A stretch of 64,000 nucleotides of DNA from an uncultured Gammaproteobacteria bacterium (lineage in GTDB: Bacteria > Patescibacteriota > Patescibacteriia > Magasanikbacterales > UBA922): positions 7,034-71,033 of the forward strand of contig CAYSPW010000003.1 in the NCBI GenBank assembly GCA_964433095.1, read 5' to 3'. The position numbers were made by a program, and so were the translations under genes. Below the pieces are notes generated by a model. The model did not search any database and was not told the DNA's origin. It saw nothing but the letters and a program-made list of their open reading frames with translations. Of the stretch, positions 1 to 64,000 are shown piece by piece. Numbering within the stretch: the stretch's first letter is position 1; the number at the start of each line of letters is the position of its first letter.

Positions 1-156
1 TGGATTATACAAAAGATATCAAAGAAAAATACATAATTAGATAAAAGCAAGCATCACGGTTCGGTTTAGAGTTTTTGTAATTTAGACTTCAAACCTAACT
101 TTATAAACATAGGTATACAATAAAAATAGTACTAATTGTGTTTACTATCTAAACAT

Positions 157-1383
157 ATGCAAAATCCTTTTTTAAATGCTTTGACTCAGCTGGAAAAAGC
201 GGCCAAAAAAATTGATCTTGATCCCAATATCCATCAGATTTTAAAATTTGCCGACAGGGTGATTAAGGTTTCAATACCTGTTAAAATGGATGACGGACAG
301 ATAAAGGTTTTTACCGGATACCGGTCGCAATACAATAACATTCTCGGTCCTTACAAAGGCGGAATACGCTATCACCAAAACGTAACCGTGGAGGAGGTGG
401 TTGCGTTGTCTTTTTGGATGATGGTTAAATGCGCTCTTGTGGATATTCCCATGGGCGGGGGCAAAGGAGGGGTGACAGTTGATCCAAAGATGTTGTCGCT
501 TACGGAACTGGAAAAATTGTCGCGTGGGTATATTAAAAAACTATGGATGAATATCGGTTCAGATAAAGACGTGCCGGCTCCGGATGTGTATACCAACGCC
601 GAGATTATGGCCTGGATGCGTGATGAATACGAGAAGATTGTGGGACATAGCGATCCGGGCGTGATTACGGGAAAGCCGATAGACCAAGGCGGTTCTGAAG
701 CAAGGAATTTTTCCACCGCTCAGGGGGGAGCCTATTGCGCCACGCAATTGGTGAAAAAATTGGATTGGAACCCGTTGGAAACCAAAGTGGTGATTCAAGG
801 TTTCGGTAATGCGGGCAGCTTTATGGCAAAGATTTTACATGCCATGGGTTTTAGGATTATAGCGGTAAGCGATTCTCGCGGCGGAGTTTATTCGCGGCAA
901 GGGCTTGATCCGGATCAGTTGATTGATTTTAAAAATAAAACAGGCTCAGTGGCCGGTTTTGAAAGCGGCGAATCGATAGATAATTTGAAGATACTGGAGC
1001 TCAAGTGCGATATTTTGGTCCCCGCCGCCTTAGAAGGTGTAATTACTGAAACAAACGCGCGAAATATTCAAGCCAAGGCCATAATTGAGCTAGCCAATGG
1101 ACCGTCCACGCCGCGGGCGGATCAAATATTGGAACAAAAAAATATTATTGTCGTTCCGGACGTGCTGGCCAATGCCGGCGGCGTGGTTGTAAGTTATTTT
1201 GAGTGGGAACAAAATAAAAAGGAGGAACACTGGAGCGAGTCCCAGGTGTTGAGCAGGCTGGAGAATATTATGACGGCTGCTTTTGATAGTGTTTGGCAGT
1301 ATAAAGAAAAATACGGAGTGGATATGAGAACGGCCGCTTTTATAAAAGCGATAGAAAGAGTGGCTATGAATATTTCCACGTAA
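157..1383 (+). CDS. gdhA: Glutamate dehydrogenase (Glu/Leu/Phe/Val dehydrogenase family)
   Basis: KGGIRYH and PMGGGKGG glycine-rich catalytic motifs; C-terminal dinucleotide-binding GFGNAG. ATG at 157 (MQNPF...) preferred over the upstream TTG at 136 used by the ORF track. Confidence 0.85.
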   Translation: MQNPFLNALTQLEKAAKKIDLDPNIHQILKFADRVIKVSIPVKMDDGQIKVFTGYRSQYNNILGPYKGGIRYHQNVTVEEVVALSFWMMVKCALVDIPMGGGKGGVTVDPKMLSLTELEKLSRGYIKKLWMNIGSDKDVPAPDVYTNAEIMAWMRDEYEKIVGHSDPGVITGKPIDQGGSEARNFSTAQGGAYCATQLVKKLDWNPLETKVVIQGFGNAGSFMAKILHAMGFRIIAVSDSRGGVYSRQGLDPDQLIDFKNKTGSVAGFESGESIDNLKILELKCDILVPAALEGVITETNARNIQAKAIIELANGPSTPRADQILEQKNIIVVPDVLANAGGVVVSYFEWEQNKKEEHWSESQVLSRLENIMTAAFDSVWQYKEKYGVDMRTAAFIKAIERVAMNIST

Positions 1384-1434
1384 TACATCAGGCGCCAAAG
1401 TTAAACAAAAAGTTAATATTTTCGGCGTAAAAGC

Positions 1435-1470
1435 TTGCGTCCGGCGAGTATTTTGGATAACATATATAAT
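1435..1470 (+). promoter_or_regulatory. Putative sigma70-like promoter for leuS (TTGCGT-N17-TAACAT, then TATAAT)
   Basis: -35-like TTGCGT at 1435-1440 and -10-like hexamers 1458-1470, about 25 nt upstream of the leuS ATG. Weak match. Confidence 0.25.
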
Positions 1471-1493
1471 GCTTGAAGTAAGAAAATTAAATT

Positions 1494-4301
1494 ATGAGAG
1501 AATACAAACCTCGCGAGATTGAGAAAAAATGGCAGCACTATTGGGAAGAAAACCAAATTTTTAAAACTCCTACTGAAGCAGAAATTGACAACAAAATGTA
1601 CATACTGCCCCAACTGCCTTACCCATCCGGTTCCGGACTCCATGTCGGCCACGCCGAAGTATACACGGCCTGTGATATTTACGCTCGTTACCAGAGAATG
1701 ATCGGCAAGGATGTACTACAGGTAATCGGCTGGGATTCTTTCGGATTGCCGGCGGAAAACTACGCAATCAAAACAAATATACATCCGCGCGTTAGTACCG
1801 AGCAGGCGATTGATACTTTTAGAGAACAAATTAAGTTATTGGGTGTTTCGGTGGACTGGGACCGGGAAGTAAGCGCTCATCATCCTTCCTTCTATAAATG
1901 GACTCAATGGTTTTTTTTGTTGTTTTACAAGCGTGGGCTGGCTTACAGAAAAAAACAGTCGGTCAATTGGTGCGACGGCTGTAAAACCGTCTTGGCCAAT
2001 GAACAAGTGGTGGATGGACGCTGTGAACGTTGCGAAGCGGTCATCCGGCAAAGAGATATGGAGCAATGGTTTTTGAAAATTACCGCTTATGCCGATCGCT
2101 TGATTGATGATTTGGACAAAGTGGATTGGCCGGCAGAAACAATAAAAAGACAAAAAGATTGGATTGGGCGTTCGCCGGGTGCGTTGGTGAATTTTTACAT
2201 CAATGGAGATCCGGTGGAAGTCTTTAGCACCAGACCGGATACATTGTTCGGCGCCACTTATTTGATTTTGGCACCCGAACATGAATCGGTTCGCTTATTG
2301 AAGGATAAAATAGAAAATTGGAAACAGGTGTCAGAATATATAGAGCGGGCGCGATTAAAAAGCGATTTGGACCGCCAAACCGAAAAAGAAAAGACCGGAG
2401 TGGAATTGCGTGGCATTAAGGCTGATAATCCGGTCAATAACGAAAAAATACCGGTGTATATAGCGGATTATGTTTTATCCGGCTATGGAACCGGCGCCAT
2501 CATGGCCGTTCCCGCTCATGATGAAAGAGATTATGAATTTGCAAAAAAATACGATCTGCCCATAAAGCAGGTGGTGGCCGAGCAGGTTGGCGAAAAAAAA
2601 GAGCAAGGACAGTGTCGGCCCGGTTCTTATGCGGTAATGGAAAAAGATGAAAAGATTTTGGTAATCTATGATAAAAAAACAGATTTTTATCGGCTGCCGG
2701 GCGGCGGATTTGAAGAAGGTGATGATGCCGAGCAGGCTCTGAGAAGAGAGATAGCTGAAGAAACCGGCTATGTTAATTATCATGTGGGAGAGCATTTTAC
2801 CAAACTGGAGAGTTGCGGCTATTCTGATAATAACAAAGCTTACTTGCATAGATTGTTGCATGTTTATCATGTCAAATTGGAAAATGACCAAAGAGATCAA
2901 TCTCTATTGGAAGATGCACAGCGTTGGAGGCTAGAATGGATGACCTATGAACAGGTGGTAGAAGTCTTTGGTAAAGAAACAAGGGAGCTGGAGTTGATTG
3001 CTTTGGTATTGGATAAGATGACGCCATGCTATAGCGGTGAAGGAGTTTGCGTTGATTCCGGCTTTTTAGCCGGACTGCACACCGATGAAGCCAAAGAAAA
3101 AATGGTACGGTGGTTGGAAGAAAATAACTTTGGAAAAAGTCACGTTCAATACAAGCTGCGCGACTGGTCCGTTTCCAGACAGCGCTTTTGGGGAGCGCCC
3201 ATTCCCATGCTCTATGATCAAGAAGGCGAACTTCATCCGGTGCCGGAGGAAGATTTACCCGTGCTTTTACCAACGGATGTTGATTTCAAGCCTACGGGTG
3301 AATCGCCTTTAAACTGTTCGCAAGAATTTCAACAAGGGGTGGAAGAAAAGTACGGCCAAGGTTGGAGCCGGGAACCGGATACTTTGGATACTTTTATGTG
3401 TTCCAGCTGGTATTATTATCGCTATCTTGACCCACATAACGATAAATGTTTCGCCTCGCCCGAGAGCATAAAAACATGGATGCCGGTTGATTTTTATCTG
3501 GGCGGTTCGGAGCATGTTACGGGGCATTTACTCTATTCGCGATTTTTCACCAAAGTACTCTATGATTCCGGATATATTGATTTTGACGAGCCTTTTTTGA
3601 AACATCGCCATCAAGGATTGATTTTGGGAGAAGATAACAGAAAGATGAGCAAGCGCTGGGGCAACGTGATCAATCCGAGTGATGTCGTGAAAGAATTCGG
3701 AGCAGACACTACCAGAATGTACGAAATGTTCATGGGTCCTTTGGAAGACGATAAGCCTTGGGACATGAACGGTGTTAAAGGAGTGAGAAGATTTTTGGAT
3801 AAAGTTTGGAGATTGCAGTCAAAAGTGGCGAATCAATCAAGCGCTAATGATAAGGTATTACACAAAACCATCAAAAAAGTTACCACCGACATTGAGGATA
3901 TGCGTTTCAATACCGCCATTGCGTCCATGATGGAGCTGGTTAATTTCTGGCAGAAGAAGGAACAATTATCTAAGAATGATTTTTCTTTGTTTGTAAAAAT
4001 TCTTTCTCCTTTCGCGCCTCACATATGTGCGGAAATTTGGCAGATTTTGGGCCATGATGAGCAGCCGGCGTTTCAAAGTTGGCCAGCATATGACGCGGAA
4101 TTGATAAAAGAAGACACCATTACTTTGGTGGTACAGATAAACGGCAAAGTGAGGTCAAATCTGTCAGTACCGGCCGACATCGGGGAAGATGAAGCCAGGC
4201 GAGTGGCGCTTGCCGATGAAAAAACGCGCCAATGGCTTGCGGATAAAGAACCGAAAAAAATTATTTACGTAAAAGACAAATTAATCAATATCGTGACGTA
4301 A
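1494..4301 (+). CDS. leuS: Leucyl-tRNA synthetase with an inserted Nudix-like domain
   Basis: Class I HIGH-type motif HVGHAEVY, KMSKR (KMSKS); CP1 editing-domain blocks TRPDTLFGATY and GTGAIMAVPAHDERDYEFA; RDWSVSRQRFWGAPIPM. About 120 extra residues between the editing domain and the RDW block carry a Nudix box. Confidence 0.9.
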   Translation: MREYKPREIEKKWQHYWEENQIFKTPTEAEIDNKMYILPQLPYPSGSGLHVGHAEVYTACDIYARYQRMIGKDVLQVIGWDSFGLPAENYAIKTNIHPRVSTEQAIDTFREQIKLLGVSVDWDREVSAHHPSFYKWTQWFFLLFYKRGLAYRKKQSVNWCDGCKTVLANEQVVDGRCERCEAVIRQRDMEQWFLKITAYADRLIDDLDKVDWPAETIKRQKDWIGRSPGALVNFYINGDPVEVFSTRPDTLFGATYLILAPEHESVRLLKDKIENWKQVSEYIERARLKSDLDRQTEKEKTGVELRGIKADNPVNNEKIPVYIADYVLSGYGTGAIMAVPAHDERDYEFAKKYDLPIKQVVAEQVGEKKEQGQCRPGSYAVMEKDEKILVIYDKKTDFYRLPGGGFEEGDDAEQALRREIAEETGYVNYHVGEHFTKLESCGYSDNNKAYLHRLLHVYHVKLENDQRDQSLLEDAQRWRLEWMTYEQVVEVFGKETRELELIALVLDKMTPCYSGEGVCVDSGFLAGLHTDEAKEKMVRWLEENNFGKSHVQYKLRDWSVSRQRFWGAPIPMLYDQEGELHPVPEEDLPVLLPTDVDFKPTGESPLNCSQEFQQGVEEKYGQGWSREPDTLDTFMCSSWYYYRYLDPHNDKCFASPESIKTWMPVDFYLGGSEHVTGHLLYSRFFTKVLYDSGYIDFDEPFLKHRHQGLILGEDNRKMSKRWGNVINPSDVVKEFGADTTRMYEMFMGPLEDDKPWDMNGVKGVRRFLDKVWRLQSKVANQSSANDKVLHKTIKKVTTDIEDMRFNTAIASMMELVNFWQKKEQLSKNDFSLFVKILSPFAPHICAEIWQILGHDEQPAFQSWPAYDAELIKEDTITLVVQINGKVRSNLSVPADIGEDEARRVALADEKTRQWLADKEPKKIIYVKDKLINIVT

Positions 4302-4304
4302 AAA

Positions 4305-5867
4305 ATGTTTAGATTTTTGCTCCGCTCCAAGAGCCGGCGCTTTTACTGTTATTGCCTGGCATTTCTGAGTGGAATCGCGCTAATATCAATTATCGACCGC
4401 AAGGTCGATTTTTTTATTTTATATCTTTTGTATTTTTTCTTGATCACGGCTATATTGATATTTTGGAATAATGACAAAGTGGTGTTTGTGGTGTTTTGTT
4501 TTCTGGCATTGGTTTCGGGCATCGTCAGATATCTGCTTCCTTTCCCGCCCGAATCGCCGCAGTTTGTGGCAAATTACAACGGACAAAGCAAACAAATCGG
4601 CGGATATATCTGCGCCGAGCCCGATATCAGGCTGGATGGCGCGCGCTACATTCTAAAAGTGGAAAAGCTGGAAGGGGCGGAGAAGATCAAAGGCAAAGTA
4701 TATTTAAAATACGATCTGTACCCGCGCTTTGATTATGGTGATTATCTGCGTGTCAGTTGTTCGCTGCGCCAGCCGGAGATAATTGAATCAATAAACGGCA
4801 GAGATTTTCGCTATGACATGTATTTGGCGCGCTACGGCGTTTTCAGTATTTGCCGTGCCGAACAAGTTAAAAAATATGGCAATAAAGGTAATGTACTGTT
4901 AAAGAAGATCTTTGCTTTGAAAAAGAAAGTGGCGGAAAAAGTAAACAAACTGTGGCATGAGCCACATGCTAGCTTTATGGCCGGCCTGCTTTATGGCTAT
5001 CGCGGCGGTCTGGGTTCCTTGAACGAACTTTTTAATATTACCGGCGTCACTCACATTGTGGCCATATCAGGCTACAATATCAGCATAATCGCGGCCATTT
5101 TCATATCCATTAGCGTCAATTTATATATCCCGAAAAAGAAAGCATTTCCATTGGTGGCTATTGGTATTATCATCTTTGTGGTATTCGCGGGCGCAAGCGC
5201 CTCGGTTATGCGCGCCGGCATAATGGGAATTATGGTGCTGTTTGTCAAGCACCTGGGCACTATCAGCAGGGTTGGAAACGTGATGATTTTAACTTGCGTT
5301 TTAATGTGCCTGTTTAATCCTTTTGTTTTAATATGGGATGCCGGATTTCAGTTGTCTTTTATTTCTACTCTGGGTTTGATATATCTCACGCCTTTGTTGG
5401 AAAGACGGGTTAAGTTTATTCCCGAATTTTTTTCTTTGAGAGAATCGTTTATCAGCACTATCTCGGCGATTATCGCCACTCTGCCTTTGATATTGTTTCA
5501 GTTCGGCCGGCTGTCCCTCGTAGCTCCATTGGTCAATGTCTTGATACTCTGGATTTTGCCGCTGCTTATGGCTTTGGGATTTTTTGCCGTGTTGGCCAGT
5601 TATGTTTTTTTGCCTTTGGCGCAGGTGCTGGCTTGGACAGCCTGGCTCGGCCTCAGCTATATCATTATCATTGTAAAATGGTTCGCGTCACTTAATTACG
5701 CCGCTATAAACATATTGATACCGGCCTACGTTATGATGTTATGCTACGCGGTTATGACATACAGCGTGTACAGAGCTCATAAAAAAGAACAACCATTTTA
5801 TTCCATAATCAGTAAAGAAAAAAGTAGTGAAAAAAAGGATATTAATTATATAAAAAAAGTTAAATAA
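4305..5867 (+). CDS. ComEC/Rec2-family DNA internalisation channel protein (DUF4131 + competence domain), N-terminal gene of a split ComEC
   Basis: Multi-pass membrane protein with an N-terminal OB-like DUF4131 region and the competence-domain pattern typical of ComEC; no MBL domain in this ORF. Confidence 0.65.
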   Translation: MFRFLLRSKSRRFYCYCLAFLSGIALISIIDRKVDFFILYLLYFFLITAILIFWNNDKVVFVVFCFLALVSGIVRYLLPFPPESPQFVANYNGQSKQIGGYICAEPDIRLDGARYILKVEKLEGAEKIKGKVYLKYDLYPRFDYGDYLRVSCSLRQPEIIESINGRDFRYDMYLARYGVFSICRAEQVKKYGNKGNVLLKKIFALKKKVAEKVNKLWHEPHASFMAGLLYGYRGGLGSLNELFNITGVTHIVAISGYNISIIAAIFISISVNLYIPKKKAFPLVAIGIIIFVVFAGASASVMRAGIMGIMVLFVKHLGTISRVGNVMILTCVLMCLFNPFVLIWDAGFQLSFISTLGLIYLTPLLERRVKFIPEFFSLRESFISTISAIIATLPLILFQFGRLSLVAPLVNVLILWILPLLMALGFFAVLASYVFLPLAQVLAWTAWLGLSYIIIIVKWFASLNYAAINILIPAYVMMLCYAVMTYSVYRAHKKEQPFYSIISKEKSSEKKDINYIKKVK

Positions 5868-5878
5868 AAAAGTATTTT

Positions 5879-6817
5879 ATGAAGAATATAGACAAGGTGA
5901 TGTTGTTGCTATTTGCGTTGTTGTTATGCGTGGTGGGAATGGTATTTTGGCTGAAAAAGGATGAAAGCGGATTAAGCCCGGACGCGAGCGGATTAATGAT
6001 AAATCCAGAAGAAGAAAACGTTCAATACATACGCGTTACTTTTCTGGATGTGGGTCAAGGTGATGCTACGTTTATAGAATTCACCAATGGCGAACAAATG
6101 CTGGTGGATTGCGCCATAGATGCCAGAATCATTGAGGCTTTGGGCAGGGTGATGCCGTATTACGACCATGATCTGGATTATCTGCTGATCACTCATCCGG
6201 ATAGCGATCATTACGGCGGTTGCGCCGAGGTGTTGGAGCGATTTGAAGTTAAAAATATTATCTATAGCGGCGTGCAAAAAAGCGATGATGGTTGGCAGGA
6301 TTTGTGGTCCAAAGTAGAAATGGAGCCGGCCGATTATTACCAGATCGATGCCGAAGATTTTTGGCGGATAAGCAGCTCAACAATTCATTTTTTGTATCCT
6401 GATCATTCTTTGGTGAAAAATCCGAATATTTTGAGCATTGAAAAAGAAGTAAGCGCCAATAATATGTCAGTGATATTTAAGCTCAGTTTTGGAGAAAATA
6501 ATCTGTTGATGATGGGCGACGCGGAGGAGGAGTTGGAGGAATATTTACTGGCCACTTACGCGGATCAGTTGGACGCGGAAATACTGAAAGTGGCACATCA
6601 TGGATCAGGCAGCTCTTCCATTGTTGATTTTTTAAATGTGGTTTCACCTGATTATGCTGTGATTTCTTGCGGATTTGATAATCGGTTCGGACATCCTTCA
6701 AGACGGGTACTCAAAAGGCTGGAAAGAGCCGGGTCGGAGATTTGGAGGACTGATCTAAAAGGTGATATAATAGCAACGATATACTTAAATAAGGTGATTG
6801 TTGAATACAAAAAATAA
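5879..6817 (+). CDS. ComEC-type metallo-beta-lactamase domain protein (separate gene)
   Basis: N-terminal TM helix, then MBL-fold motifs HPDSDHYGG, GDAEEE, VAHHGS, as in the ComEC C-terminal nuclease domain. Confidence 0.7.
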   Translation: MKNIDKVMLLLFALLLCVVGMVFWLKKDESGLSPDASGLMINPEEENVQYIRVTFLDVGQGDATFIEFTNGEQMLVDCAIDARIIEALGRVMPYYDHDLDYLLITHPDSDHYGGCAEVLERFEVKNIIYSGVQKSDDGWQDLWSKVEMEPADYYQIDAEDFWRISSSTIHFLYPDHSLVKNPNILSIEKEVSANNMSVIFKLSFGENNLLMMGDAEEELEEYLLATYADQLDAEILKVAHHGSGSSSIVDFLNVVSPDYAVISCGFDNRFGHPSRRVLKRLERAGSEIWRTDLKGDIIATIYLNKVIVEYKK

Positions 6818-7577
6818 AATTTGCTCCGTAATTTTAATATCGGTTTTTATTCCGCTATGTTTTGTGTCAGCCGTTGAAGATCCGCTTGATAGTGATAGCG
6901 ACGGCTTAAGCGATGAATTGGAAAAATATTATTATACCGATCCGTTCAATTCTGATACGGATAATGACGGTTATTTGGACGGAGAAGAGGTGGTTGGGGA
7001 TTACTCGCCGCATTTGGGGAATAAAAAAAGACTGCATGAAGGCGATTATGACGGCGATGGCTTGAACGATTGGCTGGAGCGCTGGTTTGGTTCTGATCTG
7101 GGCGTAACAGACAGTGATGGGGATGGGGTGGAGGATTTGGATGAGGTTCTATCCGGTTCCAGTCCGGCTAAATTTGGCACCAGTACCGAGTTTGAGCGTC
7201 ATGTTGTGGTAGATCGTAGTTGGCAGCGTTTGTATTATTATGTGGACGGAGTAAAGATAAAAAATTTTCCGGTTTCCACCGGAATTCCCTATCTGGAAAC
7301 TCCGGGGGGTGAATTCAGCGTGACCGGTAAAATTCCGGTAAAGCGTTATGTCGGGTCGGATTATGATTTGCCCAATGTGTGGTGGAATCTGGAATTTTTT
7401 CCCATGTACTATATCCACGCCGCTTATTGGCATAACAATTTTGGCATGAGAACAGAATCTCATGGCTGCGTAAACATGCGTTTCAAGGACGCGGAACTGC
7501 TTTATCGCCATATTGATGTCGGAGTGCCTATCACCGTTACCGGTACCACACCGAGCCGTTTTTATGTCGGCACTTAA
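6798..7577 (+). CDS. L,D-transpeptidase (YkuD domain) with N-terminal calcium-binding DxDxDG repeats
   Basis: Catalytic ESHGCVNM (HGC) motif of YkuD L,D-transpeptidases; four thrombospondin-type-3-like D-x-D-x-D-G repeats (DSDSDGLSD, DTDNDGYLD, DYDGDGLND, DSDGDGVED); signal peptide. Confidence 0.75.
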   Translation: MLNTKNKICSVILISVFIPLCFVSAVEDPLDSDSDGLSDELEKYYYTDPFNSDTDNDGYLDGEEVVGDYSPHLGNKKRLHEGDYDGDGLNDWLERWFGSDLGVTDSDGDGVEDLDEVLSGSSPAKFGTSTEFERHVVVDRSWQRLYYYVDGVKIKNFPVSTGIPYLETPGGEFSVTGKIPVKRYVGSDYDLPNVWWNLEFFPMYYIHAAYWHNNFGMRTESHGCVNMRFKDAELLYRHIDVGVPITVTGTTPSRFYVGT

Positions 7578-7612
7578 GTATTTAATAAACAATAATTTTT
7601 AACGTATTTATT

Positions 7613-7951
7613 ATGCTTATTCTGTTGCGTTGGTTAATTAACACTATCACCTTATTGATTCTGGCGTTTTATTTGCCCGGGATTGAAGTGAGCGGTTTTT
7701 ACGCCGCCCTGATTACCGCTTTGGTACTCGGTTTGATCAATGCTCTTATCAGGCCGTTGATTATTCTGTTGACTTTGCCCATTAATATTCTCACCTTGGG
7801 TTTGTTTACCTTGGTGCTTAACGCCCTTTTGTTTTGGTTTGTCTCAACGATCGTGGAAGGGTTTGTGGTGGCCGGCTTTTGGCCAGCATTTTGGGGGGCG
7901 TTGATTTTGAGCATGGTGAGCTGGATTATCGGAGCTTTAATTAAGGATTGA
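7613..7951 (+). CDS. DUF360/YvlD-like small membrane protein (phage holin family IV-like)
   Basis: 112 aa, 3-4 TM helices; GxxxALIxALVLGLINALIRP followed by LTLPINILTLGLF resembles the YvlD/DUF360 family. Confidence 0.5.
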   Translation: MLILLRWLINTITLLILAFYLPGIEVSGFYAALITALVLGLINALIRPLIILLTLPINILTLGLFTLVLNALLFWFVSTIVEGFVVAGFWPAFWGALILSMVSWIIGALIKD

Positions 7952-8649
7952 GCATTATGAAAAGAGCAAACAAGATAATTTCGGTCGGGGGATCGATCAT
8001 AGTTCCGCGAACCGGTTTTGATGTAAAATTTTTAAAACGGTTCAGAAGATTGATTCTAGATCAAATAAAGAAAGGTACCCGGTTTGTATTGGTGGTCGGA
8101 GGTGGAGCCACGGCGCGTGAATACCAGCGGGCGGCCGGCGCGGTAACAAAGATGTCAAATGATGAACTGGATTGGATTGGAATTCATTGCACGGTTTTGA
8201 ATGCTCAATTTGTCAAACACATCTTCAAGAATTATGCGTATAAAGAAGTGGTTACCGATCCCAGGTTCAAGGTAAAAACCGATAAATATATTGTTGTGGC
8301 CTCAGGCTGGAAGCCCGGTTGTTCCACAGATAAAGACGCGGTTTTGTTGGCCGACGCGTATGGAGCCAAAGAGTTGATTAACCTGTCAAATATTGAGTAT
8401 GTATATGACAAAGATCCGAATAAGTATAAGCAGGCCAAGAAAATAGAACGGCTGGACTGGAAGACTTTCAGACGGGATATCGTGGGATATAAATGGGAGG
8501 CGGGATCCAATAAGCCTTTTGATCCGATAGCGTCAAAATTAGCCGAACAGATGGATTTGACCGTTAATATTGTTAAAGGAACCAATTTACGACAGGTGGA
8601 AAAAGTACTTACCGGACAAAAATTTAAAGGCACCGTTATCTCGGATTAA
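7948..8649 (+). CDS. pyrH: UMP kinase, archaeal type (amino-acid kinase family)
   Basis: ISVGGSII, VLVVGGGATAREY, GWKPGCSTDKDAVLLADAYGA, NIEYVYDKDPNK match archaeal-type uridylate kinases block for block. Confidence 0.7.
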   Translation: MSIMKRANKIISVGGSIIVPRTGFDVKFLKRFRRLILDQIKKGTRFVLVVGGGATAREYQRAAGAVTKMSNDELDWIGIHCTVLNAQFVKHIFKNYAYKEVVTDPRFKVKTDKYIVVASGWKPGCSTDKDAVLLADAYGAKELINLSNIEYVYDKDPNKYKQAKKIERLDWKTFRRDIVGYKWEAGSNKPFDPIASKLAEQMDLTVNIVKGTNLRQVEKVLTGQKFKGTVISD

Positions 8650-8733
8650 AAATCTTTAATTCAAGTTGTCTTTTAGTTTGATAATTTTTGTATTGGACAA
8701 ATTTTACTTGTTTGTGTAGAGTAAAAATTATCT

Positions 8734-9267
8734 ATGAAGCCGAAAATACTTTTACATGTATGTTGCGGGCCATGTTCGATAGCCATATTCAAAGAACTGC
8801 TGCGAAGTTTTGATCTTGTGGCTTATTTTTACAATCCAAACATACATCCGGAAAAAGAGTATGTAAAAAGGAAATCAGAGGTGGTAAAGCTTTGCCGTGA
8901 ATTGAAAATACGTTTTGTGGAAGAAGTATATAATCCAGAAGCCTGGTTTTTGAGAACGGAAAAATATATCAATGAACCGGAAGGTGGTCGGCGCTGCTTG
9001 ATTTGTTTTAAAATCAGGCTGGGACGGGCCGCTAATTATGCGGCGAAAAATGACTTTGATTTTTTCGCCACCAGCTTAACCGGCGGTAGAAATAAAGACG
9101 CCGCGGTAATCAACCCCATCGGCATTGAATGCGGAAAAATACATGGGATTGAGTTTTTCCAAGAGGATTGGAAGAAAAAAGGCCGACAGCAACACGCCGA
9201 CAGGCTGGTGCGAGAAAGGAGGGTTTATCGCCAGAATTATTGCGGCTGTATTTATTCCAAAAAGTAA
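8734..9267 (+). CDS. queH: Epoxyqueuosine reductase QueH (DUF208)
   Basis: LLHVCCGPCS and FYNPNIHP signature motifs; additional conserved Cys pairs (CLICF, CGC) near the middle and C-terminus. Confidence 0.75.
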   Translation: MKPKILLHVCCGPCSIAIFKELLRSFDLVAYFYNPNIHPEKEYVKRKSEVVKLCRELKIRFVEEVYNPEAWFLRTEKYINEPEGGRRCLICFKIRLGRAANYAAKNDFDFFATSLTGGRNKDAAVINPIGIECGKIHGIEFFQEDWKKKGRQQHADRLVRERRVYRQNYCGCIYSKK

Positions 9268-9274
9268 TTTTTGT

Positions 9275-9829
9275 TTATTCTTCAACATCAACGATTTCCA
9301 AATCCAAAATTCTCACTCCGAAATTTTTTGCTTTTGCTCTGTCAGTGAGCCATACATCAATTCTATTTTTTCCGTATCTGGGATTCATTCGATCCCGCAC
9401 GGTTAAAATTTCCTCGCCAAATAATTCCGGTATTCTTACCTTGGTATTGAGCGGCAAAAAATTCGCTGCGATAACGTTTTCTCTGTTGTACTTGCACAAG
9501 TTATACCCGTTGGCGGTAATGCATGGAGTGGAGTCCGTCTGGTCAACGGTACTGGAGTAGGCGGTGGCAATCACTTTTTGATTATGCAGGACGTTAACCT
9601 TGATTTTTGTCTTCTCCTGATGCGGAATAACAACACTAAAAAGCCATAGAAAAATAAGCAAGCCCGAGATAAACAACAATCGGCTTACTGTGGGCAATAA
9701 TATTTTTTCGGTCCAGTGTTGTTTTTTTCTCGCGCTAATTTTTCTTTTTTTGTTTTTTTCCGGCATTGTTTTTTTACGTGTTTTTTTTACATAACCACTC
9801 TTTTTTTTGCTTTTGTTTTTTTTCGCCAT
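9275..9829 (-). CDS. 3D-domain protein (MltA/YuiC-like) with Lys-rich N-terminus and TM anchor
   Basis: TAYSSTVDQTDSTPCITANG, RDRMNPRYGKNRIDVWL and AKAKNFG match the three-Asp 3D domain; highly basic N-terminal 45 aa. Confidence 0.65.
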   Translation of the reverse strand: MAKKNKSKKKSGYVKKTRKKTMPEKNKKRKISARKKQHWTEKILLPTVSRLLFISGLLIFLWLFSVVIPHQEKTKIKVNVLHNQKVIATAYSSTVDQTDSTPCITANGYNLCKYNRENVIAANFLPLNTKVRIPELFGEEILTVRDRMNPRYGKNRIDVWLTDRAKAKNFGVRILDLEIVDVEE

Positions 9830-10059
9830 ATTTGTGGATTATACTATTATTATACTAAATTATTGACACAAAAAAAAGCGCCTTTTTTTATTAAAAAGCG
9901 TCGTAGTTGATGATTGTCCGAAAACCGCGTCATTCACGCGGTATGGATCAGATTTTGCCCACATCGCCCAGCTGTAACCTTCTTCCAGATAACCAAGCTT
10001 AATTACGAAAGCCAGTCCTGTCAGTCACTTCTCTGATAAGTTTTCCAATGGAACCGATA

Positions 10060-10518
10060 TCATAACTCATGATTTAATCTCCTTGGCCGTGTTTGTTGTA
10101 TGGTGATGCGTCTTTGGTTGCGATAATGTTCAATTTGAATAATTTTCACTGATTTGTTTTTAAGCATATCTTGTATTTTTCGTGGCCATTCAATAATGGA
10201 CAAGGTATTTTTTTCTCCCAAATATTCTTCAATGCCCATCGCTTTCAATTCTGCTTGATTTAGCGCGCGATAAGTATCAATATGCGCTATGGCAGTTATG
10301 GTGTTTTTTTCTTTTTTTGGATCGTATACTTGAATCAAGGTAAAGGTGGGGCTGGCCACATGCTCAATGCCGAAATAGTGCAGCACTCCTTTGGCAAAAA
10401 CGGTTTTTCCGGCGCCCAGATCTCCTTCCAACATCAAAATATCACCGCCTTTCAATTGTTCAGCGATTTTTTCCCCCAATTCAAAGGTTTGTTGTTCGGA
10501 AGATGAAATGATTTGCAT
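10060..10518 (-). CDS. tsaE: tRNA t6A37 biosynthesis ATPase TsaE (YjeE)
   Basis: P-loop EGDLGAGKT; size and layout typical of TsaE; directly downstream of glyA on the same strand. Confidence 0.8.
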   Translation of the reverse strand: MQIISSSEQQTFELGEKIAEQLKGGDILMLEGDLGAGKTVFAKGVLHYFGIEHVASPTFTLIQVYDPKKEKNTITAIAHIDTYRALNQAELKAMGIEEYLGEKNTLSIIEWPRKIQDMLKNKSVKIIQIEHYRNQRRITIQQTRPRRLNHEL

Positions 10519-10520
10519 AA

Positions 10521-11768
10521 TTAGTTCAACTCCGGATAAAGCGGAAATTTACCTGTCATTTCTTTAATACCTAATTTGACTTCTGACAGTATTTGTCCGT
10601 TGTTATGATTTTGTATTACCCTGTCAACGAATTCCACTATCAATCGCATTTCTGTTTCTTTCATGCCGCGAGTGGTGACGGCCGGAGTACCGAGTCGGAT
10701 GCCCGAAGGATCCATCGGGCTGCGCGGATCATTGGGAATCATATTCTTATTTAGAGTAATGCCGGCTCGATCTAGAGCTTGTTCGGCCTGCTGTCCGGAT
10801 AGCCCTTTATTGCTTACGTCTAGCAAGAGTAGGTGATTATCTGTACCGCCGAACATTAATTTGTAGTCAAGCTGCTTGAATTTTTCTTCCAACGCTTTGG
10901 CGTTCTTTTTTATTTGGATGGCGTAGTCTATAAAAGCCGGCTCCTGTACTTCTTTGAAAGCGACCGCCTTGGCCGCGATATTATTTTCATGCGGTCCGCC
11001 TTGAAAGCCGGGGAATACCGCTTTGTCAATTTTTTTGGCGAATTGTTCTTTGCACATAATCATGCCGCCTCTGGGTCCGCGCAAGGTTTTATGAGTGGTA
11101 GTGGTCACCACGTCGAAAATAGGAACGGGGTTGTTCATTTGTTCGGCCGCTATCAATCCGGCGATATGTGCGATGTCGGCCATGGTCATGGCACCCACTT
11201 CATCGGCGATTTGTTGTATTTTTTCATAATCTATTTCACGCGAGTAGGCACTGTAGCCGACCAGTATCAATTTTGGCTTGTGTTTTAAGGCTTCATCGCG
11301 CAGATAATCAAGGTCAATCAGACCTTGTCTGTTGGTCATGTAGCGAATGAAGTTGAATATCCGGGCGATATATGTCACCGGATGCCCATGAGTCAGATGT
11401 CCGCCATGAGACAAATCCATGCCTAAGATGGTGTCGCCCGGATCAAGGAGGGCGAAGTAAGCGGCGATATTGGCCGGAGCCCCGGACAAAGGCTGTACGT
11501 TAACGTGTTCGGCAGCGAATATTTTTTTGGCCCTATCAATGGCCAACTGTTCAATATCATCAATGAATTTACAGCCGCCGTAGTATCTTTTGCCTGGATA
11601 ACCTTCCGAGTACTTGTTGGTCAATACCGAACCCAGAGCTTCCAGTACCGCGATTGATACGAAATTTTCCGACGGTATCAATTCCAATCCGGTTTCCTGT
11701 CGCTCCAGCTCGCATTTAATCGCTTCCTTAACTATTGGATCGAACTTTTCCAGCTTTAATTTATTCAT
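10521..11768 (-). CDS. glyA: Serine hydroxymethyltransferase
   Basis: LIPSENFVS, HLTHGH and PLP-lysine region TTTHKTLRGPRGG; full length 415 aa. Confidence 0.95.
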   Translation of the reverse strand: MNKLKLEKFDPIVKEAIKCELERQETGLELIPSENFVSIAVLEALGSVLTNKYSEGYPGKRYYGGCKFIDDIEQLAIDRAKKIFAAEHVNVQPLSGAPANIAAYFALLDPGDTILGMDLSHGGHLTHGHPVTYIARIFNFIRYMTNRQGLIDLDYLRDEALKHKPKLILVGYSAYSREIDYEKIQQIADEVGAMTMADIAHIAGLIAAEQMNNPVPIFDVVTTTTHKTLRGPRGGMIMCKEQFAKKIDKAVFPGFQGGPHENNIAAKAVAFKEVQEPAFIDYAIQIKKNAKALEEKFKQLDYKLMFGGTDNHLLLLDVSNKGLSGQQAEQALDRAGITLNKNMIPNDPRSPMDPSGIRLGTPAVTTRGMKETEMRLIVEFVDRVIQNHNNGQILSEVKLGIKEMTGKFPLYPELN

Positions 11769-11833
11769 AAAATTTTTTTGAAAAATTTAGTTTTTTTGGT
11801 GATTAAAAAATATCTAATCATTATTATATCAAA

Positions 11834-13474
11834 TCAGATTTTTTTGACCATATACGTGCCTTGTTTTCTATAGCCTAATTTGCGGTAATATTTTCTTACT
11901 CCCACACCGGAAATTACCGCTATTTTACTAAAGCCGGATTTTTTGGCCAGCTGTTCCGCTTTTTCTACCAATTTTTTACCCAAGCCATGGTGTTGCGAAG
12001 CTTTTGTTTGTATTGTACCCAGCTCAACCAGCTGTCCGTATACATGCAGTTCGCGTATAAAAGCGCAATTATTGATTTCAGGCATTAGCTGTACCAATTT
12101 TTTATCTACCGCCTGAGCGGGAATTCTTAGGCGCAAAAAAGCGAAAACCGCCTGTCTTTGATTGTCTTCAAAGCTTAAAAAATATTCTTTTCCTCCCCGG
12201 GTTTGATATGTATAGAAAAATGATTTGATTTTCTTTTTGTCCTTTTTATCCGCTTTGTCTTGATGGCCGATTTCCCGGCATCTCAGGCAGCGACATTTCA
12301 AGCCGCGCTCGTTCATTTCCCTTTTTAATTGTTCGCGTAAATTTGTTACCTTATTTCCGGCTTTAATGTCAGTATCCGGAATATCGCGGACCAGCCTGGA
12401 AATGCGGCAATAGCGCGGTGTGGCTAATTTCATTTCAATTAAAGCTTGGAGTAGTTTTTCATTACCATAAGGTTTGTACATGCCGGATTGATACCAGCGG
12501 TGTAAGCGAGCGCTTTTAATTACCGTACAAGGGTAGATTTTTACCATATCGGGCTTTAAACCCGGATCGGAAAAAAGCAATTTGTACATGGCAACATCAT
12601 GTCGCGAATCAGATCCGGGTAGATCGGGCATGAAATGTAGATCAACTTTAAATCCGGCTTGACGCAAAAGAAAAACCGCTTGTTTGAATCGTTCCACCGT
12701 ATGGCCGCGTTTTATTGTTTTAAGAATGTCGTCATCCGGGGCCTGTAGACCAAGCTCAATTCTGGTACAGCCCTGTAGGCGCATCTGTTTCATTGTTTTG
12801 GGAATTATCGCGTCAGGTCTGGTTTCAAGAGTCAGTCCGACTATTTTATGTTTGGCAAGCTTGTCATTATAATCTTGCTCGGATTCCAGTTCTTGTTTTA
12901 ATTTTTCAATACTGAAATTCTCAAATGGTTTAAGCCGGACGGTGAGTTTTTTTCTGCTGAGATCATTGCAGGCTTTAAAAGATTGCAAAATATACCAAAA
13001 TTGATATTTAAGCGGATAAGCGTTCCATGTGCCTCCTTTGATAATGTATTCAATCTTGTCGGTGGGATGTCCGCTTTTATTTAGCATTTCTATCCTTTTT
13101 TGCATTTGCGCATAAGGATCAAATTTTAAAGCCAAAGCCCGGGCAGCGGCCGGTTCGCTGGCCAGATAGCTTTTCGGCATTTTTTTTTCTTCCGGACAAT
13201 AGACGCAATTTCCCGGACAAGGATGCGGTTCTGTAAGTGAAGTGACAATGGCCACGCCGGAAAGGGTTCTGATGTTTGCTTTACGCATGAACAATTCCAT
13301 TTTTTTATTCCTCTTTAGTCTTTTCTTTTTTATTAAATTATGATAGGCTTTTAAAAGATTACGATTGGAAATTTGCGGTATTTTAAGGCGGGCGCAGACT
13401 TTTCTTCTGGTGTCGTCAAATTCAGCCTTGGTTTTGGGCCTTTTAGATTTGATTTCCAGTAGTATTTTTTCCAA
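11834..13474 (-). CDS. elp3: ELP3-like radical SAM / GNAT tRNA uridine-34 acetyltransferase homolog
   Basis: Radical-SAM CxxxCxxC (HPCPGNCVYCPEE) in the N-terminal half; C-terminal GNAT acetyltransferase block (QHHGLGKKLVEKAEQLAKKSGFSKIAVISGVGVRKYYRKLGY); 546 aa, the size of archaeal/eukaryotic Elp3. Confidence 0.75.
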   Translation of the reverse strand: MEKILLEIKSKRPKTKAEFDDTRRKVCARLKIPQISNRNLLKAYHNLIKKKRLKRNKKMELFMRKANIRTLSGVAIVTSLTEPHPCPGNCVYCPEEKKMPKSYLASEPAAARALALKFDPYAQMQKRIEMLNKSGHPTDKIEYIIKGGTWNAYPLKYQFWYILQSFKACNDLSRKKLTVRLKPFENFSIEKLKQELESEQDYNDKLAKHKIVGLTLETRPDAIIPKTMKQMRLQGCTRIELGLQAPDDDILKTIKRGHTVERFKQAVFLLRQAGFKVDLHFMPDLPGSDSRHDVAMYKLLFSDPGLKPDMVKIYPCTVIKSARLHRWYQSGMYKPYGNEKLLQALIEMKLATPRYCRISRLVRDIPDTDIKAGNKVTNLREQLKREMNERGLKCRCLRCREIGHQDKADKKDKKKIKSFFYTYQTRGGKEYFLSFEDNQRQAVFAFLRLRIPAQAVDKKLVQLMPEINNCAFIRELHVYGQLVELGTIQTKASQHHGLGKKLVEKAEQLAKKSGFSKIAVISGVGVRKYYRKLGYRKQGTYMVKKI

Positions 13475-13489
13475 GCCAATTAAATTAAT

Positions 13490-14191
13490 ATGATTGATAG
13501 TAAAAAATTAATTGAACAAAACAAACAAGTTTACGATAAAATTGCCCTGCCATTTGCTCAAACTCGCAAGTTCGTTTGGGCCGATTTAAAACCCTTGGCC
13601 AAGTATACCAAAGACGGATACAAAGTATTAGATCTGGGCTGTGGCAGTGGTAGACTGTATCAGCTTTTTCAAGATTTGTCCATAAAATATATCGGAGTGG
13701 ACCAGAGTAAAAAGCAGCTGCAAAATGCCGAAAAAAAATATCCGGCCGCTAAATTAATTATATCAGAGATGAGGAATTTGCCATTTGCGGACAATGAATT
13801 TAATGTAATTTACTGTATTGCCACTTTTCATCACCTGCCAAGTAAAGAGAGTAGGTTGGAAGCTTTAGCCGAAATGAAGCGTGTTCTAAAACTTGGCGGC
13901 AGAGTAATTTTTACTAATTGGAATCTATTTTCCAAAAGTGCCGCAAAAACGGTTGAAAAAGGAAAGTGGAAAATAAAACGGGGAAGCGAGGCTGACTTTT
14001 TCGTGCCCTGGATGTCTTCAGATGGTAAAGTTTTGGGAGATAGATACTATTATGGATACAGACCGCGGGAGTTGAAAGAATTATTTCAATCAGCGGGTTT
14101 TTTTATGGAAGAGCACTATTATAGTAGAAAAGGGGAGAAGAGTAGCGTGGAAAAAGGACACAATATTGTGAGTGTCGTCAAAAAAATATAA
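13490..14191 (+). CDS. Trm9/ALKBH8-like SAM-dependent tRNA methyltransferase (Methyltransf_11)
   Basis: VYDKIALPFAQTRKFVW resembles Trm9 VY.EIA.HFS.TRYKPWP; motif I VLDLGCGSGR; Trm9-like DFFVPW block; divergent from elp3 with a 15-bp gap. Confidence 0.6.
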   Translation: MIDSKKLIEQNKQVYDKIALPFAQTRKFVWADLKPLAKYTKDGYKVLDLGCGSGRLYQLFQDLSIKYIGVDQSKKQLQNAEKKYPAAKLIISEMRNLPFADNEFNVIYCIATFHHLPSKESRLEALAEMKRVLKLGGRVIFTNWNLFSKSAAKTVEKGKWKIKRGSEADFFVPWMSSDGKVLGDRYYYGYRPRELKELFQSAGFFMEEHYYSRKGEKSSVEKGHNIVSVVKKI

Positions 14192-14195
14192 ATTT

Positions 14196-15077
14196 TCATC
14201 TTCCGGTAATCAAACAACATACCGGCCGATCGAATTTACAGCCTTTATCCAAGGCTTTTTTTAATCCGGCAATTGATAAAGCGGAGTTTGGTGAGATACG
14301 TATGCCGGTGGTTTCTTGGGTTGTTTTTCGCGCCTGTTTTATATCTTTATCACTCACAACCCAGCCGGATCCATTTGATTTTTTTATAATTTCCAAAACT
14401 TCATTTTTTCTGTGCGCTATTTTGTCAACTATTGCCCCGGCAATGGAAATTTCATCTTTTGCCGTAAAATCATTGTCAAATTCACAGGCTATCGGATGGC
14501 AGTACTCGGTCTGCACCGCGTGAATTTGCGGATTGTGTGTCAATTTTTCAAAAGCCATACCCAAAGCCTTGGCGGTAGTGCCGGAGGAGGTGGGGATAAA
14601 AACGGCCTCAAGTCCCTCTATTTTATCTAACTCTTGCGCCAGCGAGCTGTATCCGATGAGCGCTGATTCGTCCGTGGACTGGCGCAGGTATTTAGCCCGC
14701 TTGGATTTATCAAGTTGAAAAGCGGTCTGCTTGGGTTTTTCCACCTGTTCAATTGTTATTCTTTCATCTGTGGCCAGTCTGTGCAGCCGGCCATATTTGG
14801 CCGGATCTATTTTTTTTCCCGTATAGACGCTTAAATAAAGCTGTTCATCATTGTTTCTGTTAAAATCAGATACATATTGAATCGCCGTCAAAGCGGCATT
14901 GCCCGAAGAAGAGATGACAAAATTGTTCCAACCGTTTTTATGGTGGACTTCAATCATAGGGGGGATGGAGCGGCCTTTGTGCGATCCGTAGCGGTGCCGA
15001 TCTTCGCGCTTCAGGTAAATTGTATTCAGCCCCAGCTCAGCTGCCAGCTTGGGGTGGTTTAATTGCGGAGTTTGCAT
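14196..15077 (-). CDS. PLP-dependent enzyme, tryptophan-synthase-beta superfamily (fold type II)
   Basis: KREDRHRYGSHKGRS resembles the PLP-lysine motif (K.ED.NPTGSFKDR) of the PALP family; glycine-rich TSSGTTAKALG loop; specific function not assignable. Confidence 0.45.
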   Translation of the reverse strand: MQTPQLNHPKLAAELGLNTIYLKREDRHRYGSHKGRSIPPMIEVHHKNGWNNFVISSSGNAALTAIQYVSDFNRNNDEQLYLSVYTGKKIDPAKYGRLHRLATDERITIEQVEKPKQTAFQLDKSKRAKYLRQSTDESALIGYSSLAQELDKIEGLEAVFIPTSSGTTAKALGMAFEKLTHNPQIHAVQTEYCHPIACEFDNDFTAKDEISIAGAIVDKIAHRKNEVLEIIKKSNGSGWVVSDKDIKQARKTTQETTGIRISPNSALSIAGLKKALDKGCKFDRPVCCLITGR

Positions 15078-15145
15078 GCTAGTTTGAAATATTTTTTTTA
15101 ATGATGTAAAATTAACAAACCGTTATTTCTAAATATATTAAAATT

Positions 15146-15310
15146 ATGAAATTAATTTGTCCAGAGTGTAAAAACCAAGTAGACTTGACCGATTATCCTG
15201 ATTTGAGAATAGAACATATTGTGGAATGTAATATGTGCGGTATTACTTTGCAGGTGACAAATATTGACAACGACACGGTTATCACTGAAATCGTGGACGA
15301 AGGAAAGTAG
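15146..15310 (+). CDS. LysW-like zinc-ribbon carrier-protein homolog (54 aa, not in ORF track)
   Basis: MKLICPECKNQVDL...IVECNMCGITLQV then acidic tail DNDTVITEIVDEGK. Same length and CPEC...C..CG..L.V zinc-ribbon layout as LysW/ArgW amino-group carrier proteins, but C-terminus ends in Lys, not Glu. Confidence 0.35.
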   Translation: MKLICPECKNQVDLTDYPDLRIEHIVECNMCGITLQVTNIDNDTVITEIVDEGK

Positions 15311-15331
15311 CGCAAGGAAAAACAGGCGCGG

Positions 15332-16729
15332 TTACAAAGCTTCTTTTTGTTTTTCAATCAATTGTTCAATCATGCCCCGAAAACCACGTGATCCAAGAAA
15401 GACCACCACATCGTTTTGATCGGTGTTTCGGTTTAGATAATCCACCAGCTCGGTGTCCGATTCAATGTATTTGGTATCGGTGTGGGTTCGCGAAATAACA
15501 CGGGCCAGTTCTTGTCCGTCAAACGCGGCCTGTTTGTCCGGGTCCTTTTTAATGATACTTAATCTGGGAATTAGTACTTGGTCGGCATCGGCAAAAGCAT
15601 TTTTGTATCCCGGGGCCGAGCTGGGCTGGCGATTGCCGGTGTTAGGCTCAAAGACCGCGAATATTTTTCCATTATAAATCCGCCGTAAATTTTGTAGAGT
15701 AAAGGCTGTTTTGGCCGGTGAATGGGCAATATCGTCATAGATGATGATTTTGCCGCTGTATCTCTTTTCCAGTCTTCTTTTGAGTCCGGGAAATTTTTTG
15801 ATGCTTTCAATAACCGATTGTGATGGAATGCCGACTTCGTTCGCCAAGGCAAAACAGCCGGTAATATTCTCGGCCATGAATTGGCCGATCATGGGAGAAT
15901 TGATATTAAATTCAGTCTGCTTGTGCTTAATTTTAAACCGAATGCCGTTTTCATTTTGTGTCATTTCCGAATACTGATATTGGGAATCCGCGTTTTTTCC
16001 GTATCTGATAATTTCAGGGCCGTCTTGCGTGAATCGTAGCGACTTTATGGTATCAGAACATACTATTATCCCGTTTTTCGGTATGGAATCAGTCAATTTT
16101 TCAAAGATTTGCCTGTATTTTTTTTCAGTTGGATAAATATCGGCGTGATCCCATCTTAACCCTGTCAAGATTAAATGAGTGGGTGAGTAATGACTGAATT
16201 TGGGCGACATATCCCAGCGCGCGCTTTTGTATTCGTCTCCTTCCAGCACCGACCAGTCGCCGGATCCGATGTGGGAGGATAAGAAATTTTTATCCGCGCA
16301 CAAGCCACCGAACATGTAGCTGGGAGCGAATCCGACTTGTTCCAAGATGAACGCCAGCAAAGCGGATGTACTGGTTTTGCCGTAAGTGCCGGCGCAGACA
16401 ATTGAATTGGACTTAACAAAAAATTGTTTGATTAGCTGCGGATAGGAAACAAATTTCAGATTTTTTTCCTGCACGTATCGCCATTCCGGATTGGTTGATC
16501 CGGCCACGTTTCCCACCACCACCAAATCAGGATCGCCATCGGCGTTCATCTTGTCCACATGCCAACCCGGATAAAAGTAAATATCATGTTTTATCAGATG
16601 GGTGGATACGGGAGGAAAAAAGCCTTTGTCAGATCCGGTTACTTTATGGCCATTTTCTTTCAAGGCGATGGCCAAGGCGCTCATGGCTACGCCGCAAATG
16701 CCGATGAAGTGGATGTGTTGATTATTCAT
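15332..16729 (-). CDS. Mur ligase family, Mpl-like (UDP-MurNAc:tripeptide ligase) or MurC
   Basis: N-terminal HFIGICGVAMSALAIAL; P-loop GTYGKTSTS; EGDEYKSARWDMSPKFSHYSPTHLILTGLRWDHADIY closely parallels Mpl EADEYDCAFFDKRSKFVHY...NLEFDHADIF. Confidence 0.7.
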   Translation of the reverse strand: MNNQHIHFIGICGVAMSALAIALKENGHKVTGSDKGFFPPVSTHLIKHDIYFYPGWHVDKMNADGDPDLVVVGNVAGSTNPEWRYVQEKNLKFVSYPQLIKQFFVKSNSIVCAGTYGKTSTSALLAFILEQVGFAPSYMFGGLCADKNFLSSHIGSGDWSVLEGDEYKSARWDMSPKFSHYSPTHLILTGLRWDHADIYPTEKKYRQIFEKLTDSIPKNGIIVCSDTIKSLRFTQDGPEIIRYGKNADSQYQYSEMTQNENGIRFKIKHKQTEFNINSPMIGQFMAENITGCFALANEVGIPSQSVIESIKKFPGLKRRLEKRYSGKIIIYDDIAHSPAKTAFTLQNLRRIYNGKIFAVFEPNTGNRQPSSAPGYKNAFADADQVLIPRLSIIKKDPDKQAAFDGQELARVISRTHTDTKYIESDTELVDYLNRNTDQNDVVVFLGSRGFRGMIEQLIEKQKEAL

Positions 16730-17298
16730 AATTTTTTTGAGTTTCAGTGTACACTATACAGTGAAATTTGCCAATTACTTTTTTATATTTATTTTTATCT
16801 TGAATAAAGTCATTAATTTGTATATCTTCGCCATCATGGTTGTAAATTTCAATATCCTGTTCATTACAGCCGAATATTTGCCGACTTCGGTCCGGTGCCC
16901 ACAATATCATTTTTGGCGGATCAGTATCCAAAGTATACGCCACATTGATATTATTGTCATTGGGAAATTCATGCATTTTTTTGCCCGCGCGTAAATTATG
17001 CCGGTTTGATCCGGGACGGACCGTTTATTTTCCATATTGGTGACAAAGGTTTCAAAACGGTAACCGGCTTTTTCTTTGTCTTCGCCGGTATTTTTAGTGC
17101 CGGCCAACTTCAGCAGCTTGTTTCCCGTGGTGATCATGTATGTCAACCAATTCGGATTAATCGTTTTTTACTATCCGTATATCTGGTTTTTTCAGAAACC
17201 GATTCCGCCGGATTGGCCTTGGCGATCATTTCCATGGCCTGTTGGTATGAAGTTCGTTGAATTTGAATCTGAGAATTAAGTTTTTCAATTTCGAGTTC
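16722..17298 (-). pseudogene. Probable frameshifted/degraded gene (three consecutive short ORFs in different frames)
   Basis: 58-aa ORF (MIESKYKELEIEKLN...), 79-aa and 84-aa ORFs follow each other in shifting frames on the minus strand; the last junction lies at an A7/T7 homopolymer near 16975-16985; no intact ORF in about 600 bp. Confidence 0.3.
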
Positions 17299-17340
17299 TT
17301 TGTATTTAGATTCAATCATATTTGATTAGACCGGAATAAA

Positions 17341-17991
17341 TTATTCTGTCAGTATGTCTTTCAAATCACCTGTATTTTCGCGCCATTTTTCACCATCAAA
17401 CCATTCCAGGCCTTTGAATTGCAATTTATATTTATCTCCCGGTCGTTGCGCCGAACCGAGATAAAAATATTTTTTATGTTTATCCATGGCATGTATTATC
17501 GCCTTCAACATCATTCCCATGCCCAAGTTCTTTATTTCCCCACTAAGATCCGTTCGGTAAAAAGGATAACAATAGTGAATTATTTTATCGGTTTCAACCG
17601 AAATGCAATAACCAACTATTTTATCATCAAGCCGGTATTCAAGCAGCATGTTAAAATTGTGATCTCGGGTGAGAATTTCTCTTGCCTTGTTGGCGCTGAA
17701 TGTTCCTTTGCCGAATTTGGATTGGTAAAAATCTTTGGCCATTTTCGCTATTTTCCAAGAGTAATCGGTTAAAGGTACGGATTTGGCGATAAGAGATAAT
17801 TGCGCGGTTTTTTTTAAAACCCTTCTGTTTTCACTGCTTGGCACAAATTCGGATAAATCAATTCTCAAGGCTCTGGTTCGATTCATCTCTCCTTTGGCCA
17901 ATCTGGTAAAAACATAACCTTTGGCGTACAGCCTATTAACATTTTGATCGGAAAAGTCTATTATATTTTTTTTATCCCAGCTCAAATACAT
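17341..17991 (-). CDS. Arginyl/leucyl-tRNA--protein transferase (ATE1/Bpt)-family protein
   Basis: N-terminal LYAKGYVFTR...RIDLSEFVPSSENRRVLKK resembles ATE_N (R.D...F.PS.SQRRV.KK); C-terminal FYLGSAQRPGDKYKLQFKGLEWFDGEKW resembles ATE_C (YLGYYI...YK..F.P.E..W); canonical ATE_N cysteines absent. Confidence 0.4.
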   Translation of the reverse strand: MYLSWDKKNIIDFSDQNVNRLYAKGYVFTRLAKGEMNRTRALRIDLSEFVPSSENRRVLKKTAQLSLIAKSVPLTDYSWKIAKMAKDFYQSKFGKGTFSANKAREILTRDHNFNMLLEYRLDDKIVGYCISVETDKIIHYCYPFYRTDLSGEIKNLGMGMMLKAIIHAMDKHKKYFYLGSAQRPGDKYKLQFKGLEWFDGEKWRENTGDLKDILTE

Positions 17992-17992
17992 A

Positions 17993-19123
17993 TCAAAATA
18001 AAGCTATCCAAATACCGAGCAGTACAAACGCTGCATGAATGATCCAAAACCTCATTACGGTTTTTTCTTCGCTCCAGCCGCGTATCTCAAAATGATGGTG
18101 AATGGGGGCCATTTTAAAAATTCTTTTTCTTATGGTGTAGCGACCGACAATCTGAATGATGACGGATAGCAGCTCAATGTAGAAGATAAACCCGAAAAAG
18201 GGTAGCAGGAGCATTTTGTTGAGCACGATGGTATTGATGGCGAGCAAAGCTCCCAAACCCAAAGAACCGACATCTCCCATTTGGAAACGGGCCGGTTTGA
18301 TGTTGAAATAGGTGTAGGTAATGAGAGCGCCGAAAGTGGTGGAATTTAGTATGGCAATGGCATAGAATCCCTCTACCCAACTCAGTATGGTGAGGGCGGT
18401 AAAAGTAATCAGTAAAGATCCGCCGGCCAGACCATCCATGCCGTCGGCCACGTTGACCGCGTTCGCTGTAAACATGACGAACAAGATAATGAGCGGAATG
18501 ATAATCCAGCCGATACTGACAAAGCCGTCAAAAGGAATGTAAATATCACGCCAATGTTCACCAAGTTTGTAATAGACCCACCAAGCGGTAATGGCGCCGG
18601 CCGCGAACTGTAAAAGTAGTTTTTCATGAACATGTATTCCTTTGCCCGGATGCGATCCAAGCCATAGTGATCCGCGTTTGAATATGCTCCAAGGCAAGGT
18701 GAGAGCCAGCCATATGCGTTGCTTCCGGTCTTTGTGCACTTTGATTAAGCGTAGTACTTGCTTTAATTTTCTGGATCTTCTTTTATGACCGTAAATGTTT
18801 AAAACATCGTCAACTCCTCCCAAAAGCGCGGCCAAAAGCATTACGCCGATCGGCACCCAAGTGAACTGTCTTTCCCAATTAAAAAGCAGCGTAATCAAGG
18901 CTACTGTGACAATCACCAGCAGGCCGCCCATTACCGGCACCCCTGATTTGCTTTTTCTCGCGCCCATGGCCAAAGTGGCGTCATACTCGGGATGTCTGGT
19001 CAGTTTGTATTTGTACAGTACCCTGGTTAAAAAAGGCGCCCACAAAAAACTAACCACGCAAGAAACAAGACCAAAGGTAATGGCTATTCTCAGGGGTTCA
19101 ATTATTTGCAACGGTATATGCAT
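17993..19123 (-). CDS. mraY: Phospho-N-acetylmuramoyl-pentapeptide transferase MraY
   Basis: GGVDDVLNIYG, NAVNVADGMDGLAGG and the MraY-specific PIHHHFEIRGWSEEKTVMRFWI block; about 10 TM helices; an unusual basic loop insertion (HKRRSRKLKQVLRLIKVHKDRKQR). Confidence 0.85.
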   Translation of the reverse strand: MHIPLQIIEPLRIAITFGLVSCVVSFLWAPFLTRVLYKYKLTRHPEYDATLAMGARKSKSGVPVMGGLLVIVTVALITLLFNWERQFTWVPIGVMLLAALLGGVDDVLNIYGHKRRSRKLKQVLRLIKVHKDRKQRIWLALTLPWSIFKRGSLWLGSHPGKGIHVHEKLLLQFAAGAITAWWVYYKLGEHWRDIYIPFDGFVSIGWIIIPLIILFVMFTANAVNVADGMDGLAGGSLLITFTALTILSWVEGFYAIAILNSTTFGALITYTYFNIKPARFQMGDVGSLGLGALLAINTIVLNKMLLLPFFGFIFYIELLSVIIQIVGRYTIRKRIFKMAPIHHHFEIRGWSEEKTVMRFWIIHAAFVLLGIWIALF

Positions 19124-19235
19124 AAGTTTGGTATAATATTAGCAGGTAAGCTTGAAAAAATCAATGTATTGTGTTTAAATGGGCTCAGTCTTAAATTAAT
19201 ATCGACGAACACACAGACAAGGAGGTTTTTTTAAA

Positions 19236-19487
19236 ATGAAAAAATGTAAATGCGGCAAAAAGCTCCTTGAAATGGAAAGAATCTGCCGGGATTGTTGGCA
19301 AAGGGCCAATAAAAAAAGATGGGCTTCTTCGCCGCCCGATCAAGGAGGTGACAATTCTGAACACCCAAACGGCCAAAGAACGGCCAAGGTCAAGGAGGTT
19401 AAAAATGAGCAACTGCCGTGGCCGGAACAACTCGTTGGTTCCGAAGATGACCAAGCGAGATTGCCGAGTATGTCGCAAAAGGAATGA
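19236..19487 (+). CDS. Small zinc-ribbon protein (83 aa) with acidic disordered tail
   Basis: Canonical SD AAGGAGG 10 nt upstream of ATG; MKKCKCGKKLLEMERICRDCW (CxC...CxxC). The tail overlaps the next small ORF, so the true C-terminus is uncertain. Confidence 0.4.
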   Translation: MKKCKCGKKLLEMERICRDCWQRANKKRWASSPPDQGGDNSEHPNGQRTAKVKEVKNEQLPWPEQLVGSEDDQARLPSMSQKE

Positions 19488-19575
19488 ATGTCCTTTTGGC
19501 GGGGACCTGCAAAAGTGCAATGCCGATTTGCAGTCCCGCATAAAGGCAATACACAAAAATAAACGGGAAAATTGA
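19405..19575 (+). CDS. Small basic Cys-rich protein (56 aa)
   Basis: SD AAGGAGG 6 nt upstream of ATG; MSNCRGRNN...RDCRVCRKRNECPFGGDLQKC (five Cys). Confidence 0.35.
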   Translation: MSNCRGRNNSLVPKMTKRDCRVCRKRNECPFGGDLQKCNADLQSRIKAIHKNKREN

Positions 19576-19700
19576 AGTTACTTGGAAAGCGGACATGTTT
19601 AACTCATGATCCGCTTTATTTATCTGTTGACAAATTAATTAATTTATGCTTCAATTGACTTGTGCTTGGGGATAAATCGTTTAAAAAAAAGGAGGAAAAA

Positions 19701-19844
19701 ATGCAAAAAATATGGAACGCGTGGGCTTATGTCTACGACATGGCCATGTTTTTAATGGGCGCCAGCGGTCGTTGCCCGATCTGCGGAGCGGTCTTTCGTT
19801 TGTCATTGGGGCCGGGCTGCCGGCCTTGCCACAAGAAAGCTTGA
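19701..19844 (+). CDS. Small zinc-ribbon protein (47 aa) with hydrophobic N-terminus
   Basis: SD AAGGAGG 5 nt upstream of ATG; MQKIWNAWAYVYDMAMFLMGASGRCPICGAVFRLSLGPGCRPCHKKA (CPIC...CRPC). Confidence 0.4.
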   Translation: MQKIWNAWAYVYDMAMFLMGASGRCPICGAVFRLSLGPGCRPCHKKA

Positions 19845-19854
19845 ATTTTTAGTA

Positions 19855-19890
19855 AGCCGTCTGCCGACACGGGTGAGGCGGCTTTTTTAA
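19855..19890 (+). terminator. Putative rho-independent terminator after the small-ORF cluster
   Basis: Imperfect hairpin AGCCGTCTGCC...GGTGAGGCGGCT followed by TTTTTT. Confidence 0.35.
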
Positions 19891-20660
19891 TTTAATCGTC
19901 GGATCTGAGCGATATCCGAGTTTTTAAAGCGAAGAAAGGTTTCATTTTTTTGTCCGGAGACATCTTGCTCAATCCAAGTTTGGTCAGTCAATAAGCTTCG
20001 CGGATTACTCACTTTAATTTTACCTCTCCTTACTCCGTGCTTGTATTGTCCGTCGGCCGACCATTGAAATGAGTGCACATAGTGAATGGTTTGGGGAATA
20101 CCGTCATGCGATTCAACTTTTTCCACAATGGCTATATGATCTCTGTCTTTTTTCGGACCAAAACCCAGACTGATTAGCATATCGGCCGGCTGAGTCAGGT
20201 TTAATTTCACGACATGAGAGTTTTTTTCATGTGCCAGCGTCCTTACACGGGTATTTTCAATCGGCCTGAGACGTGCGATCAAACGGCGGATCGGATTTTT
20301 AACATTTGGGAAATAAATAATAAAAGCCAGTCGTTTGTTTTTTTTCTGTTTCGCCTGTGCGTCAAGCAATTGATAAGCGAATCCGGAACAGTCAATGCCC
20401 AAATTGTGGTCAACCAAAAATTTTTTTAATTGATCATTGCTCATTTTTTTAACATCCTTTCTCTCTCTGATTGATAGAATATTTGCTTCTTCCACGATTT
20501 CTTCCGGAGAACCTTTGCCTGTAACAACTTTCAATCCGCTTTTAACCGCGCTACGGCGATTATTAAAATACGGACAATTTATTTGTTTTTCGGTAAAAGG
20601 AAGATTAAGAAACGAATCCACTACCCGCTGAGCTTTTTTGGTTAAAGTTAAATCCGTCAT
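19887..20660 (-). CDS. NlpC/P60 (C40)-like papain-fold cysteine peptidase/amidase
   Basis: GIDCSGFAYQLL matches the C40 catalytic-Cys motif (DCSGF); downstream DHIAIV (His) and VESHDG (polar third residue); 4-nt overlap with the upstream ATP-grasp gene suggests co-translation. Confidence 0.5.
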   Translation of the reverse strand: MTDLTLTKKAQRVVDSFLNLPFTEKQINCPYFNNRRSAVKSGLKVVTGKGSPEEIVEEANILSIRERKDVKKMSNDQLKKFLVDHNLGIDCSGFAYQLLDAQAKQKKNKRLAFIIYFPNVKNPIRRLIARLRPIENTRVRTLAHEKNSHVVKLNLTQPADMLISLGFGPKKDRDHIAIVEKVESHDGIPQTIHYVHSFQWSADGQYKHGVRRGKIKVSNPRSLLTDQTWIEQDVSGQKNETFLRFKNSDIAQIRRLN

Positions 20661-21868
20661 ATTAATATTTTTTCACCTAAAGAATTTAATTGATTATGGC
20701 CTGACATTAAAGAGCGCGTGCTTTGAATGCGAATTTTATCAGTTCCGGGCTTGTTATTCTCGTATTCTATTACCGTAAAACCGGTCTTTTCCAAAATTTT
20801 CCGTTCCGCTATTGAAGCAGAAGATCGTATAGGTATTCTTTTAATTATCTGAGCGCCGTCTTTAATTTGAATTATGCGCTCGCCTGAAAGATCAATATCC
20901 AAAAGCGCGCCCAGATGAGCTTGAAAAGTGGTAAGACCGACCGAGCTTTCTTTGGCGTGTTTTTGTAAAATTGATTCAAAGCTTGCCGAAGCCGGTTGTC
21001 TGGCGTTTATTTCCACCAAGTATATTTTTTTGCTCATTTGGTCCATCACGAAGTCCGCGCCATATAGCCCTTTCCAACCTTGTGACGCCAATTTTTCGCC
21101 AATGCGGGAGGTAATTTCATTTATCTGTTTTTTTTGTAGAGAGTTGAGCAGCTTGTACGGCAAAGACCAGTCATTTCCCACCGTGGCAAATGGACTGTCG
21201 CTGAATGTTTCCAGTCCGGTGATCTGATAAATAATATTACCGAGCAAAACATCGCTTTGGGCGCAAACGGCGTTGATGGTAAAGGAGGGCCCGACAATGT
21301 ATTGTGATTTTCTTGCCGGCCGGTTAGGGAATTTTTGCTTGATTTGCTCTAACTGGCTAGCTGATTCAATTAATTTTGTGCCTTGTCCGGTATGGGAAGT
21401 ATTAAATTGCAATATGAAGGAATTTTGCTTCCATTCCAGCCGGGAGCAGTTTTTAATTTCGGTTTTTGGTAAATACCGGGATAAATCGGCCAGCCATTCC
21501 ACTTGCGATATTTTTTTTTCAACCGTTTGACTCAGTTTAGCCGGGGGATTGAGTAGTTTATAATTGTTCTTTCGGCAAATTTTTTCAATGCGGCCGTTAC
21601 TTTTAAAAACCAAAATACCGGCGCCGGATTTTTCATTGATAAATTTTTGTACTTCCTGTTCTTGGAGCAGTTCGGCCGTATCCAAAATCAATTCTTTTTT
21701 TATGAGTAAAATATTTGTTCTCTGTCCGGCGACAGACTTGGCAAATGGGGTATAATTTGAGATAATATTATAGTGGAAAAAATCCAAATCAAAGCCGATT
21801 GCCCTTTCTATGTCGCGGCTTACATATATCACCGGATGGCACTTTAATTTTTCAAAAATTTGCATCAT
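20657..21868 (-). CDS. ATP-grasp family ligase (specific substrate unknown)
   Basis: Glycine-rich loop FNTSHTGQGTKLI, YIVGPSF, and the Mg/ATP-binding block KIYLVEINARQPAS typical of ATP-grasp enzymes; extra C-terminal domain of about 90 aa. Confidence 0.6.
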   Translation of the reverse strand: MMQIFEKLKCHPVIYVSRDIERAIGFDLDFFHYNIISNYTPFAKSVAGQRTNILLIKKELILDTAELLQEQEVQKFINEKSGAGILVFKSNGRIEKICRKNNYKLLNPPAKLSQTVEKKISQVEWLADLSRYLPKTEIKNCSRLEWKQNSFILQFNTSHTGQGTKLIESASQLEQIKQKFPNRPARKSQYIVGPSFTINAVCAQSDVLLGNIIYQITGLETFSDSPFATVGNDWSLPYKLLNSLQKKQINEITSRIGEKLASQGWKGLYGADFVMDQMSKKIYLVEINARQPASASFESILQKHAKESSVGLTTFQAHLGALLDIDLSGERIIQIKDGAQIIKRIPIRSSASIAERKILEKTGFTVIEYENNKPGTDKIRIQSTRSLMSGHNQLNSLGEKILI

Positions 21869-21906
21869 AAATTAGAGTATATTGCAATATTTAGGTTTTT
21901 GCAAAC

Positions 21907-22866
21907 ATGGATATTATTTACAAAAAATTGAAAGAATTCGGCAAGGTTAAAACAAACCAGGATTTAAGCAAGTATTGTACCATGGGAGTGGGAGGCCTTG
22001 CCCGCTATTTTATTATATTGGAAGATGTGGATTTAATTCCCGGATTGGTTGGTTTTTTGCGACGAAACGATTTGGAATACACGGTTTTGGGAGCGGGCAG
22101 CAACGTGATTTTTTCCGGCAACCAATATGATGGCGCGGTCATCAAGATCGCAGATCGCACCGTTAAGATCAAAGACAACGTGGTTGAGTGCGCGGCCGGC
22201 GCCAATATGGCCGAAGCGGCTCGGATTTCCATGCGGGCCGGTCTGACCGGCTTTGAATGGGCGATCGGAATCCCCGGCACCATGGGCGGTGCTGTTTACG
22301 GCAACGCCGGGGCCATGGATGCTCGGACGCAAGATAATGTATTGAAAGTTCTTGTGTTCATGGATGGAGAGCTGATCGAGATGATGAATCAGGATTGTCA
22401 ATTCGGTTACCGCGATAGTATATTCAAGCATCAAGGAGGCGTGATATTACGTGTTTGGTTGTTGCTGGAACATAGAAAAGATAATTCCAAAACGCGGCAG
22501 ATTTTGCAATATATGCAAAAAAGGAATGATTCCCAGCCCACCGGCATGGCTTCCAGTGGTTGTATTTTTAAAAATGTGGAGAGCGGCCGATTAGATTTGG
22601 ATGAAAAGATGCTGAAAGATTTATCCGTACCGCAAGAATTTATTGACGATGGAATCATACCGGCCGGCCGGCTGATTGACGCGTGCGGCTTGAAGGGTAA
22701 AAAGATCGGTGGCGCGCAAATCAGCGACAAGCATGCCAATTTCATAATCAATCATGGTTCGGCCAATGCTGAAGATGTTTTGGCATTGATTGATTTGGTA
22801 AAAAAAGAAGTGTATGATAAATATGGGATAGAGTTAAAAGAAGAAGTGCAAATAATTAAAAATTAA
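21907..22866 (+). CDS. murB: UDP-N-acetylenolpyruvoylglucosamine reductase MurB
   Basis: FAD-binding LGAGSNVIF, GIPGTMGGAVYGNAGA, C-terminal SSGCIFKN and GGAQIS...HANFIIN blocks. Confidence 0.85.
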   Translation: MDIIYKKLKEFGKVKTNQDLSKYCTMGVGGLARYFIILEDVDLIPGLVGFLRRNDLEYTVLGAGSNVIFSGNQYDGAVIKIADRTVKIKDNVVECAAGANMAEAARISMRAGLTGFEWAIGIPGTMGGAVYGNAGAMDARTQDNVLKVLVFMDGELIEMMNQDCQFGYRDSIFKHQGGVILRVWLLLEHRKDNSKTRQILQYMQKRNDSQPTGMASSGCIFKNVESGRLDLDEKMLKDLSVPQEFIDDGIIPAGRLIDACGLKGKKIGGAQISDKHANFIINHGSANAEDVLALIDLVKKEVYDKYGIELKEEVQIIKN

Positions 22867-22876
22867 CATTTTTTTT

Positions 22877-23221
22877 ATGAAAATCAATATCAATACCACC
22901 AATATGGAGGCAACCGACGCCATCAAGAGTTATGCCAAGGAGAAAGTGGAGGGGCTACGCAAATTTTTTAATAACATGCAACAAGCGGACATTGACGTCG
23001 GTTTGCGCAGTCAGCACCATCAAAAAGGTAAAATATATTATGCTGAAGTCAATCTTCATATTCCGGGAAAAATTTTGCGCGTGACCAAGGACGCGGAAGA
23101 TTTGTATAAAGCCATAGATAAAGTTAAGGATCATTTGAAAGTGGAATTGGAAAAAGTAAAGGGTAAAAAGCGCGATATTGATAGAGAAGTCTTGAGAAAT
23201 CAGAAAGGATATCAAATGTAG
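22877..23221 (+). CDS. hpf: Ribosome hibernation promoting factor (S30AE/RaiA family, short form)
   Basis: MKININTTNMEATDAIKSYAKEKVEGLRKFF parallels HPF MNINITGHH.E.T.ALR.YV..KL.KL..HF; 114 aa. Confidence 0.85.
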   Translation: MKININTTNMEATDAIKSYAKEKVEGLRKFFNNMQQADIDVGLRSQHHQKGKIYYAEVNLHIPGKILRVTKDAEDLYKAIDKVKDHLKVELEKVKGKKRDIDREVLRNQKGYQM

Positions 23222-23296
23222 CCGACGCGACCGATATGTGATTTTTTTAGAAAGACCACGCGTTAACGGTTGTTTCTTTTGTTGGGTTTTTTCCGG

Positions 23297-23321
23297 TCCG
23301 GCTGCCAAGCTGGACTTTTTC
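23297..23321 (+). terminator. Rho-independent terminator downstream of hpf
   Basis: TCCGGCT-GCCA-AGCTGGA (7-bp stem with one G.U) followed by CTTTTT. Confidence 0.5.
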
Positions 23322-23374
23322 TGTTTGGCGTGTTAAAATACGCAAGCGAAAATACTGTAAAAACATGAAAAATT

Positions 23375-26209
23375 ATGTCTATTTATTACAAAATATTCGG
23401 TGATCCCAATAAAAAAACGTTGAAAAAGCTGGAACCGTTGGTGGAAAAAATCAATGCCATGGAGAGCGATCTGGAAAAATTGAACGATGAACAATTAAAA
23501 GCCAAAACCGATGAATTCAAGCAAAGAATCAACCAAGGGGAGACTTTGGATGAAATATTGGCCGAAGTTTTTGCCGTAGTCAGAGAAGCGTCCAAGCGCA
23601 CCACCGGCATGCGCCACTATGACGTACAGCTGATTGGCGGCATGGTGCTTCATCATGGTCAAATCGCCGAGATGCGGACCGGTGAAGGTAAGACTTTGGT
23701 GGCAACCTTGCCCGTCTACTTGAATGCTTTGGAAGGAAAAGGTGTGCATGTGGTTACGGTAAACGATTATCTGGCTAAAAGAGACGCGATCTGGATGGGG
23801 CAGATTTATGACTTTTTGGGCCTGAGCGTGGGAATTATACAAAACCAGAGAGTCACGTTTGTTTATGATCCTTTAATATCCGGAGGCGAACAAGGCGAGG
23901 AAACGGACAATCGGCGGGATCAAAAGGGGAGTTTTAAGGTGGAGGAAGATTACCTGCGGCCGGCCGGTCGCAAAGAAGCATACGCGTGCGATATTACATA
24001 CGGCACCAATAATGAATTCGGCTTTGATTATTTACGCGACAATATGGTGCAGGATTTAAAAGAAATGGTCATGCGTCCGGGAGCGGAAACGCACTACGCG
24101 ATTATTGATGAGGTGGATTCAATTTTAATCGATGAAGCGCGTACTCCTTTGATTATTTCCGCTCCTGCCGAAGAGGCCACCGAAAGATATTATCAATTCG
24201 CCAAGTTGGTAAAACGGCTACAGGAGAATGAAGATTACAACGTAGATGAGAAGTTGAGAGCGGCCACTTTGACTGAAAAAGGAATAGCCAAATTTGAGCA
24301 ATGGCTCGATTCGGATAATCTGTATGCCGAGGGCGGCATCAGGATCGTGCATCACATAGAGCAAGCATTGAAAGCCGAAATGCTGTTCAAGCGCGATAAA
24401 GATTACATCGTGGAAAATAACGAAGTGGTAATCATTGATGAGTTTACCGGACGAAAAATGCCGGGCAGAAGGTATTCCGAAGGTTTACATCAGGCCATTG
24501 AGGCCAAAGAAAACGTGCAAATACAAAGAGAATCCAGAACCTTGGCTACCATTACTTTCCAAAATTTATTTCGCATGTATCAAAAAATGGCTGGCATGAC
24601 CGGAACGGCCAAAACCGAAGAAGAAGAATTTATTAAAATTTATAATGCCGAAGTGGTGGTAATTCCCACCAACCGACCGGACGCTCGCATTGATCATCCG
24701 GACAAGATATACAAGTCGGAAAGGGGTAAATACACTGCTATTACTAAAAAGATCAAGCAGTGCCAGGAAAAAGGGCAGCCCGTGTTGGTGGGCACCATTT
24801 CAGTGGAAAAAAATGAACAGCTCAGCGTCCATCTGTCGCGTGAAGGGGTAAAGCACGAAATTTTAAATGCCAAAAATCATGAACGTGAGGGTGAGATTAT
24901 AGCTCAAGCCGGCAGGAAAAAAGCGGTCACATTGGCCACCAATATGGCCGGACGAGGGGTGGATATTAAATTGGGTGGCAGTCCGGTGGAAGAAGAAAAA
25001 GAACAAGAGATTAAAGAGTTGGGCGGACTGTTCGTGCTTGGAACGGAAAGGCATGAATCCAGAAGAATTGACAACCAGCTGCGTGGACGCGCCGCTCGTC
25101 AAGGCGACCCGGGCGAAACCCAATTTTATGTTTCCACGGAAGACGACTTGATGAGAATTTTTGCTGGCGACAGGCTAAAATCAATGATGAACAGGTTGAA
25201 AGTGCCCGAAGACATGCCGATTGAGCAAAAAATGGTTACCAAAATGTTGGAGAGTGCCCAAAAAAAAGTAGAAGGACACCATTTTGACACCAGAAAGCAC
25301 GTGCTGCAATACGACGACGTGCTGAACCGGCACCGCTTTGTGGTCTACAAAAAAAGAAGACAGATCTTGGAGTTGGCGTCCGGACGTAATTATGAAGAAT
25401 ATGGTGGCGAGCTTGATAGGATGGATACCGGACAAAGAGAGTCGCATATTTTGGAGCATTACAATTCTCTCAAAGAAATCATTTTGGATTACATCGTGGA
25501 TGAGATTGAATTTGTGGTCTCTTTTCACACTAATCCGGAAGAAAGAGAAATGGGAGAAGCAGAGAAAAAAGAATGGAATTTGAAAGAAATTTATGAAACC
25601 ACGCGCACGATTTTTCCTTTCACTAATGAAGAAAGAGAAAAATTACTGCACATGACTCCGGGTCTGGACGGCAAGCTGGACGAGGCCAAGGCCAGAGAAG
25701 AAATTATTCAGTTTTTGATTGACAAAGCCAAGACCGAATATGAGAACATTGAAAAAACGGTTGTAACGGGCGAGCGGGAAGTAGAAAAAGGGACAGAGTT
25801 GATGCGGCAGATGGAAAAAGGTATTCTATTGCGTTCAATAGATTCCCTGTGGGTGGATCATCTGGTGGAAATAGATTATTTGCGTACCGGCATCGGATTG
25901 CGCGGCTACGGCCAGCGTGACCCGCTGGTTGAGTACAAACGCGAGACTTATCATATGTTTAACCGTCTTCTTTCCACCATTCAAAAAGAAGTGGTCTATT
26001 CATTTTTCAAAATTGGTGCCGGCCTGCAACTTGCGCCGAGTATTATGTCAAACGATAAAATGACTTTGAAAGGAGCAGCTAAGTCCGCTTCCGAGCAGGG
26101 AACGCGCGTGAAAAAAAAGCCCAGGAACGACTCCGGAGAAAAAGTGGGGCGAAACGATCCTTGCCCATGCGGCAGCGGCAAGAAATACAAAAAATGCTGC
26201 GGCGGATAA
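23375..26209 (+). CDS. secA: Preprotein translocase ATPase SecA
   Basis: Walker A MRTGEGKTLVAT, DEAD-like IIDEVDSILIDEART, MAGRGVDIKLGG; C-terminal zinc finger CPCGSGKKYKKCCG. Confidence 0.95.
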   Translation: MSIYYKIFGDPNKKTLKKLEPLVEKINAMESDLEKLNDEQLKAKTDEFKQRINQGETLDEILAEVFAVVREASKRTTGMRHYDVQLIGGMVLHHGQIAEMRTGEGKTLVATLPVYLNALEGKGVHVVTVNDYLAKRDAIWMGQIYDFLGLSVGIIQNQRVTFVYDPLISGGEQGEETDNRRDQKGSFKVEEDYLRPAGRKEAYACDITYGTNNEFGFDYLRDNMVQDLKEMVMRPGAETHYAIIDEVDSILIDEARTPLIISAPAEEATERYYQFAKLVKRLQENEDYNVDEKLRAATLTEKGIAKFEQWLDSDNLYAEGGIRIVHHIEQALKAEMLFKRDKDYIVENNEVVIIDEFTGRKMPGRRYSEGLHQAIEAKENVQIQRESRTLATITFQNLFRMYQKMAGMTGTAKTEEEEFIKIYNAEVVVIPTNRPDARIDHPDKIYKSERGKYTAITKKIKQCQEKGQPVLVGTISVEKNEQLSVHLSREGVKHEILNAKNHEREGEIIAQAGRKKAVTLATNMAGRGVDIKLGGSPVEEEKEQEIKELGGLFVLGTERHESRRIDNQLRGRAARQGDPGETQFYVSTEDDLMRIFAGDRLKSMMNRLKVPEDMPIEQKMVTKMLESAQKKVEGHHFDTRKHVLQYDDVLNRHRFVVYKKRRQILELASGRNYEEYGGELDRMDTGQRESHILEHYNSLKEIILDYIVDEIEFVVSFHTNPEEREMGEAEKKEWNLKEIYETTRTIFPFTNEEREKLLHMTPGLDGKLDEAKAREEIIQFLIDKAKTEYENIEKTVVTGEREVEKGTELMRQMEKGILLRSIDSLWVDHLVEIDYLRTGIGLRGYGQRDPLVEYKRETYHMFNRLLSTIQKEVVYSFFKIGAGLQLAPSIMSNDKMTLKGAAKSASEQGTRVKKKPRNDSGEKVGRNDPCPCGSGKKYKKCCGG

Positions 26210-26317
26210 ATTTTTTTACTTGTTAATTTCTAGCCATAAAAAAATATGCTTGAAAAAATTGCTACCGAACAGCCGGAGGAAAAAAAATATTCCTAATTTC
26301 CATGAAAGGAGGCAATA

Positions 26318-26740
26318 ATGCGCGATGGAGCAGGAATCTTCATCAGTGCCACCATCATTTTCCGCGGTAAAGATCCGGAAAACTGGAGGGTGGATGAAAG
26401 CATGATTGATCGTCTGATTGATCACGCGGCGCTTGGAAGAAGGGTTTTTATAGTCTTCTACCATGATGATTATGAGTTTGGCAAACGTGACGAGAGTGAA
26501 ATTTTGTCTATTATAAGATCCGCATTTTATGAGGGATGTGGCATAGAAATAAAGTTTACCATCATGTTTATCGCTTCACTGCTGGATCCGGCTCCGTTCT
26601 GGGAGAAGGCCCGCTGCCATGGAATTGATATGTCTCGTTCAGTGCTTGTCGCCGAAAGTGAGCAAGGAAAGAAGCTTGGCGACATCATTGAAATTGGATA
26701 TTTCAATTATCCTGATGATTTTTTGCTCTTTATGTACTAG
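26318..26740 (+). CDS. Hypothetical protein (140 aa)
   Basis: Strong SD AAAGGAGG 6 nt upstream; no recognisable motif. Confidence 0.4.
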   Translation: MRDGAGIFISATIIFRGKDPENWRVDESMIDRLIDHAALGRRVFIVFYHDDYEFGKRDESEILSIIRSAFYEGCGIEIKFTIMFIASLLDPAPFWEKARCHGIDMSRSVLVAESEQGKKLGDIIEIGYFNYPDDFLLFMY

Positions 26741-26774
26741 ATGTACTAGGAAATGGACTTGGATCCGATATCGG

Positions 26775-26802
26775 GGCGGTAAAATTTAATCCGCCTTTTT
26801 TT
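26775..26802 (+). terminator. Putative terminator (GGCGG/CCGCC hairpin + T7)
   Basis: GGCGG-taaaatttaat-CCGCC followed by TTTTTTT, about 35 nt after the stop of the 26318 ORF. Confidence 0.4.
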
Positions 26803-26950
26803 ATTTACTGTATAGTTACCCTTAGGTGGTAAGACTTTGCTAAACTAGGGGTTACAAAGGGTAACCATTAACTTTAGTAAAGTCATATGAATAATAATCA
26901 ATCTGCTCCAGAGAACAATTTTAGAGCAAAAAAATAAACCGGAAGAGGCA

Positions 26951-27133
26951 GTGTTGATGGCGCGGATGAGAGTACCCGATCGTATTTGCGCGGTTCCCGG
27001 TGAAATGAGTCTATTGTCGATTTTTGTTCAATATTATGGAGAACCGGAATTTGTGACAAAAGTCAGTCGTGGTTCATTTTGGCCATCGCCAAAAGTGGAT
27101 TCGGCTGTTTTTAAAGATAGATGCATTAAATAA
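26951..27133 (+). pseudogene. Remnant of 16S rRNA dimethyltransferase KsgA/RsmA (C-terminal fragment only)
   Basis: AVPGEMSLLSIFVQYYGEPEFVTKVSRGSFWPSPKVDSAVF aligns with KsgA A.[41 protein letters not shown]; no N-terminal SAM-binding half is present upstream. Confidence 0.5.
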
Positions 27134-27457
27134 TTTATGAGTTTTGATTGTTTTTTCAGCTAATAAACAGTGTTTGTTGTTTTACCTCAAAAATCATCGG
27201 TTAAATCAGCGCATGGACGTTTTTCTTCCATTCTTCTCTACTTTTGAGACTAAAAGTAGCAAAAGTTTCGGGGGTGACAAAACTCGCCCCCTCCATTTAT
27301 GCTAACTATACTTCTATTACCAAGGCTGGTGGTGTCAAACAGTTGCCACCCCCAGAACCCCCTTGTTACCTTTGCCAATTTTATTTTTTTAGCCTGCCTA
27401 TCGGATAAATTCAAAACCACCGATTATTTTGCCGGTAGTTGATTGTTCCTTTTATAT

Positions 27458-27919
27458 TTAAAATTCCAAATCCCAAGTATCGGAACCCTCATCACATGTT
27501 AGGGTTATTTTTTTCGGCCAGGTTTGCTTAGGGTACTGTCCATTGTTTTTGTCTAGAAAAATTTCATTTTGTGAGAAGTCACTATTGTCTGTGATTTTTA
27601 TTTTCATGTTTTTTTCAAAAGTGTTGCTGCCTAGTGGTTTTTTAAGACCACCTAAAAAACCACTATTTTGTTGAATATTTTTTATTTCAGTATTGTGTTC
27701 ATCAAGATTAACTGAACACCCGTGCAGATCTTCGCCAATATTTACAAACTCAAGTCCCCATGATTGACGTTTTCCTAACTCCAAAAAAGAGCTATAACTC
27801 ATTTGTACAGAATTGAGGTTGTCGCCAAACTTAGAAAGTTCTGACTTTTTTTTAGATCCGCATCCACTAAGGATTATTATAAATGAAAGCATGGCGGTGA
27901 ATAAAAGTATTTTTTTCAT
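27458..27919 (-). CDS. Lipoprotein (153 aa), AT-rich
   Basis: MKKILLFTAMLSFIIILSGCGS signal peptide with lipobox LSGC. Start moved to ATG at 27919 because the longer ORF extension runs through a terminator hairpin. Confidence 0.5.
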   Translation of the reverse strand: MKKILLFTAMLSFIIILSGCGSKKKSELSKFGDNLNSVQMSYSSFLELGKRQSWGLEFVNIGEDLHGCSVNLDEHNTEIKNIQQNSGFLGGLKKPLGSNTFEKNMKIKITDNSDFSQNEIFLDKNNGQYPKQTWPKKITLTCDEGSDTWDLEF

Positions 27920-27953
27920 ACAAATATATTTAAGAATATTAACTATTATATTT

Positions 27954-27999
27954 AAAAAAGGGCGATTAGTAAAATTAATTAGCAATCGCCCGGGTTTTT
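27954..27999. terminator. Bidirectional rho-independent terminator
   Basis: A6-GGGCGATT-16 nt loop-AATCGCCC-GGGTTTTT; perfect 8-bp stem flanked by an A-run and a T-run; sits between the two minus-strand lipoprotein genes. Confidence 0.45.
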
Positions 28000-28003
28000 C
28001 CAA

Positions 28004-28696
28004 CTACCGGCAGCAGTTGTAGCAAGACTGCCAGGTTTGGTAGGAACAAGAGAGGCCCATAAAGTCTGCCCATAGATCCCCTACGGAGAAGTCGTGGCAG
28101 TACTCGGTCCAGTTCAGGATGTCGCAGATTTCTTTGGCATAGCCAAGCAAGATCGTGCCATAGATCGAGGTACCGCAGTTTCGGCGCAGCTCACAGGACG
28201 CATAGCAGTGATTCAGGGGGTCATAATAGCGCAAAGCTCTTCGCACAACCCTTTGCACACAAACCGGATTTGTCAGGGCCTGTGTGTCCGTGGCCAACTC
28301 ACCGGTTTCTTCGTTGTCCGTTACTTCGAAGCCTTGGATCGGCTCGAACTCCTCCAAGTTGATGTGGGTCCAGCCTTGGAACCGGATGGCTGTGACCGCG
28401 ATGAGGCTTTCACCGATGTAGACTTCGGTATGGACAAAAGCGTCCGGATCCAAAGCTATTTCTTCGCTGAGCTTAAAGGTAAAGATACCCTGCTCACCGG
28501 TGACAGACTCATACTGGTAGTCACTGTTCTGGATTTTCACGGTGGCGCCTTCAATCGGTACGCCGTTGGCTTTGACTTGTCCGGCCACAACGTAGTAGGT
28601 GGACACACCCTCTTCTTCGAGTCCGGTTTCTCCACAGCCGACCAAGAAGCCTACGATGAAGAGTAGCGACAGGATGATTGACACACAGGTTTTCAT
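28004..28696 (-). CDS. Lipoprotein with CarbopepD_reg-like domain and C-terminal Cys-rich domain (GC-rich gene)
   Basis: Signal peptide with lipobox LVGCGE; VAGQVKANGVPIEGATVKIQNSDYQYESVTGEQGIFTF resembles the carboxypeptidase regulatory-like domain; C-terminal 90 aa with about 11 Cys. G+C is visibly much higher than the surrounding sequence. Confidence 0.5.
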   Translation of the reverse strand: MKTCVSIILSLLFIVGFLVGCGETGLEEEGVSTYYVVAGQVKANGVPIEGATVKIQNSDYQYESVTGEQGIFTFKLSEEIALDPDAFVHTEVYIGESLIAVTAIRFQGWTHINLEEFEPIQGFEVTDNEETGELATDTQALTNPVCVQRVVRRALRYYDPLNHCYASCELRRNCGTSIYGTILLGYAKEICDILNWTEYCHDFSVGDLWADFMGLSCSYQTWQSCYNCCR

Positions 28697-28951
28697 TTCT
28701 ACCTCCTCGAGTTGGTGGCCTTTTTACCCACCCTCCCTTTGGGTGAAGCAAGAGGCCTTTTTTAATGAACAAGTTAATTTTAACTTTTTTCAGTTCATGG
28801 AAAATTAAAAAGAATATAAAATTCATATAAATTTTTTCTAATTTAAATTTTTATCCACATAAAATAGTTTTAAAACCAGTCGGAATTTGATAGAATTAGT
28901 TAAAATATGGAAAAAAATTATTGTACAATTTTATCACATGATGAGTTAGTG

Positions 28952-28980
28952 GACCGCTCATAATTGAGTGGTCTTTTTTT
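28952..28980 (+). promoter_or_regulatory. Terminator-like hairpin in the leader of the UPRT-like gene (possible attenuator)
   Basis: GACCGCTCA-taat-TGAGTGGTC (9-bp stem, one G.U) followed by T7, about 55 nt upstream of the start codon. An alternative ATGAG/CTCAT pairing overlaps the 5-prime stem arm. Confidence 0.3.
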
Positions 28981-29037
28981 AAGAGTTCTTTTTTTGAAAA
29001 TATAATCGGAACAAATAAGACATAGAAGGAGGTGGTG

Positions 29038-29937
29038 ATGCAAAAAGTAAGAAGCGGATTGTGGTGTCGCCAGATCGGCGATGCCACTATTCACGTCATG
29101 GAGACGGCAGACAGCCTTAGGCTGGCGGGTAGCCGTCACCTTATCGGGGCTCGCAAGCGCGAGTTGATGAAGAGCGTGGTGGCCGGATTCTTTAAAGAGT
29201 TCGCTCACTTTTTTCGCAGAGCAGTTTTCAGCTGGGTGCTAATCGAGCGCGGCGGGCGATTCGTCGCCCCGACCGTGCTGGAGATGGAAGCCTGGTGGGG
29301 CAAGCGCGGTCCGATTACCCCCATCGAGATGAAACGTGTGCAGGATAAGAGTAAAGAAAGTGGCTGGGGCGGTCGTTTTTTGTGGGGCTTGGGAGATCTA
29401 TTCAAGCGGCCGGAACCTACGTGGGTAGTGGGGGAGACATGCCTGGCGAGCGGCACCACCTTGCATACCCTGGTATCGGTCGCCTGTGACCATGGGCGGC
29501 AGCCGAATCATCTGGTGGTGGTGTGTCCAATTGTCGGCTCTTATGGCCTGCGGCGTCTGTTGGGATTGTGCCAACAGAAGGGAATCAAGTTGACCGTGTT
29601 TACCACCGGCATCTGGTGGGTGAACGAGGAAGGGTATGAATCCACGTTGCCGTATACCGATTTCGTGTTGCGGCGAGGACCGGTTGAAGACGATGACCTC
29701 TACTTTGTAACTCCGGCCAGCGTGACCCGCTACCGCATCAATTACGGTGATAAGCCCGTCTGCGTGGTCGGCGACGCCGGCGACTCCATGGCGGTTGGCG
29801 ATGATGGCAGAGAGGATATGCGCGCCCAGTGCAATTACATGAGGGATACCATTACCGGATTTGAGCGTTTGGGCCTTGATTCGTACCGGCTTTTGTCGGC
29901 CTGGCCGATTGATTTTCTCAAGTCGGCCGTGGCCTAG
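29038..29937 (+). CDS. Uracil phosphoribosyltransferase-family (UPRT-like type I PRTase) protein, GC-rich gene
   Basis: LIERGG (cf. UPRT ILRAG), PRPP-binding loop VVGETCLASGTTL (cf. DPMLATGGS), and C-terminal VVGDAGDSMAVGDDG (cf. UPRT GLGDAGDR); 300 aa with extra N-terminal and internal segments. SD GGAGG 5 nt before the ATG at 29038. Confidence 0.5.
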   Translation: MQKVRSGLWCRQIGDATIHVMETADSLRLAGSRHLIGARKRELMKSVVAGFFKEFAHFFRRAVFSWVLIERGGRFVAPTVLEMEAWWGKRGPITPIEMKRVQDKSKESGWGGRFLWGLGDLFKRPEPTWVVGETCLASGTTLHTLVSVACDHGRQPNHLVVVCPIVGSYGLRRLLGLCQQKGIKLTVFTTGIWWVNEEGYESTLPYTDFVLRRGPVEDDDLYFVTPASVTRYRINYGDKPVCVVGDAGDSMAVGDDGREDMRAQCNYMRDTITGFERLGLDSYRLLSAWPIDFLKSAVA

Positions 29938-29942
29938 TGCTT

Positions 29943-29983
29943 GCCCGCTCATCATTTTGCAAAGTGGATGAGCGGGCTTTTTT
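29943..29983 (+). terminator. Rho-independent terminator
   Basis: Perfect 11-bp stem GCCCGCTCATC / GATGAGCGGGC with a 13-nt loop, followed by TTTTTT. Confidence 0.65.
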
Positions 29984-30011
29984 AATTGTTGTCTATTGTT
30001 TACAAATGGTG

Positions 30012-30040
30012 TTGACTGACAAAAAAATTTCATATACAAT
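30012..30040 (+). promoter_or_regulatory. Sigma70-like promoter for secD (TTGACT-N17-TACAAT)
   Basis: TTGACT 30012-30017, 17-nt spacer, TACAAT 30035-30040; ATG at 30056. Confidence 0.45.
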
Positions 30041-30055
30041 ACTGTCCAGTTTAAT

Positions 30056-32086
30056 ATGGCCAATAAAACTCAACAATCCAATACCCGTTCCAAAGTGCGC
30101 TGGGGCATAGTGGGAGTGCTGGCGCTTTTTTTGATTGCCGGTTTTTTTGACGCTCCAGCTTTGGCAAATAAATTGATAGATTCTGTAAATCAAACCGTAT
30201 CTCTGGGCCTGCCTCGCGTTCCGGAAAAGGATTTTAATCTGGGGCTTGATTTGCAGGGCGGAGCACATCTGATTTACCAGGCCGATATATCAGGGATTGA
30301 GGCGAACGAGCGAGGCGTAGCCGTGGAAGGAGTGCGAGATGTGATTGAAAGGCGAGTAAACGCGATCGGGGTTTCCGAGCCTAATGTTCAGACTACCAAA
30401 GTAAGTGGAGAATACCGCATTATCGTGGAGCTGCCCGGAATTAGTGATACTAATAATGCCATAAACATGATCGGCGAAACTCCAATATTGGAATTCAAAG
30501 AAGAAAATAATCAGCCGCAAAGAGAATTGACCGAGGTGGAAGAGCAAGAAATAGTGCAATACAACATGATGGCCACGCAAAGACTGGGTGAAGCCGTAGA
30601 AAAAATAAAATCCGGAGCGGATTTCGGATCCGTAGTCAGAGAATATTCCGAAGATGAACTGAGTAAAAACAACGGGGGGTATTTGGGATATATTGATAAA
30701 TTTTCACCTTATCCGGCTCTTTTCAGCTGGGCCGAAAATGCGCAAGAGGGGGAGATGGGGGAATTTATTCAGAGCGTGGACGGCATTAATATAGTTAAAA
30801 GAGGTCAAGAGAGAGACGGACAATTACAAGTGGAGTCCAGTCATATTTTGATCTGCTATATAGGAGCTCAGTATTGTGAAGAAGAAAATTTATCCAAAGA
30901 AGAAGCGTTTTTAAAAGCACAATCGATTTTTAATCTAGTGAACGCGGATAATTTCTCCGAATTGGCCGAAGAAAATTCCACCGACGCGGGGTCGGCGGCA
31001 AACGGAGGTTATCTGGGATTTGTAAATAAAGGAATGCTGGTTCCGGAAGTGGACGCGCCTTTGTTTAACGCCGAAGTGGGACAAATAATCGGTCCGATTG
31101 AATCACCGTTTGGCTATCATGTCATATACAAGCAAAGCGAATCCATTGGCAAGGAATATGAAATTTGGAGGTTATTGATCAAAACAAAATCAGCTGAAGA
31201 CATTTTACCCCCGGACGATCCGTGGAAATCAACCGGATTGTCAGGCAAGCAATTAAGCAAAGCCGAAGTGGTTACCGATCCGCAAACCGGAGCAGTGCAG
31301 GTATCGTTAATTTTTGATGGCGAAGGCAAGGATTTGTTCAGGGAAATAACCGAACGTAATTTGAATAAGCCGGTGGCAATCTTTTTGGACGGCGTGCCGA
31401 TCAGTATTCCGACCGTGAACAGTATAATTCCTGACGGCCGGGCCGTAATTCAGGGCAATTTCAACCTCAAGGAAGCGCAGTTGCTGGCACAAAGACTTAA
31501 CGCCGGCGCTCTGCCGGTCCCGGTTGAATTGATCTCTCAACAAAGTGTTGGAGCCAGTTTGGGGGCCGAATCTTTGCAGAAAAGCTTGAAAGCCGGCATC
31601 GCCGGGTTGATCGTGATAATGATTTTTATGCTGATTTATTACCGCTTGCCCGGATTGGTTTCGGTGATAGCTTTGTGTTTATACATTGCTTTGGCCTTGG
31701 CTATTTTCAAATTAATAGGAGTGACTCTCACTTTGGCCGGCATCGCCGGGTTAATACTTTCCATTGGCATGGCCGTGGACGCCAACGTGCTCATATTTGA
31801 GAGATTAAAAGAGGAGTTAAAACAAGGCAAAAGCTTGAGAACCGCGGTTGAGGAAGGCTTTTTGCGAGCTTGGACTTCAATTCGCGACGGTAATATTTCC
31901 ACATTGATTACTTGTGTTTTGTTGATTTGGTTCGGCTCCAGTTTTGTGCAGGGCTTCGCGGTCACTTTGGCGATCGGTATTTTGACTAGCATGTTTTCCG
32001 CCATTACGGTCACCAGAGTGATCTTGCGTTTCGTGGTACCGTGGTTTGGAAGCGGCAAGAGCCGATTGTTTTTGGGATCAAAATAA
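30056..32086 (+). CDS. secD: Protein-export membrane protein SecD with two inserted parvulin (PpiC-type PPIase) domains
   Basis: SecD N-terminal TM and P1 blocks (LGLDLQGGAHLIY, RVNAIGVSEPNV, IIVELPG) and C-terminal TM bundle (LGAESLQKS...GIAG). Between them are two PpiC-like repeats: the first degenerate, the second canonical (SHILI...ANGGYLGFVNKGMLVPEVDAPLF...GPIESPFGYHVIYK). Confidence 0.85.
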   Translation: MANKTQQSNTRSKVRWGIVGVLALFLIAGFFDAPALANKLIDSVNQTVSLGLPRVPEKDFNLGLDLQGGAHLIYQADISGIEANERGVAVEGVRDVIERRVNAIGVSEPNVQTTKVSGEYRIIVELPGISDTNNAINMIGETPILEFKEENNQPQRELTEVEEQEIVQYNMMATQRLGEAVEKIKSGADFGSVVREYSEDELSKNNGGYLGYIDKFSPYPALFSWAENAQEGEMGEFIQSVDGINIVKRGQERDGQLQVESSHILICYIGAQYCEEENLSKEEAFLKAQSIFNLVNADNFSELAEENSTDAGSAANGGYLGFVNKGMLVPEVDAPLFNAEVGQIIGPIESPFGYHVIYKQSESIGKEYEIWRLLIKTKSAEDILPPDDPWKSTGLSGKQLSKAEVVTDPQTGAVQVSLIFDGEGKDLFREITERNLNKPVAIFLDGVPISIPTVNSIIPDGRAVIQGNFNLKEAQLLAQRLNAGALPVPVELISQQSVGASLGAESLQKSLKAGIAGLIVIMIFMLIYYRLPGLVSVIALCLYIALALAIFKLIGVTLTLAGIAGLILSIGMAVDANVLIFERLKEELKQGKSLRTAVEEGFLRAWTSIRDGNISTLITCVLLIWFGSSFVQGFAVTLAIGILTSMFSAITVTRVILRFVVPWFGSGKSRLFLGSK

Positions 32087-32098
32087 CAAAAAATAATT

Positions 32099-33019
32099 AT
32101 GACGATTGACATTATAAAAAACAGAAAGATCAGCTTTGCGGTCTCGGCAATATTGTTTGTGATCAGTTTATTAGTACTGATTGTAGTCGGCCTCAATCCG
32201 GGAATTGATTTTACCGGCGGATCTTTACTTGAGGTGTCTTTTTCAAGCGAGCGGCCTCGGTTGAAAGCGGTCAAACAGACTGTTTCCATGCTTGATTTTG
32301 ATCTGAATTCGCCCGTTATTCAGCCGGTGGATCAAGATTCATATATTTTCAAGACCAGATTCATTACTGAACAAGAACATCAACAAATTTTGTCGATACT
32401 GAGGCAAGATTTTGAAACCGATGATAATAGGGTTTTGGAGGAAAGAGTAGAGACGGTCGGTCCGGCTATAAGCTCGCACTTGAAGTCCAGAGCAATCTAC
32501 GCGGTTGTGGCCGTGGTAATAGCGATTATCGCTTATGTGGCTTACGCTTTTCGCAAAGTGGCCAAACCGATTCAATCTTGGAAATACGGTTTGACCGCTA
32601 TTATAGCGCTGATCCATGACGTTACCATTACCATGGGAGTGTTCGCGCTGTTGGGAAAGTTCGCGGGTGTGGAAATTGACATTCCTTTCGTTGTGGCTTT
32701 GTTGACCATCTTGGGTTATTCGGTCAACGACACCATTGTCGTGTTTGACAGAGTGAGAGAAAATTTGATTAAAAAAGGCTCCAGCCAATTCGCGCAAACG
32801 GTCGCTTTGGGTGTAAATCAGACACTTACTCGTTCTTTTAATACTTCTCTTACCACCTTAATAGTATTGTTCGCTTTGTTTATATTCGGCGGTGCCACCA
32901 TTCATTATTTTTCCCTGGCTTTAATAATCGGCATCATACTGGGTACTTATTCATCCATATTTTTGGCCAGCCCGCTGTTGGTGGTATGGCAGGAGATGAA
33001 ATACAAAAAATTATCTTAA
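32099..33019 (+). CDS. secF: Protein-export membrane protein SecF
   Basis: SecF layout: N-terminal TM, periplasmic domain, C-terminal 5-TM bundle with GIDFTGG and ALIHDVTITMGVFAL blocks; immediately downstream of secD. Confidence 0.85.
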   Translation: MTIDIIKNRKISFAVSAILFVISLLVLIVVGLNPGIDFTGGSLLEVSFSSERPRLKAVKQTVSMLDFDLNSPVIQPVDQDSYIFKTRFITEQEHQQILSILRQDFETDDNRVLEERVETVGPAISSHLKSRAIYAVVAVVIAIIAYVAYAFRKVAKPIQSWKYGLTAIIALIHDVTITMGVFALLGKFAGVEIDIPFVVALLTILGYSVNDTIVVFDRVRENLIKKGSSQFAQTVALGVNQTLTRSFNTSLTTLIVLFALFIFGGATIHYFSLALIIGIILGTYSSIFLASPLLVVWQEMKYKKLS

Positions 33020-33103
33020 ATTTTATTTAGAACAAGAATTGCCATTGCCCTTTTGGGCTTTGTTTTTTTTTGATATAATATCAGTATAATAATTAATGGA
33101 TAT

Positions 33104-33265
33104 ATGTCGGATACTTTTATTAGGCATTTGGTTTCTTTTATTGGCACTTTGGTCGCACTGCTGGCATATTTTTCCGGATATATTTCCGGACAGAACGGCT
33201 GGTGGTGGACGGGAATCGGACTGGTGTTTTTGTATGTCATGATATACAAGCTGGTTGAGGTTTAA
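33104..33265 (+). CDS. Possible small membrane protein (53 aa)
   Basis: MSDTFIRHLVSFIGTLVALLAYFSGYISGQNGWWWTGIGLVFLYVMIYKLVEV; two predicted TM helices; stop lies 7 nt before the ATG of the next gene; no clear SD. Confidence 0.25.
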   Translation: MSDTFIRHLVSFIGTLVALLAYFSGYISGQNGWWWTGIGLVFLYVMIYKLVEV

Positions 33266-33272
33266 TAATAAT

Positions 33273-34691
33273 ATGTTGGTTGACTTTGGAATATTCACGT
33301 TCAATCTAAGGCCGTTATTGGAATTTTTTAATCAAACCATCGGCCAAATCGTTATCGGTCTGATAGCAATTTTCGGCTGGCTTTTTTTTGTTTGGCTACT
33401 TATTTTTGCCGCCATTACTTTTTATTTGGAATATCGGCAAAACAAGTATAGCGCGGATTGGAAATGGGTTTTGCTGGCCATCGATATCCCTCCCCTCAAT
33501 GTGCAGACTCCAAAGGCAGTGGAGCAAATGTTTGCGCATTTGGCCGGCGCTTTCAACCAGCCGGATATTGCGGAAAAATTCTATTACGGTTTCAAGCAGC
33601 GGTGGTTTAGTTTTGAAATTATCAGCATAGAAGGATATATACAATTTTTAATCAGGACCGAGGAATCTTTTCGTGATTTGGTTGAAGCTTCGATCTACGC
33701 GCAGTATCCGGAAGCGGAAATTACCGAAGTTGAAGATTATACTGATGACACCCCGGAGCAGTTCCCAAGCGATGACTATGATATTTGGATGGCCGATTTC
33801 GGCACTGAGCAAGATGATTCTTATCCAATTAGGACTTACCAGGATTTTCAAGACAGCATGTCCAAGGATGAGGTTTTAAAAGATCCGATGAGCGCTTTCT
33901 TGGAAAGTTTTTCCAGAATTGGTCCGGGAGAGCAAATGTGGTTTCAGATATTGCTGGAGCCGATTTCCAGTTCATGGAAAGAAAAATCAATAAGAAAAGT
34001 AAAAGAGTTGATTGGCGACAGCGCGGCCGCGGCCGAAGCCGGAAGCAAATTGGCTGATGCGATTACCAGATCTTCACTGAAGGCGATTGAGTCGATCGGC
34101 GATCAGATTTTCGGGCGCGAAGCATCGGCTTCGGCCGGAGGCGAGAGTGACAAACAACCGCCAAACTTGCTTCAGTACTTGACTCCGGGACAATCAAAAT
34201 TGGTGGAGGATATTGAGGAAAAGATCAGCAAGATTGGCTTCAAAGTAAAAATAAGGGCCGCGTATTTGGCTCGCCGTGAGGTTTTTAAAACCGAACGCGG
34301 GGTTAACTTGATAATTGGAGCCATCAATCAATTCAACAAGCCTAATACTAACTCCATAGTACCCACTTACGGAGTCAATGTTTCATATTTTTTTAAAGAT
34401 TCGCGTACCGCTCAAAGAAAGACAATGATGTTGAAAGCATACAAGAAGAGAAAGATGAACGTGGGTGCCAATCCGTTTGTATTGAATATTGAAGAATTAG
34501 CCACCTTATGGCATTTTCCGCTCGCGTATGTAAAAGCGCCGCTGGTGCAAAGAGCACAAGCCAGGCAGACCGAGCCGCCGATCGGGCTGCCGGTTGAAAA
34601 TGTGCCGGCTCCGGACACGGCCGAGAAAGAGGAATCAGAAGATCTTTTTGCCGACGATTTAGGATACAGCGAAGACATGGAATTCGGCTAA
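33273..34691 (+). CDS. Hypothetical N-terminally membrane-anchored protein (about 470 aa)
   Basis: One or two N-terminal TM helices, acidic middle region, no recognisable catalytic motif. ATG at 33273 preferred over the TTG at 33255. Confidence 0.35.
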   Translation: MLVDFGIFTFNLRPLLEFFNQTIGQIVIGLIAIFGWLFFVWLLIFAAITFYLEYRQNKYSADWKWVLLAIDIPPLNVQTPKAVEQMFAHLAGAFNQPDIAEKFYYGFKQRWFSFEIISIEGYIQFLIRTEESFRDLVEASIYAQYPEAEITEVEDYTDDTPEQFPSDDYDIWMADFGTEQDDSYPIRTYQDFQDSMSKDEVLKDPMSAFLESFSRIGPGEQMWFQILLEPISSSWKEKSIRKVKELIGDSAAAAEAGSKLADAITRSSLKAIESIGDQIFGREASASAGGESDKQPPNLLQYLTPGQSKLVEDIEEKISKIGFKVKIRAAYLARREVFKTERGVNLIIGAINQFNKPNTNSIVPTYGVNVSYFFKDSRTAQRKTMMLKAYKKRKMNVGANPFVLNIEELATLWHFPLAYVKAPLVQRAQARQTEPPIGLPVENVPAPDTAEKEESEDLFADDLGYSEDMEFG

Positions 34692-34794
34692 GCAAAAGCA
34701 TTGACACTGCTTTTAGGTGTATTTTTAAATTACACCTTTTTTTCTTGATTTTTATTTTAATCTGCGGTAATGTAGAGCCTGAACAAATATATTT

Positions 34795-36606
34795 ATGTCC
34801 GATACGCAGTTAATAAAAGATAAAATTGATATAGTTGATTTCATATCAGAATATGTACAGCTTAAACCGGCCGGTATTAATCACAAAGCATGTTGTCCTT
34901 TTCACCAAGAAAAGACACCGTCTTTTATGGTAAGTCGCGAGCGACAATCATGGAAGTGTTTCGGCTGCGGTAAGGGCGGAGACATATTTACATTCGTGCA
35001 GGAACTGGAAGGTATGGAGTTCGTGGAAACGCTTAAGTTTTTAGCCGATCGGGCCGGCGTGGAATTGTCTCACCGTGTCAGTGAAATTAATTCCAGTCAG
35101 AAGAACAGAATTAAGGATATCAATGGTGAGGCGTCTCGCTTTTTCCATAATTTCCTGTTCAAGATGCCCGCTGCCGTCGTTGTTTTGCGGTACCTGGAGC
35201 GGCGCGGTTTAAATTATGATTCTATTGCCGAATGGAAAATCGGATTTATACCCGATCAGTGGGATTTGTTAACTAAATATTTGTTGAAAAAGGGATATGG
35301 AATAGACGATTTGGTCGCGAGCGGACTAACCATTCAAAAGCAGGGCACGAATGAGCAAAGCCGGCGTGGGTACTACGATCGATTCCGCGGACGGATAATG
35401 TTTCCCATTTGGGACGTGCACGGCGTTGTATTGGGCTTTACCGGGCGTATATTGGTTGAAAAGGAAAATAGCGGTGGCAAATACATAAACACTCCGCAGA
35501 GCCTGGTCTACGATAAATCCAGAGTGATATTTGGTCTGAATAAAGCCAAACAGGATATTAAAGCCAGGGATTTAATAGTGATGGTCGAAGGTCAAATGGA
35601 TGTCATTTCGTCTTTCCAGGCCGGAGTAAAAAATACGGTCGCGTCGAGCGGCACGGCATTAACGCAAATGCAAATTAAGCTGCTCAAGCGCTATTCAAAA
35701 AATATAAACATGGCTTTTGACAGCGATGAGGCGGGAATTAAAGCGGCGCGCAGAGGAATTGAAACGGCTCTGAAAGAAGGTATGAACGTGAAAGTTATTC
35801 AAATTCCGCCGGAAGCAGGCAAGGATCCGGATGATTGCATCAGACAGGATCCGGCTACGTGGATAAAGGCGGTCAAGAGTGCTAAAGAAGTAATGGAATG
35901 GTATTTTGAAATGGCCTTCAGCGGTAGAGAGGTGTCCAATCCCAAGCACAAACAAATGATTGCCGATGAACTGTTGCCCGAGATAGATAATATCGCTTAC
36001 GCGGTGGAAAAAGACCATTGGCTGCGCGAATTATCTTATCGGCTCGCTGTGGAGTCGGATATATTGCGTCAAGACCTGACGCGTTTGCGCAAGCTGCGTC
36101 ATAAAAAGCTTGATCGTTTACACGCGCGAATTTCACCTCAAGAAGATGAAAAAAAAAGTGAACTGGCGGAAAAAGACAGACTGCATTTGTTGACAGAAAA
36201 ATTATTGGCGTTGTGGTTGAAATTTCCCGGCTTGATGAACAAGTATTTTATTCGCGCCGATGAGCAGGCTTTATCCACAACCGTCTTCGCGCCTCTTTAC
36301 GAATTGATCAAACAAGAGTATAATGACAGCAAAGCAATAGATATAGAGCTGCTTCGGGCCCGTTTCAGTGACGGGCAACATGAAGAGAATATAGTGGACA
36401 GCCTTCTCATGAAAAGCGAGTGGGTTATTACTGTTATTTCCGAGGAACAAGCCGAGGAGGAAATTGTCAGTTTAGTTGACAGTGTAAATAAAGAATGGAA
36501 GAAAAAAGTTAGATCCAAATTGCAGCGCCAAATCGAAGAGGCCGAAAAACAAGGAGATAATAAGCGTATTGAACAACTTTTGCATGAGTTTAATCAGTTG
36601 AATTAA
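34795..36606 (+). CDS. dnaG: DNA primase DnaG
   Basis: Zinc-binding CCPFHQEKTPSF...CFGCGKGGD; TOPRIM domain (VEGQMDVIS, DSDEAG). Confidence 0.9.
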   Translation: MSDTQLIKDKIDIVDFISEYVQLKPAGINHKACCPFHQEKTPSFMVSRERQSWKCFGCGKGGDIFTFVQELEGMEFVETLKFLADRAGVELSHRVSEINSSQKNRIKDINGEASRFFHNFLFKMPAAVVVLRYLERRGLNYDSIAEWKIGFIPDQWDLLTKYLLKKGYGIDDLVASGLTIQKQGTNEQSRRGYYDRFRGRIMFPIWDVHGVVLGFTGRILVEKENSGGKYINTPQSLVYDKSRVIFGLNKAKQDIKARDLIVMVEGQMDVISSFQAGVKNTVASSGTALTQMQIKLLKRYSKNINMAFDSDEAGIKAARRGIETALKEGMNVKVIQIPPEAGKDPDDCIRQDPATWIKAVKSAKEVMEWYFEMAFSGREVSNPKHKQMIADELLPEIDNIAYAVEKDHWLRELSYRLAVESDILRQDLTRLRKLRHKKLDRLHARISPQEDEKKSELAEKDRLHLLTEKLLALWLKFPGLMNKYFIRADEQALSTTVFAPLYELIKQEYNDSKAIDIELLRARFSDGQHEENIVDSLLMKSEWVITVISEEQAEEEIVSLVDSVNKEWKKKVRSKLQRQIEEAEKQGDNKRIEQLLHEFNQLN

Positions 36607-36638
36607 TTTAAATTCAACATAATCATTTAGGTTTTTTC

Positions 36639-37994
36639 ATGCCTAAAAAAAAGAGTACAACCAAAAAAAAATCCGCGCTCGGAAAAAAATCCGCGCCGGT
36701 CAAAAAAAAGGCGGTCAAAAAAACCGTCCGCAAAACTAAAAAGGCGAAAGCAAAAGTCACGCCAAAGAAAAAAACTTCCAAACGCACGGCCCGCAAGTCA
36801 TCAAAACGGGCCGCACAAAAAAAGCCTGCCGAAAAAACCGGCAGAAAAAAAACAAAGAAAACAAAGAAAACAAAGATCACCGCGCCCGTTGAGGATTTGA
36901 GCGAGCCGAGCGAGAGAGCGGTTTGGGAGCTGGCGCAAAAAGGTCGTCAGCGCGGTTTTGTTACTGAAACCGAAATTTTGCAAGTCTTTCCATATGTTGA
37001 ATACTACATTAAGGACTACGAAGGATTTTTGGATTTAATGGCCAAAAATAGCATTTCAGTTGTACAAATGCGAGAAGGTTTACTTGGACAAAGAGAAGAA
37101 AAAAGAGATATATTATCTGATTTGCAAGGCAAGCAGCCGGATATGGAGGGGTCATTTGATTTGGGCTCAATTTCCGAAGATTCAATTCAAATGTATTTGC
37201 GTGAAATCGGTAAAATTCCGTTGCTGACGGCGGAAGAAGAGGTGGTTTTGGCCAAAGGCAAAGAACGCGGCGATAAAAAAGCGGAAAGGAAAATGATTTT
37301 GGCTAATTTGCGTTTGGTGGTTTCCATTGCCAAAAAATTTGTGGGCAAACAGTTGTCTTTGCTCGATTTGATTCAAGAGGGAAACATCGGGCTGTTCCGG
37401 GCGGTTAAAAAATTTGATTACCGCAAGGGATACAAATTTTCAACCTACGCCACCTGGTGGATCAGGCAGGCTATAACCAGAGCTTTAGCCGACCAGTCAA
37501 GAACCATCCGCATTCCGGTGCATATGGTGGAAACCATAAATAGATTTAATCAGCGTCAGAGAAATTTGCTGCAGGATTTGGGCAGAGATCCGACCCCGGA
37601 AGAAATGGCAGCCGAGCTGGGTGAAGACTTGGATAAAGTGAAGCAAATTATAAAAATTTCTCAGGACACAATTTCATTGGAAACGTCAGTGGGTGATGAT
37701 GACGATGATTCGGCGTTGGCTGATTTCATTGAAGATATCAAAAATGTATCACCGTCCCACTCGGCCGGCGTGGCTTTGCTCAAGGACTATATTGAAGAAG
37801 CGATACAAGACTTGTCGCCGCGCGAACAAAAAATATTGGAGATGAGGTTCGGATTAAAAGACGGAGTTACCCATACTCTGGAAGAAGTGGGTAGGGAATT
37901 TGATGTTACCAGGGAGAGAATCAGGCAGATAGAGGCCAAGTCTTTGGAGAAGATTCAAACTTATGATATTATTAACAAGCTAAGGGATTATTGA
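36639..37994 (+). CDS. rpoD: RNA polymerase sigma-70 factor RpoD with Lys/Ala/Pro-rich N-terminal extension
   Basis: Regions 1.2-4.2 present ([54 protein letters not shown]); first about 85 aa are a KKK/TKK low-complexity basic tail. Confidence 0.9.
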
Positions 37995-38034
37995 TTTTTG
38001 CGGCATTCCGTCTTAGTGTAATATTTACCGCAAA

Positions 38035-38072
38035 AAAAAGACGCTGATTGACGGCTTCTTTTTTTGTCTGCT
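38035..38072. terminator. Putative bidirectional terminator between convergent rpoD and sodA
   Basis: A-run, imperfect hairpin (AAGACG...CGGCTT), T-run. Confidence 0.3.
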
Positions 38073-38087
38073 TTATTCAATCCGGCT

Positions 38088-38669
38088 TTAAAAAAGTTTA
38101 AATACTCGCCACCAGTTGTCCACATATTCGCCTCTTTGGTTTTGATATTTTAAATAATACGCGTGCTCCCATAAATCAATATTAAAGACGGGTTCATGTC
38201 CCAAAGTGTAAGGCGAGTCTTGATTGGGTAGAGAATAAGTTTGCAGATTTCCATCTTGATCGCGTGCCAACCAAACCCAGCCGCTGCCAAAACGCGACTT
38301 GGCCAATTCTGACATTTGCCGTATCAGCCGGTCAACCGAGCCGAAAGTCTGCTTCACTTCATTTTTAAGTTCTTGGTTCATTTCTTTTTCCGGACCCATG
38401 GCCGCCCAGTAAATATTATGATTGACAAAGCCGCCCCCATAATTTTTTAATTTTTGCCGATCTTCTTCGCTGACGTCGAGGTCATTTAGATTTTTTAAAA
38501 TATCATCACTCGCCATTTGCTTGAGAACGCCGTATTTATCCACCACGGAAATAAATTTATCCAAATATGATTGATGATGCTTATCATGATGGATTTTTAA
38601 AGTTTGTTCATCAATATACGGCTCAAGCGAGTCGTATGAAAAGGGGAGTGGTTTAAATTCAAACTGCAT
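38088..38669 (-). CDS. sodA: Fe/Mn superoxide dismutase
   Basis: KHHQSYL, metal ligands in the DLWEHAYYLKYQN block, FGSGWVWL. Confidence 0.9.
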   Translation of the reverse strand: MQFEFKPLPFSYDSLEPYIDEQTLKIHHDKHHQSYLDKFISVVDKYGVLKQMASDDILKNLNDLDVSEEDRQKLKNYGGGFVNHNIYWAAMGPEKEMNQELKNEVKQTFGSVDRLIRQMSELAKSRFGSGWVWLARDQDGNLQTYSLPNQDSPYTLGHEPVFNIDLWEHAYYLKYQNQRGEYVDNWWRVFKLF

Positions 38670-38844
38670 ATACTTTTATTGTTAAAAGTACTTAATTTTT
38701 AAAAAATATTTTACGTGATTAATAAATTTTACAATCGTGATATAAGATACATAATATCTTGTCAAATTAAAGCATATTTGAATTATTTATGCTTTTTGGT
38801 TATTATATATTAAACGAGTTTTAAATAATAGCAAAAAAGTAAAT

Positions 38845-39810
38845 ATGATGAAGCAGGCCATTTTGGATTTTGCGTCGCAGTTTCAATTTGAACCGCGAAT
38901 AGAAAACATGGCTAAGATGGGTCGTTTTGATAAATTTGTAGTGTGCGGCATGGGCGGGTCACATTTGGCCGCGGATTTGCTCAAAAGATGGGATCAAGAT
39001 TTGCAAGTACAAGTGCACAGCAATTACGGTCTCCCGGCCATAAGCGAAAACGATAAGCATCTTTATTTGTACATTTTCAGTTCGTATTCAGGTAATACCG
39101 AAGAAGTAATCAACGGCTATTTGCAGGCCAAAGCGGAAAATTTAAATATAGCCGTCATTACCGTCGGGGGTAAATTACTTGAATATGCCAAAGAGGATAA
39201 GTTGCCGTACATCCGGCTTCCGGATACGAGCATACAGCCGCGTTCGGCGCTAGGATTTAATTTTATATCACTGCTGCGCTTTATGTGTTTGGAAAAAGTA
39301 TTGCCACAGGCGGCCCGGCTGGCCGATATGTTAAAACCGGAAGAATACGAGCAGACCGGAGCGGAATTATCGCGAGAATTAATCGGCAAAGTGCCGATCA
39401 TTTACAGTTCACAACCGAATCGACCGATAGCATATAACTGGAAGATAAAATTCAATGAAACCGGAAAGATTCCCGCTTTCTTTAATACATTTCCCGAACT
39501 TAACCATAATGAAATGACAGGATTTGATGTGGAGCCAAACACCGAAAAATTGTCATCTAATATTCATTTTATATTTTTGCATGATGCTGAAGATCAAGAG
39601 AAAATACAAAAAAGAATGCGGATTACCGAAAGGCTCTATAGTGATCGTGGATTGAGCACCGGTTTTTTTGAAATGACCGGAAATAATATTTTGGAAAAAA
39701 TATTCAAGTCCTTGTTGGTTGCAGATTGGGTCGCACTTTACATTGCCGATCACTACGGGCTGGAATCAGAGCAGGTACCCATGGTTGAAGAATTTAAAAA
39801 AATGATTTAA
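38845..39810 (+). CDS. SIS-domain sugar isomerase, bifunctional phosphoglucose/phosphomannose isomerase family
   Basis: VVCGMGGSHLAADLL SIS motif; about 320 aa, two-SIS layout typical of archaeal-type PGI/PMI. Confidence 0.55.
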   Translation: MMKQAILDFASQFQFEPRIENMAKMGRFDKFVVCGMGGSHLAADLLKRWDQDLQVQVHSNYGLPAISENDKHLYLYIFSSYSGNTEEVINGYLQAKAENLNIAVITVGGKLLEYAKEDKLPYIRLPDTSIQPRSALGFNFISLLRFMCLEKVLPQAARLADMLKPEEYEQTGAELSRELIGKVPIIYSSQPNRPIAYNWKIKFNETGKIPAFFNTFPELNHNEMTGFDVEPNTEKLSSNIHFIFLHDAEDQEKIQKRMRITERLYSDRGLSTGFFEMTGNNILEKIFKSLLVADWVALYIADHYGLESEQVPMVEEFKKMI

Positions 39811-39868
39811 CCGAATTATTATAACTATTTATTAAAAAATTCGTAGAATTTAATAGAATTTAGTTTAT

Positions 39869-40615
39869 ATGAATACAGAGCAATTTACACCAAAGCAAAC
39901 TTTCCTGGGAGGGTTGATAGTCGGTTTTCTACTGATCTCGACAGTGGGATTTTTCGTCATGCTGGGAATATATTTCAACGGCGAAAAAACAACTGCTGAC
40001 AGTAATTCGGAGATCGTTGCTCCGCAGGCTGATACCGGCGTTCAAAACCAGGACAATGATCAACCGGAAATTAAAGTCAAGCCGGTTGATGAAAATGTGG
40101 ATCATATTAGAGGCGAGAAGCAGGCCGAAGTAACTTTAATTGAATATTCGGATATTGAGTGTCCGTATTGCAAGAGCTTTCATGATACCGTACTGCAGTT
40201 GTATGAAGACTATGGCGAAAACGCGCGCTTCGTTTTCAGGCATTTTCCACTTGATAATCTGCATCAGAACGCGCGTGCCGAAGCCAATGCCACCGAGTGT
40301 GCCGGTGAACAAGGCAAGTTTTGGGAGATGTTGGATTTGATTTTCGCGCAAACGCGCTCAAACGACGGCCTAAATTTGGACACGCTGCCGGAGTTTGCCG
40401 AGCAGCTTAATCTGGATGTCACCAGATTCAACCGATGCGTGGAAAATATAGCATACGCGGAAAAGATAAACGCGGATCAGCAAAGCGGCATAGAGGCCGG
40501 TGCCAGGGGAACTCCTTATAGTATATTAATGGGGCCTGACGGTACCATAATACCGATCAGCGGCGCTCAGACTTACGCCAATTTATCGGCTGCCATTGAA
40601 TCCTTGTTAAAGTAA
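39869..40615 (+). CDS. DsbA-family thiol:disulfide oxidoreductase with N-terminal TM anchor
   Basis: Thioredoxin-fold CPYCKSF active site; cis-Pro region TPYSILMGPDG; signal/TM anchor. Confidence 0.75.
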   Translation: MNTEQFTPKQTFLGGLIVGFLLISTVGFFVMLGIYFNGEKTTADSNSEIVAPQADTGVQNQDNDQPEIKVKPVDENVDHIRGEKQAEVTLIEYSDIECPYCKSFHDTVLQLYEDYGENARFVFRHFPLDNLHQNARAEANATECAGEQGKFWEMLDLIFAQTRSNDGLNLDTLPEFAEQLNLDVTRFNRCVENIAYAEKINADQQSGIEAGARGTPYSILMGPDGTIIPISGAQTYANLSAAIESLLK

Positions 40616-40623
40616 AAATTATC

Positions 40624-40654
40624 CCCGGCACTGTGAAGTGCTGGGTTTATTTTT
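40624..40654 (+). terminator. Rho-independent terminator after the DsbA-like gene
   Basis: CCCGGCACT-gtga-AGTGCTGGG (9-bp stem, one G.U) followed by TTTATTTTT. Confidence 0.5.
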
Positions 40655-40689
40655 CATACTATTATAGTATAGTTTAAAACGGCTAACCG

Positions 40690-40709
40690 AAAGTAAAATT
40701 TTTTACTTT
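40690..40709 (+). promoter_or_regulatory. Perfect 9-bp inverted repeat abutting the start codon of the 40710 gene
   Basis: AAAGTAAAA-tt-TTTTACTTT immediately followed by ATG; could be an operator or a translation-occluding hairpin. Confidence 0.25.
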
Positions 40710-41903
40710 ATGAAAAAAATTTTTCTACTGTGTGCGATATTATTTTCTTTTTTTGCTTGGATCGTGCCGGCGGGGGCGCGAGCCAATGTCGGGGAAGAAA
40801 GTTTTGAAAAAATAAATTTCGCGCTTTTTCATACGCAGTCCTGCCCACATTGTCGCGACGAGATAGCTTTTATTGATTCGGTGCTTATGCCCGAGTATGG
40901 TGAATGGGTGGATTTTAAGCTCCATGAGATTGGCGATCCCGACAACCAGCGCTTGCTTGATCGGTACAGCTATTATTATGGAGCACGGGTCACCGGAGTG
41001 CCGATTACCTTTATTGATGAACAAGTGGTCTACGGCTATGATGCTGAACACACGGCCGGTAAACAGTTAATTAATATTATTGAAAACAAACTGGAACAAA
41101 AAGGTATTGAGGTGAACGGACAGGATCAACAGTCGCCTGATGAACAAAACATGGTTAGTGTTCCTTTAATTGGCGACATTAACGTAAGGACTTTTTCATT
41201 ACCGCTGCTTACCTTGATAATCGGCTTGTTGGATGGATTCAATCCTTGCGCCATGTGGGTGTTGCTTTTTTTAATTTCCTTGCTGCTTGGTATTGAGGAT
41301 AGAAAAAGAATGTGGCTGCTCGGTACTCTTTTCATATTAACTTCCGGACTGGTGTATTTTTTGTTCATGGCGGCATGGCTACATTTTTTGATGTTCGTGG
41401 GCATGATATTTTTTGTCAGGATAATTATCGGATTGGTAGCGGTTATGGTCGGCGGATACAATTTAAAAGATTATTGGCGCAATAGAAAATCCGATGGGGT
41501 GGTGTGCAAAGTATCGACAAAGCAGGGAACCAGAAGTGTTTTTGAAAAGATAAAACGCGTAGTATACAGGAAAAGTTTGTGGTGGAGCATTGCCGGCATC
41601 ATGTTGCTCGGTTTTTCGGTCAATTTGGTGGAATTGGCCTGTTCAGCCGGTTTTCCGGCGATTTTCACCCAGGTGCTCGCCATGAGTGGATTGGCTGTGT
41701 GGGAAAAATATTTGTATATGATTGGTTACATTTTTTTCTATATGCTCGATGATTTGATAGTTTTTGTCATAGCCATGGTAACTTTGAGATCAAAAGTAAT
41801 GGGTAGTAAATACGCCAAGTACGCCAACTTGTTCGGCGGCTTGCTTATCTTGGTATTGGGGCTGCTGCTAATATTCAAGCCTCAGTGGCTAATGTTTTCC
41901 TAA
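40710..41903 (+). CDS. Thioredoxin-like domain fused to a DsbD/CcdA-like transmembrane thiol-electron transporter
   Basis: N-terminal signal peptide plus thioredoxin-fold CPHC; TM region with membrane-embedded Cys (LLDGFNPCAMWVLLFL, cf. CcdA SFLSPCVLPLLP) and a second Cys (VELACSAGFP). Confidence 0.5.
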   Translation: MKKIFLLCAILFSFFAWIVPAGARANVGEESFEKINFALFHTQSCPHCRDEIAFIDSVLMPEYGEWVDFKLHEIGDPDNQRLLDRYSYYYGARVTGVPITFIDEQVVYGYDAEHTAGKQLINIIENKLEQKGIEVNGQDQQSPDEQNMVSVPLIGDINVRTFSLPLLTLIIGLLDGFNPCAMWVLLFLISLLLGIEDRKRMWLLGTLFILTSGLVYFLFMAAWLHFLMFVGMIFFVRIIIGLVAVMVGGYNLKDYWRNRKSDGVVCKVSTKQGTRSVFEKIKRVVYRKSLWWSIAGIMLLGFSVNLVELACSAGFPAIFTQVLAMSGLAVWEKYLYMIGYIFFYMLDDLIVFVIAMVTLRSKVMGSKYAKYANLFGGLLILVLGLLLIFKPQWLMFS

Positions 41904-41957
41904 TTGGTTTTTTGCATAAATTGATAAAGATGGTAAAAAATACAATGGCGGTTTTTT

Positions 41958-41966
41958 TTTAACTGT
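41958..41966 (+). promoter_or_regulatory. Extended -10 promoter element (TGcTATACT) upstream of the 42019 gene
   Basis: TGCTATACT about 50 nt upstream of the ATG. Confidence 0.3.
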
Positions 41967-42018
41967 GCTATACTGAAAAATAGGAAAAAAATAATTCCGC
42001 ATTTTTTGGTGTTAAATT

Positions 42019-43806
42019 ATGCCTATAGAAAAATTACATCAAACCGGAACCGGAATGCAGACGGAAAAAGAAGACGTCTGTTTGTTTGCGCAGACCAATT
42101 TTCGTAACCAAATGCGGCGCTTCGGCATCAAGCTTGACGATAGACGCCGTCATACTTATGTGATCGGAAAGACCGGCATGGGCAAGACCACGCTTCTAGA
42201 AAATATGGTGCTGCAAGATATTTATAAAGGTCATGGCGTGGGCGTGGTTGATCCGCATGGTGATTTCGCGGAAAAAATTATCAACTATATTCCTTCAAAT
42301 CGTATTAATGACATAGTGTATTTCAATCCGTCCGACATTCAGTATCCGATCGGATTCAACGTTCTGGAAGTCAAATCCGAAGAGCAGCGGCATTTGGTTG
42401 CCGCCGGCCTGATGGGAATTTTTAAAAAGATTTGGCCGGACGTGTGGTCTTCGCGAATGGAATATATTTTAAATAATACTCTTAATGCTCTGTTGGAGTA
42501 TCCCGGTTCCACTTTGTTGGGGATTAATCGGTTACTGGCGGAAAAAGGATACAGAAGGCGAGTGATTAAGAAAGTGAGCGATCCGGTGATAAAATCTTTT
42601 TGGCAAAATGAGTTCGCCCAGTATAATGAGCGGTATGCCCAAGAAGCGGTGGCGCCGATTCAGAATAAAATCGGACAATTTTTGTCGGCTAACGTAATTC
42701 GCAACATGGTGGCTCAAGTTAAGTCAACAATCAACATTCGCGAAATTATGGATGAGGGTAAGATTTTAATCATGAATTTGTCAAAAGGAAGAATTGGAGA
42801 AGATAACAGCCGTCTTTTGGGAGGGATGTTAATCACGAAAATACAGCTGGCCGCCATGGAGAGAGTGGATACTCCTGAAGACCAACGAAGTGATTTTTTC
42901 TTGTATGTAGACGAGTTTCAAAATTTCGCCACTCCCAGCTTTGCCAATATTTTATCAGAAGCCAGAAAATACCGACTGAGTTTGGTTATGGCCCATCAGT
43001 ATGTTGCCCAGCTGGACGAGTTGGTGGCAGACGCGGTATTCGGAAACGTGGGCACTATCATTACCTTTAGAGTGGGTGCGGCCGATGCTGAAATGCTGGT
43101 CAAGGAATTCAGTCCCACGTTCACCGAAGAGGATATTGTTAATCTTGCCAAATATCACATATTTCTTAAGTTGATGATTAACGGCGTGGCTTCACAGCCT
43201 TTTTCGGCGATTACTTTGCCGCCGATCGGCTCTCTCACCGATTCTTTTGACAAAGTAATCAGGGTTTCACGGGAGCGTTACGGTAAGCCTCGGGAAGTGA
43301 TAGAAGATAAAATAATGCGTTGGAGCGGAATGATAGAAGAAAGTGAAGAAGATGAAGAAAGCTGGAAGAAAAGAGACAAAAGGCAAAAGAAAAGCACGTC
43401 CAAAGAAAAAAAACAAATTGATCAAAAAAAATCAAAATCGGCGGCAAAAACGGTCAAACCGACCAAATTTATGTCTTTGAAAGACTTGTCTCGCGATTCG
43501 ACCAAAAAAGCCTCCAAAGACCGGGATAAAAAACAAATGTGGTCGGTGAAACAAAAGAATAACCACAACTGGCAAGCGAGCGGACAGACTCAAAAAAATC
43601 AGCAATCGCATAAAAAAAGAGCGCCGGTAGATGATGATAAAAGTAAAAAAAAACAGATAGAAAAAAGCGGCCATAAGCAGGATAAGCAAAATCAAACACA
43701 AAAGCGGGTAGAAGATAAAAAAAGATCCGGGACGGATAATCAAGACAAGATGAAAACGCATAAGAAAGAAAAGATTGAACCGGATCAAATTGTGCGATTT
43801 GGTTAG
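42019..43806 (+). CDS. TraD/VirD4/TrwB-like (DUF87-type) P-loop ATPase, soluble, with Lys-rich C-terminal tail
   Basis: Walker A VIGKTGMGKTT, VVDPHGDF, Walker B FLYVDEFQNF, then SEARKYRLSLVMAHQ (T4SS coupling protein/HerA signature); no N-terminal TM helices; last about 150 aa are K/E/D-rich low complexity. Confidence 0.55.
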   Translation: MPIEKLHQTGTGMQTEKEDVCLFAQTNFRNQMRRFGIKLDDRRRHTYVIGKTGMGKTTLLENMVLQDIYKGHGVGVVDPHGDFAEKIINYIPSNRINDIVYFNPSDIQYPIGFNVLEVKSEEQRHLVAAGLMGIFKKIWPDVWSSRMEYILNNTLNALLEYPGSTLLGINRLLAEKGYRRRVIKKVSDPVIKSFWQNEFAQYNERYAQEAVAPIQNKIGQFLSANVIRNMVAQVKSTINIREIMDEGKILIMNLSKGRIGEDNSRLLGGMLITKIQLAAMERVDTPEDQRSDFFLYVDEFQNFATPSFANILSEARKYRLSLVMAHQYVAQLDELVADAVFGNVGTIITFRVGAADAEMLVKEFSPTFTEEDIVNLAKYHIFLKLMINGVASQPFSAITLPPIGSLTDSFDKVIRVSRERYGKPREVIEDKIMRWSGMIEESEEDEESWKKRDKRQKKSTSKEKKQIDQKKSKSAAKTVKPTKFMSLKDLSRDSTKKASKDRDKKQMWSVKQKNNHNWQASGQTQKNQQSHKKRAPVDDDKSKKKQIEKSGHKQDKQNQTQKRVEDKKRSGTDNQDKMKTHKKEKIEPDQIVRFG

Positions 43807-43882
43807 CCATTGTCCCCATTCACTATTTAAATTTATTGTGATAAAATATAAATAGATAATTTTTAACTAAAAAATAATTAAT

Positions 43883-46255
43883 ATGCCACTCATTGATTCG
43901 TCACCAAAAGCCGGTTTATCAATCGGATTTTATCATAAAATTCTGGGACTGGTCTTGCATGTGCTGCTGGTTATGGGCACGCTGTTGATTCCACTATTCT
44001 ATCTGCCGTATACTGTCGGCGTACTAAACCTACCTAAGCAGTTTTTAATTTACGTTATAGTTTTGCTTGGCCTGTTGTTATGGCTGGCGCAGGCGGTACT
44101 GACCAAAAAATTGATAATACGCAGAACGGTTTTGGATATACCGATTTTGCTTTTCGCGCTTTTGGCTATAGTTTCTGCCATAGTGTCGCTCTCTCCGGCT
44201 TTAAGTTTTTTGGGCAAAACGGACAATTTTGTCATTAACGTCGGTACAATTTTATCGCTGCTATTTTGGTTCTGGTTGATAGTACAAAACGTGACTGATA
44301 AAAAAAGGCTCAATTATCTGATGTATGCTTTTTTAATTTCCGGGATTTTAGTGGCTTTGCTTTTTCTTTTCCGATCCTGGTCCGCGCTTTCCGGTATCAC
44401 AGACGTGGTTGGTAATAATTTAATCAGCAAATACAGTAGCATGTTTGCCATCTATATTGCTACTTTAGTTGTTTTTTCACTAGGTTTGTTGTTGGTTAAA
44501 GGTAGAAAAGTAACTCAGCAGATTGTGCCGTTGCTCGCCTTTGTAGTGGGAGCGATTGCATTAGTTAGGATCAGTTTCACGGTTGGCTGGGTGGTATTGT
44601 TAGTCGGTCTGGCGCTGTTGCTGGTGATCGGCATCACCATGCTGGCAGAAAGCCGAATATTTGTGTTGTCGCTCGGTTTTTTCTTTTTTCTGTTAACCAT
44701 CCTAATACTGTTCGTTGGTAGTCCACAATTTTTAAAAACCACCTTGCCTGTGGAAGTGTCGCTCGGCAATAAAACATCATGGCAGATCACCTATCAGACC
44801 GTTACCGGAGGAGTGAAACCTTTTTTGTTCGGTTCGGGTCCTGGCACATTTATTTATGATTTTTCCCATTATCGTCCGGCCTCGTTTAATATGAGTCAGT
44901 ATGCCTGGTCCACTCGTTTTCAACAACCTTTCAATTCGATCTATGCCATAATCGCCGAATTTGGAATTCTCGGGTTTCTTTCTTTTGTTTTAATGCTGCT
45001 AATGGCGGTGGGGGCGGTTTTTAGCGGCTGGCTCAAGACACGGCCATCCATTTTAAAAAGAGTAAAAAGTAGAATAGAATCAGGTGATGATCTTGACAGG
45101 GTAGAAGCTTTTATACCATCAGCCGCCTGGCTGGCTCTCAGCGTGGGTTTATTTATCACTTTTTTTGACTCTGTTGTCTGGTGGGCTTGGTTTTGGTATC
45201 TAGCCGTGGCATTAGTATCGTTGTCATTTGCCGTGCCCGAATTGATCAAAGAGAAAAAGGTCATGCTGCAGGTATCTCCACAGTATGCTTTGGCCATGTC
45301 TTTTGGCATGGTATTGCTTTTTTCCGCCATTATCATATTCGGCGCTTTCGGTGTCAGATATTATTTGGCCGAAGTTCATTATACCAAAGCTACGCGCAGT
45401 AACAGCCTGGAGCAGATGGAACAACATTTAATACAAGCAATTCAGTATCGGCCGTCGTATCCACAGTATCATATAGCGGTTGCCAGAGTTTACTTGCAAA
45501 AAGCCAAAAATATGGTGGAAGTTGAAAACTCCAGTCCTGAAGCGGTGGCGCCGGTGTTGGCTACGGCTGTAAATGAGGCTAAATTGGTTTCCAATTTTCA
45601 ACCGAGCAATGTGCAGACGTGGGATGTCCTATCCTTGATGTACTTGAATGCGCGTGCTTTTGCGCCCGAGGCCAATCAGTGGGCCAGAGATACTCTACTT
45701 AAAGCGATTGAGCTGGAATCGACCAACCCCACTTTATATTGGAGGCTGGCCAATACTTATGTTTTTGATGAAGATCTTGAAAAAGCGGAAGAAGAGTACA
45801 AAAAAGCGATTGAGCTCAAGCCTGACTATGTGGATGCTTATTCCGAACTTTCAAGAGTGTACGAAGTGCAGGAGCGCTATGATGAAGCCATTGATCTTTA
45901 TAATCCCATAATGGGCGCGGTCAGCCAGTCTCCGTCACTGCTTTTTGACCTCGGACGCCTGTTCTACAATCGCGAGGCGGAAGGGGACAGGCAATTGGCC
46001 GAACAGGCTTGGCTGAGAGCAGTGGCACTTATGCCTGATTATTCCAACGCGCTGTATGGATTGGCTGTACTCTATGAGAAGACCGGCCAGACAGACAAAT
46101 CAATTGAGTACTATTCAAAAGTGCAAGAATTGAATCCGGATAATCAAGATTTGCGCGCCAAGTTGCAGACCTTGACCTCGCCTCCGCCTCCTGCCCCCGT
46201 TATTCCGGAAGATGAAGTGGTCCAAGGGGAGGATGAACAAGTAGATGGCACTTAA
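43883..46255 (+). CDS. O-antigen ligase (Wzy_C)-like polytopic membrane protein with C-terminal TPR repeats
   Basis: More than 10 TM helices; Wzy_C-like block LFGSGPGTFIYDFSHYRP...NSIYAIIAEFGILG; C-terminal TPR repeats (AIELKPDYVDAYSELSRVY, ALMPDYSNALYGLAVLY). Confidence 0.6.
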   Translation: MPLIDSSPKAGLSIGFYHKILGLVLHVLLVMGTLLIPLFYLPYTVGVLNLPKQFLIYVIVLLGLLLWLAQAVLTKKLIIRRTVLDIPILLFALLAIVSAIVSLSPALSFLGKTDNFVINVGTILSLLFWFWLIVQNVTDKKRLNYLMYAFLISGILVALLFLFRSWSALSGITDVVGNNLISKYSSMFAIYIATLVVFSLGLLLVKGRKVTQQIVPLLAFVVGAIALVRISFTVGWVVLLVGLALLLVIGITMLAESRIFVLSLGFFFFLLTILILFVGSPQFLKTTLPVEVSLGNKTSWQITYQTVTGGVKPFLFGSGPGTFIYDFSHYRPASFNMSQYAWSTRFQQPFNSIYAIIAEFGILGFLSFVLMLLMAVGAVFSGWLKTRPSILKRVKSRIESGDDLDRVEAFIPSAAWLALSVGLFITFFDSVVWWAWFWYLAVALVSLSFAVPELIKEKKVMLQVSPQYALAMSFGMVLLFSAIIIFGAFGVRYYLAEVHYTKATRSNSLEQMEQHLIQAIQYRPSYPQYHIAVARVYLQKAKNMVEVENSSPEAVAPVLATAVNEAKLVSNFQPSNVQTWDVLSLMYLNARAFAPEANQWARDTLLKAIELESTNPTLYWRLANTYVFDEDLEKAEEEYKKAIELKPDYVDAYSELSRVYEVQERYDEAIDLYNPIMGAVSQSPSLLFDLGRLFYNREAEGDRQLAEQAWLRAVALMPDYSNALYGLAVLYEKTGQTDKSIEYYSKVQELNPDNQDLRAKLQTLTSPPPPAPVIPEDEVVQGEDEQVDGT

Positions 46256-46261
46256 GTAATA

Positions 46262-46300
46262 CAAAAAACGGGTTTGAACACAAAAAGCCCGTTTTTTTTG
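46262..46300 (+). terminator. Rho-independent terminator
   Basis: AAAAAACGGGTTT-gaacaca-AAAGCCCGTTTTTTTT; roughly 10-bp stem (one G.U), T8. Confidence 0.6.
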
Positions 46301-46338
46301 TTGTTTTTAATACATAATTAAGATATAATGAGATAAAT

Positions 46339-46800
46339 TTGACTTTAATTCTTATCAACGTATATATGAATTACAAAAGAGCAATTGTTTTTGGGTTGAT
46401 GTTGTGGTTGGCCATTTTTATCGTCCTTTCCTTATTAATGTTCATACCGGTATTAAAAGAAAGTAATTGGGCGGTGAATATCGTGTTTTGGATATTACTC
46501 GTGCCCATGGTTTTGCTGCTGTCCAAATGGTATTTTAAACAGGAGCCTCCGACCGTAAAAAAGGGATTAGTGCTGGGAATAATAGCGCTTTCGGTCAGTA
46601 TAGTCTTAGATATTCTGATCACCGTACCTTTTTTTGTGGGCTCATTCGCTGTTTTTTTTGGTGATTGGATGCTCTGGGCGGCTATGTTTGAAATACTGCT
46701 ATTGACCGTTTTTGCCGGCATGGAGTTTGACGCCACTTTCAGTAAAAAGGAGGGGACGGCGGTAGATATTGAAGATAAAAAAGTGGATAGCAAAATTTAA
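46339..46800 (+). CDS. Hypothetical membrane protein (4 TM)
   Basis: Hydrophobic helices throughout; start uncertain (alternative ATG at 46366, MNYKRAIVFG). Confidence 0.35.
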   Translation: MTLILINVYMNYKRAIVFGLMLWLAIFIVLSLLMFIPVLKESNWAVNIVFWILLVPMVLLLSKWYFKQEPPTVKKGLVLGIIALSVSIVLDILITVPFFVGSFAVFFGDWMLWAAMFEILLLTVFAGMEFDATFSKKEGTAVDIEDKKVDSKI

Positions 46801-46824
46801 ATTAATAAAAATAAACCAACCAAC

Positions 46825-46853
46825 TTGCTTTTTTTTTAAATTCAGGATATAAT
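46825..46853 (+). promoter_or_regulatory. Sigma70-like promoter (TTGCTT-N17-TATAAT)
   Basis: TTGCTT 46825-46830, 17-nt spacer, TATAAT 46848-46853; about 100-nt leader before the 46958 gene. Confidence 0.5.
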
Positions 46854-46957
46854 TGCATCACTCAAATTGTTTGAGAAAAAACACGGGTGAAGTGCTTAAA
46901 AAAGTCTATTCATCTTGTGAAAAAAAGGTCGGTTAAATAAAAAAAAAGTTACAAACT

Positions 46958-47245
46958 ATGTCATATCAAGATGATAGACCAATGTTTCAGGTGGATATTG
47001 AATGCGGACAGTGTGGAAAAAAGATTTCCGAATTGCCGTTTGAGCCTTCCGGTGATAGACCGGTATACTGCTCGGATTGCCTGAAAGAGAGACGTGGTAA
47101 TCGCGACAACAGAGGAGAACGCAGGATGTTTACGGTTGATATTAATTGCGCGGATTGTGGTGCTCATATTTCACAGCTGCCGTTTGAACCACGTGGAGAC
47201 AGCCCTATTTATTGCTTTGAGTGCAACAAGAAAAGAAGAGGCTAA
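46958..47245 (+). CDS. Tandem CxxC zinc-ribbon protein (two roughly 45-aa repeats)
   Basis: Internal repeat MFQVDIECGQCGKKISELPFEPSGDRPVYCSDCLKERRG / MFTVDINCADCGAHISQLPFEPRGDSPIYCFECNKKRRG; each repeat has CxxC...YCxxC. Confidence 0.5.
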   Translation: MSYQDDRPMFQVDIECGQCGKKISELPFEPSGDRPVYCSDCLKERRGNRDNRGERRMFTVDINCADCGAHISQLPFEPRGDSPIYCFECNKKRRG

Positions 47246-47260
47246 CAAAAAGGTCTAAAA

Positions 47261-47292
47261 AAACCCTTTTTTTTCGGACAAAGGGTTTTTTT
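47261..47292 (+). terminator. Rho-independent terminator
   Basis: AAACCCTTT-10 nt loop-AAAGGGTTT followed by a T-run. Confidence 0.55.
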
Positions 47293-47294
47293 AT

Positions 47295-47323
47295 TTGATT
47301 TTACTGAGAAATTTGAGTAATAT
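47295..47323 (+). promoter_or_regulatory. Sigma70-like promoter for mnmA (TTGATT-N17-TAATAT)
   Basis: TTGATT 47295-47300, 17-nt spacer, TAATAT 47318-47323; ATG at 47332. Confidence 0.45.
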
Positions 47324-47331
47324 AGCTTTGT

Positions 47332-48405
47332 ATGGCGCAAAAAAAAGAAAAAGTACTGGTAGCTCTCTCCGGCGGGGTTGATTCCTCGGTGGCAGCTTTT
47401 TTGTTGCTGCGGACCGGTTATCAGGTTAGTGCCGCCTTTATGGTTAATTATGAAGACAAAGCCGGTTGTTGGCGTCGGGATTACCGCGACGCTGTCCGGG
47501 TGGCGGCCAAACTGGGAATAGCAATCGTTAAATTTGATTTTAAAGAACAATACAAGCGATTTGTGCTTGATTATATGTATAATCAGTATGAAAAGGGAAA
47601 TACTCCCAATCCGGACGTGTTGTGTAATAAATTTATCAAATTCGGGGTGTGGTTGGAAAAGGCGCGCGAGCTTGGTTTTAATAAATTAAGCACCGGACAT
47701 TACGCCATAAATAATTTTGATAAAAATAGTAATTCATGGCAGCTGCAGATCGGCAAGGATAAGGAAAAGGATCAGACATATTTTTTACATCAATTGTCTC
47801 AACAGCAGCTCGCGCGTTCTTTATTTCCGATCGGACAATACAATAAAAAACAGGTTCGACAAATAGCCGCGGAAAACAATTTGCCCACCGCGGAAAAAAA
47901 AGAAAGCATGGGAATTTGTTTTGTGGGTAAGGTGTCAATGAAGAAGTTTTTATTGAAAAGGATTCTGCCAAAGCCGGGAAAAATTGTCTCCACCGATGGT
48001 AAGAAACTGGGCGAGCATATCGGACTTCCTTTTTATACGATAGGACAGCGTCATTTTGGCGTATCCGGTCTTGATGCCGACTCGGACGACAAGCCTTTGT
48101 ATGTTGTTGAAAAAAGAAAACGGAGCAACGAGCTTGTTGTCGGCCATGCTGATGATCCCAAGTTGTTTAAGAAGAAAATTGAAGTAGGCAAAGTAAACTG
48201 GATATCTGGACAGGAACCGGAATTTCCCGTAAAATGCGAGGTGAGACTGCGCCATGGTCAAAGTTTGCAAAAATGCGAGATCAGAAAAAATAAAGAAAAA
48301 ATATTGGTGGAATTTGATAAAACGCAAAAAGCGATCGCGCCAGGGCAGTTTGCGGTTTTTTACTTGGAACGGCAATGTGTGGGGGGAGGAACCATTCTGC
48401 CTTGA
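47332..48405 (+). CDS. mnmA: tRNA-specific 2-thiouridylase MnmA
   Basis: PP-loop VALSGGVDSSVAA; catalytic Cys regions (DVLCNKFIKFG, GICFVG). Confidence 0.9.
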   Translation: MAQKKEKVLVALSGGVDSSVAAFLLLRTGYQVSAAFMVNYEDKAGCWRRDYRDAVRVAAKLGIAIVKFDFKEQYKRFVLDYMYNQYEKGNTPNPDVLCNKFIKFGVWLEKARELGFNKLSTGHYAINNFDKNSNSWQLQIGKDKEKDQTYFLHQLSQQQLARSLFPIGQYNKKQVRQIAAENNLPTAEKKESMGICFVGKVSMKKFLLKRILPKPGKIVSTDGKKLGEHIGLPFYTIGQRHFGVSGLDADSDDKPLYVVEKRKRSNELVVGHADDPKLFKKKIEVGKVNWISGQEPEFPVKCEVRLRHGQSLQKCEIRKNKEKILVEFDKTQKAIAPGQFAVFYLERQCVGGGTILP

Positions 48406-48448
48406 ATAATTTTATAAACAATTTACTAACTACTGCAAAAAAAAGATT

Positions 48449-50272
48449 ATGAACACAATTGAATTGCGCAATAAATATTTAGAATTTTTCAAAAGCAAGA
48501 ATCATTCCGTTATTTTAAGCGCTTCTTTAATACCGGAAAATGATCCGACTGTTTTGTTTACCACCGCCGGCATGCATCCGCTGGTTCCGTATTTGATGGG
48601 AGAAAGTCATCCGGAAGGAGATAGACTTACTAACGTGCAAAAATGCGTCAGAACCGGTGATATTGACGAGGTGGGGGATGGTAGTCATCTCACTTTTTTT
48701 GAGATGCTCGGTAACTGGTCTTTGGGTGACTATTTTAAACGTGAAGCGATAAAATGGAGTTTTGAGTTTTTAACCGGTGAAAATTGGCTCGGAATTGACA
48801 AAAAAAAATTGGCCGTGTCCGTGTTTGCCGGAGATAAAGATGCGCCGCGTGATGATGAATCGGCCATTATTTGGCATTCATTGGGTATTGCAAAGCATAA
48901 AATAGCCTATCTACCCAAAAAAGAAAATTGGTGGGGTCCGGCCGGGGAAATCGGTCCGTGCGGTCCTGATACGGAAATGTTTTACTGGGTGGGTGAGGCA
49001 CAATACCCGAGTGAACAAAGCGACCCGGGTAACGATCCGGACAATTGGCTGGAAATTTGGAACGACGTTTTTATGCAATATTTTAAACAAAAAGACGGCA
49101 GTTATACCGCTTTGGAGCAGAAAAATGTTGATACCGGCATGGGGTTGGAGAGAGCGGTGGCGATTTTGAATGGATTTGACGATGTATATAAAGTTGATAC
49201 ATTGTGGCCTGTTGTCAATCAGATTGAAAACTTATCCGGCCGTAAGTATTTACAAGATGAATCCACCACCAGATCAATCAGAATTATTTCCGATCATATC
49301 AGAGCGGCGGTTATGATCATGGGAGACAATCAAGGTATCGTGCCAAGTAATGTGGATCAAGGTTATGTAGTGAGAAAATTAATCAGGCGCGCGATCAGGC
49401 ATGGTAGAATTTTGGGAATAGATGATGAGTTTTGTTCGGATTTGGCTCAGAAAGTGATTGGGATATTTGCACAGGTTTATGGCGAGGTGGAGAAAAACAA
49501 GGATTTTGTATTGGCGCACATGAAGGAGGAAGAGGGTAAATTTCGCAAAACTCTGGAGCAAGGAATCAAGAGATTCAATCGGTTGGTTATTGGTAAAAAA
49601 GAGGGCGATCTAATAATGGGCGCTGATGCTTTTGATTTGTACCAGACTTACGGTTTTCCTTTGGAAATGACCATGGAATTGGCCGCGGAGAAGCGAATGA
49701 AAGTTGATGAAAAAGAATACGCGAACAAAATGAGCCATCATCAAGAATTGTCTCGCGAAGGCGCCGAGCAAAAATTCAAAGGCGGCTTGGCCGACCAGCA
49801 AGAAGAAACCAAAAAATTGCATACCGTTACTCATCTTTTGCACTCGGCTCTGCGTAAAGTTTTAGGTAGTCATGTGGAGCAAAAAGGCTCCAACATTACA
49901 GCCGACAGATTAAGATTTGATTTTTCACATCCGGGAAAACTGTCTAACCAAGAAAAACAACGGGTTGAGGATTTGGTAAACGCCGCCATTGAAAAAGATT
50001 ACCCTATTACCTGTGAACAAATGTCGGTGGATGAAGCTAAAAAACAAGGGGCCATCGGTTTGTTTGCGGACAAGTACGGAGCACAAGTCAAGGTTTATTC
50101 CATCGGCGATCCGGAGGGTATTCCTAACGCGGATCCGACCTCGCAAACTTTCAGCAAAGAAATCTGCGGCGGTCCGCATGTAGAGAGAACCGGAGAATTA
50201 GGCAGGTTCAAGATAAAAAAGGAACAATCAAGCAGTGCCGGGATTAGGAGGATAAAGGCGGTGCTGGAATAA
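48449..50272 (+). CDS. alaS: Alanyl-tRNA synthetase, short form lacking the C-Ala domain
   Basis: Class II catalytic core (FTTAGMHP, motif 2/3 regions); editing domain HxxxH (HTVTHLLHSAL) and CGGPHV; ends about 260 aa before a typical bacterial AlaRS would. Confidence 0.9.
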   Translation: MNTIELRNKYLEFFKSKNHSVILSASLIPENDPTVLFTTAGMHPLVPYLMGESHPEGDRLTNVQKCVRTGDIDEVGDGSHLTFFEMLGNWSLGDYFKREAIKWSFEFLTGENWLGIDKKKLAVSVFAGDKDAPRDDESAIIWHSLGIAKHKIAYLPKKENWWGPAGEIGPCGPDTEMFYWVGEAQYPSEQSDPGNDPDNWLEIWNDVFMQYFKQKDGSYTALEQKNVDTGMGLERAVAILNGFDDVYKVDTLWPVVNQIENLSGRKYLQDESTTRSIRIISDHIRAAVMIMGDNQGIVPSNVDQGYVVRKLIRRAIRHGRILGIDDEFCSDLAQKVIGIFAQVYGEVEKNKDFVLAHMKEEEGKFRKTLEQGIKRFNRLVIGKKEGDLIMGADAFDLYQTYGFPLEMTMELAAEKRMKVDEKEYANKMSHHQELSREGAEQKFKGGLADQQEETKKLHTVTHLLHSALRKVLGSHVEQKGSNITADRLRFDFSHPGKLSNQEKQRVEDLVNAAIEKDYPITCEQMSVDEAKKQGAIGLFADKYGAQVKVYSIGDPEGIPNADPTSQTFSKEICGGPHVERTGELGRFKIKKEQSSSAGIRRIKAVLE

Positions 50273-50440
50273 CGATTATTTCAAAATAGTAGATTTATAC
50301 AAAATTAACTTTAAATCGGAACAATTTAATGATATAATTGTTGATAACTTGGTATGTGTTCATTACGGATTAATGTATTTCAAAGAAAATAGCTTGTTTT
50401 TAGCTAAATTATTTAAATCAACCAGCCTGGTAAGTTAGAC

Positions 50441-50469
50441 TTGACAAGTTTGGCGATATAAAGTAAAAT
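50441..50469 (+). promoter_or_regulatory. Sigma70-like promoter (TTGACA-N17-TAAAAT) for infA and the alpha operon
   Basis: Consensus -35 TTGACA 50441-50446, 17-nt spacer, TAAAAT 50464-50469. It abuts the ORF-track start (50470), implying the real start is the downstream ATG. Confidence 0.5.
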
Positions 50470-50496
50470 ATGGCCAGGTTAAAAAAGAAATTGACA

Positions 50497-50715
50497 ATGG
50501 CAAAAAATAAAGATGTCGTGGAGGTTCGAGGCACGATTGAAGAATTGTTGCCCGGCGCCACTTTTCGGGTAAGACTGGAAAATGAACATGAAATAATTGC
50601 TCATTTATCCGGAAAAATGAGAATGTACAGAATAAGATTGGGAGTGGGCGATGAAGTGAAGGTGGAAATGACACCATATGATCTTACCAAAGGCAGAATT
50701 ACATATAGATTTTAA
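50497..50715 (+). CDS. infA: Translation initiation factor IF-1
   Basis: [42 protein letters not shown]...[10 protein letters not shown] matches IF-1 almost end to end; start moved to ATG 50497 because the promoter -10 abuts 50470. Confidence 0.85.
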
Positions 50716-50827
50716 AAAAATATCAGCCAGTGCGGTGTAGCATTTCTCTGTGAAGGGGCCGTTATGTCATTAGAGAAAGCATGGATATCGCGGCAGTGGT
50801 TGGTATTTTTGTTTTCAGTAAATAAAT

Positions 50828-50965
50828 ATGAAAGTGCAGTCTTCAGTGAAAAAAAGATGTGCCAAATGCAAAGTAGTCAGACGTCGTGGCGTTATTTATA
50901 TTATCTGTGATAACCCCAGGCATAAGCAAAGACAGGGTACGAAAATAAGGAAAAAAGCCGCGTAA
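50828..50965 (+). CDS. rpmJ: Ribosomal protein L36 with 8-aa C-terminal extension (not in ORF track)
   Basis: [37 protein letters not shown] matches L36 ([37 protein letters not shown]); then TKIRKKAA; 45 aa. Confidence 0.75.
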
Positions 50966-50977
50966 ATAATAATAAAT

Positions 50978-51364
50978 ATGAGAGTATCAGGAGTTACACT
51001 ACCAAAGGAAAAAAGAGCTGTCATTGGATTGACATATATTTTTGGTATCGGCCTATCACGCTCAAAGCAAATTTTAAAGCAGGCCAGTATTGACGCAAGC
51101 ACCAGAATTAAGGATTTGACACAAGACCAAGAAGACGCCATTAGGCGCATAATTGAGAAGAATTACAAGACAGAGGGAGATTTGAGGAGAGATGTCGCCG
51201 GTAACATAAAGAGATTGAAAGATATCAAAAGCTATCGCGGCATCCGGCATATTAAAAAATTGCCAGTACGCGGACAGCGAACTAAAACCAACAATCGGAC
51301 GCTGAGAGGTAATAAACGAAATAAAGCAACAAGTGGAAAGAAGCTGACCGCGCAAAAGACGTAA
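50978..51364 (+). CDS. rpsM: Ribosomal protein S13
   Basis: [25 protein letters not shown]...SYRGIRH; standard alpha-operon position. Confidence 0.9.
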
Positions 51365-51384
51365 TATAGTGAAAATAATATTTT

Positions 51385-51780
51385 ATGGCTAAGAAAGGCA
51401 AAACAATCAGAAAAAAAAAGAAAGTAACAAAGCAAGTGCCGCACGGACACGCATATATTCAGGCAACTTTTAATAACACCATAGTATCGGTAACCGACCA
51501 AAACGGAGATGTATTGGGTTGGTCAAGTGCCGGATTGGTAGGTTTTAAAGGACCAAAGAAAGCCACACCGTACGCGGCTAGTCAGGTGGTTAAAAGATTG
51601 GTTGATAATATTAAGCCTTACAATGTAAAAGAAGTTAATATTTTTGTAAAAGGGATCGGTGGGGGTCGTGAATCGGCCATTCGTGCTTTTAACGCCAACG
51701 GCATTCAGGTTTTATCTATAAAAGACGTTACTCCGATACCGCACAACGGGTGTCGGCCTCCAAAGAGGAGAAGAGTTTAA
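51385..51780 (+). CDS. rpsK: Ribosomal protein S11
   Basis: AYIQATFNNTIVSVTD..G..L.W.SAG..GFKG.KK.TPYAA..V. Confidence 0.9.
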   Translation: MAKKGKTIRKKKKVTKQVPHGHAYIQATFNNTIVSVTDQNGDVLGWSSAGLVGFKGPKKATPYAASQVVKRLVDNIKPYNVKEVNIFVKGIGGGRESAIRAFNANGIQVLSIKDVTPIPHNGCRPPKRRRV

Positions 51781-51815
51781 TTAATAAGGAAAACTGTTTT
51801 TACGAAAAAAAAGAT

Positions 51816-52439
51816 ATGGGAAGATACATCGGACCAAAAAATAAAATCGCCAGAAGATTCGGAGTCAATCTGGGATTGAAGATCAATCCGGCCAAAGTGG
51901 CCAGGCGCTTAAACCAATCGCCCGGAGTACAGGGAAAAAGTCGGCGGCGCAGATCAACATCAAGTTATGGTAAGCAGCTTTTGGAAAAACAAAAAGCTAA
52001 ATTTACGTATGGATTGAGAGAGCGGCAGCTGCGCCGATATGTAAATGAAGCCAATCGGCTGGAAGGCGATTCCGGATTGAATTTGCAGCGCATTTTGGAG
52101 ATGCGCTTGGATAATGTGGTTTACAGATTGGGTTTTGCTGATACAAGGGCGCAAGCCAGGCAATTTGTTAGCCATGGCATGTTTACTTTGAATAACAAAA
52201 AGATGAATATACCGTCTCATATCACCAGAACCCATGACGTGATTGCGTTGCGTGAAAATAAAACAAAAAAAACGATTTTTGTGGATATCAGTGATAAATT
52301 AGCACAAGTCGAGACCCCATCATGGCTCAGTCTTGATCCGCGGTCTAAATCCGGAAAAGTACTGCATGCGCCCACTGCTGATGATTTCGATAAAATATTT
52401 GACGTAAAATTAATAATTGAATATTACTCCTCGCGTTAA
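51816..52439 (+). CDS. rpsD: Ribosomal protein S4
   Basis: MGRYIGPKNKIARRFG and S4 RNA-binding domain (LDNVVYRLGFA, FVSHG). ATG at 51816 chosen; the ORF-track upstream extension overlaps rpsK. Confidence 0.9.
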   Translation: MGRYIGPKNKIARRFGVNLGLKINPAKVARRLNQSPGVQGKSRRRRSTSSYGKQLLEKQKAKFTYGLRERQLRRYVNEANRLEGDSGLNLQRILEMRLDNVVYRLGFADTRAQARQFVSHGMFTLNNKKMNIPSHITRTHDVIALRENKTKKTIFVDISDKLAQVETPSWLSLDPRSKSGKVLHAPTADDFDKIFDVKLIIEYYSSR

Positions 52440-52474
52440 TTAAAGGAGGAAGCAACCTCGTAAATCTATATTAT

Positions 52475-53293
52475 ATGGAAAATATTCTATTACCAAGCAC
52501 AATTGAATTCAGCGATGGAGACGAAGCCAATATGGGCAAGGTAGTGGTTACCCCCTGTCATCAGGGATATGGAACTACTCTTGGTAATGCCTTGCGCCGA
52601 GTATTGCTATCTTCTCTCCCCGGCGCGGCAATAGAGTCGGTTAACATAAAAGGCGTGCAGCATGAATTTTCCGCGATTGAAGGTGTACTCGAAGACGTGG
52701 TGCAGATAATTTTAAATCTCAAGCAGGTAGCACTCCGCTGTCATTCTGACGAGTCGGTAACGTTAACCTTAAGCAAAAAGAAAAAAGGCGACGTGTTAGC
52801 CGGAGATTTTGAAAAAAATGCCGATGTGGATATTATTAATCCGGATCATAAAATAGCTACTTTGACTGCGGATATGGATTTTGAAATGGAAGTCAGTGTA
52901 GGTAAAGGAAGAGGCTATGTGCCGGTGTCAGAAAAGGAAATCAGTGATTTGGATTTGGGGACCATAGCCATTGATTCGATCTATACTCCGATTAAAGACA
53001 TTGGATATAATGTGGAGCTGACCCGTGTCGGAGATGTCACTGATTATGAAAAGTTGACTATCACTATTGAAACCAACGGTACTATCACGCCCAAAGAAGC
53101 GGTCGCTCAGGCTACACAGATTTTGATGGATCATTTTGTATTAATTCTGGAAGCGGCCGAGAATAGTAACAAAACGGCGAAAAAAGAAAAAAAAGAGAAC
53201 GGAGAAAATTCAGATGAATCCGACGAGGTAATGTCTGATGAAGAGCAAAGCAAAAACGCGGCGGAAGAGGGTTCGGAAGATGAAAAGAAATAA
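52475..53293 (+). CDS. rpoA: RNA polymerase alpha subunit, N-terminal domain only (alpha-CTD replaced by an acidic tail)
   Basis: Alpha-NTD blocks (TLGNALRRVLLSSLPGAAI, VGKGRGYVP) through about residue 225; last about 45 aa are E/D/S/K-rich with no alpha-CTD helix-hairpin-helix motifs. Confidence 0.85.
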   Translation: MENILLPSTIEFSDGDEANMGKVVVTPCHQGYGTTLGNALRRVLLSSLPGAAIESVNIKGVQHEFSAIEGVLEDVVQIILNLKQVALRCHSDESVTLTLSKKKKGDVLAGDFEKNADVDIINPDHKIATLTADMDFEMEVSVGKGRGYVPVSEKEISDLDLGTIAIDSIYTPIKDIGYNVELTRVGDVTDYEKLTITIETNGTITPKEAVAQATQILMDHFVLILEAAENSNKTAKKEKKENGENSDESDEVMSDEEQSKNAAEEGSEDEKK

Positions 53294-53312
53294 ATAGGCG
53301 TTTAAATAATAT

Positions 53313-53663
53313 ATGAGACACAGAAACAAAAAAAATATATTGGGTAGAGAAAAAGCGTCTCGGGAAGCAATGATGAGAAATTTGGCTGAATCTTTGATTT
53401 TACACGAATCAATTGAGACTACTTTGGCCAAAGCCAAGGCGTTGCGTGCCACGGTGGAGCCATTAATCACCAAAGCCAAAAACGACAATTTGAACAGCAG
53501 ACGCCAAATCAAAAAAATTCTTTTTACCAACCAGGTTCAGGCTAAATTAATAAAGGAAGTTGCCCCTCGCTATAAAAACAGAAACGGTGGTTACACGCGG
53601 ATAATAAAATTAGGCTACCGGCAGAATGATTCCGCAGCCATGGCTAAAATTGAGTTGGTCTAA
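53313..53663 (+). CDS. rplQ: Ribosomal protein L17
   Basis: MRHRNKKNILGREKASREAMMRNLAESLILHESIETTLAKAKALR. Confidence 0.9.
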   Translation: MRHRNKKNILGREKASREAMMRNLAESLILHESIETTLAKAKALRATVEPLITKAKNDNLNSRRQIKKILFTNQVQAKLIKEVAPRYKNRNGGYTRIIKLGYRQNDSAAMAKIELV

Positions 53664-53672
53664 TACTGTAAT

Positions 53673-54038
53673 ATGAATGACAAAAAAATATTTAGAAAAA
53701 AACATGAAATTGATGCCGGTGGTAAAACCGTCGGGCGAACAGCCACTCGTGTCGTTACTTTGTTGATGGGAAAAAATAAAGCCAATTACGCACCCCAGAT
53801 CGATGCCGGCGATTATGTAACGGTAGTGAACGCGTCCAAGCTTAAATTTACCGGAAAAAAATTAGAGCAAAAAGATTATTATCATCATACTCAATATCCG
53901 GGCGGACTGCGTCGAACACCGATGAAAAAAGTGTTTGAAAACAAACCGGAAAAAGTGATAGAACACGCCGTATTCCGCATGTTGCCCAAAAACAAACTGA
54001 GAAAGGAGAGAATGAAAAGATTAACTGTCAAGCCATAA
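53673..54038 (+). CDS. rplM: Ribosomal protein L13
   Basis: GRTATRVVTLLMGKNKANYAPQIDAGDYVTVVNASKLKFTGKK...HTQYPGGLR. Confidence 0.9.
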   Translation: MNDKKIFRKKHEIDAGGKTVGRTATRVVTLLMGKNKANYAPQIDAGDYVTVVNASKLKFTGKKLEQKDYYHHTQYPGGLRRTPMKKVFENKPEKVIEHAVFRMLPKNKLRKERMKRLTVKP

Positions 54039-54060
54039 TTGATTTTTTGACCAATATACT

Positions 54061-54462
54061 ATGACCAATTCAGCTACAAGCAAAGAAAGATCTATCGGCC
54101 GCAGAAAAGAAGCCTCGGCCAGAGTTCGGTTGGAAAAAGGTAAAGGAGAAATTTTAATTAATAGCAAGCCGGTGGTTGAGTATTTTCCGATTTCTTTTTG
54201 GCGCGACAAAGTTTTGTCTCCGTTGAAGGCGATCGGCCAGGAAAATGATTTTGATATCACCGTTAAAGTAACCGGTGGAGGAGTAAACGGTCAAGCTGAA
54301 GCGGTGCGTCACGGTATCGCCAGGGCTTTGGTTAAATGGAATCAGGATTTGAAACCAATTTTAAAAGCCGAAGGATTTTTAACCAGAGATCCTAGGTCAA
54401 AAGAAAGGAAAAAGTACGGCTTGCATAAGGCTAGGCGCGCTCATCAGTGGAAGAAAAGATAA
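54061..54462 (+). CDS. rpsI: Ribosomal protein S9
   Basis: GRRKEASARVRLEKGKGEILIN...GGGVNGQAEAVRHGIARAL...RDPRSKERKKYGLHKARRA. Confidence 0.9.
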   Translation: MTNSATSKERSIGRRKEASARVRLEKGKGEILINSKPVVEYFPISFWRDKVLSPLKAIGQENDFDITVKVTGGGVNGQAEAVRHGIARALVKWNQDLKPILKAEGFLTRDPRSKERKKYGLHKARRAHQWKKR

Positions 54463-54472
54463 CATTATTTAT

Positions 54473-54500
54473 AAAATCGGTCCTAACGGCCGATTTTTTT
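54473..54500 (+). terminator. Rho-independent terminator after rpsI
   Basis: AAAATCGG-tcctaacgg-CCGATTTT (8-bp stem) with an extended T-run. Confidence 0.45.
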
Positions 54501-54505
54501 AATGT

Positions 54506-54534
54506 TTGTATTTCAAAACATTTTAGCGTAAAAT
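54506..54534 (+). promoter_or_regulatory. Sigma70-like promoter (TTGTAT-N17-TAAAAT) for the glycan cluster
   Basis: TTGTAT 54506-54511, 17-nt spacer, TAAAAT 54529-54534; ATG at 54545. Confidence 0.4.
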
Positions 54535-54544
54535 ACACTTTAAT

Positions 54545-55978
54545 ATGACTAACAGGATAGCCAAAAACACCGCCTTTATGACAGCAGCATCCATCGGACA
54601 GAAACTGATTTCTTTTGCTTATTTCGCTTTGGTGGCCCGCATGATAGGAGCTGAAGGGATGGGCAAATACTTTCTGGCTCTTTCTTTTACCACCATTTTT
54701 GTGGTGTTTGTTGATTTGGGTTTTAGCAACGTATTGGTAAGAGAAGCGGCCAAATCCAGGGATAAGGCGCAAGAATTTTTTTCCAATGTACTGGCCGCAA
54801 AAGTTGGTTTTGGTATTCTTTCTTATGCCAGCTTGGTATTAGTGGTTAATCTGCTTGATTATTCGTCTGAACTGAAAAATTTAATTTATCTTTCCGGAGT
54901 AACCATGCTGCTAGACTCTCTGCATCTTAGCGCCTATTCAGTATTTAGGGCTTTGGGTAATTTGAAATATGAAGCAATCGGCGTGATCTGTTCACAGCTG
55001 TTAACAGTGACGCTGGGTAGTATTTTTTTATTGTTACGTTTGCCATTAATATTCCTTATTTTTGCTTTTACAATATCTTCATTTGTCAATGTTTGTTTTT
55101 CTTCCTTTTTTTTGTATGTTAAGTACGAAATTAAGTTAGTGCCGGCGTTCAACCGCCAAATTTTGATTTATTTGGGAAAAATTGCCGTTCCTTTCGGCCT
55201 GGCATCCATATTTGCCCGAGTTTATACATATATTGATTCCATCTTGCTTTCCAAGATGGCCGGAGAGGTGGCGGTGGGTTGGTATTCCATTCCACATAAG
55301 ATTGTGCAGGCTTTTTTGTTTATACCCGGGTCATTGGTGGCGGTGCTTTATCCACGCTTCAGTGAATTATTTGTGGCCGATAAAAAGAAACTTGCATATA
55401 TTTTTGAACGTGGTTTGAAGTATTTACTGCTAATAGCTTTTCCCATTGCTCTGGGTATTGGAATATTAGCCGAGGATATCATCCTATCGCTGTTTGGGGA
55501 TCAGTATGTAAACTCAGTATTGCCGCTTCAGATATTATTGATCGGTCTGCTGTTTTCTTTTTGTTCTTATCTGACAGGAGCTTTTTTGAACGCTTGTAAT
55601 CGGCAAGTGGCGCAGACAGTTATCGCCGCATTTGTGATGATCGTAAATATTTTTCTAAATTTGCTACTGATACCGCGATACGGCATAACGGGCGCGGCAG
55701 TAGCGGCAGTACTAAGCAACGTAATACTGGTACTGTTCGGATATAGTTTGATACCCAACATTATCAAAATTTCTCATGTGTATGTGTTGAAAAATATTTT
55801 GAGATTAACTATAGCATCGCTGTTGATGGGAACGATAGTGTGGTGGATTAATATGTATTTTACCTTTATGGTGGCGATAGCGGCCGGTATGGTAAGTTAT
55901 CCGGCACTATTGTATTTTAGCGGCGCCATCAGCCCCAATCAATTAAAAGAAGCGGTCACTATATTTTTACGTCGGTAA
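54545..55978 (+). CDS. Oligosaccharide/polysaccharide flippase (Wzx-like, MOP superfamily)
   Basis: About 14 TM helices, 477 aa, Polysacc_synt-like N-terminal pattern (IAKNTAFMTAASIGQKLISFAYFALVARMIG). Confidence 0.65.
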   Translation: MTNRIAKNTAFMTAASIGQKLISFAYFALVARMIGAEGMGKYFLALSFTTIFVVFVDLGFSNVLVREAAKSRDKAQEFFSNVLAAKVGFGILSYASLVLVVNLLDYSSELKNLIYLSGVTMLLDSLHLSAYSVFRALGNLKYEAIGVICSQLLTVTLGSIFLLLRLPLIFLIFAFTISSFVNVCFSSFFLYVKYEIKLVPAFNRQILIYLGKIAVPFGLASIFARVYTYIDSILLSKMAGEVAVGWYSIPHKIVQAFLFIPGSLVAVLYPRFSELFVADKKKLAYIFERGLKYLLLIAFPIALGIGILAEDIILSLFGDQYVNSVLPLQILLIGLLFSFCSYLTGAFLNACNRQVAQTVIAAFVMIVNIFLNLLLIPRYGITGAAVAAVLSNVILVLFGYSLIPNIIKISHVYVLKNILRLTIASLLMGTIVWWINMYFTFMVAIAAGMVSYPALLYFSGAISPNQLKEAVTIFLRR

Positions 55979-55979
55979 T

Positions 55980-57125
55980 ATGAAAAAAATTTTGATAATC
56001 ACATTTGAATACCCGCCTCAAATCGGCGGCATTGCCACCTATGTCCATGACTTGGCTGAAGCTTTATCTGAGGATAAGGTTATAGTGCTGGCATCGACTT
56101 CTTCCAATTTAAAAGAACAAAAAAAATGGGATAAGCGGCAAAAATATGTTATTCTTCGCAAGAAGTTGCTGTTTCCGTTATTTATTTGGCCGCGCTGGTT
56201 GAGCATGTATTTAAGTGTGAGAAAAATAATTAGGCAAGAAGGGATAGAGTTGTTAATGATACACCACATTTTGCCGGTCGGGTATATTGGAATTTTATGT
56301 CGTAAACTGGCCGGAGTAAAGTTTATAATATTTTCCCACGGTACTGATACGCAAATGGCGGTGCGAAATTTGTGGAAAAAATTAATGTGTTCTTGGATAT
56401 GCAAAAATTCAAGTTTAGTTGTATTCAACAGCGATTCATTAAAAAGGCGGTTTACTGAACACTTCCCGATATGTAAACAAAAATCTAAAGTATTATATCC
56501 ATGTCCGGAGCGTAATTTTTTGCAAAAACCGAAACATGATGTTATTGATGGCTTGAAAAAGCAGTATGCTCTGATCGGAAAACAGGTGATTTTGTCGGTC
56601 GGGAGGCTGGATGAAGGCAAGGGTTTTTCCCATTTTATCCGCGCATTGCCTAAAATACTAAAAAATTCTCCGCATATAGTGTGGATGATTGTAGGCGACG
56701 GACCGAAAAGAGACGGTATAATTGAAGACATTCAAAAAAACAACCTGCAAAATGTGGTTAGGTTTATAGGCGAGGTGGCGCATGGAGAAATAAAAAAATT
56801 TTATTACTTGGCTGATTTATTTGTTCTTTTGACTCATCCGAACGAAGGGCGTGAAGAAGGTTTGGGATTGGTTTTTTTAGAGGCCGCTGCCGCCGGATTA
56901 CCGGTAGTGGCAGGCAGAAGCGGTGGGGTTGAAGAGGCGGTACTGCACGGGCAGACCGGCGTCATCATTGATACCCGTGATCAGAGTACAATTGTGAAAA
57001 CCGTATCGTGTTTGCTAAAAAATCGCGATTATGCCAGAAAATTAGGCATGGCCGGCAGGCAAAGAATAGAACAGGAATTTATGTGGGATGAGAAATTAAA
57101 ACAATTAGACGATTGGATAAAATGA
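55980..57125 (+). CDS. Glycosyltransferase family 4 (GT-B)
   Basis: C-terminal GT4 signature EGLGLVFLEAAAAGLPVVAGRSGG...E; N-terminal GT4 sugar-acceptor domain. Confidence 0.8.
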   Translation: MKKILIITFEYPPQIGGIATYVHDLAEALSEDKVIVLASTSSNLKEQKKWDKRQKYVILRKKLLFPLFIWPRWLSMYLSVRKIIRQEGIELLMIHHILPVGYIGILCRKLAGVKFIIFSHGTDTQMAVRNLWKKLMCSWICKNSSLVVFNSDSLKRRFTEHFPICKQKSKVLYPCPERNFLQKPKHDVIDGLKKQYALIGKQVILSVGRLDEGKGFSHFIRALPKILKNSPHIVWMIVGDGPKRDGIIEDIQKNNLQNVVRFIGEVAHGEIKKFYYLADLFVLLTHPNEGREEGLGLVFLEAAAAGLPVVAGRSGGVEEAVLHGQTGVIIDTRDQSTIVKTVSCLLKNRDYARKLGMAGRQRIEQEFMWDEKLKQLDDWIK

Positions 57126-57136
57126 CATAAAATAAT

Positions 57137-57847
57137 ATGAAACCGCTAATTAGTATAATAATTCCGCTGTACAATCAAAGCCAAGCACTTCCTAATACGC
57201 TGGCCTCAATTGCCAAACAGAGCTATCCGAATTTGGAAGTTATTTTGGTGAATGACGGCAGCACCGATGGCATAGAAAAATCCATTGATCGACTCAAACA
57301 AGTCGTTAATTTTAAATTTTTTTCACAAGAAAACAGAGGGGCACCGACCGCGCGCAATCAAGGATACAAGATGTCCAATGGTCATTATGTGGTATTTTGG
57401 GATGCCGATATCAGCGCGCGGGAGGATATGCTGGAAAAAATGCAGCTCGCGCTGGAACGCAATCCGAACAAGAGTTTTGTTTATTCCAGTTTTTATTTTT
57501 TGGGCAAAAAAATGAAATGCGGTCCCTTTAAAGCACAAAGATTGAAAAAGCAAAATTACATCACCACTACCAGTTTGATCAAAAGTGAAGATTTTCCCGG
57601 ATTTGATCAGACATTGAAAAGATTTCAAGACTGGGATTTGTGGCTTACAATGTTGGAAAATAAAAAACAGGGAATTTGGATTGATGAATATTTATTTTCA
57701 GTCAGAACACCTGGTTCCATCAGCAGGTGGTTGCCCAGCTACGCCTACCGTTTCCCTTTTAAGTGGCTGCCCAGGTGGTCCAAGCAAGTTAAGGAGTATA
57801 ACAAGGCAAAATTGGCTGTGCAAAAAAAACATTCTAGCACCGCTTGA
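57137..57847 (+). CDS. Glycosyltransferase family 2 (GT-A)
   Basis: ISIIIPLYNQSQALPNTLASIAKQSYPNLEVILVNDGSTDG and DxD-like DADI. Confidence 0.8.
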   Translation: MKPLISIIIPLYNQSQALPNTLASIAKQSYPNLEVILVNDGSTDGIEKSIDRLKQVVNFKFFSQENRGAPTARNQGYKMSNGHYVVFWDADISAREDMLEKMQLALERNPNKSFVYSSFYFLGKKMKCGPFKAQRLKKQNYITTTSLIKSEDFPGFDQTLKRFQDWDLWLTMLENKKQGIWIDEYLFSVRTPGSISRWLPSYAYRFPFKWLPRWSKQVKEYNKAKLAVQKKHSSTA

Positions 57848-57872
57848 CAAAGATTCTGATTTGATGTATAGT
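57844..57872 (+). promoter_or_regulatory. Sigma70-like promoter (TTGACA-N17-TATAGT) overlapping the end of the GT2 gene
   Basis: TTGACA 57844-57849, 17-nt spacer, TATAGT 57867-57872; SD GGGAG before the ATG at 57918. Confidence 0.4.
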
Positions 57873-57917
57873 CAAACGCTTTTTCAGCTAACGTTTTTTT
57901 AAAAAAGGGAGAAAGTC

Positions 57918-58133
57918 ATGAGTAAACGGAAAATTTTTTCACCCATGAAATACAAAGCGGAGTGTGCCAATAGGCACATTGCCTACTTCTGCAGCCGATA
58001 TTCGCCGCTGGTACTAATTGAAATAGTGAGGTGCGTTGAGTGTGGCGAGCGATTCGTCACCATGCACCGCAACACCGAGAAGAATTCGGGCGGTGGCGTA
58101 TTTGACGTCACCAGGATAAAGCATATAACATAG
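57918..58133 (+). CDS. Small CxxC protein (71 aa), hypothetical
   Basis: SD AAGGGAGAAAG upstream; Cys at C16, C25, C39 and C42 (CVEC pair); followed by hairpin AGCCGCC...GGCGGCT + T-run (about 58143-58175). Confidence 0.35.
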   Translation: MSKRKIFSPMKYKAECANRHIAYFCSRYSPLVLIEIVRCVECGERFVTMHRNTEKNSGGGVFDVTRIKHIT

Positions 58134-58166
58134 ATCATTTTCAGCCGCCGGCAGTGTCGGGCGGCT

Positions 58167-59648
58167 TTATTTTTCCCATCTGTTAAAAATACGGTAAAGC
58201 GAAGTAACCAATTTCTCAAATATATTTATCGGCTTCAAGGCCAAAGCCAGAACCATTATTAAAAAAATTATGCCAAAAGTGTGAAACAATGCCGGAGTGG
58301 TGATATTAATTACCAGCAAGGCAATAATGCCGGCAAAAATTCCGACATAAAAATCCTGCCAGTCATAGGCATAAATTATTTTTTTCCGAATCCTGTAAAT
58401 TATAAACAAAATCAAAACCATAAACGCGGCTGTTCCGATCAAGCCTAGTTCGGCCAGCATCTCCAGATAACCCCAATCAAAGTGCCCGGTGGTGACATTT
58501 TCACCGCTCGCGGTATTATAAAAAATGATTGATGCGCCCAGTCCTTGTCCGAGGATCGGATTATTGCTGATTTTATTTAAAATAGCCGGCAGGATCATCA
58601 TTCTGGTGGCGGTGCTGGTTTCTATCTGCGGCGCGGAAAAGCTGGCCAATCTTAGTCCAAACACCTCTAAACCGAGAGTTTTGCCGCCGCTAGTTAAAAT
58701 GGATAGACTGGCGAAGATTAGCAGCAGCAGAGCGGCAGTGGTGCTGGTGATTATTAGCCATCTTTGCCATTTATGTTTGAGTTTTAATATCACAAATCCG
58801 ACCGCGAGCGCGAGCAGAAAAGCTCTGGATAAATTGAGCATCAGTATTATAATGGCAAAGATCAGCAGTAGCCGCCACATTTTGTGATGTTTTTCATCTC
58901 GCATCAGCAGGGATGAAATAATCAATATAATCGGCGTTATCAGTAAATGCTCCGGCAGCACTACTCGGAAAAGGTTGTTTCCCATATCAGTAATTTTTCC
59001 TGCAGCAATATCCCGAAACCATTTGTAATAAGGTTGTTGGAGAAGTACTACCTGTGAAGAAAAAAGGAACAGTGTAAATAATGAAAAAATTGCTGAGCCA
59101 ATAATGAAAACTATAACCAACCTGATTAAAAAATCCTGCGTTTTTTGTTTTGCGAGCAGCCGATAGGCCGGATAAACCAGCGGCAAGTACAAAAAAGGGA
59201 TAGTATCTTGAATGATTTCGCGCAGTCTGTGTCCGTTAAAAATTCCATTCAATATAGAAAATACGATTAGGCAATAAAGAATCACCATAATAACGGTAAA
59301 CGGTCTGTTAAAAAGCAGATATTGTCTTGATTTTCGTTCTGATATTGTTTGTACCGTCCACATAATTAAAAAGGCGGCGATCAGTAAGGTGCGAACTGAT
59401 AAGCCGTAAAATTCCAGTAAATTTCCCGATCCGCCTAAAAAAATTTCCGCAAACAGAATATAAAAAGCATAATCCGTATTTTTGAAATATATCAAGCCGA
59501 AAACCATCAAAAAAATAAATACCACTACCGCTTGCGTGAACAAATGATTGTGAAGGGCGTAGGAAATAACGCGAATAGAAAAAAAAGACAGTAGCAAAAT
59601 TAAGGTTTGTATATTTAAAAATATTGATTTGCCGGTAAAATTTTTCAT
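58167..59648 (-). CDS. O-antigen ligase/polymerase (Wzy_C)-like polytopic membrane protein
   Basis: More than 10 TM helices; Wzy_C-like block ILGQGLGASIIFYNTASGENVTTGHFDWGYLEMLAELGLIGT. Confidence 0.5.
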   Translation of the reverse strand: MKNFTGKSIFLNIQTLILLLSFFSIRVISYALHNHLFTQAVVVFIFLMVFGLIYFKNTDYAFYILFAEIFLGGSGNLLEFYGLSVRTLLIAAFLIMWTVQTISERKSRQYLLFNRPFTVIMVILYCLIVFSILNGIFNGHRLREIIQDTIPFLYLPLVYPAYRLLAKQKTQDFLIRLVIVFIIGSAIFSLFTLFLFSSQVVLLQQPYYKWFRDIAAGKITDMGNNLFRVVLPEHLLITPIILIISSLLMRDEKHHKMWRLLLIFAIIILMLNLSRAFLLALAVGFVILKLKHKWQRWLIITSTTAALLLLIFASLSILTSGGKTLGLEVFGLRLASFSAPQIETSTATRMMILPAILNKISNNPILGQGLGASIIFYNTASGENVTTGHFDWGYLEMLAELGLIGTAAFMVLILFIIYRIRKKIIYAYDWQDFYVGIFAGIIALLVINITTPALFHTFGIIFLIMVLALALKPINIFEKLVTSLYRIFNRWEK

Positions 59649-60574
59649 TAAGCAAGTAAGGATTGATTAATTGAACTAAGACCGTTTAAAAAAGATTTGG
59701 CGGCCATGGCTTTTTTTCCTTCAAGTTGAAGAGTAATTGCTTGAATTGACGACGAGCCGCTCCCTATAAATATTTTATCATCTTTTGCTACTATCCGGCC
59801 AGGCTTGATTTGATGATCAGCCGGCCGAATTTGAATCAGTTTTAATCTTTTGCCTTGCCATTTGGTCCAGATTCCGGGCCACGGGTGGAGACCGCGATAC
59901 AGGTTGTAAATATGTTTAGTCGGGCAATTCCAGTTTATACGTCCCGAATCGCGTGTCAGACGCTCGCAATAGGTGGCTTGAGCGTGATTTTGCGTGCGGG
60001 CTTTGAGATCACCACTCAGATAAGCGGGAACGCATTGAATAAGCGCGTCTTTGGCAATCATGGCCATTTTTTCATTAAGGTCCGCATATGTGTCGTGCCG
60101 GAAGATTGTTGTCGGCCGCTGGCAGATTATCGGTCCGCTATCCAAGCCTTCATCCATTAACATGATGCTTACTCCGGTAATTTTTTCTCCTTTTATCAGA
60201 GCTGTTTGAATCGGGGAAGCACCGCGGTATTTAGGCAGCAACGAAGTGTGTACGTTAACAATACCACGCTTGGGCATGTCTAGTATTTGCTTGGGAATTA
60301 AGCTGCCGAATTGCGCGCAGATACCAAGGTCAAAATTTTTGCCAGAATCAATTATTTTTCCTTTTAGATTATCCACCCCTCTTACTTCTGTATTGTTTTT
60401 TACGGCCATCAATTTAACCGGAGAGCGGTTAATTGTTTTTTTTCGTCCCGTCGGTTTATCCGGCCGGGTTATAACAAGCTGCACTGAAAAAAGAGGACTG
60501 TCTATCAGTCCCTGCAGGATATGGGCGGCAAAGTCATGCGTGCCAAAAAAAATTGTACGTATTTTTTTATTCAT
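59648..60574 (-). CDS. fmt: Methionyl-tRNA formyltransferase
   Basis: N-terminal formyltransferase fold (IFFGTHDFAAHIL, NVHTSLLPKYRGASPIQ, HxxD region) plus C-terminal Fmt domain. Confidence 0.85.
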   Translation of the reverse strand: MNKKIRTIFFGTHDFAAHILQGLIDSPLFSVQLVITRPDKPTGRKKTINRSPVKLMAVKNNTEVRGVDNLKGKIIDSGKNFDLGICAQFGSLIPKQILDMPKRGIVNVHTSLLPKYRGASPIQTALIKGEKITGVSIMLMDEGLDSGPIICQRPTTIFRHDTYADLNEKMAMIAKDALIQCVPAYLSGDLKARTQNHAQATYCERLTRDSGRINWNCPTKHIYNLYRGLHPWPGIWTKWQGKRLKLIQIRPADHQIKPGRIVAKDDKIFIGSGSSSIQAITLQLEGKKAMAAKSFLNGLSSINQSLLA

Positions 60575-60576
60575 GG

Positions 60577-61056
60577 TTATTTTTCCCTATATATGTCTTT
60601 GGCTTTGTCAATAAAAAGTATTCCGTTAAGATGATCAACTTCGTGCTGAATCACGCGCGCCAGCATGTCTTCGGCTGAGAATGTTATTTTTTTTTCGTTT
60701 TGATCAATCGCCCGCACTTGTATTTTTTTGTATCTTTTAACCTTGCCGAAAGTTTTTGGCAATGATAAACAGCCCTCAATGTCGGAAATTTTTTTTCGGC
60801 TTAATTTCCGCCAAAGCGGATTGATCAAAATTAATTCATTATTACTGCCGGCGGCTTGCTTGCTAATCACCACCAACCTGATATTCTTTCCCACTTGCGG
60901 AGCAGCCAGACCGATGCCGTCATCTCGGTACATGGTTTCAATCATATCGGTAATCAGTTTTTTGTTTTGTTCTTGATTAAAAAAATCCGGCTCAATTTCT
61001 CGGCTCATTTTTCTCAGTATTTCATTGGGATGTGTTATTACTTGCGGTTGGCTCAT
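60577..61056 (-). CDS. def: Peptide deformylase
   Basis: GIGLAAPQVG, EGCLSLP, HEVDHLNG metal-binding motifs. Confidence 0.9.
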   Translation of the reverse strand: MSQPQVITHPNEILRKMSREIEPDFFNQEQNKKLITDMIETMYRDDGIGLAAPQVGKNIRLVVISKQAAGSNNELILINPLWRKLSRKKISDIEGCLSLPKTFGKVKRYKKIQVRAIDQNEKKITFSAEDMLARVIQHEVDHLNGILFIDKAKDIYREK

Positions 61057-61059
61057 AAT

Positions 61060-62928
61060 TTAAGGCGATAAAAGATTTATTGGATTGGGATCGGTTTTCC
61101 AATCCGGTCCGATCAGCTCGTTAATTTTCATTAAGTTTTTCTGCCAGTTTTTAAGCGGTAATTTAATAACGATATTATACCAAAATTTCTTTCTAAAATA
61201 ACATGGCTGCATTTGTATCGGATAGCTAATTTTAGCAGATTTTTCAATCTCTGTCAATTCTTTTCTTAATTTTTCATACATTTTAAAAGCTGTAATTCCT
61301 GCCTTTTTTTCCTGAGGATGGCCGTAAAAGTAGCGCACCAGGCTTACGTACGGCGGGTAACCCAGTCTAAGGCGGTAATTAAGATCGGTACGGTAGTAGC
61401 GTTCCGGTTCAAACAAAGAACGGAATAACAGATGGCTCGGGCTATTGGTTTGAATGATTATCCGCGCTTGGTCCTTTTTGCGATATCTGATTTGATTCAA
61501 CAGATGCCAGGCTCGCTCTATTGCCAAATATTCGGGTGTTTGTAATATTCTGTCAAAGTCTGCGAATACAATCAGGCTTGTTTTTTTCCACCTTATATAT
61601 GGCAGTGCCATGCTCGTGCCAACGATAATCTGCCGTTTATTTTTATTGAGTGCAATTTTTTTGACATTGCTGTCAATTCTTACAATCTGACTTCGTTTGT
61701 CCGAAGTGAACATTTTTTTTAGTATCGATTCCACGTATTCTATCCCATATCCTTTGAGCTTGGCGAGTTGACCACCGCATCGCGGGCAATTAGTATGGTA
61801 TTTATTGTCTGTTTTGCAATGAGAACATTGAAGAAGATGTTTTTTTTCAAAATAAATGAGCGGGAGTCGGCATCGCGGGCAGGTTTGGACAAATCCGCAT
61901 TTTGTGCAATTTACCGAGCGGGCATACCCCAAACGATTTGCCATAATAAAGATGTCAGCCTTATTTTTTTTTAATTTTTCCTCGGTGAAGAAAGAAAAAA
62001 TATCATAATTTCCGCTTTGTCGTTCTTTTTTGATATCAATTATTTGAGTATTATTAAATTTAATGTCTTGACTGAATTTTTTAGAGCCTAATCGTACTAA
62101 ACCTTTTTTAACTTCAAAGTAGCTCGAAGCGCTGGGCGAAAAGCTTAGCTTGGTTATTTCGCATTTATAAACAGATGCCAGTATTTGAGCGGCGTCATGA
62201 ACGGAAAAGCGAGGATTCTGGTCCCATTGCTTGTGATTTTCATCATGCTCGCGGTCTATTATGATTGTTTTTAAGTGTTGAAACGGCATAAAAATCGCCC
62301 CCCTCGTTCCTATGACTACATTTTTTTGTCCATTGCGTATCTGCATCCATATCTCAAATTTTTGTTTGTCACTTAATTCACTGTGCCAAACTGCCAGTTT
62401 TTTCCTGAATGACTGTGGAATTTTTTCCACCATATCTTGACAATGGTGAATTTCCGGCACCAATATCAACGCGTGGCGCGACAGGATTTTATGTATGAAT
62501 TTTTTATGCTCATCGGCGTTGTCGTAGTAATAGTAAAAGGGTGAAAAAATTTTCGCAAGTTTTGCTTTACTATAAATAGTTTTCAACTTGGCCTTTTTCA
62601 ATTTATTTTTTTTGAGGGGCGGCAGACAAATTTTTATCATTTTGGGCAGTGATATATGATAAATGTTGCTCATTTGCTGAACAAATTGAGTTTGTTTTTT
62701 ACATAAAAATACTTGATCGTTAACGAGGGATTTGATCATTTTTAGATCCTGATTGCTTTTTTCTTCAACCACTTTTAAAACAAGTCCGAGTATTTCGGAC
62801 TTGCGAAAAGGAATGATTACGATTTGTCCGGGCTGTATTTTTTCTCGTATTCTTTTCGGCACGGTGTAATCAAACAGATTCAATCCAAAAGGCAGGCTTT
62901 TAATTGGAATAATTTTTGCAACAATCAT
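61060..62928 (-). CDS. priA: Primosomal protein N-prime (PriA) with degenerate Walker A
   Basis: PriA blocks LILVPEI, VVIGTRGAIFMPF, Walker B IIDREHD, Cys-rich zinc region (CTKCGFVQTCPRCRLPLIY...CSHCKTD...CPRCG), C-terminal domain. The position where GxTGSGKT should be reads FYYYYDNADEHKK. Confidence 0.8.
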   Translation of the reverse strand: MIVAKIIPIKSLPFGLNLFDYTVPKRIREKIQPGQIVIIPFRKSEILGLVLKVVEEKSNQDLKMIKSLVNDQVFLCKKQTQFVQQMSNIYHISLPKMIKICLPPLKKNKLKKAKLKTIYSKAKLAKIFSPFYYYYDNADEHKKFIHKILSRHALILVPEIHHCQDMVEKIPQSFRKKLAVWHSELSDKQKFEIWMQIRNGQKNVVIGTRGAIFMPFQHLKTIIIDREHDENHKQWDQNPRFSVHDAAQILASVYKCEITKLSFSPSASSYFEVKKGLVRLGSKKFSQDIKFNNTQIIDIKKERQSGNYDIFSFFTEEKLKKNKADIFIMANRLGYARSVNCTKCGFVQTCPRCRLPLIYFEKKHLLQCSHCKTDNKYHTNCPRCGGQLAKLKGYGIEYVESILKKMFTSDKRSQIVRIDSNVKKIALNKNKRQIIVGTSMALPYIRWKKTSLIVFADFDRILQTPEYLAIERAWHLLNQIRYRKKDQARIIIQTNSPSHLLFRSLFEPERYYRTDLNYRLRLGYPPYVSLVRYFYGHPQEKKAGITAFKMYEKLRKELTEIEKSAKISYPIQMQPCYFRKKFWYNIVIKLPLKNWQKNLMKINELIGPDWKTDPNPINLLSP

Positions 62929-63719
62929 TATGGAAAAACAAAATTACCTACCAAGTATCCTACACCAAAAGGCGCTTCGTAGGAATAATTTTTAAAGTTA
63001 TAATTATTTTTTTGTAAGATACCGAGCAAAATCAAAAGTGATCGATAGCCGCATTCGGCCGCGTTTTGCAATAATTCAGGATCCAGGCCGGCAATGCCGA
63101 TGGTATTTTTCGTTTCCAAAAGCTGTAGTATTTTCTGATCGAATTTTGCTCCGGATTTGTTGAAACCGGCCGGCGCGTCGCTGTTTAAAGCGTGTGATAA
63201 ATCGCCCGAAGCGATTACCGCCACTCTTAAATTCGTTTGATCCAGGTATTGTTTTAAAAGCTGACCGAAGTTTAAGTGTACTTTGGGCGTGGCTGAACAA
63301 AAACCGATGGTGATTACTTTCACATTCGGCAGATGCGCGGTCAAGCTAAAAAGCGGAACAGACGAGCCGTGATCAATTTTTTTCCTGCCAGATAGATACA
63401 CGCCTATGCCGTTGTCAAGCGCCAACATCTGCAGTTTTTGCGCTATTTCCGACGCCCCTTCCCATATTTTTTTTGTGTTAAAGTCGCCGAATTGCTCAAA
63501 ATCGGATTCAATTTTCGGCCGGGCGTTAATGGTGAAAGCATCGGACAAAAAACTGCAATGGGGGGAAATTATGAAAATTAAATCAGGCTTTGAAATATAA
63601 ATTTCCTTTTCAAGTTTTTCCATGGCTGTTTTTGTTTTTTGGAGTTTTTCCAGCTGCTCTTTGCCAATATTGGGAATAAGCAGCGGCGGATGCGGTGTAA
63701 TTGCGGCAAAGACTAGCAT
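62928..63719 (-). CDS. Memo/LigB-superfamily protein (AmmeMemoRadiSam system protein B-like)
   Basis: N-terminal AITPHPPLL, IISPH, IDHGSSVPL, SGDLSH blocks match the Memo1 / class III extradiol dioxygenase fold. Confidence 0.45.
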   Translation of the reverse strand: MLVFAAITPHPPLLIPNIGKEQLEKLQKTKTAMEKLEKEIYISKPDLIFIISPHCSFLSDAFTINARPKIESDFEQFGDFNTKKIWEGASEIAQKLQMLALDNGIGVYLSGRKKIDHGSSVPLFSLTAHLPNVKVITIGFCSATPKVHLNFGQLLKQYLDQTNLRVAVIASGDLSHALNSDAPAGFNKSGAKFDQKILQLLETKNTIGIAGLDPELLQNAAECGYRSLLILLGILQKNNYNFKNYSYEAPFGVGYLVGNFVFP

Positions 63720-63723
63720 AATT

Positions 63724-64000
63724 TTAGAAATTTTTCATTACATATTCGGCCAGACGATTAGGTTCGTTGAAGCGGTCGTTTCGCGGCATGCCCATATTGA
63801 TCAGTACAAACCTTTTGCCGTCTTCTGGTCGTTCTATCAGCATAACCAGTCCGGCGCCCGATTCATAAAGATAGCCGGTTTTGCTTGCTACAATTTCATA
63901 CTTAAGATCCGGTCTTGTCATTAATTCATTGCTGTGATAATCATAATGATCCGGATTACCGTCAATATCGTACAATTCGGTGTATTCATAATAATCCATG
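63724..64000 (-). CDS. D-alanyl-D-alanine carboxypeptidase (S11 PBP)-like, partial (runs off window end)
   Basis: VASKTGYLYESGAGLVMLIE...RFVLINMGMP resembles the KTG box and following strand of S11 DD-carboxypeptidases. KTG lies near the apparent N-terminus, so the gene must start beyond coordinate 64000. Confidence 0.45.
   Translation of the reverse strand, partial: MDYYEYTELYDIDGNPDHYDYHSNELMTRPDLKYEIVASKTGYLYESGAGLVMLIERPEDGKRFVLINMGMPRNDRFNEPNRLAEYVMKNF

Follow-up and report, generated by a model that had tools for sequence, protein, structure and literature searches.

A head-to-head Elp3 and Trm9-like gene pair in a CPR bacterium: a predicted Elongator-type module for tRNA wobble-uridine modification

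Described wobble-uridine pathways and the new locus

In eukaryotes, Elongator (Elp1-6) and Trm9-Trm112 or ALKBH8 convert U34 of tRNA to cm5U and then to mcm5U, and the catalytic residues of the yeast methyltransferase (ScTrm9) have been defined through mutagenesis (PMC4678810). In archaea, Elp3 operates without Elp1, 2 and 4-6 together with a short single-domain Trm9 and Trm112; HvoTrm9 (HVO_1032) of Haloferax volcanii is required for mcm5U (PMC6144793), and in Sulfolobus solfataricus the genes for Elp3 and Trm9 lie in a cluster (PMC2584109). In reviews, cm5U and mcm5U are assigned to archaea and eukaryotes alone (PMC7694415), and a specialist review of 2020 confines bacterial Elp3 to Dehalococcoides, with no evidence on the product (PMC7663514). 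No Trm9 partner is described for the Dehalococcoides mccartyi enzyme (DmcElp3) in three papers on Elp3 (PMC6367351, PMC7663514, PMC13315578). The MnmE/MnmG route (with MnmC/MnmL/MnmM) and the CmoA/CmoB/CmoM route serve the same purpose, i.e. wobble-U decoding, through unrelated enzymes and side chains, although CmoM likewise methyl-esterifies a carboxylate of the U34 side chain. To our knowledge, DmcElp3 is the only characterised bacterial Elp3, and the product of Elp3 is the only known substrate of Trm9-type enzymes. Searches of the literature on CPR/Patescibacteria/DPANN for Elp3 or Trm9, and on Patescibacteria for MnmE/MnmG, returned nothing relevant.

The gene pair described here lies in a 64-kb window (the whole stretch of DNA that was analysed) with bacterial ribosomal, Mur/MraY and MnmA genes, the host being a Magasanikbacteria-like CPR bacterium. 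The features of interest are:

11834..13474, (-) strand: Elp3 homolog, 546 aa, TTG start
13475..13489, no strand: junction between the divergent start codons, 15 bp, sequence gccaattaaattaat
13490..14191, (+) strand: Trm9-like class I SAM methyltransferase, 233 aa, ATG start
47332..48405, (+) strand: MnmA, tRNA U34 2-thiouridylase (Pfam tRNA_Me_trans 239.6 bits; M and C domains also matched)

As the original prediction had it, the two open reading frames of the pair are divergent, with 15 bp between their start codons. Promoters and Shine-Dalgarno sites would have to overlap the adjoining coding sequence, and a promoter scan found 17 promoter-like sites at the junction versus 13.0 +/- 3.5 in shuffles, i.e. 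no enrichment; the counterparts of this junction in relatives measure ~1-10 bp. A tRNA scan and an Rfam scan of the window gave zero matches. Besides the pair, TsaE and QueH represent other tRNA-modification genes of the window, and the MnmA gene is found 33 kb from the pair, with no physical linkage to it.

The reading preferred here, to which a probability of about 70% is assigned, is that of an Elongator-type two-gene tRNA wobble-uridine module in a CPR bacterium, in which Elp3 would generate cm5U34 and the methyltransferase would convert it to mcm5U34, thiolation by MnmA being proposed less firmly. With the archaeal system the pair shares an Elp3 devoid of the other Elp subunits, a short Trm9 of one domain in which the active-site residues agree, and gene clustering (as in S. 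solfataricus, PMC2584109, and in DPANN and a Crenarchaeote in the present survey). However, the host is bacterial, a search around the pair found no Trm112 gene, the Trm112 patch is partly charged, the Elp3 of CPR carries a conserved N-terminal module of its own (~65 aa), and thiolation would rely on the bacterial MnmA, in common with the MnmE/MnmG route, rather than on Ncs6/Tuc1. With the eukaryotic system the pair shares the predicted chemistry, the domain layout of Elp3 and the catalytic residues of Trm9 (PMC4678810), but accessory Elp subunits and an AlkB/RRM fusion are missing, Trm112 is not evident and the genes are adjacent and divergent; furthermore, the Elp3 contains the Zn-binding CxCxxC linker, which is conserved in bacterial and archaeal Elp3 and missing in eukaryotes (PMC6367351). 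DmcElp3 is, similarly, a bacterial stand-alone enzyme, but its N-terminus is not extended and its binding of tRNA is weak (PMC6367351, PMC7663514), whereas the Elp3 of the window has a long module. Both enzymes, and the clustering of their genes, have precedents in archaea; the pair is, therefore, a new representative, in bacteria, of an established pathway and not a system of a new kind.

The Trm9-like methyltransferase

The strings VYDKIALPFAQTRKFVW and DFFVPW of the methyltransferase, from which its likeness to Trm9 had been proposed, are present and align with the matching blocks of Yarrowia Trm9. The latter is also the best match among solved structures in a phmmer search (5cm2_Z, E 1.5e-13, residues 23-210), and the Trm9-like call holds while assignments to CmoM or UbiE fail. 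The protein matches Methyltransf_11 with 80.8 bits, and LDLGCGSG and D71 (ScTrm9 D72) are invariant in its family. On the basis of a direct alignment to YlTrm9, residues R26, D71, H114, H115, W144, W174, R185 and Y187 are identical to ScTrm9 R29, D72, H115, H116, W145, W168, R241 and Y243, respectively. All eight directly mapped active-site residues are, therefore, kept, namely seven whose Ala mutants are inactive or impaired in yeast plus ScTrm9 H115; N225 is only a tentative counterpart of ScTrm9 N271, which falls outside the direct alignment. ScTrm9 K31, R122, E148 and Q149, the mutants of which stay wild-type, are not conserved. R26 and W144 do not vary within the family, and H114, H115 and R185 are each retained by at least 90% of the members, while the position of Y187 is occupied by V, I, C or T in many of them and that of W174 by F or Y.

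The AF2 model (pLDDT 95.2) has a Rossmann-like topology, and fold searches do not single out Trm9, though 5cm2_Z tops the Foldseek list. When the family profile is compared with the PDB, Trm9 is the best single-domain match by only a few bits, since the shared SAM core dominates the scores. With Yarrowia Trm9 as the query, the Elp3-linked family aligns over the full length (E 1e-25 to 1e-10), and generic methyltransferases match in the SAM core only (E > 1e-6). As far as sequence comparison can tell, the enzyme is Trm9-like and not UbiE-, SmtA- or CmoM-like, and it is predicted to be a cm5U34 carboxyl methyltransferase with mcm5U34 as its product.

Nonetheless, the methyltransferase might be coupled to Elp3 and not make mcm5U, acting instead on another Elp3-dependent intermediate or on a different atom of the U34 nucleotide or its side chain, to give an undescribed xm5U derivative. 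The variation at Y187 and W174 implies a pocket not identical to that of eukaryotic Trm9, conserved synteny indicates functional coupling rather than chemistry, and in Haloferax deletion of trm9 does not lead to a build-up of cm5U, and unidentified U34 species occur there (PMC6144793). However, the positions of ScTrm9 R29, H115, H116, W145 and R241, the proposed holders of the cm5U carboxylate and uracil, are invariant or nearly so, and the archaeal ortholog with the same residues makes mcm5U (PMC6144793), which leaves a different product as the less likely outcome by far, yet the one among the alternatives that deserves most attention.

If mcm5U34 is the product, as preferred here, the methyltransferase probably works without Trm112, which is the least certain part of the explanation. 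Motif scans of the window and of 1.35 Mb of related loci detected no Trm112-like open reading frame, and neighbourhood clustering of related loci revealed no recurrent small neighbour of the Trm112 type. Of the six hydrophobic residues by which YlTrm9 contacts Trm112, two (V59 and F78) are replaced by K/R and D/E, respectively, throughout the methyltransferase family. A LysW-like mini-ORF located nearby was considered as a surrogate for Trm112 and rejected, as it accompanies the PALP gene in close Magasanikbacteria only and is absent at all other loci of the pair.

Conservation and distribution of the pair

Relatives of the methyltransferase were collected from GTDB species representatives with a generic SAM-motif pattern, and the resulting counts represent a sample rather than a census. 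Among the matches listed, Elp3 is adjacent in 31 of the 34 evaluable close relatives, 29 of these 31 loci having the same divergent layout, and in 43 of 80 loci overall. The conservation of the pair thus reaches from close relatives, where it was expected if the original prediction was correct, to far more distant organisms: the pair was seen, again among the matches listed, in Anaerolineales, Fermentibacteria, a Crenarchaeote, DPANN archaea and many lineages of CPR, and the divergent arrangement is kept in relatives at 56%, 45% and 36% identity. Complete or near-complete genomes with the pair include AP024679.1 (Dojkabacteria), OZ246405.1 and the 952-kb contig Ga0233431_1000003. When sampling started from Elp3, the methyltransferase was found to adjoin it in four of four loci, and the distances of the two proteins co-vary (Mantel r = 0.84). 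It is, therefore, proposed that Elp3 and the methyltransferase are inherited together, head-to-head, across CPR, DPANN and a few other lineages. The linkage is not universal, as an Aenigmarchaeota homolog (P0076) has no neighbouring Elp3; two methyltransferase loci of Dehalococcoidia (L059 and L070) are of the generic type and lack Elp3.

The homologs of Elp3 number thousands, the best matches listed being of the CPR type and already named Elp3 by NCBI. Together with the four of four Elp3-first samples, this makes the earlier statement that homologs of Elp3 are scarce in bacteria and mostly orphan wrong for CPR. Since Elp3 is widespread in CPR with the methyltransferase adjacent in these samples, the pair of the window is a typical member of the module and no exception; since numerous ultra-small bacteria and archaea share the pairing, the extension of the known pathway into bacteria is genuine but not peculiar to this locus.

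The same data bear on the possibility that the methyltransferase is a generic class I enzyme acting on a small molecule or another substrate (of the UbiE/MenG, SmtA/CmoM or BioC type), placed beside Elp3 by chance. Annotation would seem to favour it: Pfam and NCBIfam return only Methyltransf_11/25/31 and sub-threshold UbiE, BioC and DVU_1556 matches, the homologs are labelled ‘class I SAM-dependent methyltransferase’ by NCBI, the JGI names include UbiE in some cases (and TRM9 in several), and Trm9 does not stand out in fold searches. However, every NCBIfam match is far under its cutoff; in particular, the best UbiE model gives 51 bits versus a cutoff of 216 and TIGR01934 gives 49.5 versus 158, at variance with a UbiE/MenG identity. 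With Escherichia coli CmoM, BLASTP aligns only a 60-residue stretch of the SAM core (E 0.009), and the hhalign alignment spans columns 14-150 only, the HH motif and a C-terminal match being missing, so that CmoM/SmtA was also rejected. Furthermore, Elp3 adjacency recurs in different phyla and in both bacteria and archaea, and it goes with the Trm9 catalytic signature (38/10/5/27 in the 80 loci among the matches listed, Fisher p = 1.7e-8), and none of the 27 signature-negative generic methyltransferases among those matches has Elp3 nearby. The generic reading is, thus, largely refuted and must be considered very improbable.

The Elp3 protein and the proposed pathway

The product of 11834..13474 matches TIGR01211 with 541.1 bits, well above the curated cutoff of 350 and over the full length (residues 7-546 on model positions 5-522 of 522), while TIGR01212 (MnmL/YtqA) gives 77.6 versus a cutoff of 180 and covers the radical-SAM domain only. 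Pfam recognizes Radical_SAM, Radical_SAM_C and a C-terminal Acetyltransf_1 (GNAT) domain at residues 440-535. The protein is built of a basic and helical N-terminal module of ~65 aa, a radical-SAM domain, the Zn-binding linker and a C-terminal GNAT/KAT domain. The N-terminal module is conserved in CPR Elp3 and missing in that of their DPANN neighbours. Start at the TTG codon, giving 546 aa, is supported because homologs align from residue 1; the NCBI gene call on the same contig is shorter (484 aa, P0093). Among solved structures, the best agreement is with MinElp3 (6iaz, E 1.5e-113) and DmcElp3 (5l7j, E 5.9e-106), followed by eukaryotic Elp3 (~1e-90).

In the alignment, the Fe-S cysteines C86/C90/C93 of the CPGNCVYC motif correspond to MinElp3 C90/C95/C98, with a Cx3Cx2C spacing that is one residue longer in MinElp3, and C394/C396/C399 of the Zn-binding linker to C384/C386/C389. 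K140, K276, E475, H477 and Y529 correspond to MinElp3 K150, K266, Q461, H463 and Y517, respectively, the Glu at 475 being shared with DmcElp3 (E386). MinElp3 K150, K266, Q461 and Y517 are acetyl-CoA-site residues required for tRNA-induced hydrolysis. The identification of Elp3 from the CPGNCVYC motif and the C-terminal GNAT domain is thereby borne out, with its KAT residues present: the alignments and profiles identify a bona fide Elp3 with intact radical-SAM and KAT residues, which is predicted to be a tRNA U34 C5-carboxymethylase forming cm5U34. That this Elp3 has instead a non-tRNA role (as an acetyltransferase of proteins or other targets, or in another radical-SAM reaction), the pair acting on a different target, echoes past proposals of Elp3 as a histone or protein acetyltransferase and the weak in vitro activity of DmcElp3 (PMC7663514), but can practically be set aside given that current evidence has Elp3 as a true tRNA modifier in bacteria, archaea and eukaryotes, whose hydrolysis of acetyl-CoA is set off only by tRNA (PMC6367351, PMC13315578), that the protein of the window keeps its N-terminal module for tRNA binding as well as every catalytic residue tested and that the neighbours include TsaE, QueH and the Trm9-like gene.

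In the proposed pathway to mcm5U34, the stand-alone Elp3 would, by homology, bind U34-containing tRNAs with the N-terminal module and the cleft at its centre; the [4Fe-4S] cluster would split SAM to yield the 5'-deoxyadenosyl radical, and the KAT domain would provide the two-carbon unit derived from acetyl-CoA, to be joined to C5 of U34. The methyltransferase would then bind SAM and hold the carboxylate of cm5U by R26, H115, R185, Y187 and, probably, Y15, with W144 stacking on the base, so that the carboxylate may be methyl-esterified. As a third and less firmly proposed step, MnmA would thiolate C2 on Lys, Glu and Gln tRNAs, leading from mcm5U to the eukaryote-like mcm5s2U34, a role that is probable for this enzyme. 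The enzyme set for mcm5s2U34 would, thus, be mixed archaeal/eukaryotic and bacterial.

The conserved Trm9-type partner argues strongly, at the genomic level, that Elongator-type wobble modifications are really made in a large bacterial radiation, and it provides a specific predicted function for a gene annotated by NCBI only as a class I SAM-dependent methyltransferase. For biochemical work, the pair provides both enzymes in a small, single-subunit and probably Trm112-free form, and it lengthens the list of translation-related traits common to CPR bacteria, DPANN archaea and eukaryotes. A bolder and decidedly speculative extension, which we would not expect to hold in full, is that CPR and habitat-sharing DPANN use a compact, Trm112-independent Elp3-Trm9 module with MnmA to make mcm5(s2)U34, that this replaces MnmE/MnmG as their main or sole xm5U34 pathway, and that the module moved between domains as a head-to-head unit. 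If this were true, mcm5U would join the bacterial modification repertoire and the methyltransferase would be the first Trm9 active without Trm112.

Finally, the PLP enzyme (PALP, 115.8 bits in Pfam) next to the methyltransferase and the LysW-like zinc ribbon (54 aa; 33.1 bits versus a Pfam cutoff of 27) are located where they had been noted, but do not belong to the module of the pair. They form a separate unit, co-occurring in close Magasanikbacteria relatives only, and another gene can intervene between them and the methyltransferase.

The Elp3 gene and its divergent methyltransferase

The two genes of the pair, whose start codons are 15 bp apart, occupy precisely the positions assigned to them in the original prediction; they are listed here with the two genes that follow the methyltransferase.

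11834..13474, minus strand: Elp3 protein, 546 aa, TTG start
13490..14191, plus strand: Trm9-like methyltransferase, 233 aa
14196..15077, minus strand: PLP (PALP-fold) enzyme, 293 aa
15146..15310, plus strand: LysW-like zinc ribbon, 54 aa

The surrounding genes are bacterial (MurC/Mpl-like ligase, MraY-like transferase, SHMT, TsaE and QueH) and the close homologs of both proteins bear Magasanikbacteria or Patescibacteria names, so that the host is a CPR bacterium. A tRNA scan and an Rfam scan of the window returned no tRNA genes and no Rfam matches.

The Elp3 protein matches the NCBIfam model TIGR01211 (ELP3) end-to-end (541 bits; curated cutoff 350), contains the Pfam domains Radical_SAM, Radical_SAM_C and GNAT and, among solved structures, matches archaeal MinElp3 (E 1.5e-113), DmcElp3 of the bacterium Dehalococcoides mccartyi (5.9e-106) and the eukaryotic Elp3 proteins (approx. 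1e-90). Mapping onto the residues whose functional importance was established by Lin et al. 2019 (PMC6367351) located the Fe-S cysteines (C86/C90/C93), the Zn cysteines (C394/C396/C399) and the acetyl-CoA-site residues K140, K276, E475 (the counterpart of E386 in DmcElp3), H477 and Y529; with the acetyl-CoA site present, the loss of KAT residues, named beforehand as an objection to Elp3 identity, does not apply. In contrast to DmcElp3, the protein begins with a long N-terminal module (approximately 65 residues), which is kept among CPR Elp3 proteins, the TIGR01211 alignment beginning at residue 7. The NCBI gene call on the same contig (P0093, 484 aa) begins some 62 codons past the TTG at 13474 and thus leaves out this module (13289..13474, minus strand), which homologs share and TIGR01211 spans. 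If the long start is used, only 15 bp (approx. 1–10 bp in relatives) remain for all 5′ signals of both divergent genes.

In curated libraries, the methyltransferase gives generic class I matches alone, all NCBIfam scores being far under cutoff. Its top sequence match among solved structures, over residues 23–210, is 5cm2_Z (E 1.5e-13), which is Yarrowia lipolytica Trm9 from the Trm9-Trm112 complex; the second-ranked structure is a thousand-fold weaker match, limited to the SAM core. With Yarrowia Trm9 as the query, Elp3-linked proteins align over the full length (E 1e-25 to 1e-10), whereas generic methyltransferases match in the SAM core alone. The Trm9 active site has been defined by mutagenesis in yeast (Létoquart et al. 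2015, PMC4678810), and all eight directly mapped residues of yeast Trm9 (ScTrm9), namely seven with inactivating or impairing Ala mutants and H115, are identical: R29, D72, H115, H116, W145, W168, R241 and Y243 correspond to R26, D71, H114, H115, W144, W174, R185 and Y187, respectively. Conversely, none of the four residues whose mutants are wild-type (K31, R122, E148, Q149) is kept. Y15 corresponds to ScTrm9 Y18 by spacing, and N225 is probably the counterpart of N271. Methyl-esterification of a U34 side chain is also carried out by E. coli CmoM/SmtA; similarity to that enzyme is confined to the SAM core and does not include the HH motif, and this identity was rejected.

Conservation of the pair

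The divergent layout is found again in homologs at 56%, 45% and 36% identity. GTDB was scanned at one genome per species with a generic SAM-motif pattern, the best 80 loci among the matches listed were retained as a sample, and Elp3 was sought in them by tblastn. Elp3 adjoins the methyltransferase in 31 of the 35 top-scoring loci, being upstream and divergent in 29 of these; one of the other four is too short for judgement and three are without Elp3. Overall, 43 of the 80 loci contain Elp3. According to record titles, the CPR carriers include Kuenen-, Portnoy-, Kerfeld-, Komeili-, Paceibacter-, Peri- and Gracili- lineages, WWE3 and Dojkabacteria, besides records labelled Saccharibacteria; beyond CPR, the pair occurs in Woese-, Pace- and Nanoarchaeota, a Crenarchaeote, Anaerolineales and Fermentibacteria. 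Four loci (L019, L025, L032, L034) are titled ‘uncultured Gammaproteobacteria bacterium’ in GTDB yet have a CPR-type Elp3/Trm9/SHMT neighbourhood, and the taxonomy given for these third-party assemblies seems unreliable.

A Trm9 signature of six residues (R26, D71, H114, W144, an aromatic residue at 174, and R185) is associated with Elp3 adjacency across the 80 loci (Fisher p = 1.7e-8): 38 loci have both, 10 the signature alone, 5 Elp3 alone and 27 neither, and each of the 5 deviates from the signature at one position. In reverse sampling, four long contigs were chosen for their Elp3 homologs, and in all four the methyltransferase was adjacent. Elp3 and methyltransferase distances over 43 loci are correlated (Mantel r = 0.84, reached in 0 of 2000 permutations), which fits joint inheritance, as it would any two vertically inherited genes.

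The pair is real and the core of the original prediction correct; its emphasis on rarity does not hold for CPR bacteria. The window pair is typical of a module that is widespread, and is a bacterial addition to a known pathway. In Sulfolobus solfataricus, Elp3 and Trm9 genes were already noted to cluster (PMC2584109), and mcm5U production has been shown for HvoTrm9-Trm112 (PMC6144793). A 2020 specialist review placed bacterial Elp3 in Dehalococcoides only, with evidence for xcm5U34 lacking (PMC7663514), neither cm5U nor mcm5U is assigned to Bacteria in a modification compendium (PMC7694415), and a 2026 paper mentions ‘numerous bacteria’ that have Elp3 (PMC13315578). Our literature search found no paper tying Elp3 or Trm9 to CPR lineages; in databases, NCBI already calls CPR proteins Elp3 and JGI tags some of the methyltransferases TRM9.

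Proposed pathway and the Trm112 question

In the best-supported reading, Elp3 would make cm5U34, which the Trm9-like enzyme would methyl-esterify to mcm5U34; these two steps are based on homology, residue conservation and synteny. As a third step, we infer that MnmA (47332..48405, plus strand) may then thiolate a subset of tRNAs to mcm5s2U34. Directly before the MnmA gene lies that of a 95-aa protein (46958..47245, plus strand) that carries a pair of treble-clef zinc fingers (83 bits to PF23477).

To our knowledge, every characterised Trm9 enzyme depends on Trm112. When all neighbouring ORFs were clustered, no recurrent Trm112-like protein emerged, and motif scans found no such ORF in the window or in 1.35 Mb of loci. 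Among the hydrophobic Trm112-contact residues of Yarrowia Trm9, two of six are charged in the methyltransferase family and a third is often polar. We lean towards a methyltransferase that would stand alone, without Trm112.

Other genes nearby

The PLP enzyme, distantly threonine-synthase-like (32 bits to 2zsj), and the LysW-like ORF form a divergent pair of their own inside a cell-wall gene cluster. They co-occur in close Magasanikbacteria relatives only, are missing from all other pair-bearing lineages and are separated from the methyltransferase by a Band_7 gene in one locus (L005), and were thus rejected as module members. The mini-ORF ends in a conserved ‘...DEGK’, unlike LysW with its C-terminal Glu.

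Downstream of Elp3 and co-directional with it are SHMT (10521..11768) and TsaE (10060..10518), with QueH (8734..9267) close by, so that several anticodon-loop modification genes cluster at 8734..11768, as also in L002, L091 and L094. In 11 loci of various CPR lineages, no more than 10 kb separates SHMT from Elp3; no functional tie to Elp3 chemistry is evident. The UMP kinase (7948..8649, plus strand) is a further gene of archaeal type in the bacterium, scoring 188 bits with TIGR02076 pyrH_arch (cutoff 158) and 50.6 bits with the bacterial pyrH model (cutoff 243.9).

Paceibacteria-type loci have, after the pair, a SLOG-cluster4 protein (approx. 190 aa) and then an 84–89-aa protein similar to EF-Tu domain 2 and to the C-terminal barrel of Peptidase_U32 (sub-threshold in Pfam). 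These proteins recur in 9–13 loci, lying downstream of the methyltransferase in L012, L014, L015, L018, L021, L031, L035, L037, L040 and L043, and might belong, with the pair, to a larger translation-related cluster specific to this lineage. Finally, a 216-aa protein (17341..17991, minus strand) encoded between a Mur ligase and an MraY-like gene has an arginyl-tRNA-protein-transferase C-terminal (ATE_C) domain and may be a cell-wall peptide transferase that depends on aminoacyl-tRNA; the arrangement is kept in relatives, as unannotated ORFs of 220–226 aa in L002, L091 and L093.

Follow-up and report, generated by a model that had tools for sequence, protein, structure and literature searches.

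Several described systems bring an ATP-grasp ligase or a related enzyme together with a hydrolase. In E. coli glutathionylspermidine synthetase/amidase (GspSA) and trypanothione synthetase-amidase, an ATP-dependent amide ligase and a CHAP-type Cys-His amidase form one unit, sometimes one polypeptide. The LysW pathway follows a related logic in which an ATP-grasp enzyme and a hydrolase act on the C-terminus of a carrier protein, the LysW system being marked by a C-terminal Glu of the ...EDWGE type, a RimK-type ligase (LysX) and an M20-type release enzyme (LysK). In cell-wall synthesis, genes for the ATP-grasp enzyme Ddl often adjoin murB, murC and mraY, and for many of the classical substituents of the stem peptide no responsible enzyme is known to us. 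D-amino-acid branches of the stem peptide are made by ATP-grasp ligases, and L-amino-acid and Gly branches by Fem/GNAT-fold ligases (PMC2922099); the D-aspartate ligase Aslfm acts on UDP-MurNAc-pentapeptide (PMC2922099).

A large share of bacterial diversity lies in the Candidate Phyla Radiation (CPR), whose members are almost entirely uncultured and whose cell walls have received little chemical study. Here we describe a pair of adjacent genes, encoding an ATP-grasp amide ligase and a predicted cysteine amidohydrolase, from a 64,000-nucleotide stretch of CPR DNA (hereafter the window). The pair lies outside every characterised enzyme family and may tailor a cell-wall peptide in an undescribed way.

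Results

The ligase and hydrolase genes are obligately linked

A sequence-only reading of the window had proposed a two-gene operon with a 4-bp overlap, and both open reading frames were recovered exactly where it had placed them (Table 1). Both are real genes, since full-length homologues at 45-53% identity were found in the hundreds (E 1e-126 for the ligase and 1e-80 for the hydrolase). The minus-strand junction reads ...ATATGACG..., with AGGTGA ~12 nt upstream of the hydrolase ATG junction, and from this sequence the ATGA overlap is predicted to couple translation of the two genes.

Both proteins are restricted to Patescibacteria, mostly Magasanikbacteria, and at least 348 species genomes carry the ligase. 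Among 82 non-redundant loci with the ligase, the hydrolase lies directly downstream in 68 and is fused to it in 10, such that the two are together in 78; in three of the four loci without an adjacent hydrolase, a contig end is too close to tell. The junctions in other genomes mostly range from -35 to +40 bp where the genes are not fused. All fusions place the ligase at the N-terminus and the hydrolase at the C-terminus, and their junctions are of two types, with the ligase either full-length or shortened by ~55 C-terminal residues. Given these gene fusions and the near-universal adjacency, the ligase and hydrolase are functionally coupled and obligately linked. Neither protein contains a hydrophobic segment and no export signals were found, which, together with the ATP dependence of the ligase, indicates that both are cytoplasmic.

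A NUDIX tail is carried by 18 of the 82 ligases, and no ligase-NUDIX-hydrolase triple fusion was found among the long representatives. Two small Cys-rich open reading frames, described in the sequence-only reading as converging on the pair, are both present on the plus strand, but their tie to the pair found no support: in the 82-locus synteny only one of them (19236..19487) has a same-position homologue, in just one other contig. A role in anti-phage defence was rejected, as the ligase, the hydrolase and the nearby LysW-like and ATE-like proteins gave no PADLOC match and no relatives were found on viral contigs. No account of the pair turned up in literature searches on peptidoglycan, ATP-grasp enzymes or ddl in Patescibacteria, Parcubacteria or Magasanikbacteria, on PRK06524, and on ATP-grasp enzymes with NlpC and amidoligase.

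Table 1. Positions of the gene pair, its predicted catalytic codons and neighbouring genes in the window.
Feature	Position	Strand	Remarks
LysW-like zinc-ribbon protein, 54 aa	15146..15310	+	Pfam Zn_ribbon_LysW, 33.1 bits (cut-off 27)
MurC/Mpl-like Mur ligase	15332..16729	-	NCBIfam murC 248 bits, mpl 243 bits, both under cut-off
ATE_C/arginyltransferase-like (Fem-fold) protein	17341..17991	-	Abuts mraY; Pfam ATE_C 7.5e-7
mraY	17993..19123	-	Downstream of the pair, same strand; Pfam Glycos_transf_4 3e-25; synteny
Small Cys-rich candidate ORF	19236..19487	+	
Small Cys-rich candidate ORF	19662..19844	+	
Divergent NlpC/P60-CHAP-type cysteine amidohydrolase gene (predicted), 257 aa	19887..20660	-	Cytoplasmic
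His196 codon, likely third triad residue	20073..20075	-	At least 90% conserved; adjacent strand 188-198
Predicted catalytic His175 codon (DHIAIV)	20136..20138	-	Invariant in 48 sequences; strand 173-185
Predicted catalytic Cys91 codon (GIDCSGF)	20388..20390	-	Invariant in 48 sequences; first residue of helix 91-107
ATGA stop/start overlap, 4 bp	20657..20660	-	Ligase TGA and hydrolase ATG in common
ATP-grasp amide ligase gene, 403 aa	20657..21868	-	Three ATP-grasp domains and a small C-terminal domain
E286-I-N288-A-R290 codons, predicted ExNxR Mg/ATP and acyl-phosphate motif	20999..21013	-	Invariant in 53 sequences
Gln154 codon, in ILQFN	21407..21409	-	Invariant in the ligase family
murB	21907..22866	+	Divergent; Pfam MurB_C 1.6e-32; upstream of the pair in most of 82 loci

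The ligase is a CPR-specific branch of an ATP-grasp structural group

The window ligase matches Pfam ATP-grasp_3 with 33 bits (cut-off 23.2, E 7.7e-8), and the same model is matched by 49 of the 53 family members on which all ligase alignment and profile counts are based. Its AF2 model (pLDDT 94) predicts a three-domain ATP-grasp fold; Foldseek returned 559 PDB matches at E<=1e-3, headed by PurK, the L-amino-acid ligase (LAL) 3vot, 8ynd, PurT, PurD and biotin carboxylase (BC) at E ~1e-16 and TM 0.6-0.68. Residues K119, D272, E286, N288 and R290 are invariant across the 53 sequences. The stretch with D272, E286 and N288 aligns to the matching Mg-site stretch of Ddl and ITPK1, and the ExNxR residues are also found in PRK06524-like proteins. 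Gln154 is common to the PRK06524-like proteins of Rhizobium, Roseobacter and Chondrinema and, going by the BC and DdlB motifs, presumably takes the place of the usual phosphate-binding Lys before the flexible loop.

The family PRK06524 (NF005096 in NCBIfam) is matched by all 53 ligases (best E 2.2e-23), and the window ligase scores 67.4 bits against a curated cut-off of 684, or ~10%; by these scores PRK06524 is the nearest named relative, a distant one, and the ligase is no member of it. An archaeal pseudomurein ATP-grasp model was weakly matched by 50 of 53 members and LdmS by 11. The sequence-only reading had set the protein apart from Ddl, RimK, GshB and PurK, and this was borne out, with every family score far under cut-off. 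For Ddl, TIGR01205 was matched by 6/53 members (best 7.5e-4), an E. coli DdlB query found a single family member (E 1.5e-4), and the PDB match to DdlB had an E of 0.45. A RimK/LysX/GshB identity was rejected on one match in 53 to rimK_rel_E_lig (0.0096) and no RimK or GSH-S_ATP Pfam match, and a PurK/PurT identity on purT and purK matches in 9/53 and 3/53 members, at E>=1e-5 and far under the cut-offs. CPSase was ruled out by family-model scores, and Gsp synthetase by the lack of any GSP_synth match in Pfam or NCBIfam and of GspS among the top 50 structure matches. The likeness to PurK, PurT and biotin carboxylase is purely structural; a BC-type ExNxR is present. The HMM and structure searches, a check that the sequence-only reading had proposed, thus place the ligase in a CPR-specific branch of the PRK06524-like/biotin-carboxylase-PurK-LAL structural group, with no confident assignment to a known enzyme class. 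The sequences and family profiles of both proteins found nothing significant among all PDB sequences.

The hydrolase has a conserved papain-like active site

The motifs cited in the sequence-only reading (LVEINARQPAS in the ligase, GIDCSGF and DHIAIV in the hydrolase) are all present and are conserved in relatives. In the 48 members used for hydrolase counts, the Cys-His dyad on which that reading hung is kept, as C91 and H175 do not vary, and G88, D90 and S92 of the GIDCSGF motif are invariant as well. The layout follows the NlpC/P60 active site in unpermuted order, with the Cys at a helix N-terminus, the His on a strand and a polar third residue. Preceding this core is a family-specific N-terminal module of ~85 aa with invariant P30, Y31, N33, N34, G48, K49 and G50.

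The AF2 model of the hydrolase (pLDDT 94.5) had only papain-like proteins as its best Foldseek matches, namely Gsp amidase 3a30 (prob 0.93), IdeS/Mac-1 and CHAPK, the match to 3a30 being weak (E 5e-3, TM 0.28/0.38, 13% identity). Pfam CHAP matched the window hydrolase weakly (E 0.056) and reached E<=0.01 in 6/48 relatives. NLPC_P60 did not match the window protein at E<=0.1; 33 of the 48 relatives matched it weakly (best 2.5e-5), and 9 matched Amidase_6. A PDB profile search returned LytE only, aligned over the 17-residue Cys motif at E 0.22. Of the proposal that this is a C40/NlpC-P60-like peptidase, the Cys-His(-His) arrangement of the NlpC/P60-CHAP superfamily therefore stands, but the protein falls under every Pfam C40/CHAP threshold; with these sub-threshold scores and the weak structure match (TM 0.28-0.38), the label C40 peptidase is valid at the superfamily level only.

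The pair recurs beside cell-wall genes

As the sequence-only reading had noted, murB is divergent and mraY nearby, murB beginning 38 bp from the ligase start and mraY lying 763 bp past the hydrolase stop. The length of the hydrolase-mraY spacer varies among loci, with inserted genes frequent. After mraY come the ATE-like transferase and the MurC/Mpl-like ligase. The former matches NCBIfam arginyltransferase at 1e-14, under cut-off, has a conserved place beside mraY, and is possibly an aminoacyl-tRNA-dependent branch transferase; the latter has Mpl 3hn7 (4e-45) and MurC 1gqq (3e-37) as its best PDB matches. Three arrangements with cell-wall genes were observed. In Magasanikbacteria murB is divergent from the pair and mraY lies downstream; in Taylorbacteria mraY follows the pair and murB is absent; and one Paceibacter genome has the pair oriented divergently to mraZ-mraW-divIC. 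In 12-13 loci the next gene encodes a small SAM methyltransferase instead of mraY, and one locus (L014), with a fused gene, has no cell-wall gene within 9 kb. Synteny across these genomes extends over the entire region and takes in unrelated genes, those for SecA, HPF, Elp3 and a methyltransferase, so the conserved neighbourhood may largely be inherited gene order and not functional selection. Rfam identified no RNA element anywhere in the window, including the hydrolase-mraY spacer; promoter and terminator scans of the window were near shuffled expectation, and no attenuator was found.

The LysW-like protein is limited to the same CPR lineages and the same cluster as the pair. Its C-terminus is ...DEGK, the last five residues being invariant in all 34 unique orthologues, and its pI of 4.2 makes it strongly acidic, whereas the two enzymes of the pair are strongly basic (9.4 and 10.0). 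The pair and the LysW-like protein do not show the features of a LysW amino-group carrier system: the LysW-like protein ends in DEGK, the ligase is not of the RimK type and the hydrolase has a papain fold.

Discussion

The explanation we favour, tentatively and at less than even odds, is that a cytoplasmic ligase and its cognate amidase act on a soluble peptidoglycan-precursor peptide and tailor the stem peptide. The ATP-grasp enzyme would activate a carboxylate with ATP, giving an acyl phosphate, and join it to an amine in an amide or peptide bond; the Cys-His-His papain-fold enzyme would hydrolyse an amide bond of the ligase product or a close relative, in reversal, proofreading or trimming. 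The substrate would most likely be a UDP-MurNAc-peptide, a free stem peptide or a dipeptide, so that a branch or substituent, either an amino acid or an amine, could be put on the stem peptide before MraY loads the lipid carrier. Such a step would be analogous to that of the enterococcal ATP-grasp D-aspartate ligase, with the amidase keeping the modification in check like the amidase domain of glutathionylspermidine synthetase/amidase. This chemistry, and the antagonistic relation of the two enzymes, are what we infer from the data. The sequence-only reading had suggested such a stem-peptide module, and its link to peptidoglycan genes is kept in several arrangements, while the substrate is a reading of gene context. 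We counted in its favour the coupling of the genes, the conserved active sites, the folds, the cytoplasmic location, the three cell-wall arrangements, the Fem/ATE-fold transferase and MurC/Mpl-like ligase after mraY, the matches to the pseudomurein model and the published precedent of ATP-grasp branch ligases; we counted against it the region-wide synteny, the L014 locus, the methyltransferase loci, the variable spacer, the NUDIX tails and the context of PRK06524.

In that context, PRK06524-like genes stand in proteobacterial clusters that also encode a PLP decarboxylase, a C45 peptidase and a peptide transporter; the metabolism of small molecules or peptides, and not the cell wall, is what such clusters suggest. 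The pair might make and cleave a polyamine-, thiol- or amino-acid-derived conjugate, as in glutathionylspermidine or trypanothione metabolism. Gsp amidase is the best structural match of the hydrolase, the ligase has unusual residues in common with PRK06524-like proteins, whose genes adjoin ornithine-decarboxylase-like enzymes, a C-N hydrolase, GabT and a C45 Cys-hydrolase; a small methyltransferase or a NUDIX domain is present in some operons, and L014 has no cell-wall genes nearby. We nevertheless consider this reading unlikely, as the ligase does not resemble Gsp synthetase, its fusions run in the opposite domain order, it is just 19-24% identical to PRK06524-like proteins, cell-wall adjacency recurs in three arrangements, and CPR genomes are known to hold very little small-molecule metabolism. 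Quite improbable, in our estimate, are two readings that keep the pair at the cell wall. In one, the ATP-grasp enzyme replaces Ddl, providing MurF with the C-terminal dipeptide or a variant of it, and the hydrolase destroys the wrong dipeptide in the manner of VanX. The position by murB and mraY is one where ddl often occurs, the free-dipeptide L-amino-acid ligases 3vot and 8ynd are among the structural neighbours, 6/53 members weakly match the Ddl model, and a search with an E. coli DdlB sequence found no canonical Ddl in the window or in ~1.3 Mb of flanks of 88 loci; this search covered flanks only, so ddl may sit elsewhere in these genomes. Moreover, both the ExNxR motif and the profile as a whole are BC/PurK-like and not Ddl-like, the PDB Ddl match is insignificant, the distribution covers a part of CPR only (348 species), and we know of no ligase-dipeptidase fusion in Van systems. 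In the other, by analogy with MurT/GatD and CarA/CarB, the hydrolase might be a glutaminase or amide-donor hydrolase passing ammonia to the ATP-grasp enzyme, which would amidate a carboxylate such as that of D-iGlu or DAP in the precursor. Synthetase-glutaminase couples typically show one-to-one pairing and repeated fusion, as seen here, the structural group of the ligase includes CPSase and BC, and the cell-wall context agrees; against this, we know of no papain-fold glutaminase as an ATP-grasp partner, the hydrolase has no class-I GATase features, and its big conserved N-terminal module is more suggestive of a bulky substrate.

Two further readings draw on the neighbouring genes, and we regard each as very unlikely. 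Salvage of murein peptides would have the hydrolase trim imported host stem peptides, the ATP-grasp enzyme rebuild or extend them, and the Mpl-like ligase attach them to the UDP-MurNAc made by MurB. The neighbouring Mur ligase fits MurC structures no better than those of Mpl, with near-equal NCBIfam scores, YkfC is a precedent for a cytoplasmic NlpC/P60 enzyme that works on free murein peptides, and CPR bacteria are auxotrophic episymbionts; yet the choice between MurC and Mpl is ambiguous, the hydrolase has neither YkfC-like SH3b domains nor significant similarity to YkfC, and the cluster holds no transporter. Alternatively, ligation and cleavage could cycle on the DEGK tail of the LysW-like protein, either as loading and release like that by LysX and LysK or in the manner of tubulin tyrosine ligase and vasohibin. 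Consistent with this are the score of that protein above the Pfam threshold, its invariant tail, its occurrence in the same lineages and cluster, and the charge contrast with the basic enzymes, although most CPR proteins are basic anyway. The LysW-like gene, however, lies 5-8 kb off on the other strand and is always joined to the genes for the Mur ligase and PALP and not to the pair, the ATP-grasp ligase does not resemble RimK/LysX (one weak match in 53), and no fusion of the LysW-like protein to either enzyme was found. That such a cycle provides the Mur ligase with an amino acid or peptide, or protects one for it, making precursor synthesis in part carrier-protein-dependent, is a highly improbable extension.

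If the favoured stem-peptide modification is true, peptidoglycan would gain a new chemotype, and a pair of enzymes new to branch or substituent addition would come to light; action on the LysW-like tail or replacement of Ddl would mean that a whole lineage departs from the textbook precursor pathway. A lineage-specific two-enzyme module, spread over at least 348 species genomes, sits amid the few peptidoglycan precursor genes left in reduced genomes. The pair also offers a first lead on the function of the uncharacterised PRK06524 'biotin carboxylase' family, which is probably misnamed in public annotation, as its genes are located between those for a PLP decarboxylase and a C45 peptidase and not with carboxylase genes. 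The main hypotheses are directly testable in vitro because the substrates are commercially or enzymatically accessible.

Comparison with known systems

As for the proposed likeness to glutathionylspermidine synthetase/amidase, Gsp amidase is the best structure match of the hydrolase, if a weak one (TM 0.28-0.38, 13% identity), and the ligase is unrelated to Gsp synthetase. Unlike GspSA, the fusions of the pair place the ligase N-terminally, in reversed domain order; the ligase belongs to the BC/PurK/LAL group, and the context is one of cell-wall genes, not thiol or polyamine genes. With NlpC/P60 (MEROPS C40) and CHAP (C51) enzymes such as LytE, YkfC and Spr/MepS, the hydrolase has in common the G-x-D-C-S-G-F motif, the Cys-His-His order and the papain-like alpha+beta core. 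In contrast to those cell-wall hydrolases, it is cytoplasmic, lacks a signal peptide and scores below the Pfam thresholds, has a conserved 85-aa N-terminal module of its own and a long hairpin separating its two His residues, and its gene is obligately paired with that of an ATP-grasp enzyme.

PRK06524 (NF005096, 'biotin carboxylase') resembles the ligase in Gln154, G231-N232-[D/E], ExNxR and His318, and is likewise followed by a gene for a Cys-nucleophile hydrolase, albeit one of the C45 family. It differs in its low identity to the ligase (19-24%), in the ~100 aa greater length of PRK06524-like proteins, and in a context of PLP decarboxylase, C-N hydrolase and peptide ABC transporter genes rather than mur genes. 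As in Ddl/VanA with VanX, an ATP-grasp enzyme is found in a mur/mraY neighbourhood and a ligase and a peptidase share one operon, but the ligase of the pair fails the family models and has a BC-type Arg at the Mg site, and VanX is a metallo-dipeptidase whereas the pair has a Cys hydrolase. The L-amino-acid ligases (BL00235/3vot, BacD and LdmS) show no significant sequence match to the ligase, and we know of no ligase of this kind or of the Aslfm type that has a papain-fold amidase as its partner or fusion domain. It is nonetheless with Aslfm and these L-amino-acid ligases, which link a free or precursor-bound carboxylate in a peptide bond, that the ligase shares its fold group, 3vot being the second-ranked Foldseek match.

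A ligase gene and a hydrolase gene that stay together

The ORFs encoding the 403-aa ATP-grasp protein (the ligase) and the 257-aa NlpC/P60-CHAP-type protein (the hydrolase), together with their coordinates, their 4-bp overlap and the divergent murB, are exactly as a sequence-only reading had placed them. The stop codon of the ligase and the start codon of the hydrolase share the ATGA at 20657..20660, where the minus-strand junction reads ...ATA TGA in one frame and ATG ACG in the other, and an AGGTGA lies approximately 12 nt upstream. Hundreds of database relatives, 692 for the ligase (best non-self matches E 1e-126, approximately 50% identity over the full length) and 161 for the hydrolase (E 1e-80, approximately 47% identity), indicate that both ORFs are genuine genes.

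Features of the window considered in the analysis
Feature	Position	Strand	Remarks
Ligase ORF, 403 aa	20657..21868	minus	ORF reading of window
Hydrolase ORF, 257 aa	19887..20660	minus	ORF reading of window
murB	21907..22866	plus	divergent; 38 bp from ligase start
Spacer, hydrolase gene to mraY	19124..19886		763 bp; two plus-strand Cys-rich small ORFs
mraY	17993..19123	minus	3' of hydrolase gene after the spacer
ATE_C, Fem-like fold protein, 216 aa	17341..17991	minus	related to arginyl/leucyl-tRNA-protein transferases
MurC/Mpl-like Mur ligase	15332..16729	minus	sole Mur ligase of cluster; MurC 248 bits, Mpl 243 bits
LysW-like zinc-ribbon protein, 54 aa	15146..15310	plus	Pfam Zn_ribbon_LysW above threshold
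PALP-fold enzyme	14196..15077	minus	threonine-synthase or dehydratase-like; far under any family cut-off
Leucyl-tRNA synthetase	1494..4301	plus	NUDIX domain inserted at aa 381-492
YkuD-type L,D-transpeptidase	6798..7577	plus	bacterial TSP3 repeat
SecD	30056..32086	plus	PpiC-type peptidyl-prolyl isomerase (rotamase) matches inside periplasmic region

With each GTDB species represented by one genome, a scan identified ligase relatives in 348 genomes; the best 80 of these, fetched with flanks, are by title either Patescibacteria MAGs or MAGs under the label 'uncultured Gammaproteobacteria', which is evidently generic. Across 82 non-redundant loci, the hydrolase gene lies directly downstream in 68 (junctions mostly -35 to +40 bp) and is fused to the ligase in 10; the contig ends less than 900 bp from the ligase in three, and in one the absence of the hydrolase gene is unexplained. 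In two database representatives (P0024, 659 aa; P0068, 671 aa) ligase and hydrolase form, in that order, a single polypeptide, their hydrolase parts matching that of the window at E 2e-81 and 2e-89, respectively. When 1.84 billion representative proteins were searched exhaustively with a profile, the hydrolase family proved small and closed, with 653 proteins passing E<=1e-3 and 221 of them passing E<=1e-30. Approximately one-fifth of its best 150 proteins are fusions, with the ligase N-terminal in all, and the existence of two junction types, one following a full-length ligase and the other a ligase without its last ~55 residues, suggests more than one fusion event. A C-terminal tail of ~140 aa is present on 18 of the 82 ligases, with the hydrolase gene still next; where checked the tail is a NUDIX domain (the Nudix-box pattern is present in nine, and many such relatives have a Pfam PF00293 record). 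Given the fusions and the position of the hydrolase gene next to the ligase in nearly all loci, even after a NUDIX tail, the two proteins are almost certainly coupled in function, which is the firmest conclusion of the analysis.

The ligase is a divergent ATP-grasp enzyme

The ligase belongs to the ATP-grasp superfamily, and the claim of the sequence-only reading that it is unlike Ddl, RimK, GshB or PurK holds in family-model searches. The generic ATP-grasp_3 is the only Pfam model to recognize it (33 bits, cut-off 23.2), while the NCBIfam models yielded a distant match to the PRK06524 'biotin carboxylase' family (67 bits, cut-off 684) and a weaker one to an archaeal pseudomurein ATP-grasp model. 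PRK06524 is matched by all 53 ligase family members (best 2e-23) and the pseudomurein model by 50 of the 53; LdmS, PurT, Ddl, PylC and PurK are touched by few, all far under the cut-offs. Assignment of the ligase as Ddl, RimK, GshB, PurK or Gsp synthetase was rejected, the family matches being far below cut-offs or absent.

No solved structure was found for the ligase by sequence search, family profile included. An AlphaFold2 model built from the family alignment (pLDDT 94) superposes on PurK, PurT, PurD, biotin carboxylase, the L-amino-acid ligase BL00235 (3vot) and a Streptomyces ATP-grasp peptide ligase (8ynd), in each case at E ~1e-16 and TM 0.6-0.68. Among the residues invariant in the family alignment are K119, D272 and E286-x-N288-x-R290, as well as the loop Q154-F-N-x-x-H159-x-G161 and the motif G231-N232-D233-W. 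The E-x-N-x-R motif is presumably of the biotin-carboxylase/PurK rather than the Ddl type, and we take Gln154 to occupy the position of a Lys in most ATP-grasp enzymes. Gln154, G-N-[D/E], ExNxR and His318 are common to the ligase and the PRK06524-like proteins of Rhizobium, Roseobacter and Chondrinema. The ligase looks like a competent enzyme for joining carboxylates to amines or forming amides, and it represents a new CPR-specific branch related to the uncharacterized PRK06524 family.

The hydrolase has a predicted papain-like fold

The window hydrolase falls below every Pfam and NCBIfam threshold (CHAP E 0.056); within its family of 48 sequences, NLPC_P60 is matched weakly by 33 (best 2.5e-5), Amidase_6 by nine and CHAP by six. 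Sequence searches of the PDB yielded no relative; with the family profile, the sole match was the G-x-D-C-S-G-F motif of LytE, over 17 residues (E 0.22). In the alignment G88, D90, C91, S92 and H175 are invariant and Y194, H196, Y206 and H208 are kept in at least 90% of sequences, and a family-specific N-terminal module carries invariant P30, Y31, N33 and N34 together with G48, K49 and G50. In the AF2 model (pLDDT 94.5) a long helix begins with Cys91, while His175 lies close to the beginning of a strand and His196 toward the end of the antiparallel strand beside it, a predicted layout that corresponds to the unpermuted papain/NlpC-P60 geometry. The best PDB matches by Foldseek are all papain-like, with 3a30, the Gsp amidase domain of E. 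coli, in first place (E 5e-3, prob 0.93) ahead of IdeS/Mac-1 and the LysK CHAP domain; their TM-scores are low (0.2-0.38). Thus, the C40/NlpC-P60-like peptidase of the sequence-only reading stands at the superfamily level, where the catalytic Cys-His geometry is found, but not at the family level, where no profile threshold is reached: the hydrolase is a very divergent NlpC/P60-CHAP superfamily member outside any defined family. Since it has no hydrophobic segment and is fused to an ATP-dependent enzyme in some relatives, the hydrolase works in the cytoplasm.

Cell-wall genes recur in the neighborhood

The conserved gene order is SecA-HPF-murB diverging from ligase-hydrolase-(variable spacer)-mraY, continuing with ATE/Fem-like-MurC/Mpl-like ligase, a LysW-like zinc ribbon in the opposite orientation, and PALP enzyme-methyltransferase-Elp3. 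Genes that are clearly unrelated show just as much synteny, so gene order by itself is poor evidence of function, and rearranged loci are more informative. In a Taylorbacteria genome a TP_methylase-family methyltransferase gene replaces murB upstream and mraY still follows the pair, and in a Paceibacter genome the pair diverges from mraZ-mraW-divIC, the head of a division/cell-wall cluster. At 12-13 loci of one subclade (L025, L034, L037, L043, L048, L056, L061, L066, L072, L081, L083 and L084) murB is kept upstream and a ~170-aa SAM methyltransferase gene with weak PrmA/DOT1-like matches (for example L037:3751-4263) directly follows the hydrolase gene, in most after a gap of few bases, forming a three-gene operon without mraY downstream. 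At locus L014 no cell-wall gene lies within 9 kb. These rearrangements identify cell-wall genes as recurring, but not universal, neighbors; their recurrence favors the stem-peptide tailoring proposed in the sequence-only reading, and their absence at L014 counts against it.

D-amino-acid branches of stem peptides are added by ATP-grasp ligases, and L-amino acids or Gly by Fem/GNAT-fold ligases (PMC2922099); both types, ATP-grasp and ATE/Fem-like, flank mraY in loci of the pair. The ATE_C-type gene abuts mraY in nearly all loci, and its 216-aa product, for which sequence search found no PDB relative, is a candidate aminoacyl-tRNA-dependent stem-peptide branch transferase. The Mur ligase, whose best PDB matches are 3eag (named Mpl) and 3hn7 (labelled MurC, which we take to be Psychrobacter Mpl), may add either L-Ala or a preformed peptide. 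The LysW-like gene always lies between the Mur ligase and PALP genes, and its product has the C-terminal sequence ...E[IV]xDEGK, invariant across 34 of 34 unique orthologues. This small family comprises 101 clusters, and the few members that are named or were checked for context all come from Patescibacteria; LysX and LysK, the classical lysine-pathway partners, were not seen in the window or fetched flanks. The conserved PALP-fold enzyme, its gene always adjoining that of the LysW-like protein, may act as a racemase, as a dehydratase or in beta-replacement.

Other features vary. Of the two spacer ORFs, one encodes 83 aa with CxC...CxxC, and the product of the other (60 aa) weakly matches the FmdE zinc finger; a homologue was found for the former alone, on one other contig (L001/L013), and other genomes carry unrelated inserted genes in the spacer, such as a 443-aa ORF in L092. 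In one relative, an extra 303-aa RimK/YheCD/TTL-like ATP-grasp (L001:7810-8721) separates the Mur ligase from the ATE-like gene, not far from the LysW-like gene; at that place the window has only a 612-bp gap with two small ORFs. In some relatives the cluster also holds separate genes for NUDIX domains, and the SecD architecture recurs in locus L005. The YkuD-type enzyme suggests a 3-3 cross-linked wall in the window organism.

Possible substrates of the pair

In the mechanism we consider most likely, the ligase would activate a carboxylate with ATP and couple it to an amine that a soluble peptidoglycan precursor peptide already carries or is to receive, and the hydrolase would cut the same or a competing amide in reversal, proofreading or trimming, a scheme that follows the logic of Gsp synthetase/amidase. 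A peptidoglycan precursor peptide as substrate is a possibility that we hold tentatively. An unlikely alternative is a Gsp-like small-molecule system, a reading suggested by the PRK06524 neighborhoods: on plasmids of Rhizobium (L089:7974-9413), Chondrinema (L090:6704-8254) and Roseobacter (L091:6695-8224), the ATP-grasp gene annotated 'biotin carboxylase' has a large PLP-dependent (ornithine) decarboxylase on one side and, in two of the three, a C45 peptidase on the other, with GabT, a C-N hydrolase and a peptide transporter or APC permease nearby. The function of these PRK06524-type proteins appears uncharacterized, and their annotation is probably wrong.

Canonical ddl was not found in the window or any fetched flank. 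We consider it rather improbable that the ligase is a Ddl analogue with the hydrolase as its VanX-like partner; a glutaminase-coupled amidotransferase resembling MurT/GatD or CPSase has a similarly small chance of being correct. Smaller still are the chances that the pair runs a cycle on the LysW-like protein at its invariant ...DEGK end, or serves murein-peptide salvage feeding the Mpl-like ligase. Interest in the pair, for which a peptidoglycan precursor peptide is our tentative substrate, would be greater if the carrier-protein or pathway-replacement readings were true.

Comparison with known systems

A literature search found no description of the ligase-hydrolase pair, no relative of it was found on viral contigs, and its candidacy as a defense system was rejected with no defense-model match. 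Gsp/trypanothione synthetase-amidase is the system most alike in function. The likeness that the sequence-only reading had drawn to it survives in the top fold match of the hydrolase and in the ligase/amidase logic; however, the ligase of the pair shows no relationship to Gsp synthetase, the domains run in the opposite order and the amidase is matched weakly, and membership of the Gsp family was rejected on these three points. We regard the pair as a lineage-specific ligase/amidase bienzyme.

Follow-up and report, generated by a model that had tools for sequence, protein, structure and literature searches.

A GC-rich patch between secA and secDF in a Patescibacteria genome holds two unrelated genes, one from a rare family of phosphoribosyltransferase-fold proteins

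The DNA analysed here, a 64-kb stretch of a Patescibacteria genome that we call the window, contains a GC-rich patch that consists of two independent, unrelated genes with different histories. One of these, gene 2, is a member of a very rare, Patescibacteria-only family whose protein folds, as judged from its predicted structure, as a type I phosphoribosyltransferase (PRTase) that most resembles uracil PRTase (UPRT). Gene 2 has occupied its site between secA and secDF since before the split from the nearest sequenced relative, and its high G+C reflects a family trait, not a recent import. The other, gene 1, encodes a lipoprotein; it is strain-variable, sits in a segment undergoing decay and is probably a lateral gain.

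The first-pass annotation had estimated by eye a marked rise in G+C at 28004-28696 and 29038-29937, and this was borne out by computation of sliding-window GC, GC3 and tetranucleotide usage. The window has a GC of 0.419 (sd of 700-bp windows, 0.034) with a maximum of 0.587 at 29101; the top-GC 700-bp windows all lie within 27901-29751, and the largest tetranucleotide distances, taken in 900-bp windows, all lie in 26801-29401. The 54 other ORFs of the window served as the reference set for composition. Their mean GC is 0.42 and their GC3 averages 0.448 (sd 0.048, maximum 0.575), and genes 1 and 2 stand 4-5.5 sd above them (Table 1). The rho-independent terminators that had been described as bracketing the patch also proved to be real: the hairpin 3' of gene 1 has a folding energy of -16.5 kcal/mol (z -3.77; 0 of 200 shuffles fold as well), and that 3' of gene 2 has one of -22.9 kcal/mol (z -4.82), with U6 directly after it. 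The same holds for the divergent arrangement of the two genes around an AT-rich spacer, which measures 341 bp.

Table 1. Positions of features in and around the GC-rich patch (window coordinates; z values are relative to the 54 other ORFs).
Feature	Position	Strand	Basis or measure
rsmA/ksgA (rRNA adenine dimethylase) pseudogene fragment	26951..27133	+	Pfam RrnaAD
Second, unrelated lipoprotein gene, 153 aa, lipobox LSGC	27458..27919	-	GC 0.32
Intrinsic terminator, 3' of gene 1	27950..28003	-	Stem GGGCGAUUG...UAAUCGCCC, then U6
Gene 1, lipoprotein, 230 aa	28004..28696	-	GC 0.528 (z 3.9), GC3 0.667 (z 4.5)
AT-rich divergent spacer, 341 bp, with regulatory elements of both genes	28697..29037	.	Sequence
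Perfect DnaA box TTATCCACA, just 5' of the gene 2 promoter-like site	28851..28859	+	Sequence scan
Promoter-like site, TTTAAA, 16-nt spacer, extended -10 (TG-A-TAGAAT)	28869..28896	+	Consensus scan
Leader hairpin GGACCGCUCA-UAAU-UGAGUGGUCU, 10-bp stem, then U7	28951..28981	+	RNA fold
Second promoter-like site, TTAAGA, 16-nt spacer, TATAAT, 3' of the hairpin	28979..29006	+	Consensus scan
GTTCTTT, window copy of the GTTCWTT leader motif	28985..28991	+	Motif scan
Gene 2 ribosome-binding site GAAGGAGG, 5 nt ahead of ATG 29038	29025..29032	+	Read from sequence
Gene 2, PRTase-like protein, 299 aa, cytoplasmic, UPRT nearest	29038..29937	+	GC 0.572 (z 5.5), GC3 0.683 (z 4.9)
Intrinsic terminator, 3' of gene 2	29943..29983	+	RNA fold, U6

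We then compared the window with its nearest sequenced relative, L001, the one syntenic relative considered. Gene order is the same in both (secA-p140-[variable]-PRT-secD-secF), with the PRTase-like gene between secA and secDF, and DNA of 68% identity runs unbroken from 28962 to 34615, that is, from the gene 2 leader through secD and secF. The PRTase-like proteins of the pair are 60% identical, as are the dnaG products, with sod at 59%; four-fold degenerate sites are near saturation, and no swap of gene 2 is seen between the two. With its orthologue at the syntenic position in L001, inside an unbroken block, gene 2 predates the split and is not a recent acquisition. Gene 1, together with the variable segment in which it lies (~26800-28800), is absent from L001, and the two genes thus do not form the single island that had been proposed.

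A recent origin of both genes as one unameliorated island from a high-GC donor, the model of the first-pass annotation, is accordingly quite improbable. In its favour, the patch departs strongly from the rest in tetranucleotide usage and at each of the three codon positions, terminators bracket it, and gene 1 lies within a segment that L001 lacks. However, in addition to the age of gene 2, synonymous sites have become nearly saturated since the L001 split, nowhere else are the two genes found together, and ten other lineages show the same GC excess. The proposed donor finds no backing in homology searches either: none is visible in 15 billion proteins, and the family is tiny and confined to Patescibacteria wherever its members are named. 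Signs of mobility were likewise sought: there is no integrase, no recombinase among the ORFs between secA and secD, no match to tRNA or any other Rfam family anywhere in the window, and no convincing direct repeat flanking the patch. Taken by itself, gene 1 could plausibly have arrived laterally.

The sharp compositional boundaries are the one observation that points to an assembly chimera or contamination, and this explanation is extremely unlikely. An independent metagenome-assembled genome shows this arrangement too, its orthologue likewise GC-rich, GC-rich family members sit inside AT-rich contigs in many independent assemblies (one of them, P0023, is found on 11 contigs), and the edges of the patch coincide with terminators, ribosome-binding sites and the conserved leader. 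For gene 2 in particular, the recurrence of the arrangement in independent assemblies makes mis-assembly very unlikely.

Gene 1 had been annotated as a lipoprotein gene, in agreement with its N-terminus, MKTCVSIILSLLFIVGFLVG-C21, in which we read by eye a signal peptide and a lipobox, LVGC, with Cys21. Residues ~34-113 correspond to a transthyretin/CarboxypepD_reg-like beta-sandwich. The carboxypeptidase-regulatory-like assignment of the earlier annotation agrees in kind with fold searches, which returned transthyretin-like and carboxypeptidase-regulatory-like sandwiches (E 4e-4 to 4e-2; pLDDT of the domain, 60-74), but the match to Pfam CarboxypepD_reg PF13620 over residues 37-75 (E 6.2e-5, 23.7 bits) stays below the cut-off of 32.3. 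The C-terminal domain (146-229) is helical, comprises 85 residues and is indeed Cys-rich, but it holds 10 cysteines, not about 11; the remaining two of the 12 in the protein are Cys4 in the signal peptide and Cys21 in the lipobox. Known families and structures returned no match to this domain. A single homologue of gene 1, P0004, was found among 5.8 billion proteins; it is 56% identical overall and ~85% identical in the C-terminal domain, and its lipobox reads LTSG-C. Gene 1 would encode a surface lipoprotein in which a beta-sandwich spacer domain may carry a disulfide-rich helical head.

The variable segment that contains gene 1 also holds the rsmA fragment, whose RrnaAD match scores 32.2 bits (cut-off 24) and covers only profile positions 132-186 of 263. 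The second lipoprotein gene listed in Table 1 is the low-GC outlier of the window.

We next consider the composition of gene 2 across its family. Gene-minus-host GC is +0.155 in the window, +0.118 in L001, +0.119 in L003, +0.162 in L007, +0.137 in L010, +0.106 in L011, +0.141 in L013, +0.127 in L015, +0.071 in L016, +0.082 in L017, +0.079 in L019, +0.005 in L018 and +0.016 in L020; an excess of +0.07 to +0.16 is thus seen in 11 of 13 lineages, and the difference is negative in none. The shift affects all three codon positions as well as amino-acid use, and gene GC follows host GC (r = 0.75) at a roughly constant offset. L020 is the only GC-richer host (GC 0.50), and its compositionally native member belongs to a different subgroup. 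On the window/L001 pair alone, gene 2 could still be an old import in the course of amelioration.

Evidence of another kind comes from L003, L015 and L017, which form one related clade. Their DUF6938 and EamA proteins are 90-92% identical and the flanking DNA is 80-84% identical, yet the PRTase-like proteins encoded beside these ~91%-identical neighbour genes are only 25-32% identical; DNA homology ends within 20 nt of the ATG and returns at or just past the stop codon. Furthermore, classes of PRTase-like alleles are common to several deeper lineages. In this clade, then, the ORF appears to have been replaced as a precisely bounded cassette while the conserved promoter and leader were kept. 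Given this swapping and the family-wide GC excess, the most likely cause of the unusual composition would be that PRTase-like genes form a pool exchanged among Patescibacteria through homologous replacement. Such a pool could stay GC-rich by way of GC-richer reservoir lineages or through GC-biased gene conversion at a recombination-prone locus. The gene-conversion effects published for bacteria are, as far as is known, much smaller than 15-25 GC3 points.

The GC excess might instead be held by selection on the nucleic acid of the gene itself, for example through rare GC-ending codons that throttle expression, through mRNA stability or through avoidance of AT-rich target sites. The persistence of the offset in the window and L001 despite nearly saturated synonymous sites, its rough constancy as gene GC tracks host GC, and a conserved leader hairpin suggestive of tight expression control are all in line with this idea. 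We nevertheless regard it as rather improbable, since codon-level selection does not predict the shifts at codon positions 1 and 2 and in amino-acid use, L018 and L020 have no offset, and a comparable excess is found in gene 1, which is unrelated. As a whole, the patch is best explained, with somewhat better than even confidence, by two histories, in which a resident PRTase-like gene belongs to an exchanged GC-rich pool and an unrelated lipoprotein gene was gained laterally. A more far-reaching reading, which we consider possible though unlikely, is that of an undescribed hypervariable locus of Patescibacteria, at which cassettes that run from start to stop codon, all encoding one enzyme fold, are exchanged under a conserved promoter and leader associated with a DnaA box. 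Some process specific to the locus, for instance targeted mutagenesis or GC-biased conversion at a recombination hot spot, would hold the gene 10-16 GC points above its genome; the product would be a nucleotide or nucleobase enzyme engaged in an arms race with phages or hosts, and the window gene its 'sec-locus' version.

Turning to the gene 2 protein, its assignment as a UPRT-like PRTase holds at the levels of fold and PRPP-loop motif and extends no further. The AlphaFold2 model is of moderate confidence (pLDDT 69, pTM 0.69). When it was compared with the PDB using Foldseek, the UPRTs 1xtt, 3g6w, 1i5e and 5e38 came out on top (E 8.5e-6 to 2.5e-5, TMt 0.52-0.56, probability 1.00), followed by HGPRTs. 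The sequence carries LIERGG, VVGETCLASGTT and VGDAGDS, of which the second, at residues 130-141, is the PRPP loop; it shows the characteristic pattern of a hydrophobic strand, acidic residue(s) and xxA-[TS]-G-x-[TS], and it aligns with the PRPP loops of UPRT and 1wd5. Profile comparisons place their matches here as well: the family profile matched 1wd5 (E 6.7e-5) and the UPRT 1vst (E 0.011) across this loop, and hhalign aligned it with the same loop of the UPRT alignment (E 2e-4). Sequence likeness to UPRT is limited to the PRPP loop, which is common to all type I PRTases. In searches with the gene 2 protein, Pfam and NCBIfam gave no match even at E<=1, and the Pfam UPRTase model PF14681 reached a best E of 5e-4 across 18 family members, under its 27-bit cut-off.

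Within the family, invariant positions include G72, R100, A137, G139, G199, T207-D208, C242 and G245-D246, and an acidic residue always comes ahead of the invariant loop positions A137 and G139. Conservation across the family does not extend to the Arg of the UPRT 'RAG' motif: the arginine of RGG is present in the window protein and replaced in ~7 of 18 members. Two candidates, LPYTD at 204-208 and VGDAGDS at 244-250, could be the counterparts of UPRT GLGDAGDR; both are left unaligned by hhalign and lie in the low-confidence parts of the model, which are two putative active-site loops. The family is very small, with two proteins found among 5.8 billion and 17 clusters among 1.84 billion representatives, and its named members are all Patescibacteria.

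The spacer upstream of gene 2 is strongly AT-rich (GC 0.243 in 28750-29049) and is conserved with L001 from ~28847 onwards. Its DnaA box is one of two perfect boxes in the whole window and is conserved in L001; perfect boxes also occur on the coding strand 108-120 nt 5' of the family members in L003, L015 and L017, against a background of 0.031 per kb per strand. L001 likewise retains the TGnTAGnAT element and the -35 block of the first promoter-like site, and this site would, judging from its sequence, act as the gene 2 promoter. The second promoter-like site agrees with the consensus at 10 of 12 positions and is poorly conserved in L001. Transcription of gene 2 thus appears to begin beside the conserved DnaA box and then to cross the conserved leader hairpin, an arrangement that suggests a possible coupling of gene 2 to replication. 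Because the spacer is AT-rich and holds a DnaA box, we considered whether it is the chromosomal replication origin and rejected this: it has one perfect DnaA box, and GC skew is positive throughout the region. The nearest box with one mismatch lies within gene 1 and is the sole such box nearby.

The leader hairpin is kept in L001 with a changed 5' arm, and equivalents that combine a hairpin with a T-run are found 28-65 nt 5' of the ATG in eight lineages. The GTTCWTT motif occurs within 100 nt 5' of the ATG in 8 of 12 family loci (background, 0.28 per kb). Genes 1 and 2 each have a GGAGG ribosome-binding site. The hairpin may serve for attenuation or to stabilise the 5' end, or it may terminate a short transcript that arises upstream. 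It also bears on the idea that the gene 2 protein is a non-catalytic regulator in the manner of PyrR or PurR, which would respond to PRPP or a nucleotide by acting on the hairpin of its own leader. Both the PRTase fold and the conservation of a terminator-like hairpin and GTTCWTT in the family leaders are compatible with such a role, but it is highly unlikely: Rfam detected no RNA family, no helix-turn-helix or known RNA-binding motif was found in the protein, in some loci the hairpin could simply terminate the upstream gene, and a specific contact between protein and leader would not be expected where the leader is conserved and the protein hypervariable.

A catalytic PRTase role is the most likely one for gene 2. 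The enzyme would take the phosphoribosyl group from PRPP and attach it to a pyrimidine-like base, thereby serving salvage in a cell probably unable to make nucleotides; bacteria of the CPR often lack nucleotide synthesis (PMC7304191). Distant members lend this salvage reading contextual support. In L018 the PRT-like gene is the third in a row inside an ABC-importer operon, preceded by the genes for a permease and an NMT1 binding protein and followed by those for an ABC ATPase and IF-2B, and in L020 it lies 6 nt 5' of a gene of the dCTP-deaminase family; these members are only ~20% identical to the window protein. Hypervariability counts against salvage, as it would be unexpected in a salvage enzyme with a housekeeping role.

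This last property could be accommodated if gene 2 encoded a conflict effector, antiphage or anti-host, with a PRTase fold that depletes or modifies nucleotides and with arms-race diversification as the source of both hypervariability and atypical composition. The alleles of 25-32% identity between ~91%-identical flanks, with sharp cassette edges and classes spread across lineages, fit this reading, as do the conserved catalytic motifs in otherwise free-running sequence and weak matches to Pfam PRTase-CE in two members (E 0.021). However, the suggestion that the pair is defence or toxin cargo found no support in searches with PADLOC (E<=1) and PHROG models, neither of which matched, or in searches of phages, plasmids and viral contigs, in which no relatives of gene 2 were found. 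Typical defence partner genes are lacking, the window neighbours are sec genes, some members lie in transporter or dCTP-deaminase contexts, and gene 2 evolves no faster than dnaG and sod in the window/L001 pair. We consider a conflict role for gene 2 possible, in view of the cassette-like hypervariability in a related clade, though unlikely.

These data bear on several broader questions. As Patescibacteria rely on scavenged nucleotides, an unannotated PRTase-fold family found only in this group is a candidate for a salvage or nucleotide-modifying step. The family unites a conserved DnaA box and leader motif with cassette replacement from start to stop codon and with a GC excess over its AT-rich hosts that is nearly universal. 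It thereby offers a test case for whether the composition of bacterial genes is shaped by GC-biased gene conversion, effects of which have been published for bacteria (PMC4450053), or by some other force specific to a locus, for the workings of hypervariable loci in ultra-small symbionts, and for whether DnaA controls nucleotide supply in Patescibacteria. For annotation, the lesson is that atypical GC alone is no proof of recent horizontal transfer.

Among known systems, UPRT (Upp; PF14681; PDB 1xtt, 1i5e, 2ehj and 5e38) provides the best structural matches of gene 2 (Foldseek E ~1e-5). The gene 2 PRPP loop E-T-C-L-A-S-G-T-T parallels D-P-M-L-A-T-G-G-S of UPRT and, as far as can be judged by eye, the order of secondary-structure elements matches, 'ERGG' stands where UPRT has 'LRAG', 'VNEEGY....P.TD' resembles UPRT 'LNEHGYIIPGLGD', and a later 'VGDAGDS' segment may have its counterpart in UPRT as well. 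In contrast, identity is only 10-14%, Pfam and NCBIfam assign gene 2 to no family, and Upp is well conserved whereas the gene 2 family is hypervariable. The extra segments that the first-pass annotation had noted relative to UPRT were confirmed in the model, which adds ~60 N-terminal residues, predicted to form a three-stranded sheet and a helix, and ~90 residues past the UPRT end. The best PDB sequence-profile match is TT1426 of Thermus thermophilus (1wd5; E 6.7e-5), an uncharacterised protein which, like gene 2, has a PRTase fold with no assigned function; the match takes in the PRPP loop together with the helix and strand that come after it, but it covers only ~60 residues, and the structural likeness is weaker than to UPRT (rank 33). 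PyrR and PurR, type I PRTase-fold regulators, offer a lead only: they have the fold in common with gene 2, and gene 2 has a conserved leader hairpin, PyrR being a protein that acts on a leader terminator, but gene 2 has no detectable sequence relationship to them, no PyrR binding-loop motif, no Rfam match and no DNA-binding domain. Gene 1, with its LVGC lipobox and sub-threshold PF13620 match, resembles CarboxypepD_reg/transthyretin-like lipoproteins; its sandwich matches the SusC N-terminal extension domain, the teneurin carboxypeptidase-like domain and carboxypeptidase D domain II, and it differs in the C-terminal 10-Cys domain, which matches no family or structure, and in having one known homologue. 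Finally, the gene 2 family recalls the variable-gene cassettes of surface-antigen and defence hot spots, in that the ORF is replaced with start-to-stop edges between flanks of 80-84% identity in L003, L015 and L017, allele classes extend across lineages, and composition is atypical of the host. Recombinase genes and att sites are absent, however, the gene 2 alleles all belong to one family with one fold, and they are GC-rich, whereas classical variable-gene cassettes are typically AT-rich.

Computed composition bears out the G+C rise that the first-pass annotation had estimated by eye in two divergently oriented genes, and its gene calls are essentially correct. Against a whole-window GC of 0.419 (sd among 700-bp windows, 0.034), GC peaks at 0.587 at 29101, and 700-bp windows above ~0.50 are confined to 27951-29451. 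Gene 1, which encodes a Cys-rich lipoprotein, and gene 2, which encodes a phosphoribosyltransferase (PRTase)-like protein, lie 3.9-5.5 sd from the other 54 ORFs of the window, whose GC at third codon positions (GC3) averages 0.448 ± 0.048 and nowhere exceeds 0.575, and tetranucleotide distance is also greatest in the region of the two genes. As described, a terminator flanks the patch on either side; both are much more stable than shuffled controls (-16.5 kcal/mol at z -3.8; -22.9 kcal/mol at z -4.8) and run directly into U6. The AT-rich spacer between the genes measures 341 bp, with GC down to 0.24. GGAGG ribosome-binding sites are present for both genes, and the start of gene 2 is likely the ATG at 29038, 5 nt downstream of GAAGGAGG. 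An antisense ORF overlapping gene 2 is probably a by-product of high GC, since TTA, CTA and TCA codons are scarce in the sense frame and the codon-aligned antisense strand therefore has few stops. Small ORFs on two contigs carrying other gene 2 family members, L011 and L013, are also GC-rich relative to their own contigs and have no family match; they were rejected as hidden structured RNAs (no Rfam match) and as relatives of gene 1 (no similarity to gene 1 or to each other).

Features of the window and of related loci
Feature	Position	Strand	Details
p140, hypothetical protein downstream of secA	26318-26740	+	L001 counterpart at 3558-3977
rsmA/ksgA rRNA adenine dimethylase fragment	26951-27133	+	Pfam RrnaAD 32.2 bits, limited to profile positions 132-186 of 263
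Second lipoprotein gene, 153 aa	27458-27919	-	Lipobox LSGC; GC 0.32, lowest of window ORFs; adjoins gene 1
Gene 1	28004-28696	-	GC 0.528, GC3 0.667
GC-rich hairpin, gene 1 5' UTR	28717-28766		GGCCU...AGGCC, -22 kcal/mol
Perfect DnaA box TTATCCACA	28851-28859	+ (coding strand)	Just upstream of promoter-like site
Perfect DnaA boxes upstream of other PRT-like genes	L001 4650; L003 5243; L015 5881; L017 1853		
Promoter-like site	28869-28896	+	TTTAAA, 16-nt spacer, extended -10 TGATAGAAT
Leader hairpin	28951-28981	+	Terminator-like, then U7; between two promoter-like sites; conserved in L001
GTTCWTT motif	28985-28991		Leader of gene 2
Gene 2	29038-29937	+	GC 0.572, GC3 0.683
Antisense ORF, 221 aa	29398-30063	-	Overlaps gene 2 and its terminator
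Replaced PRT-like segment	L003 5338-6519; L015 5983-6928; L017 1965-3345		Boundaries at start and stop codons
ORF in L017 cassette, 82 aa	L017 3090-3338		GC-rich
Small ORF	L011 10807-11181		GC 0.55
Small ORF	L013 11687-12043		GC 0.50

The first-pass annotation had read the pair as a two-gene island from a high-GC donor. For gene 2 this is not supported: the gene is not a recent arrival, and an orthologue occupies the same site in L001, the locus of the nearest sequenced relative, where the gene order (secA, a 139-aa protein, a variable minus-strand gene, the PRT-like gene, secD, secF) matches that of the window. DNA homology at 68% identity runs unbroken from 28962, a point within the leader hairpin of gene 2, to 34615, across the PRT-like gene, secD and secF. 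Identity between the two PRT-like proteins is 60%, inside the range of the other genes of the block (secA 80%, secD 77%, dnaG 60%, sod 59%, p140 37%); p140 has no family match in either locus. The L001 orthologue has a GC of 0.478 versus 0.360 for its host and a GC3 of 0.467 versus ~0.32. Judged on the window and L001 alone, gene 2 may be an old import in which amelioration is still under way. Four-fold degenerate sites at conserved residues are, however, close to saturation between the two loci (0.29-0.35 identical, with a random expectation of 0.22-0.24), and a GC signature imported before their split should therefore have largely decayed, although this argument is approximate.

The GC excess is a near-universal trait of the gene 2 family. 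We computed gene-minus-locus GC for family members on contigs of 13 lineages, leaving out L009, which is from the same organism as L007. The differences, none of which is negative (0/13), are +0.162 in L007, +0.155 in the window, +0.141 in L013, +0.137 in L010, +0.127 in L015, +0.119 in L003, +0.118 in L001, +0.106 in L011, +0.082 in L017, +0.079 in L019, +0.071 in L016, +0.016 in L020 and +0.005 in L018. The two lineages without an offset are L018, where the gene lies inside an ABC-importer operon, and L020, where host GC is 0.50; L020 shows that native copies of the family exist in GC-richer Patescibacteria. Across the 11 lineages compared, family GC correlates with host GC (r = 0.75). Because the shift is present at all three codon positions and extends to amino-acid use (more G, R, V, W and C; fewer K, I, E, N and Q), it seems attributable to mutation, conversion or ancestry, and not to codon selection alone.

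Comparison of three close relatives, L003, L015 and L017, points to how such genes may move. Identity is 90-92% for their DUF6938 proteins, 91-92% for their EamA proteins, 80-84% for their flanking DNA and 71-85% for the 120 nt that precede the PRT-like gene, whereas the PRT-like proteins share a mere 25-32% identity. In blastn, homology between L003 and L017 stops at L003 5358 (ATG at 5355) and restarts at 6519 (ATG of the next gene at 6521); between L003 and L015 it ends 18 nt short of the ATG and restarts at 6520, and between L015 and L017 it ends 19 nt short of the ATG and restarts 8 nt past the stop codon. The L017 cassette additionally holds a small ORF. Furthermore, the PRT-like alleles of L003 and L007 are 59-62% identical while their DUF6938 proteins are just 70% identical, and within the set L003, L007, L011 and L013 identity is a uniform 65-70% for the DUF6938 proteins, but either ~60% or ~25% for the PRT-like proteins. 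Allele classes of the PRT-like gene thus cross lineage boundaries, and the pattern is one of allelic replacement through recombination between conserved flanking sequences, fed by a pool of highly divergent alleles. The horizontal movement previously proposed for the window genome is not shown there, but the idea is correct for the gene 2 family.

The most economical explanation offered for the high GC of gene 2 would be that this allele pool has a higher GC of its own, which might derive from GC-richer reservoir lineages such as L020. Another candidate source would be GC-biased gene conversion at a recombination-prone locus; such conversion has been argued to operate in bacteria (PMC4450053), but the effect here, 15-27 GC3 points, exceeds the size that we expect from it.

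Gene 1 is absent from L001, where its slot is taken by a different, low-GC membrane protein of 184 aa that contains Cys. It lies within a ~2-kb segment of the window that has no counterpart in L001 and at whose flanks no repeats, recombinase or tRNA gene were found. The earlier description of its product as a Cys-rich lipoprotein with a carboxypeptidase-regulatory-like domain holds in that the 230-aa protein has a lipobox (LVG-C21), a C-terminal domain with 10 Cys and a modelled beta-sandwich (pLDDT 60-74) resembling transthyretin-like and carboxypeptidase-regulatory-like domains; the CarboxypepD_reg match of the N-terminal domain itself is sub-threshold. The Cys-rich domain, ~85% conserved in the sole homologue, a likewise GC-rich one on a contig of 804 bp, matches no family or structure in Pfam or the PDB, and we draw no inference on its fold because its AF2 model has a pLDDT < 50. 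A resemblance to serum amyloid A was rejected (hhalign gave no alignment, and the isolated domain has no Pfam match at E<=10), as was a phospholipase-A2-like reading of the 'CHD' motif, which finds no PDB or Pfam support. The ~2-kb segment that holds gene 1 also includes the neighbouring second lipoprotein gene, which has no homologue among the fetched loci, and the rsmA/ksgA fragment, apparently a pseudogene in decay within the ~700 bp, without other coding content, that separate p140 from the lipoprotein genes. The best reading of gene 1 is a surface protein that varies between strains and was plausibly gained by lateral transfer, and nothing links it functionally to gene 2. We note that the hairpin in its 5' UTR lies directly upstream of the ribosome-binding site and, read on the plus strand, is followed by T6, with a z-score of just -1.5.

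Upstream of gene 2, a block comprising a DnaA box and a promoter-like site is kept in L001. L003, L015 and L017 likewise have perfect DnaA boxes, oriented alike, 108-120 nt ahead of the PRT-like ATG, and the five genomes with such a box represent two protein subgroups. Five of the 11 perfect DnaA boxes in ~179 kb of loci occupy this upstream position, with a background of 0.031 per kb per strand. The leader hairpin could be an attenuator, or could mark the end of a ~75-nt transcript starting near 28903. Eight lineages have hairpin-plus-T-run elements 28-65 nt ahead of the PRT-like ATG, and in loci with a same-strand upstream gene they could be the terminator of that gene. In addition, 8 of 12 family loci, namely the window, L001, L003, L007, L015, L016, L017 and L019, have GTTCWTT in the 100 nt that precede the ATG (background 0.28 per kb), at distances of 20-53 nt and often as part of a short, imperfect palindrome, for example AAAGTTCTTT or TGAACGTTCA. 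We infer that DnaA and an element in the leader may influence transcription of gene 2. Two other readings were rejected: that the leader is a riboswitch or other known RNA, as there is no Rfam match above noise, and that the AT-rich spacer is a replication origin, because it has one DnaA box only and no GC-skew switch.

Searched against Pfam, NCBIfam, PADLOC and PHROGs, the 299-aa product of gene 2 has no match at E<=1. Among 5.8 billion proteins it has one relative only, 60% identical, from a Candidatus Magasanikbacteria MAG, and when 1.84 billion cluster representatives were searched exhaustively with HMMER, 17 clusters were returned, only 3 of them at E<=1e-10. A search of genome contigs for further close relatives gave only L001, an alignment-based search of metagenome contigs found none, and scans of viral contigs were empty. 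Family members that bear a name are Patescibacteria in every case, and we found no literature on DUF6938 or on PRTases together with Patescibacteria and GC. The family, which has a PRTase fold, is unannotated and known from Patescibacteria alone.

Profile comparison of the family with the PDB identified the PRTase-fold protein 1wd5 (E 6.7e-5) and the uracil PRTase (UPRT) of Sulfolobus (E 0.011), both matches spanning the PRPP loop. Using hhalign against an alignment of four UPRT sequences, in which E. coli Upp is identical in sequence to PDB 2ehj, we obtained E 2e-4 at 46% probability, restricted to the same loop. The UPRT landmarks reported earlier are in the sequence, with profile alignment backing the PRPP loop only. 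With six family members as input, AF2 gave a model (pLDDT 69, pTM 0.69) whose top PDB matches are UPRTs (E 8.5e-6 to 2.5e-5, TMt 0.52-0.56), with HGPRTs next. Invariant or nearly so in the family are C-x-A-[SG]-G-x-[ST] and the acidic residue before it, together with G72, R100, G199, T207-D208, C242 and G245-D246. We conclude that gene 2 encodes a type I PRTase-fold protein whose closest known relative is UPRT; membership of the UPRT family itself is not demonstrable.

The gene neighbourhoods of distant members suggest a link to nucleobase or nucleotide metabolism. In L018 (323-5029) genes for a permease and an NMT1-type binding protein precede the PRT-like gene, and genes for an ABC ATPase and an IF-2B-family isomerase follow it; in L020 (1526-3042) a dCTP-deaminase-family gene begins 6 nt past the PRT-like stop codon. 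Other members lie upstream of a glycolipid-synthase-like DUF6938 gene; this adjacency may simply be conserved gene order, because the DUF6938 gene is missing from the window and L001, and DUF6938, 7TM-transglutaminase and ATP-grasp neighbours were rejected as functional partners on the same grounds of absence. Given the neighbour contexts, and that nucleotide synthesis is often lacking in CPR bacteria (PMC7304191), the best reading of gene 2 is a PRPP-dependent phosphoribosyltransferase for a pyrimidine-like base. A role in conflict is a serious rival, as the hypervariability of the gene is unexpected in a housekeeping salvage enzyme, but gene 2 has no defence-database, phage or plasmid match, and the toxin or defence cargo suggested by the first-pass annotation is currently unsupported, with PADLOC, PHROGs, phage, plasmid and viral-contig searches all without a match. 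Compared with UPRT, the putative phosphoribosyltransferase encoded by gene 2 is extended by ~60 residues at its N terminus and ~90 residues at its C terminus.
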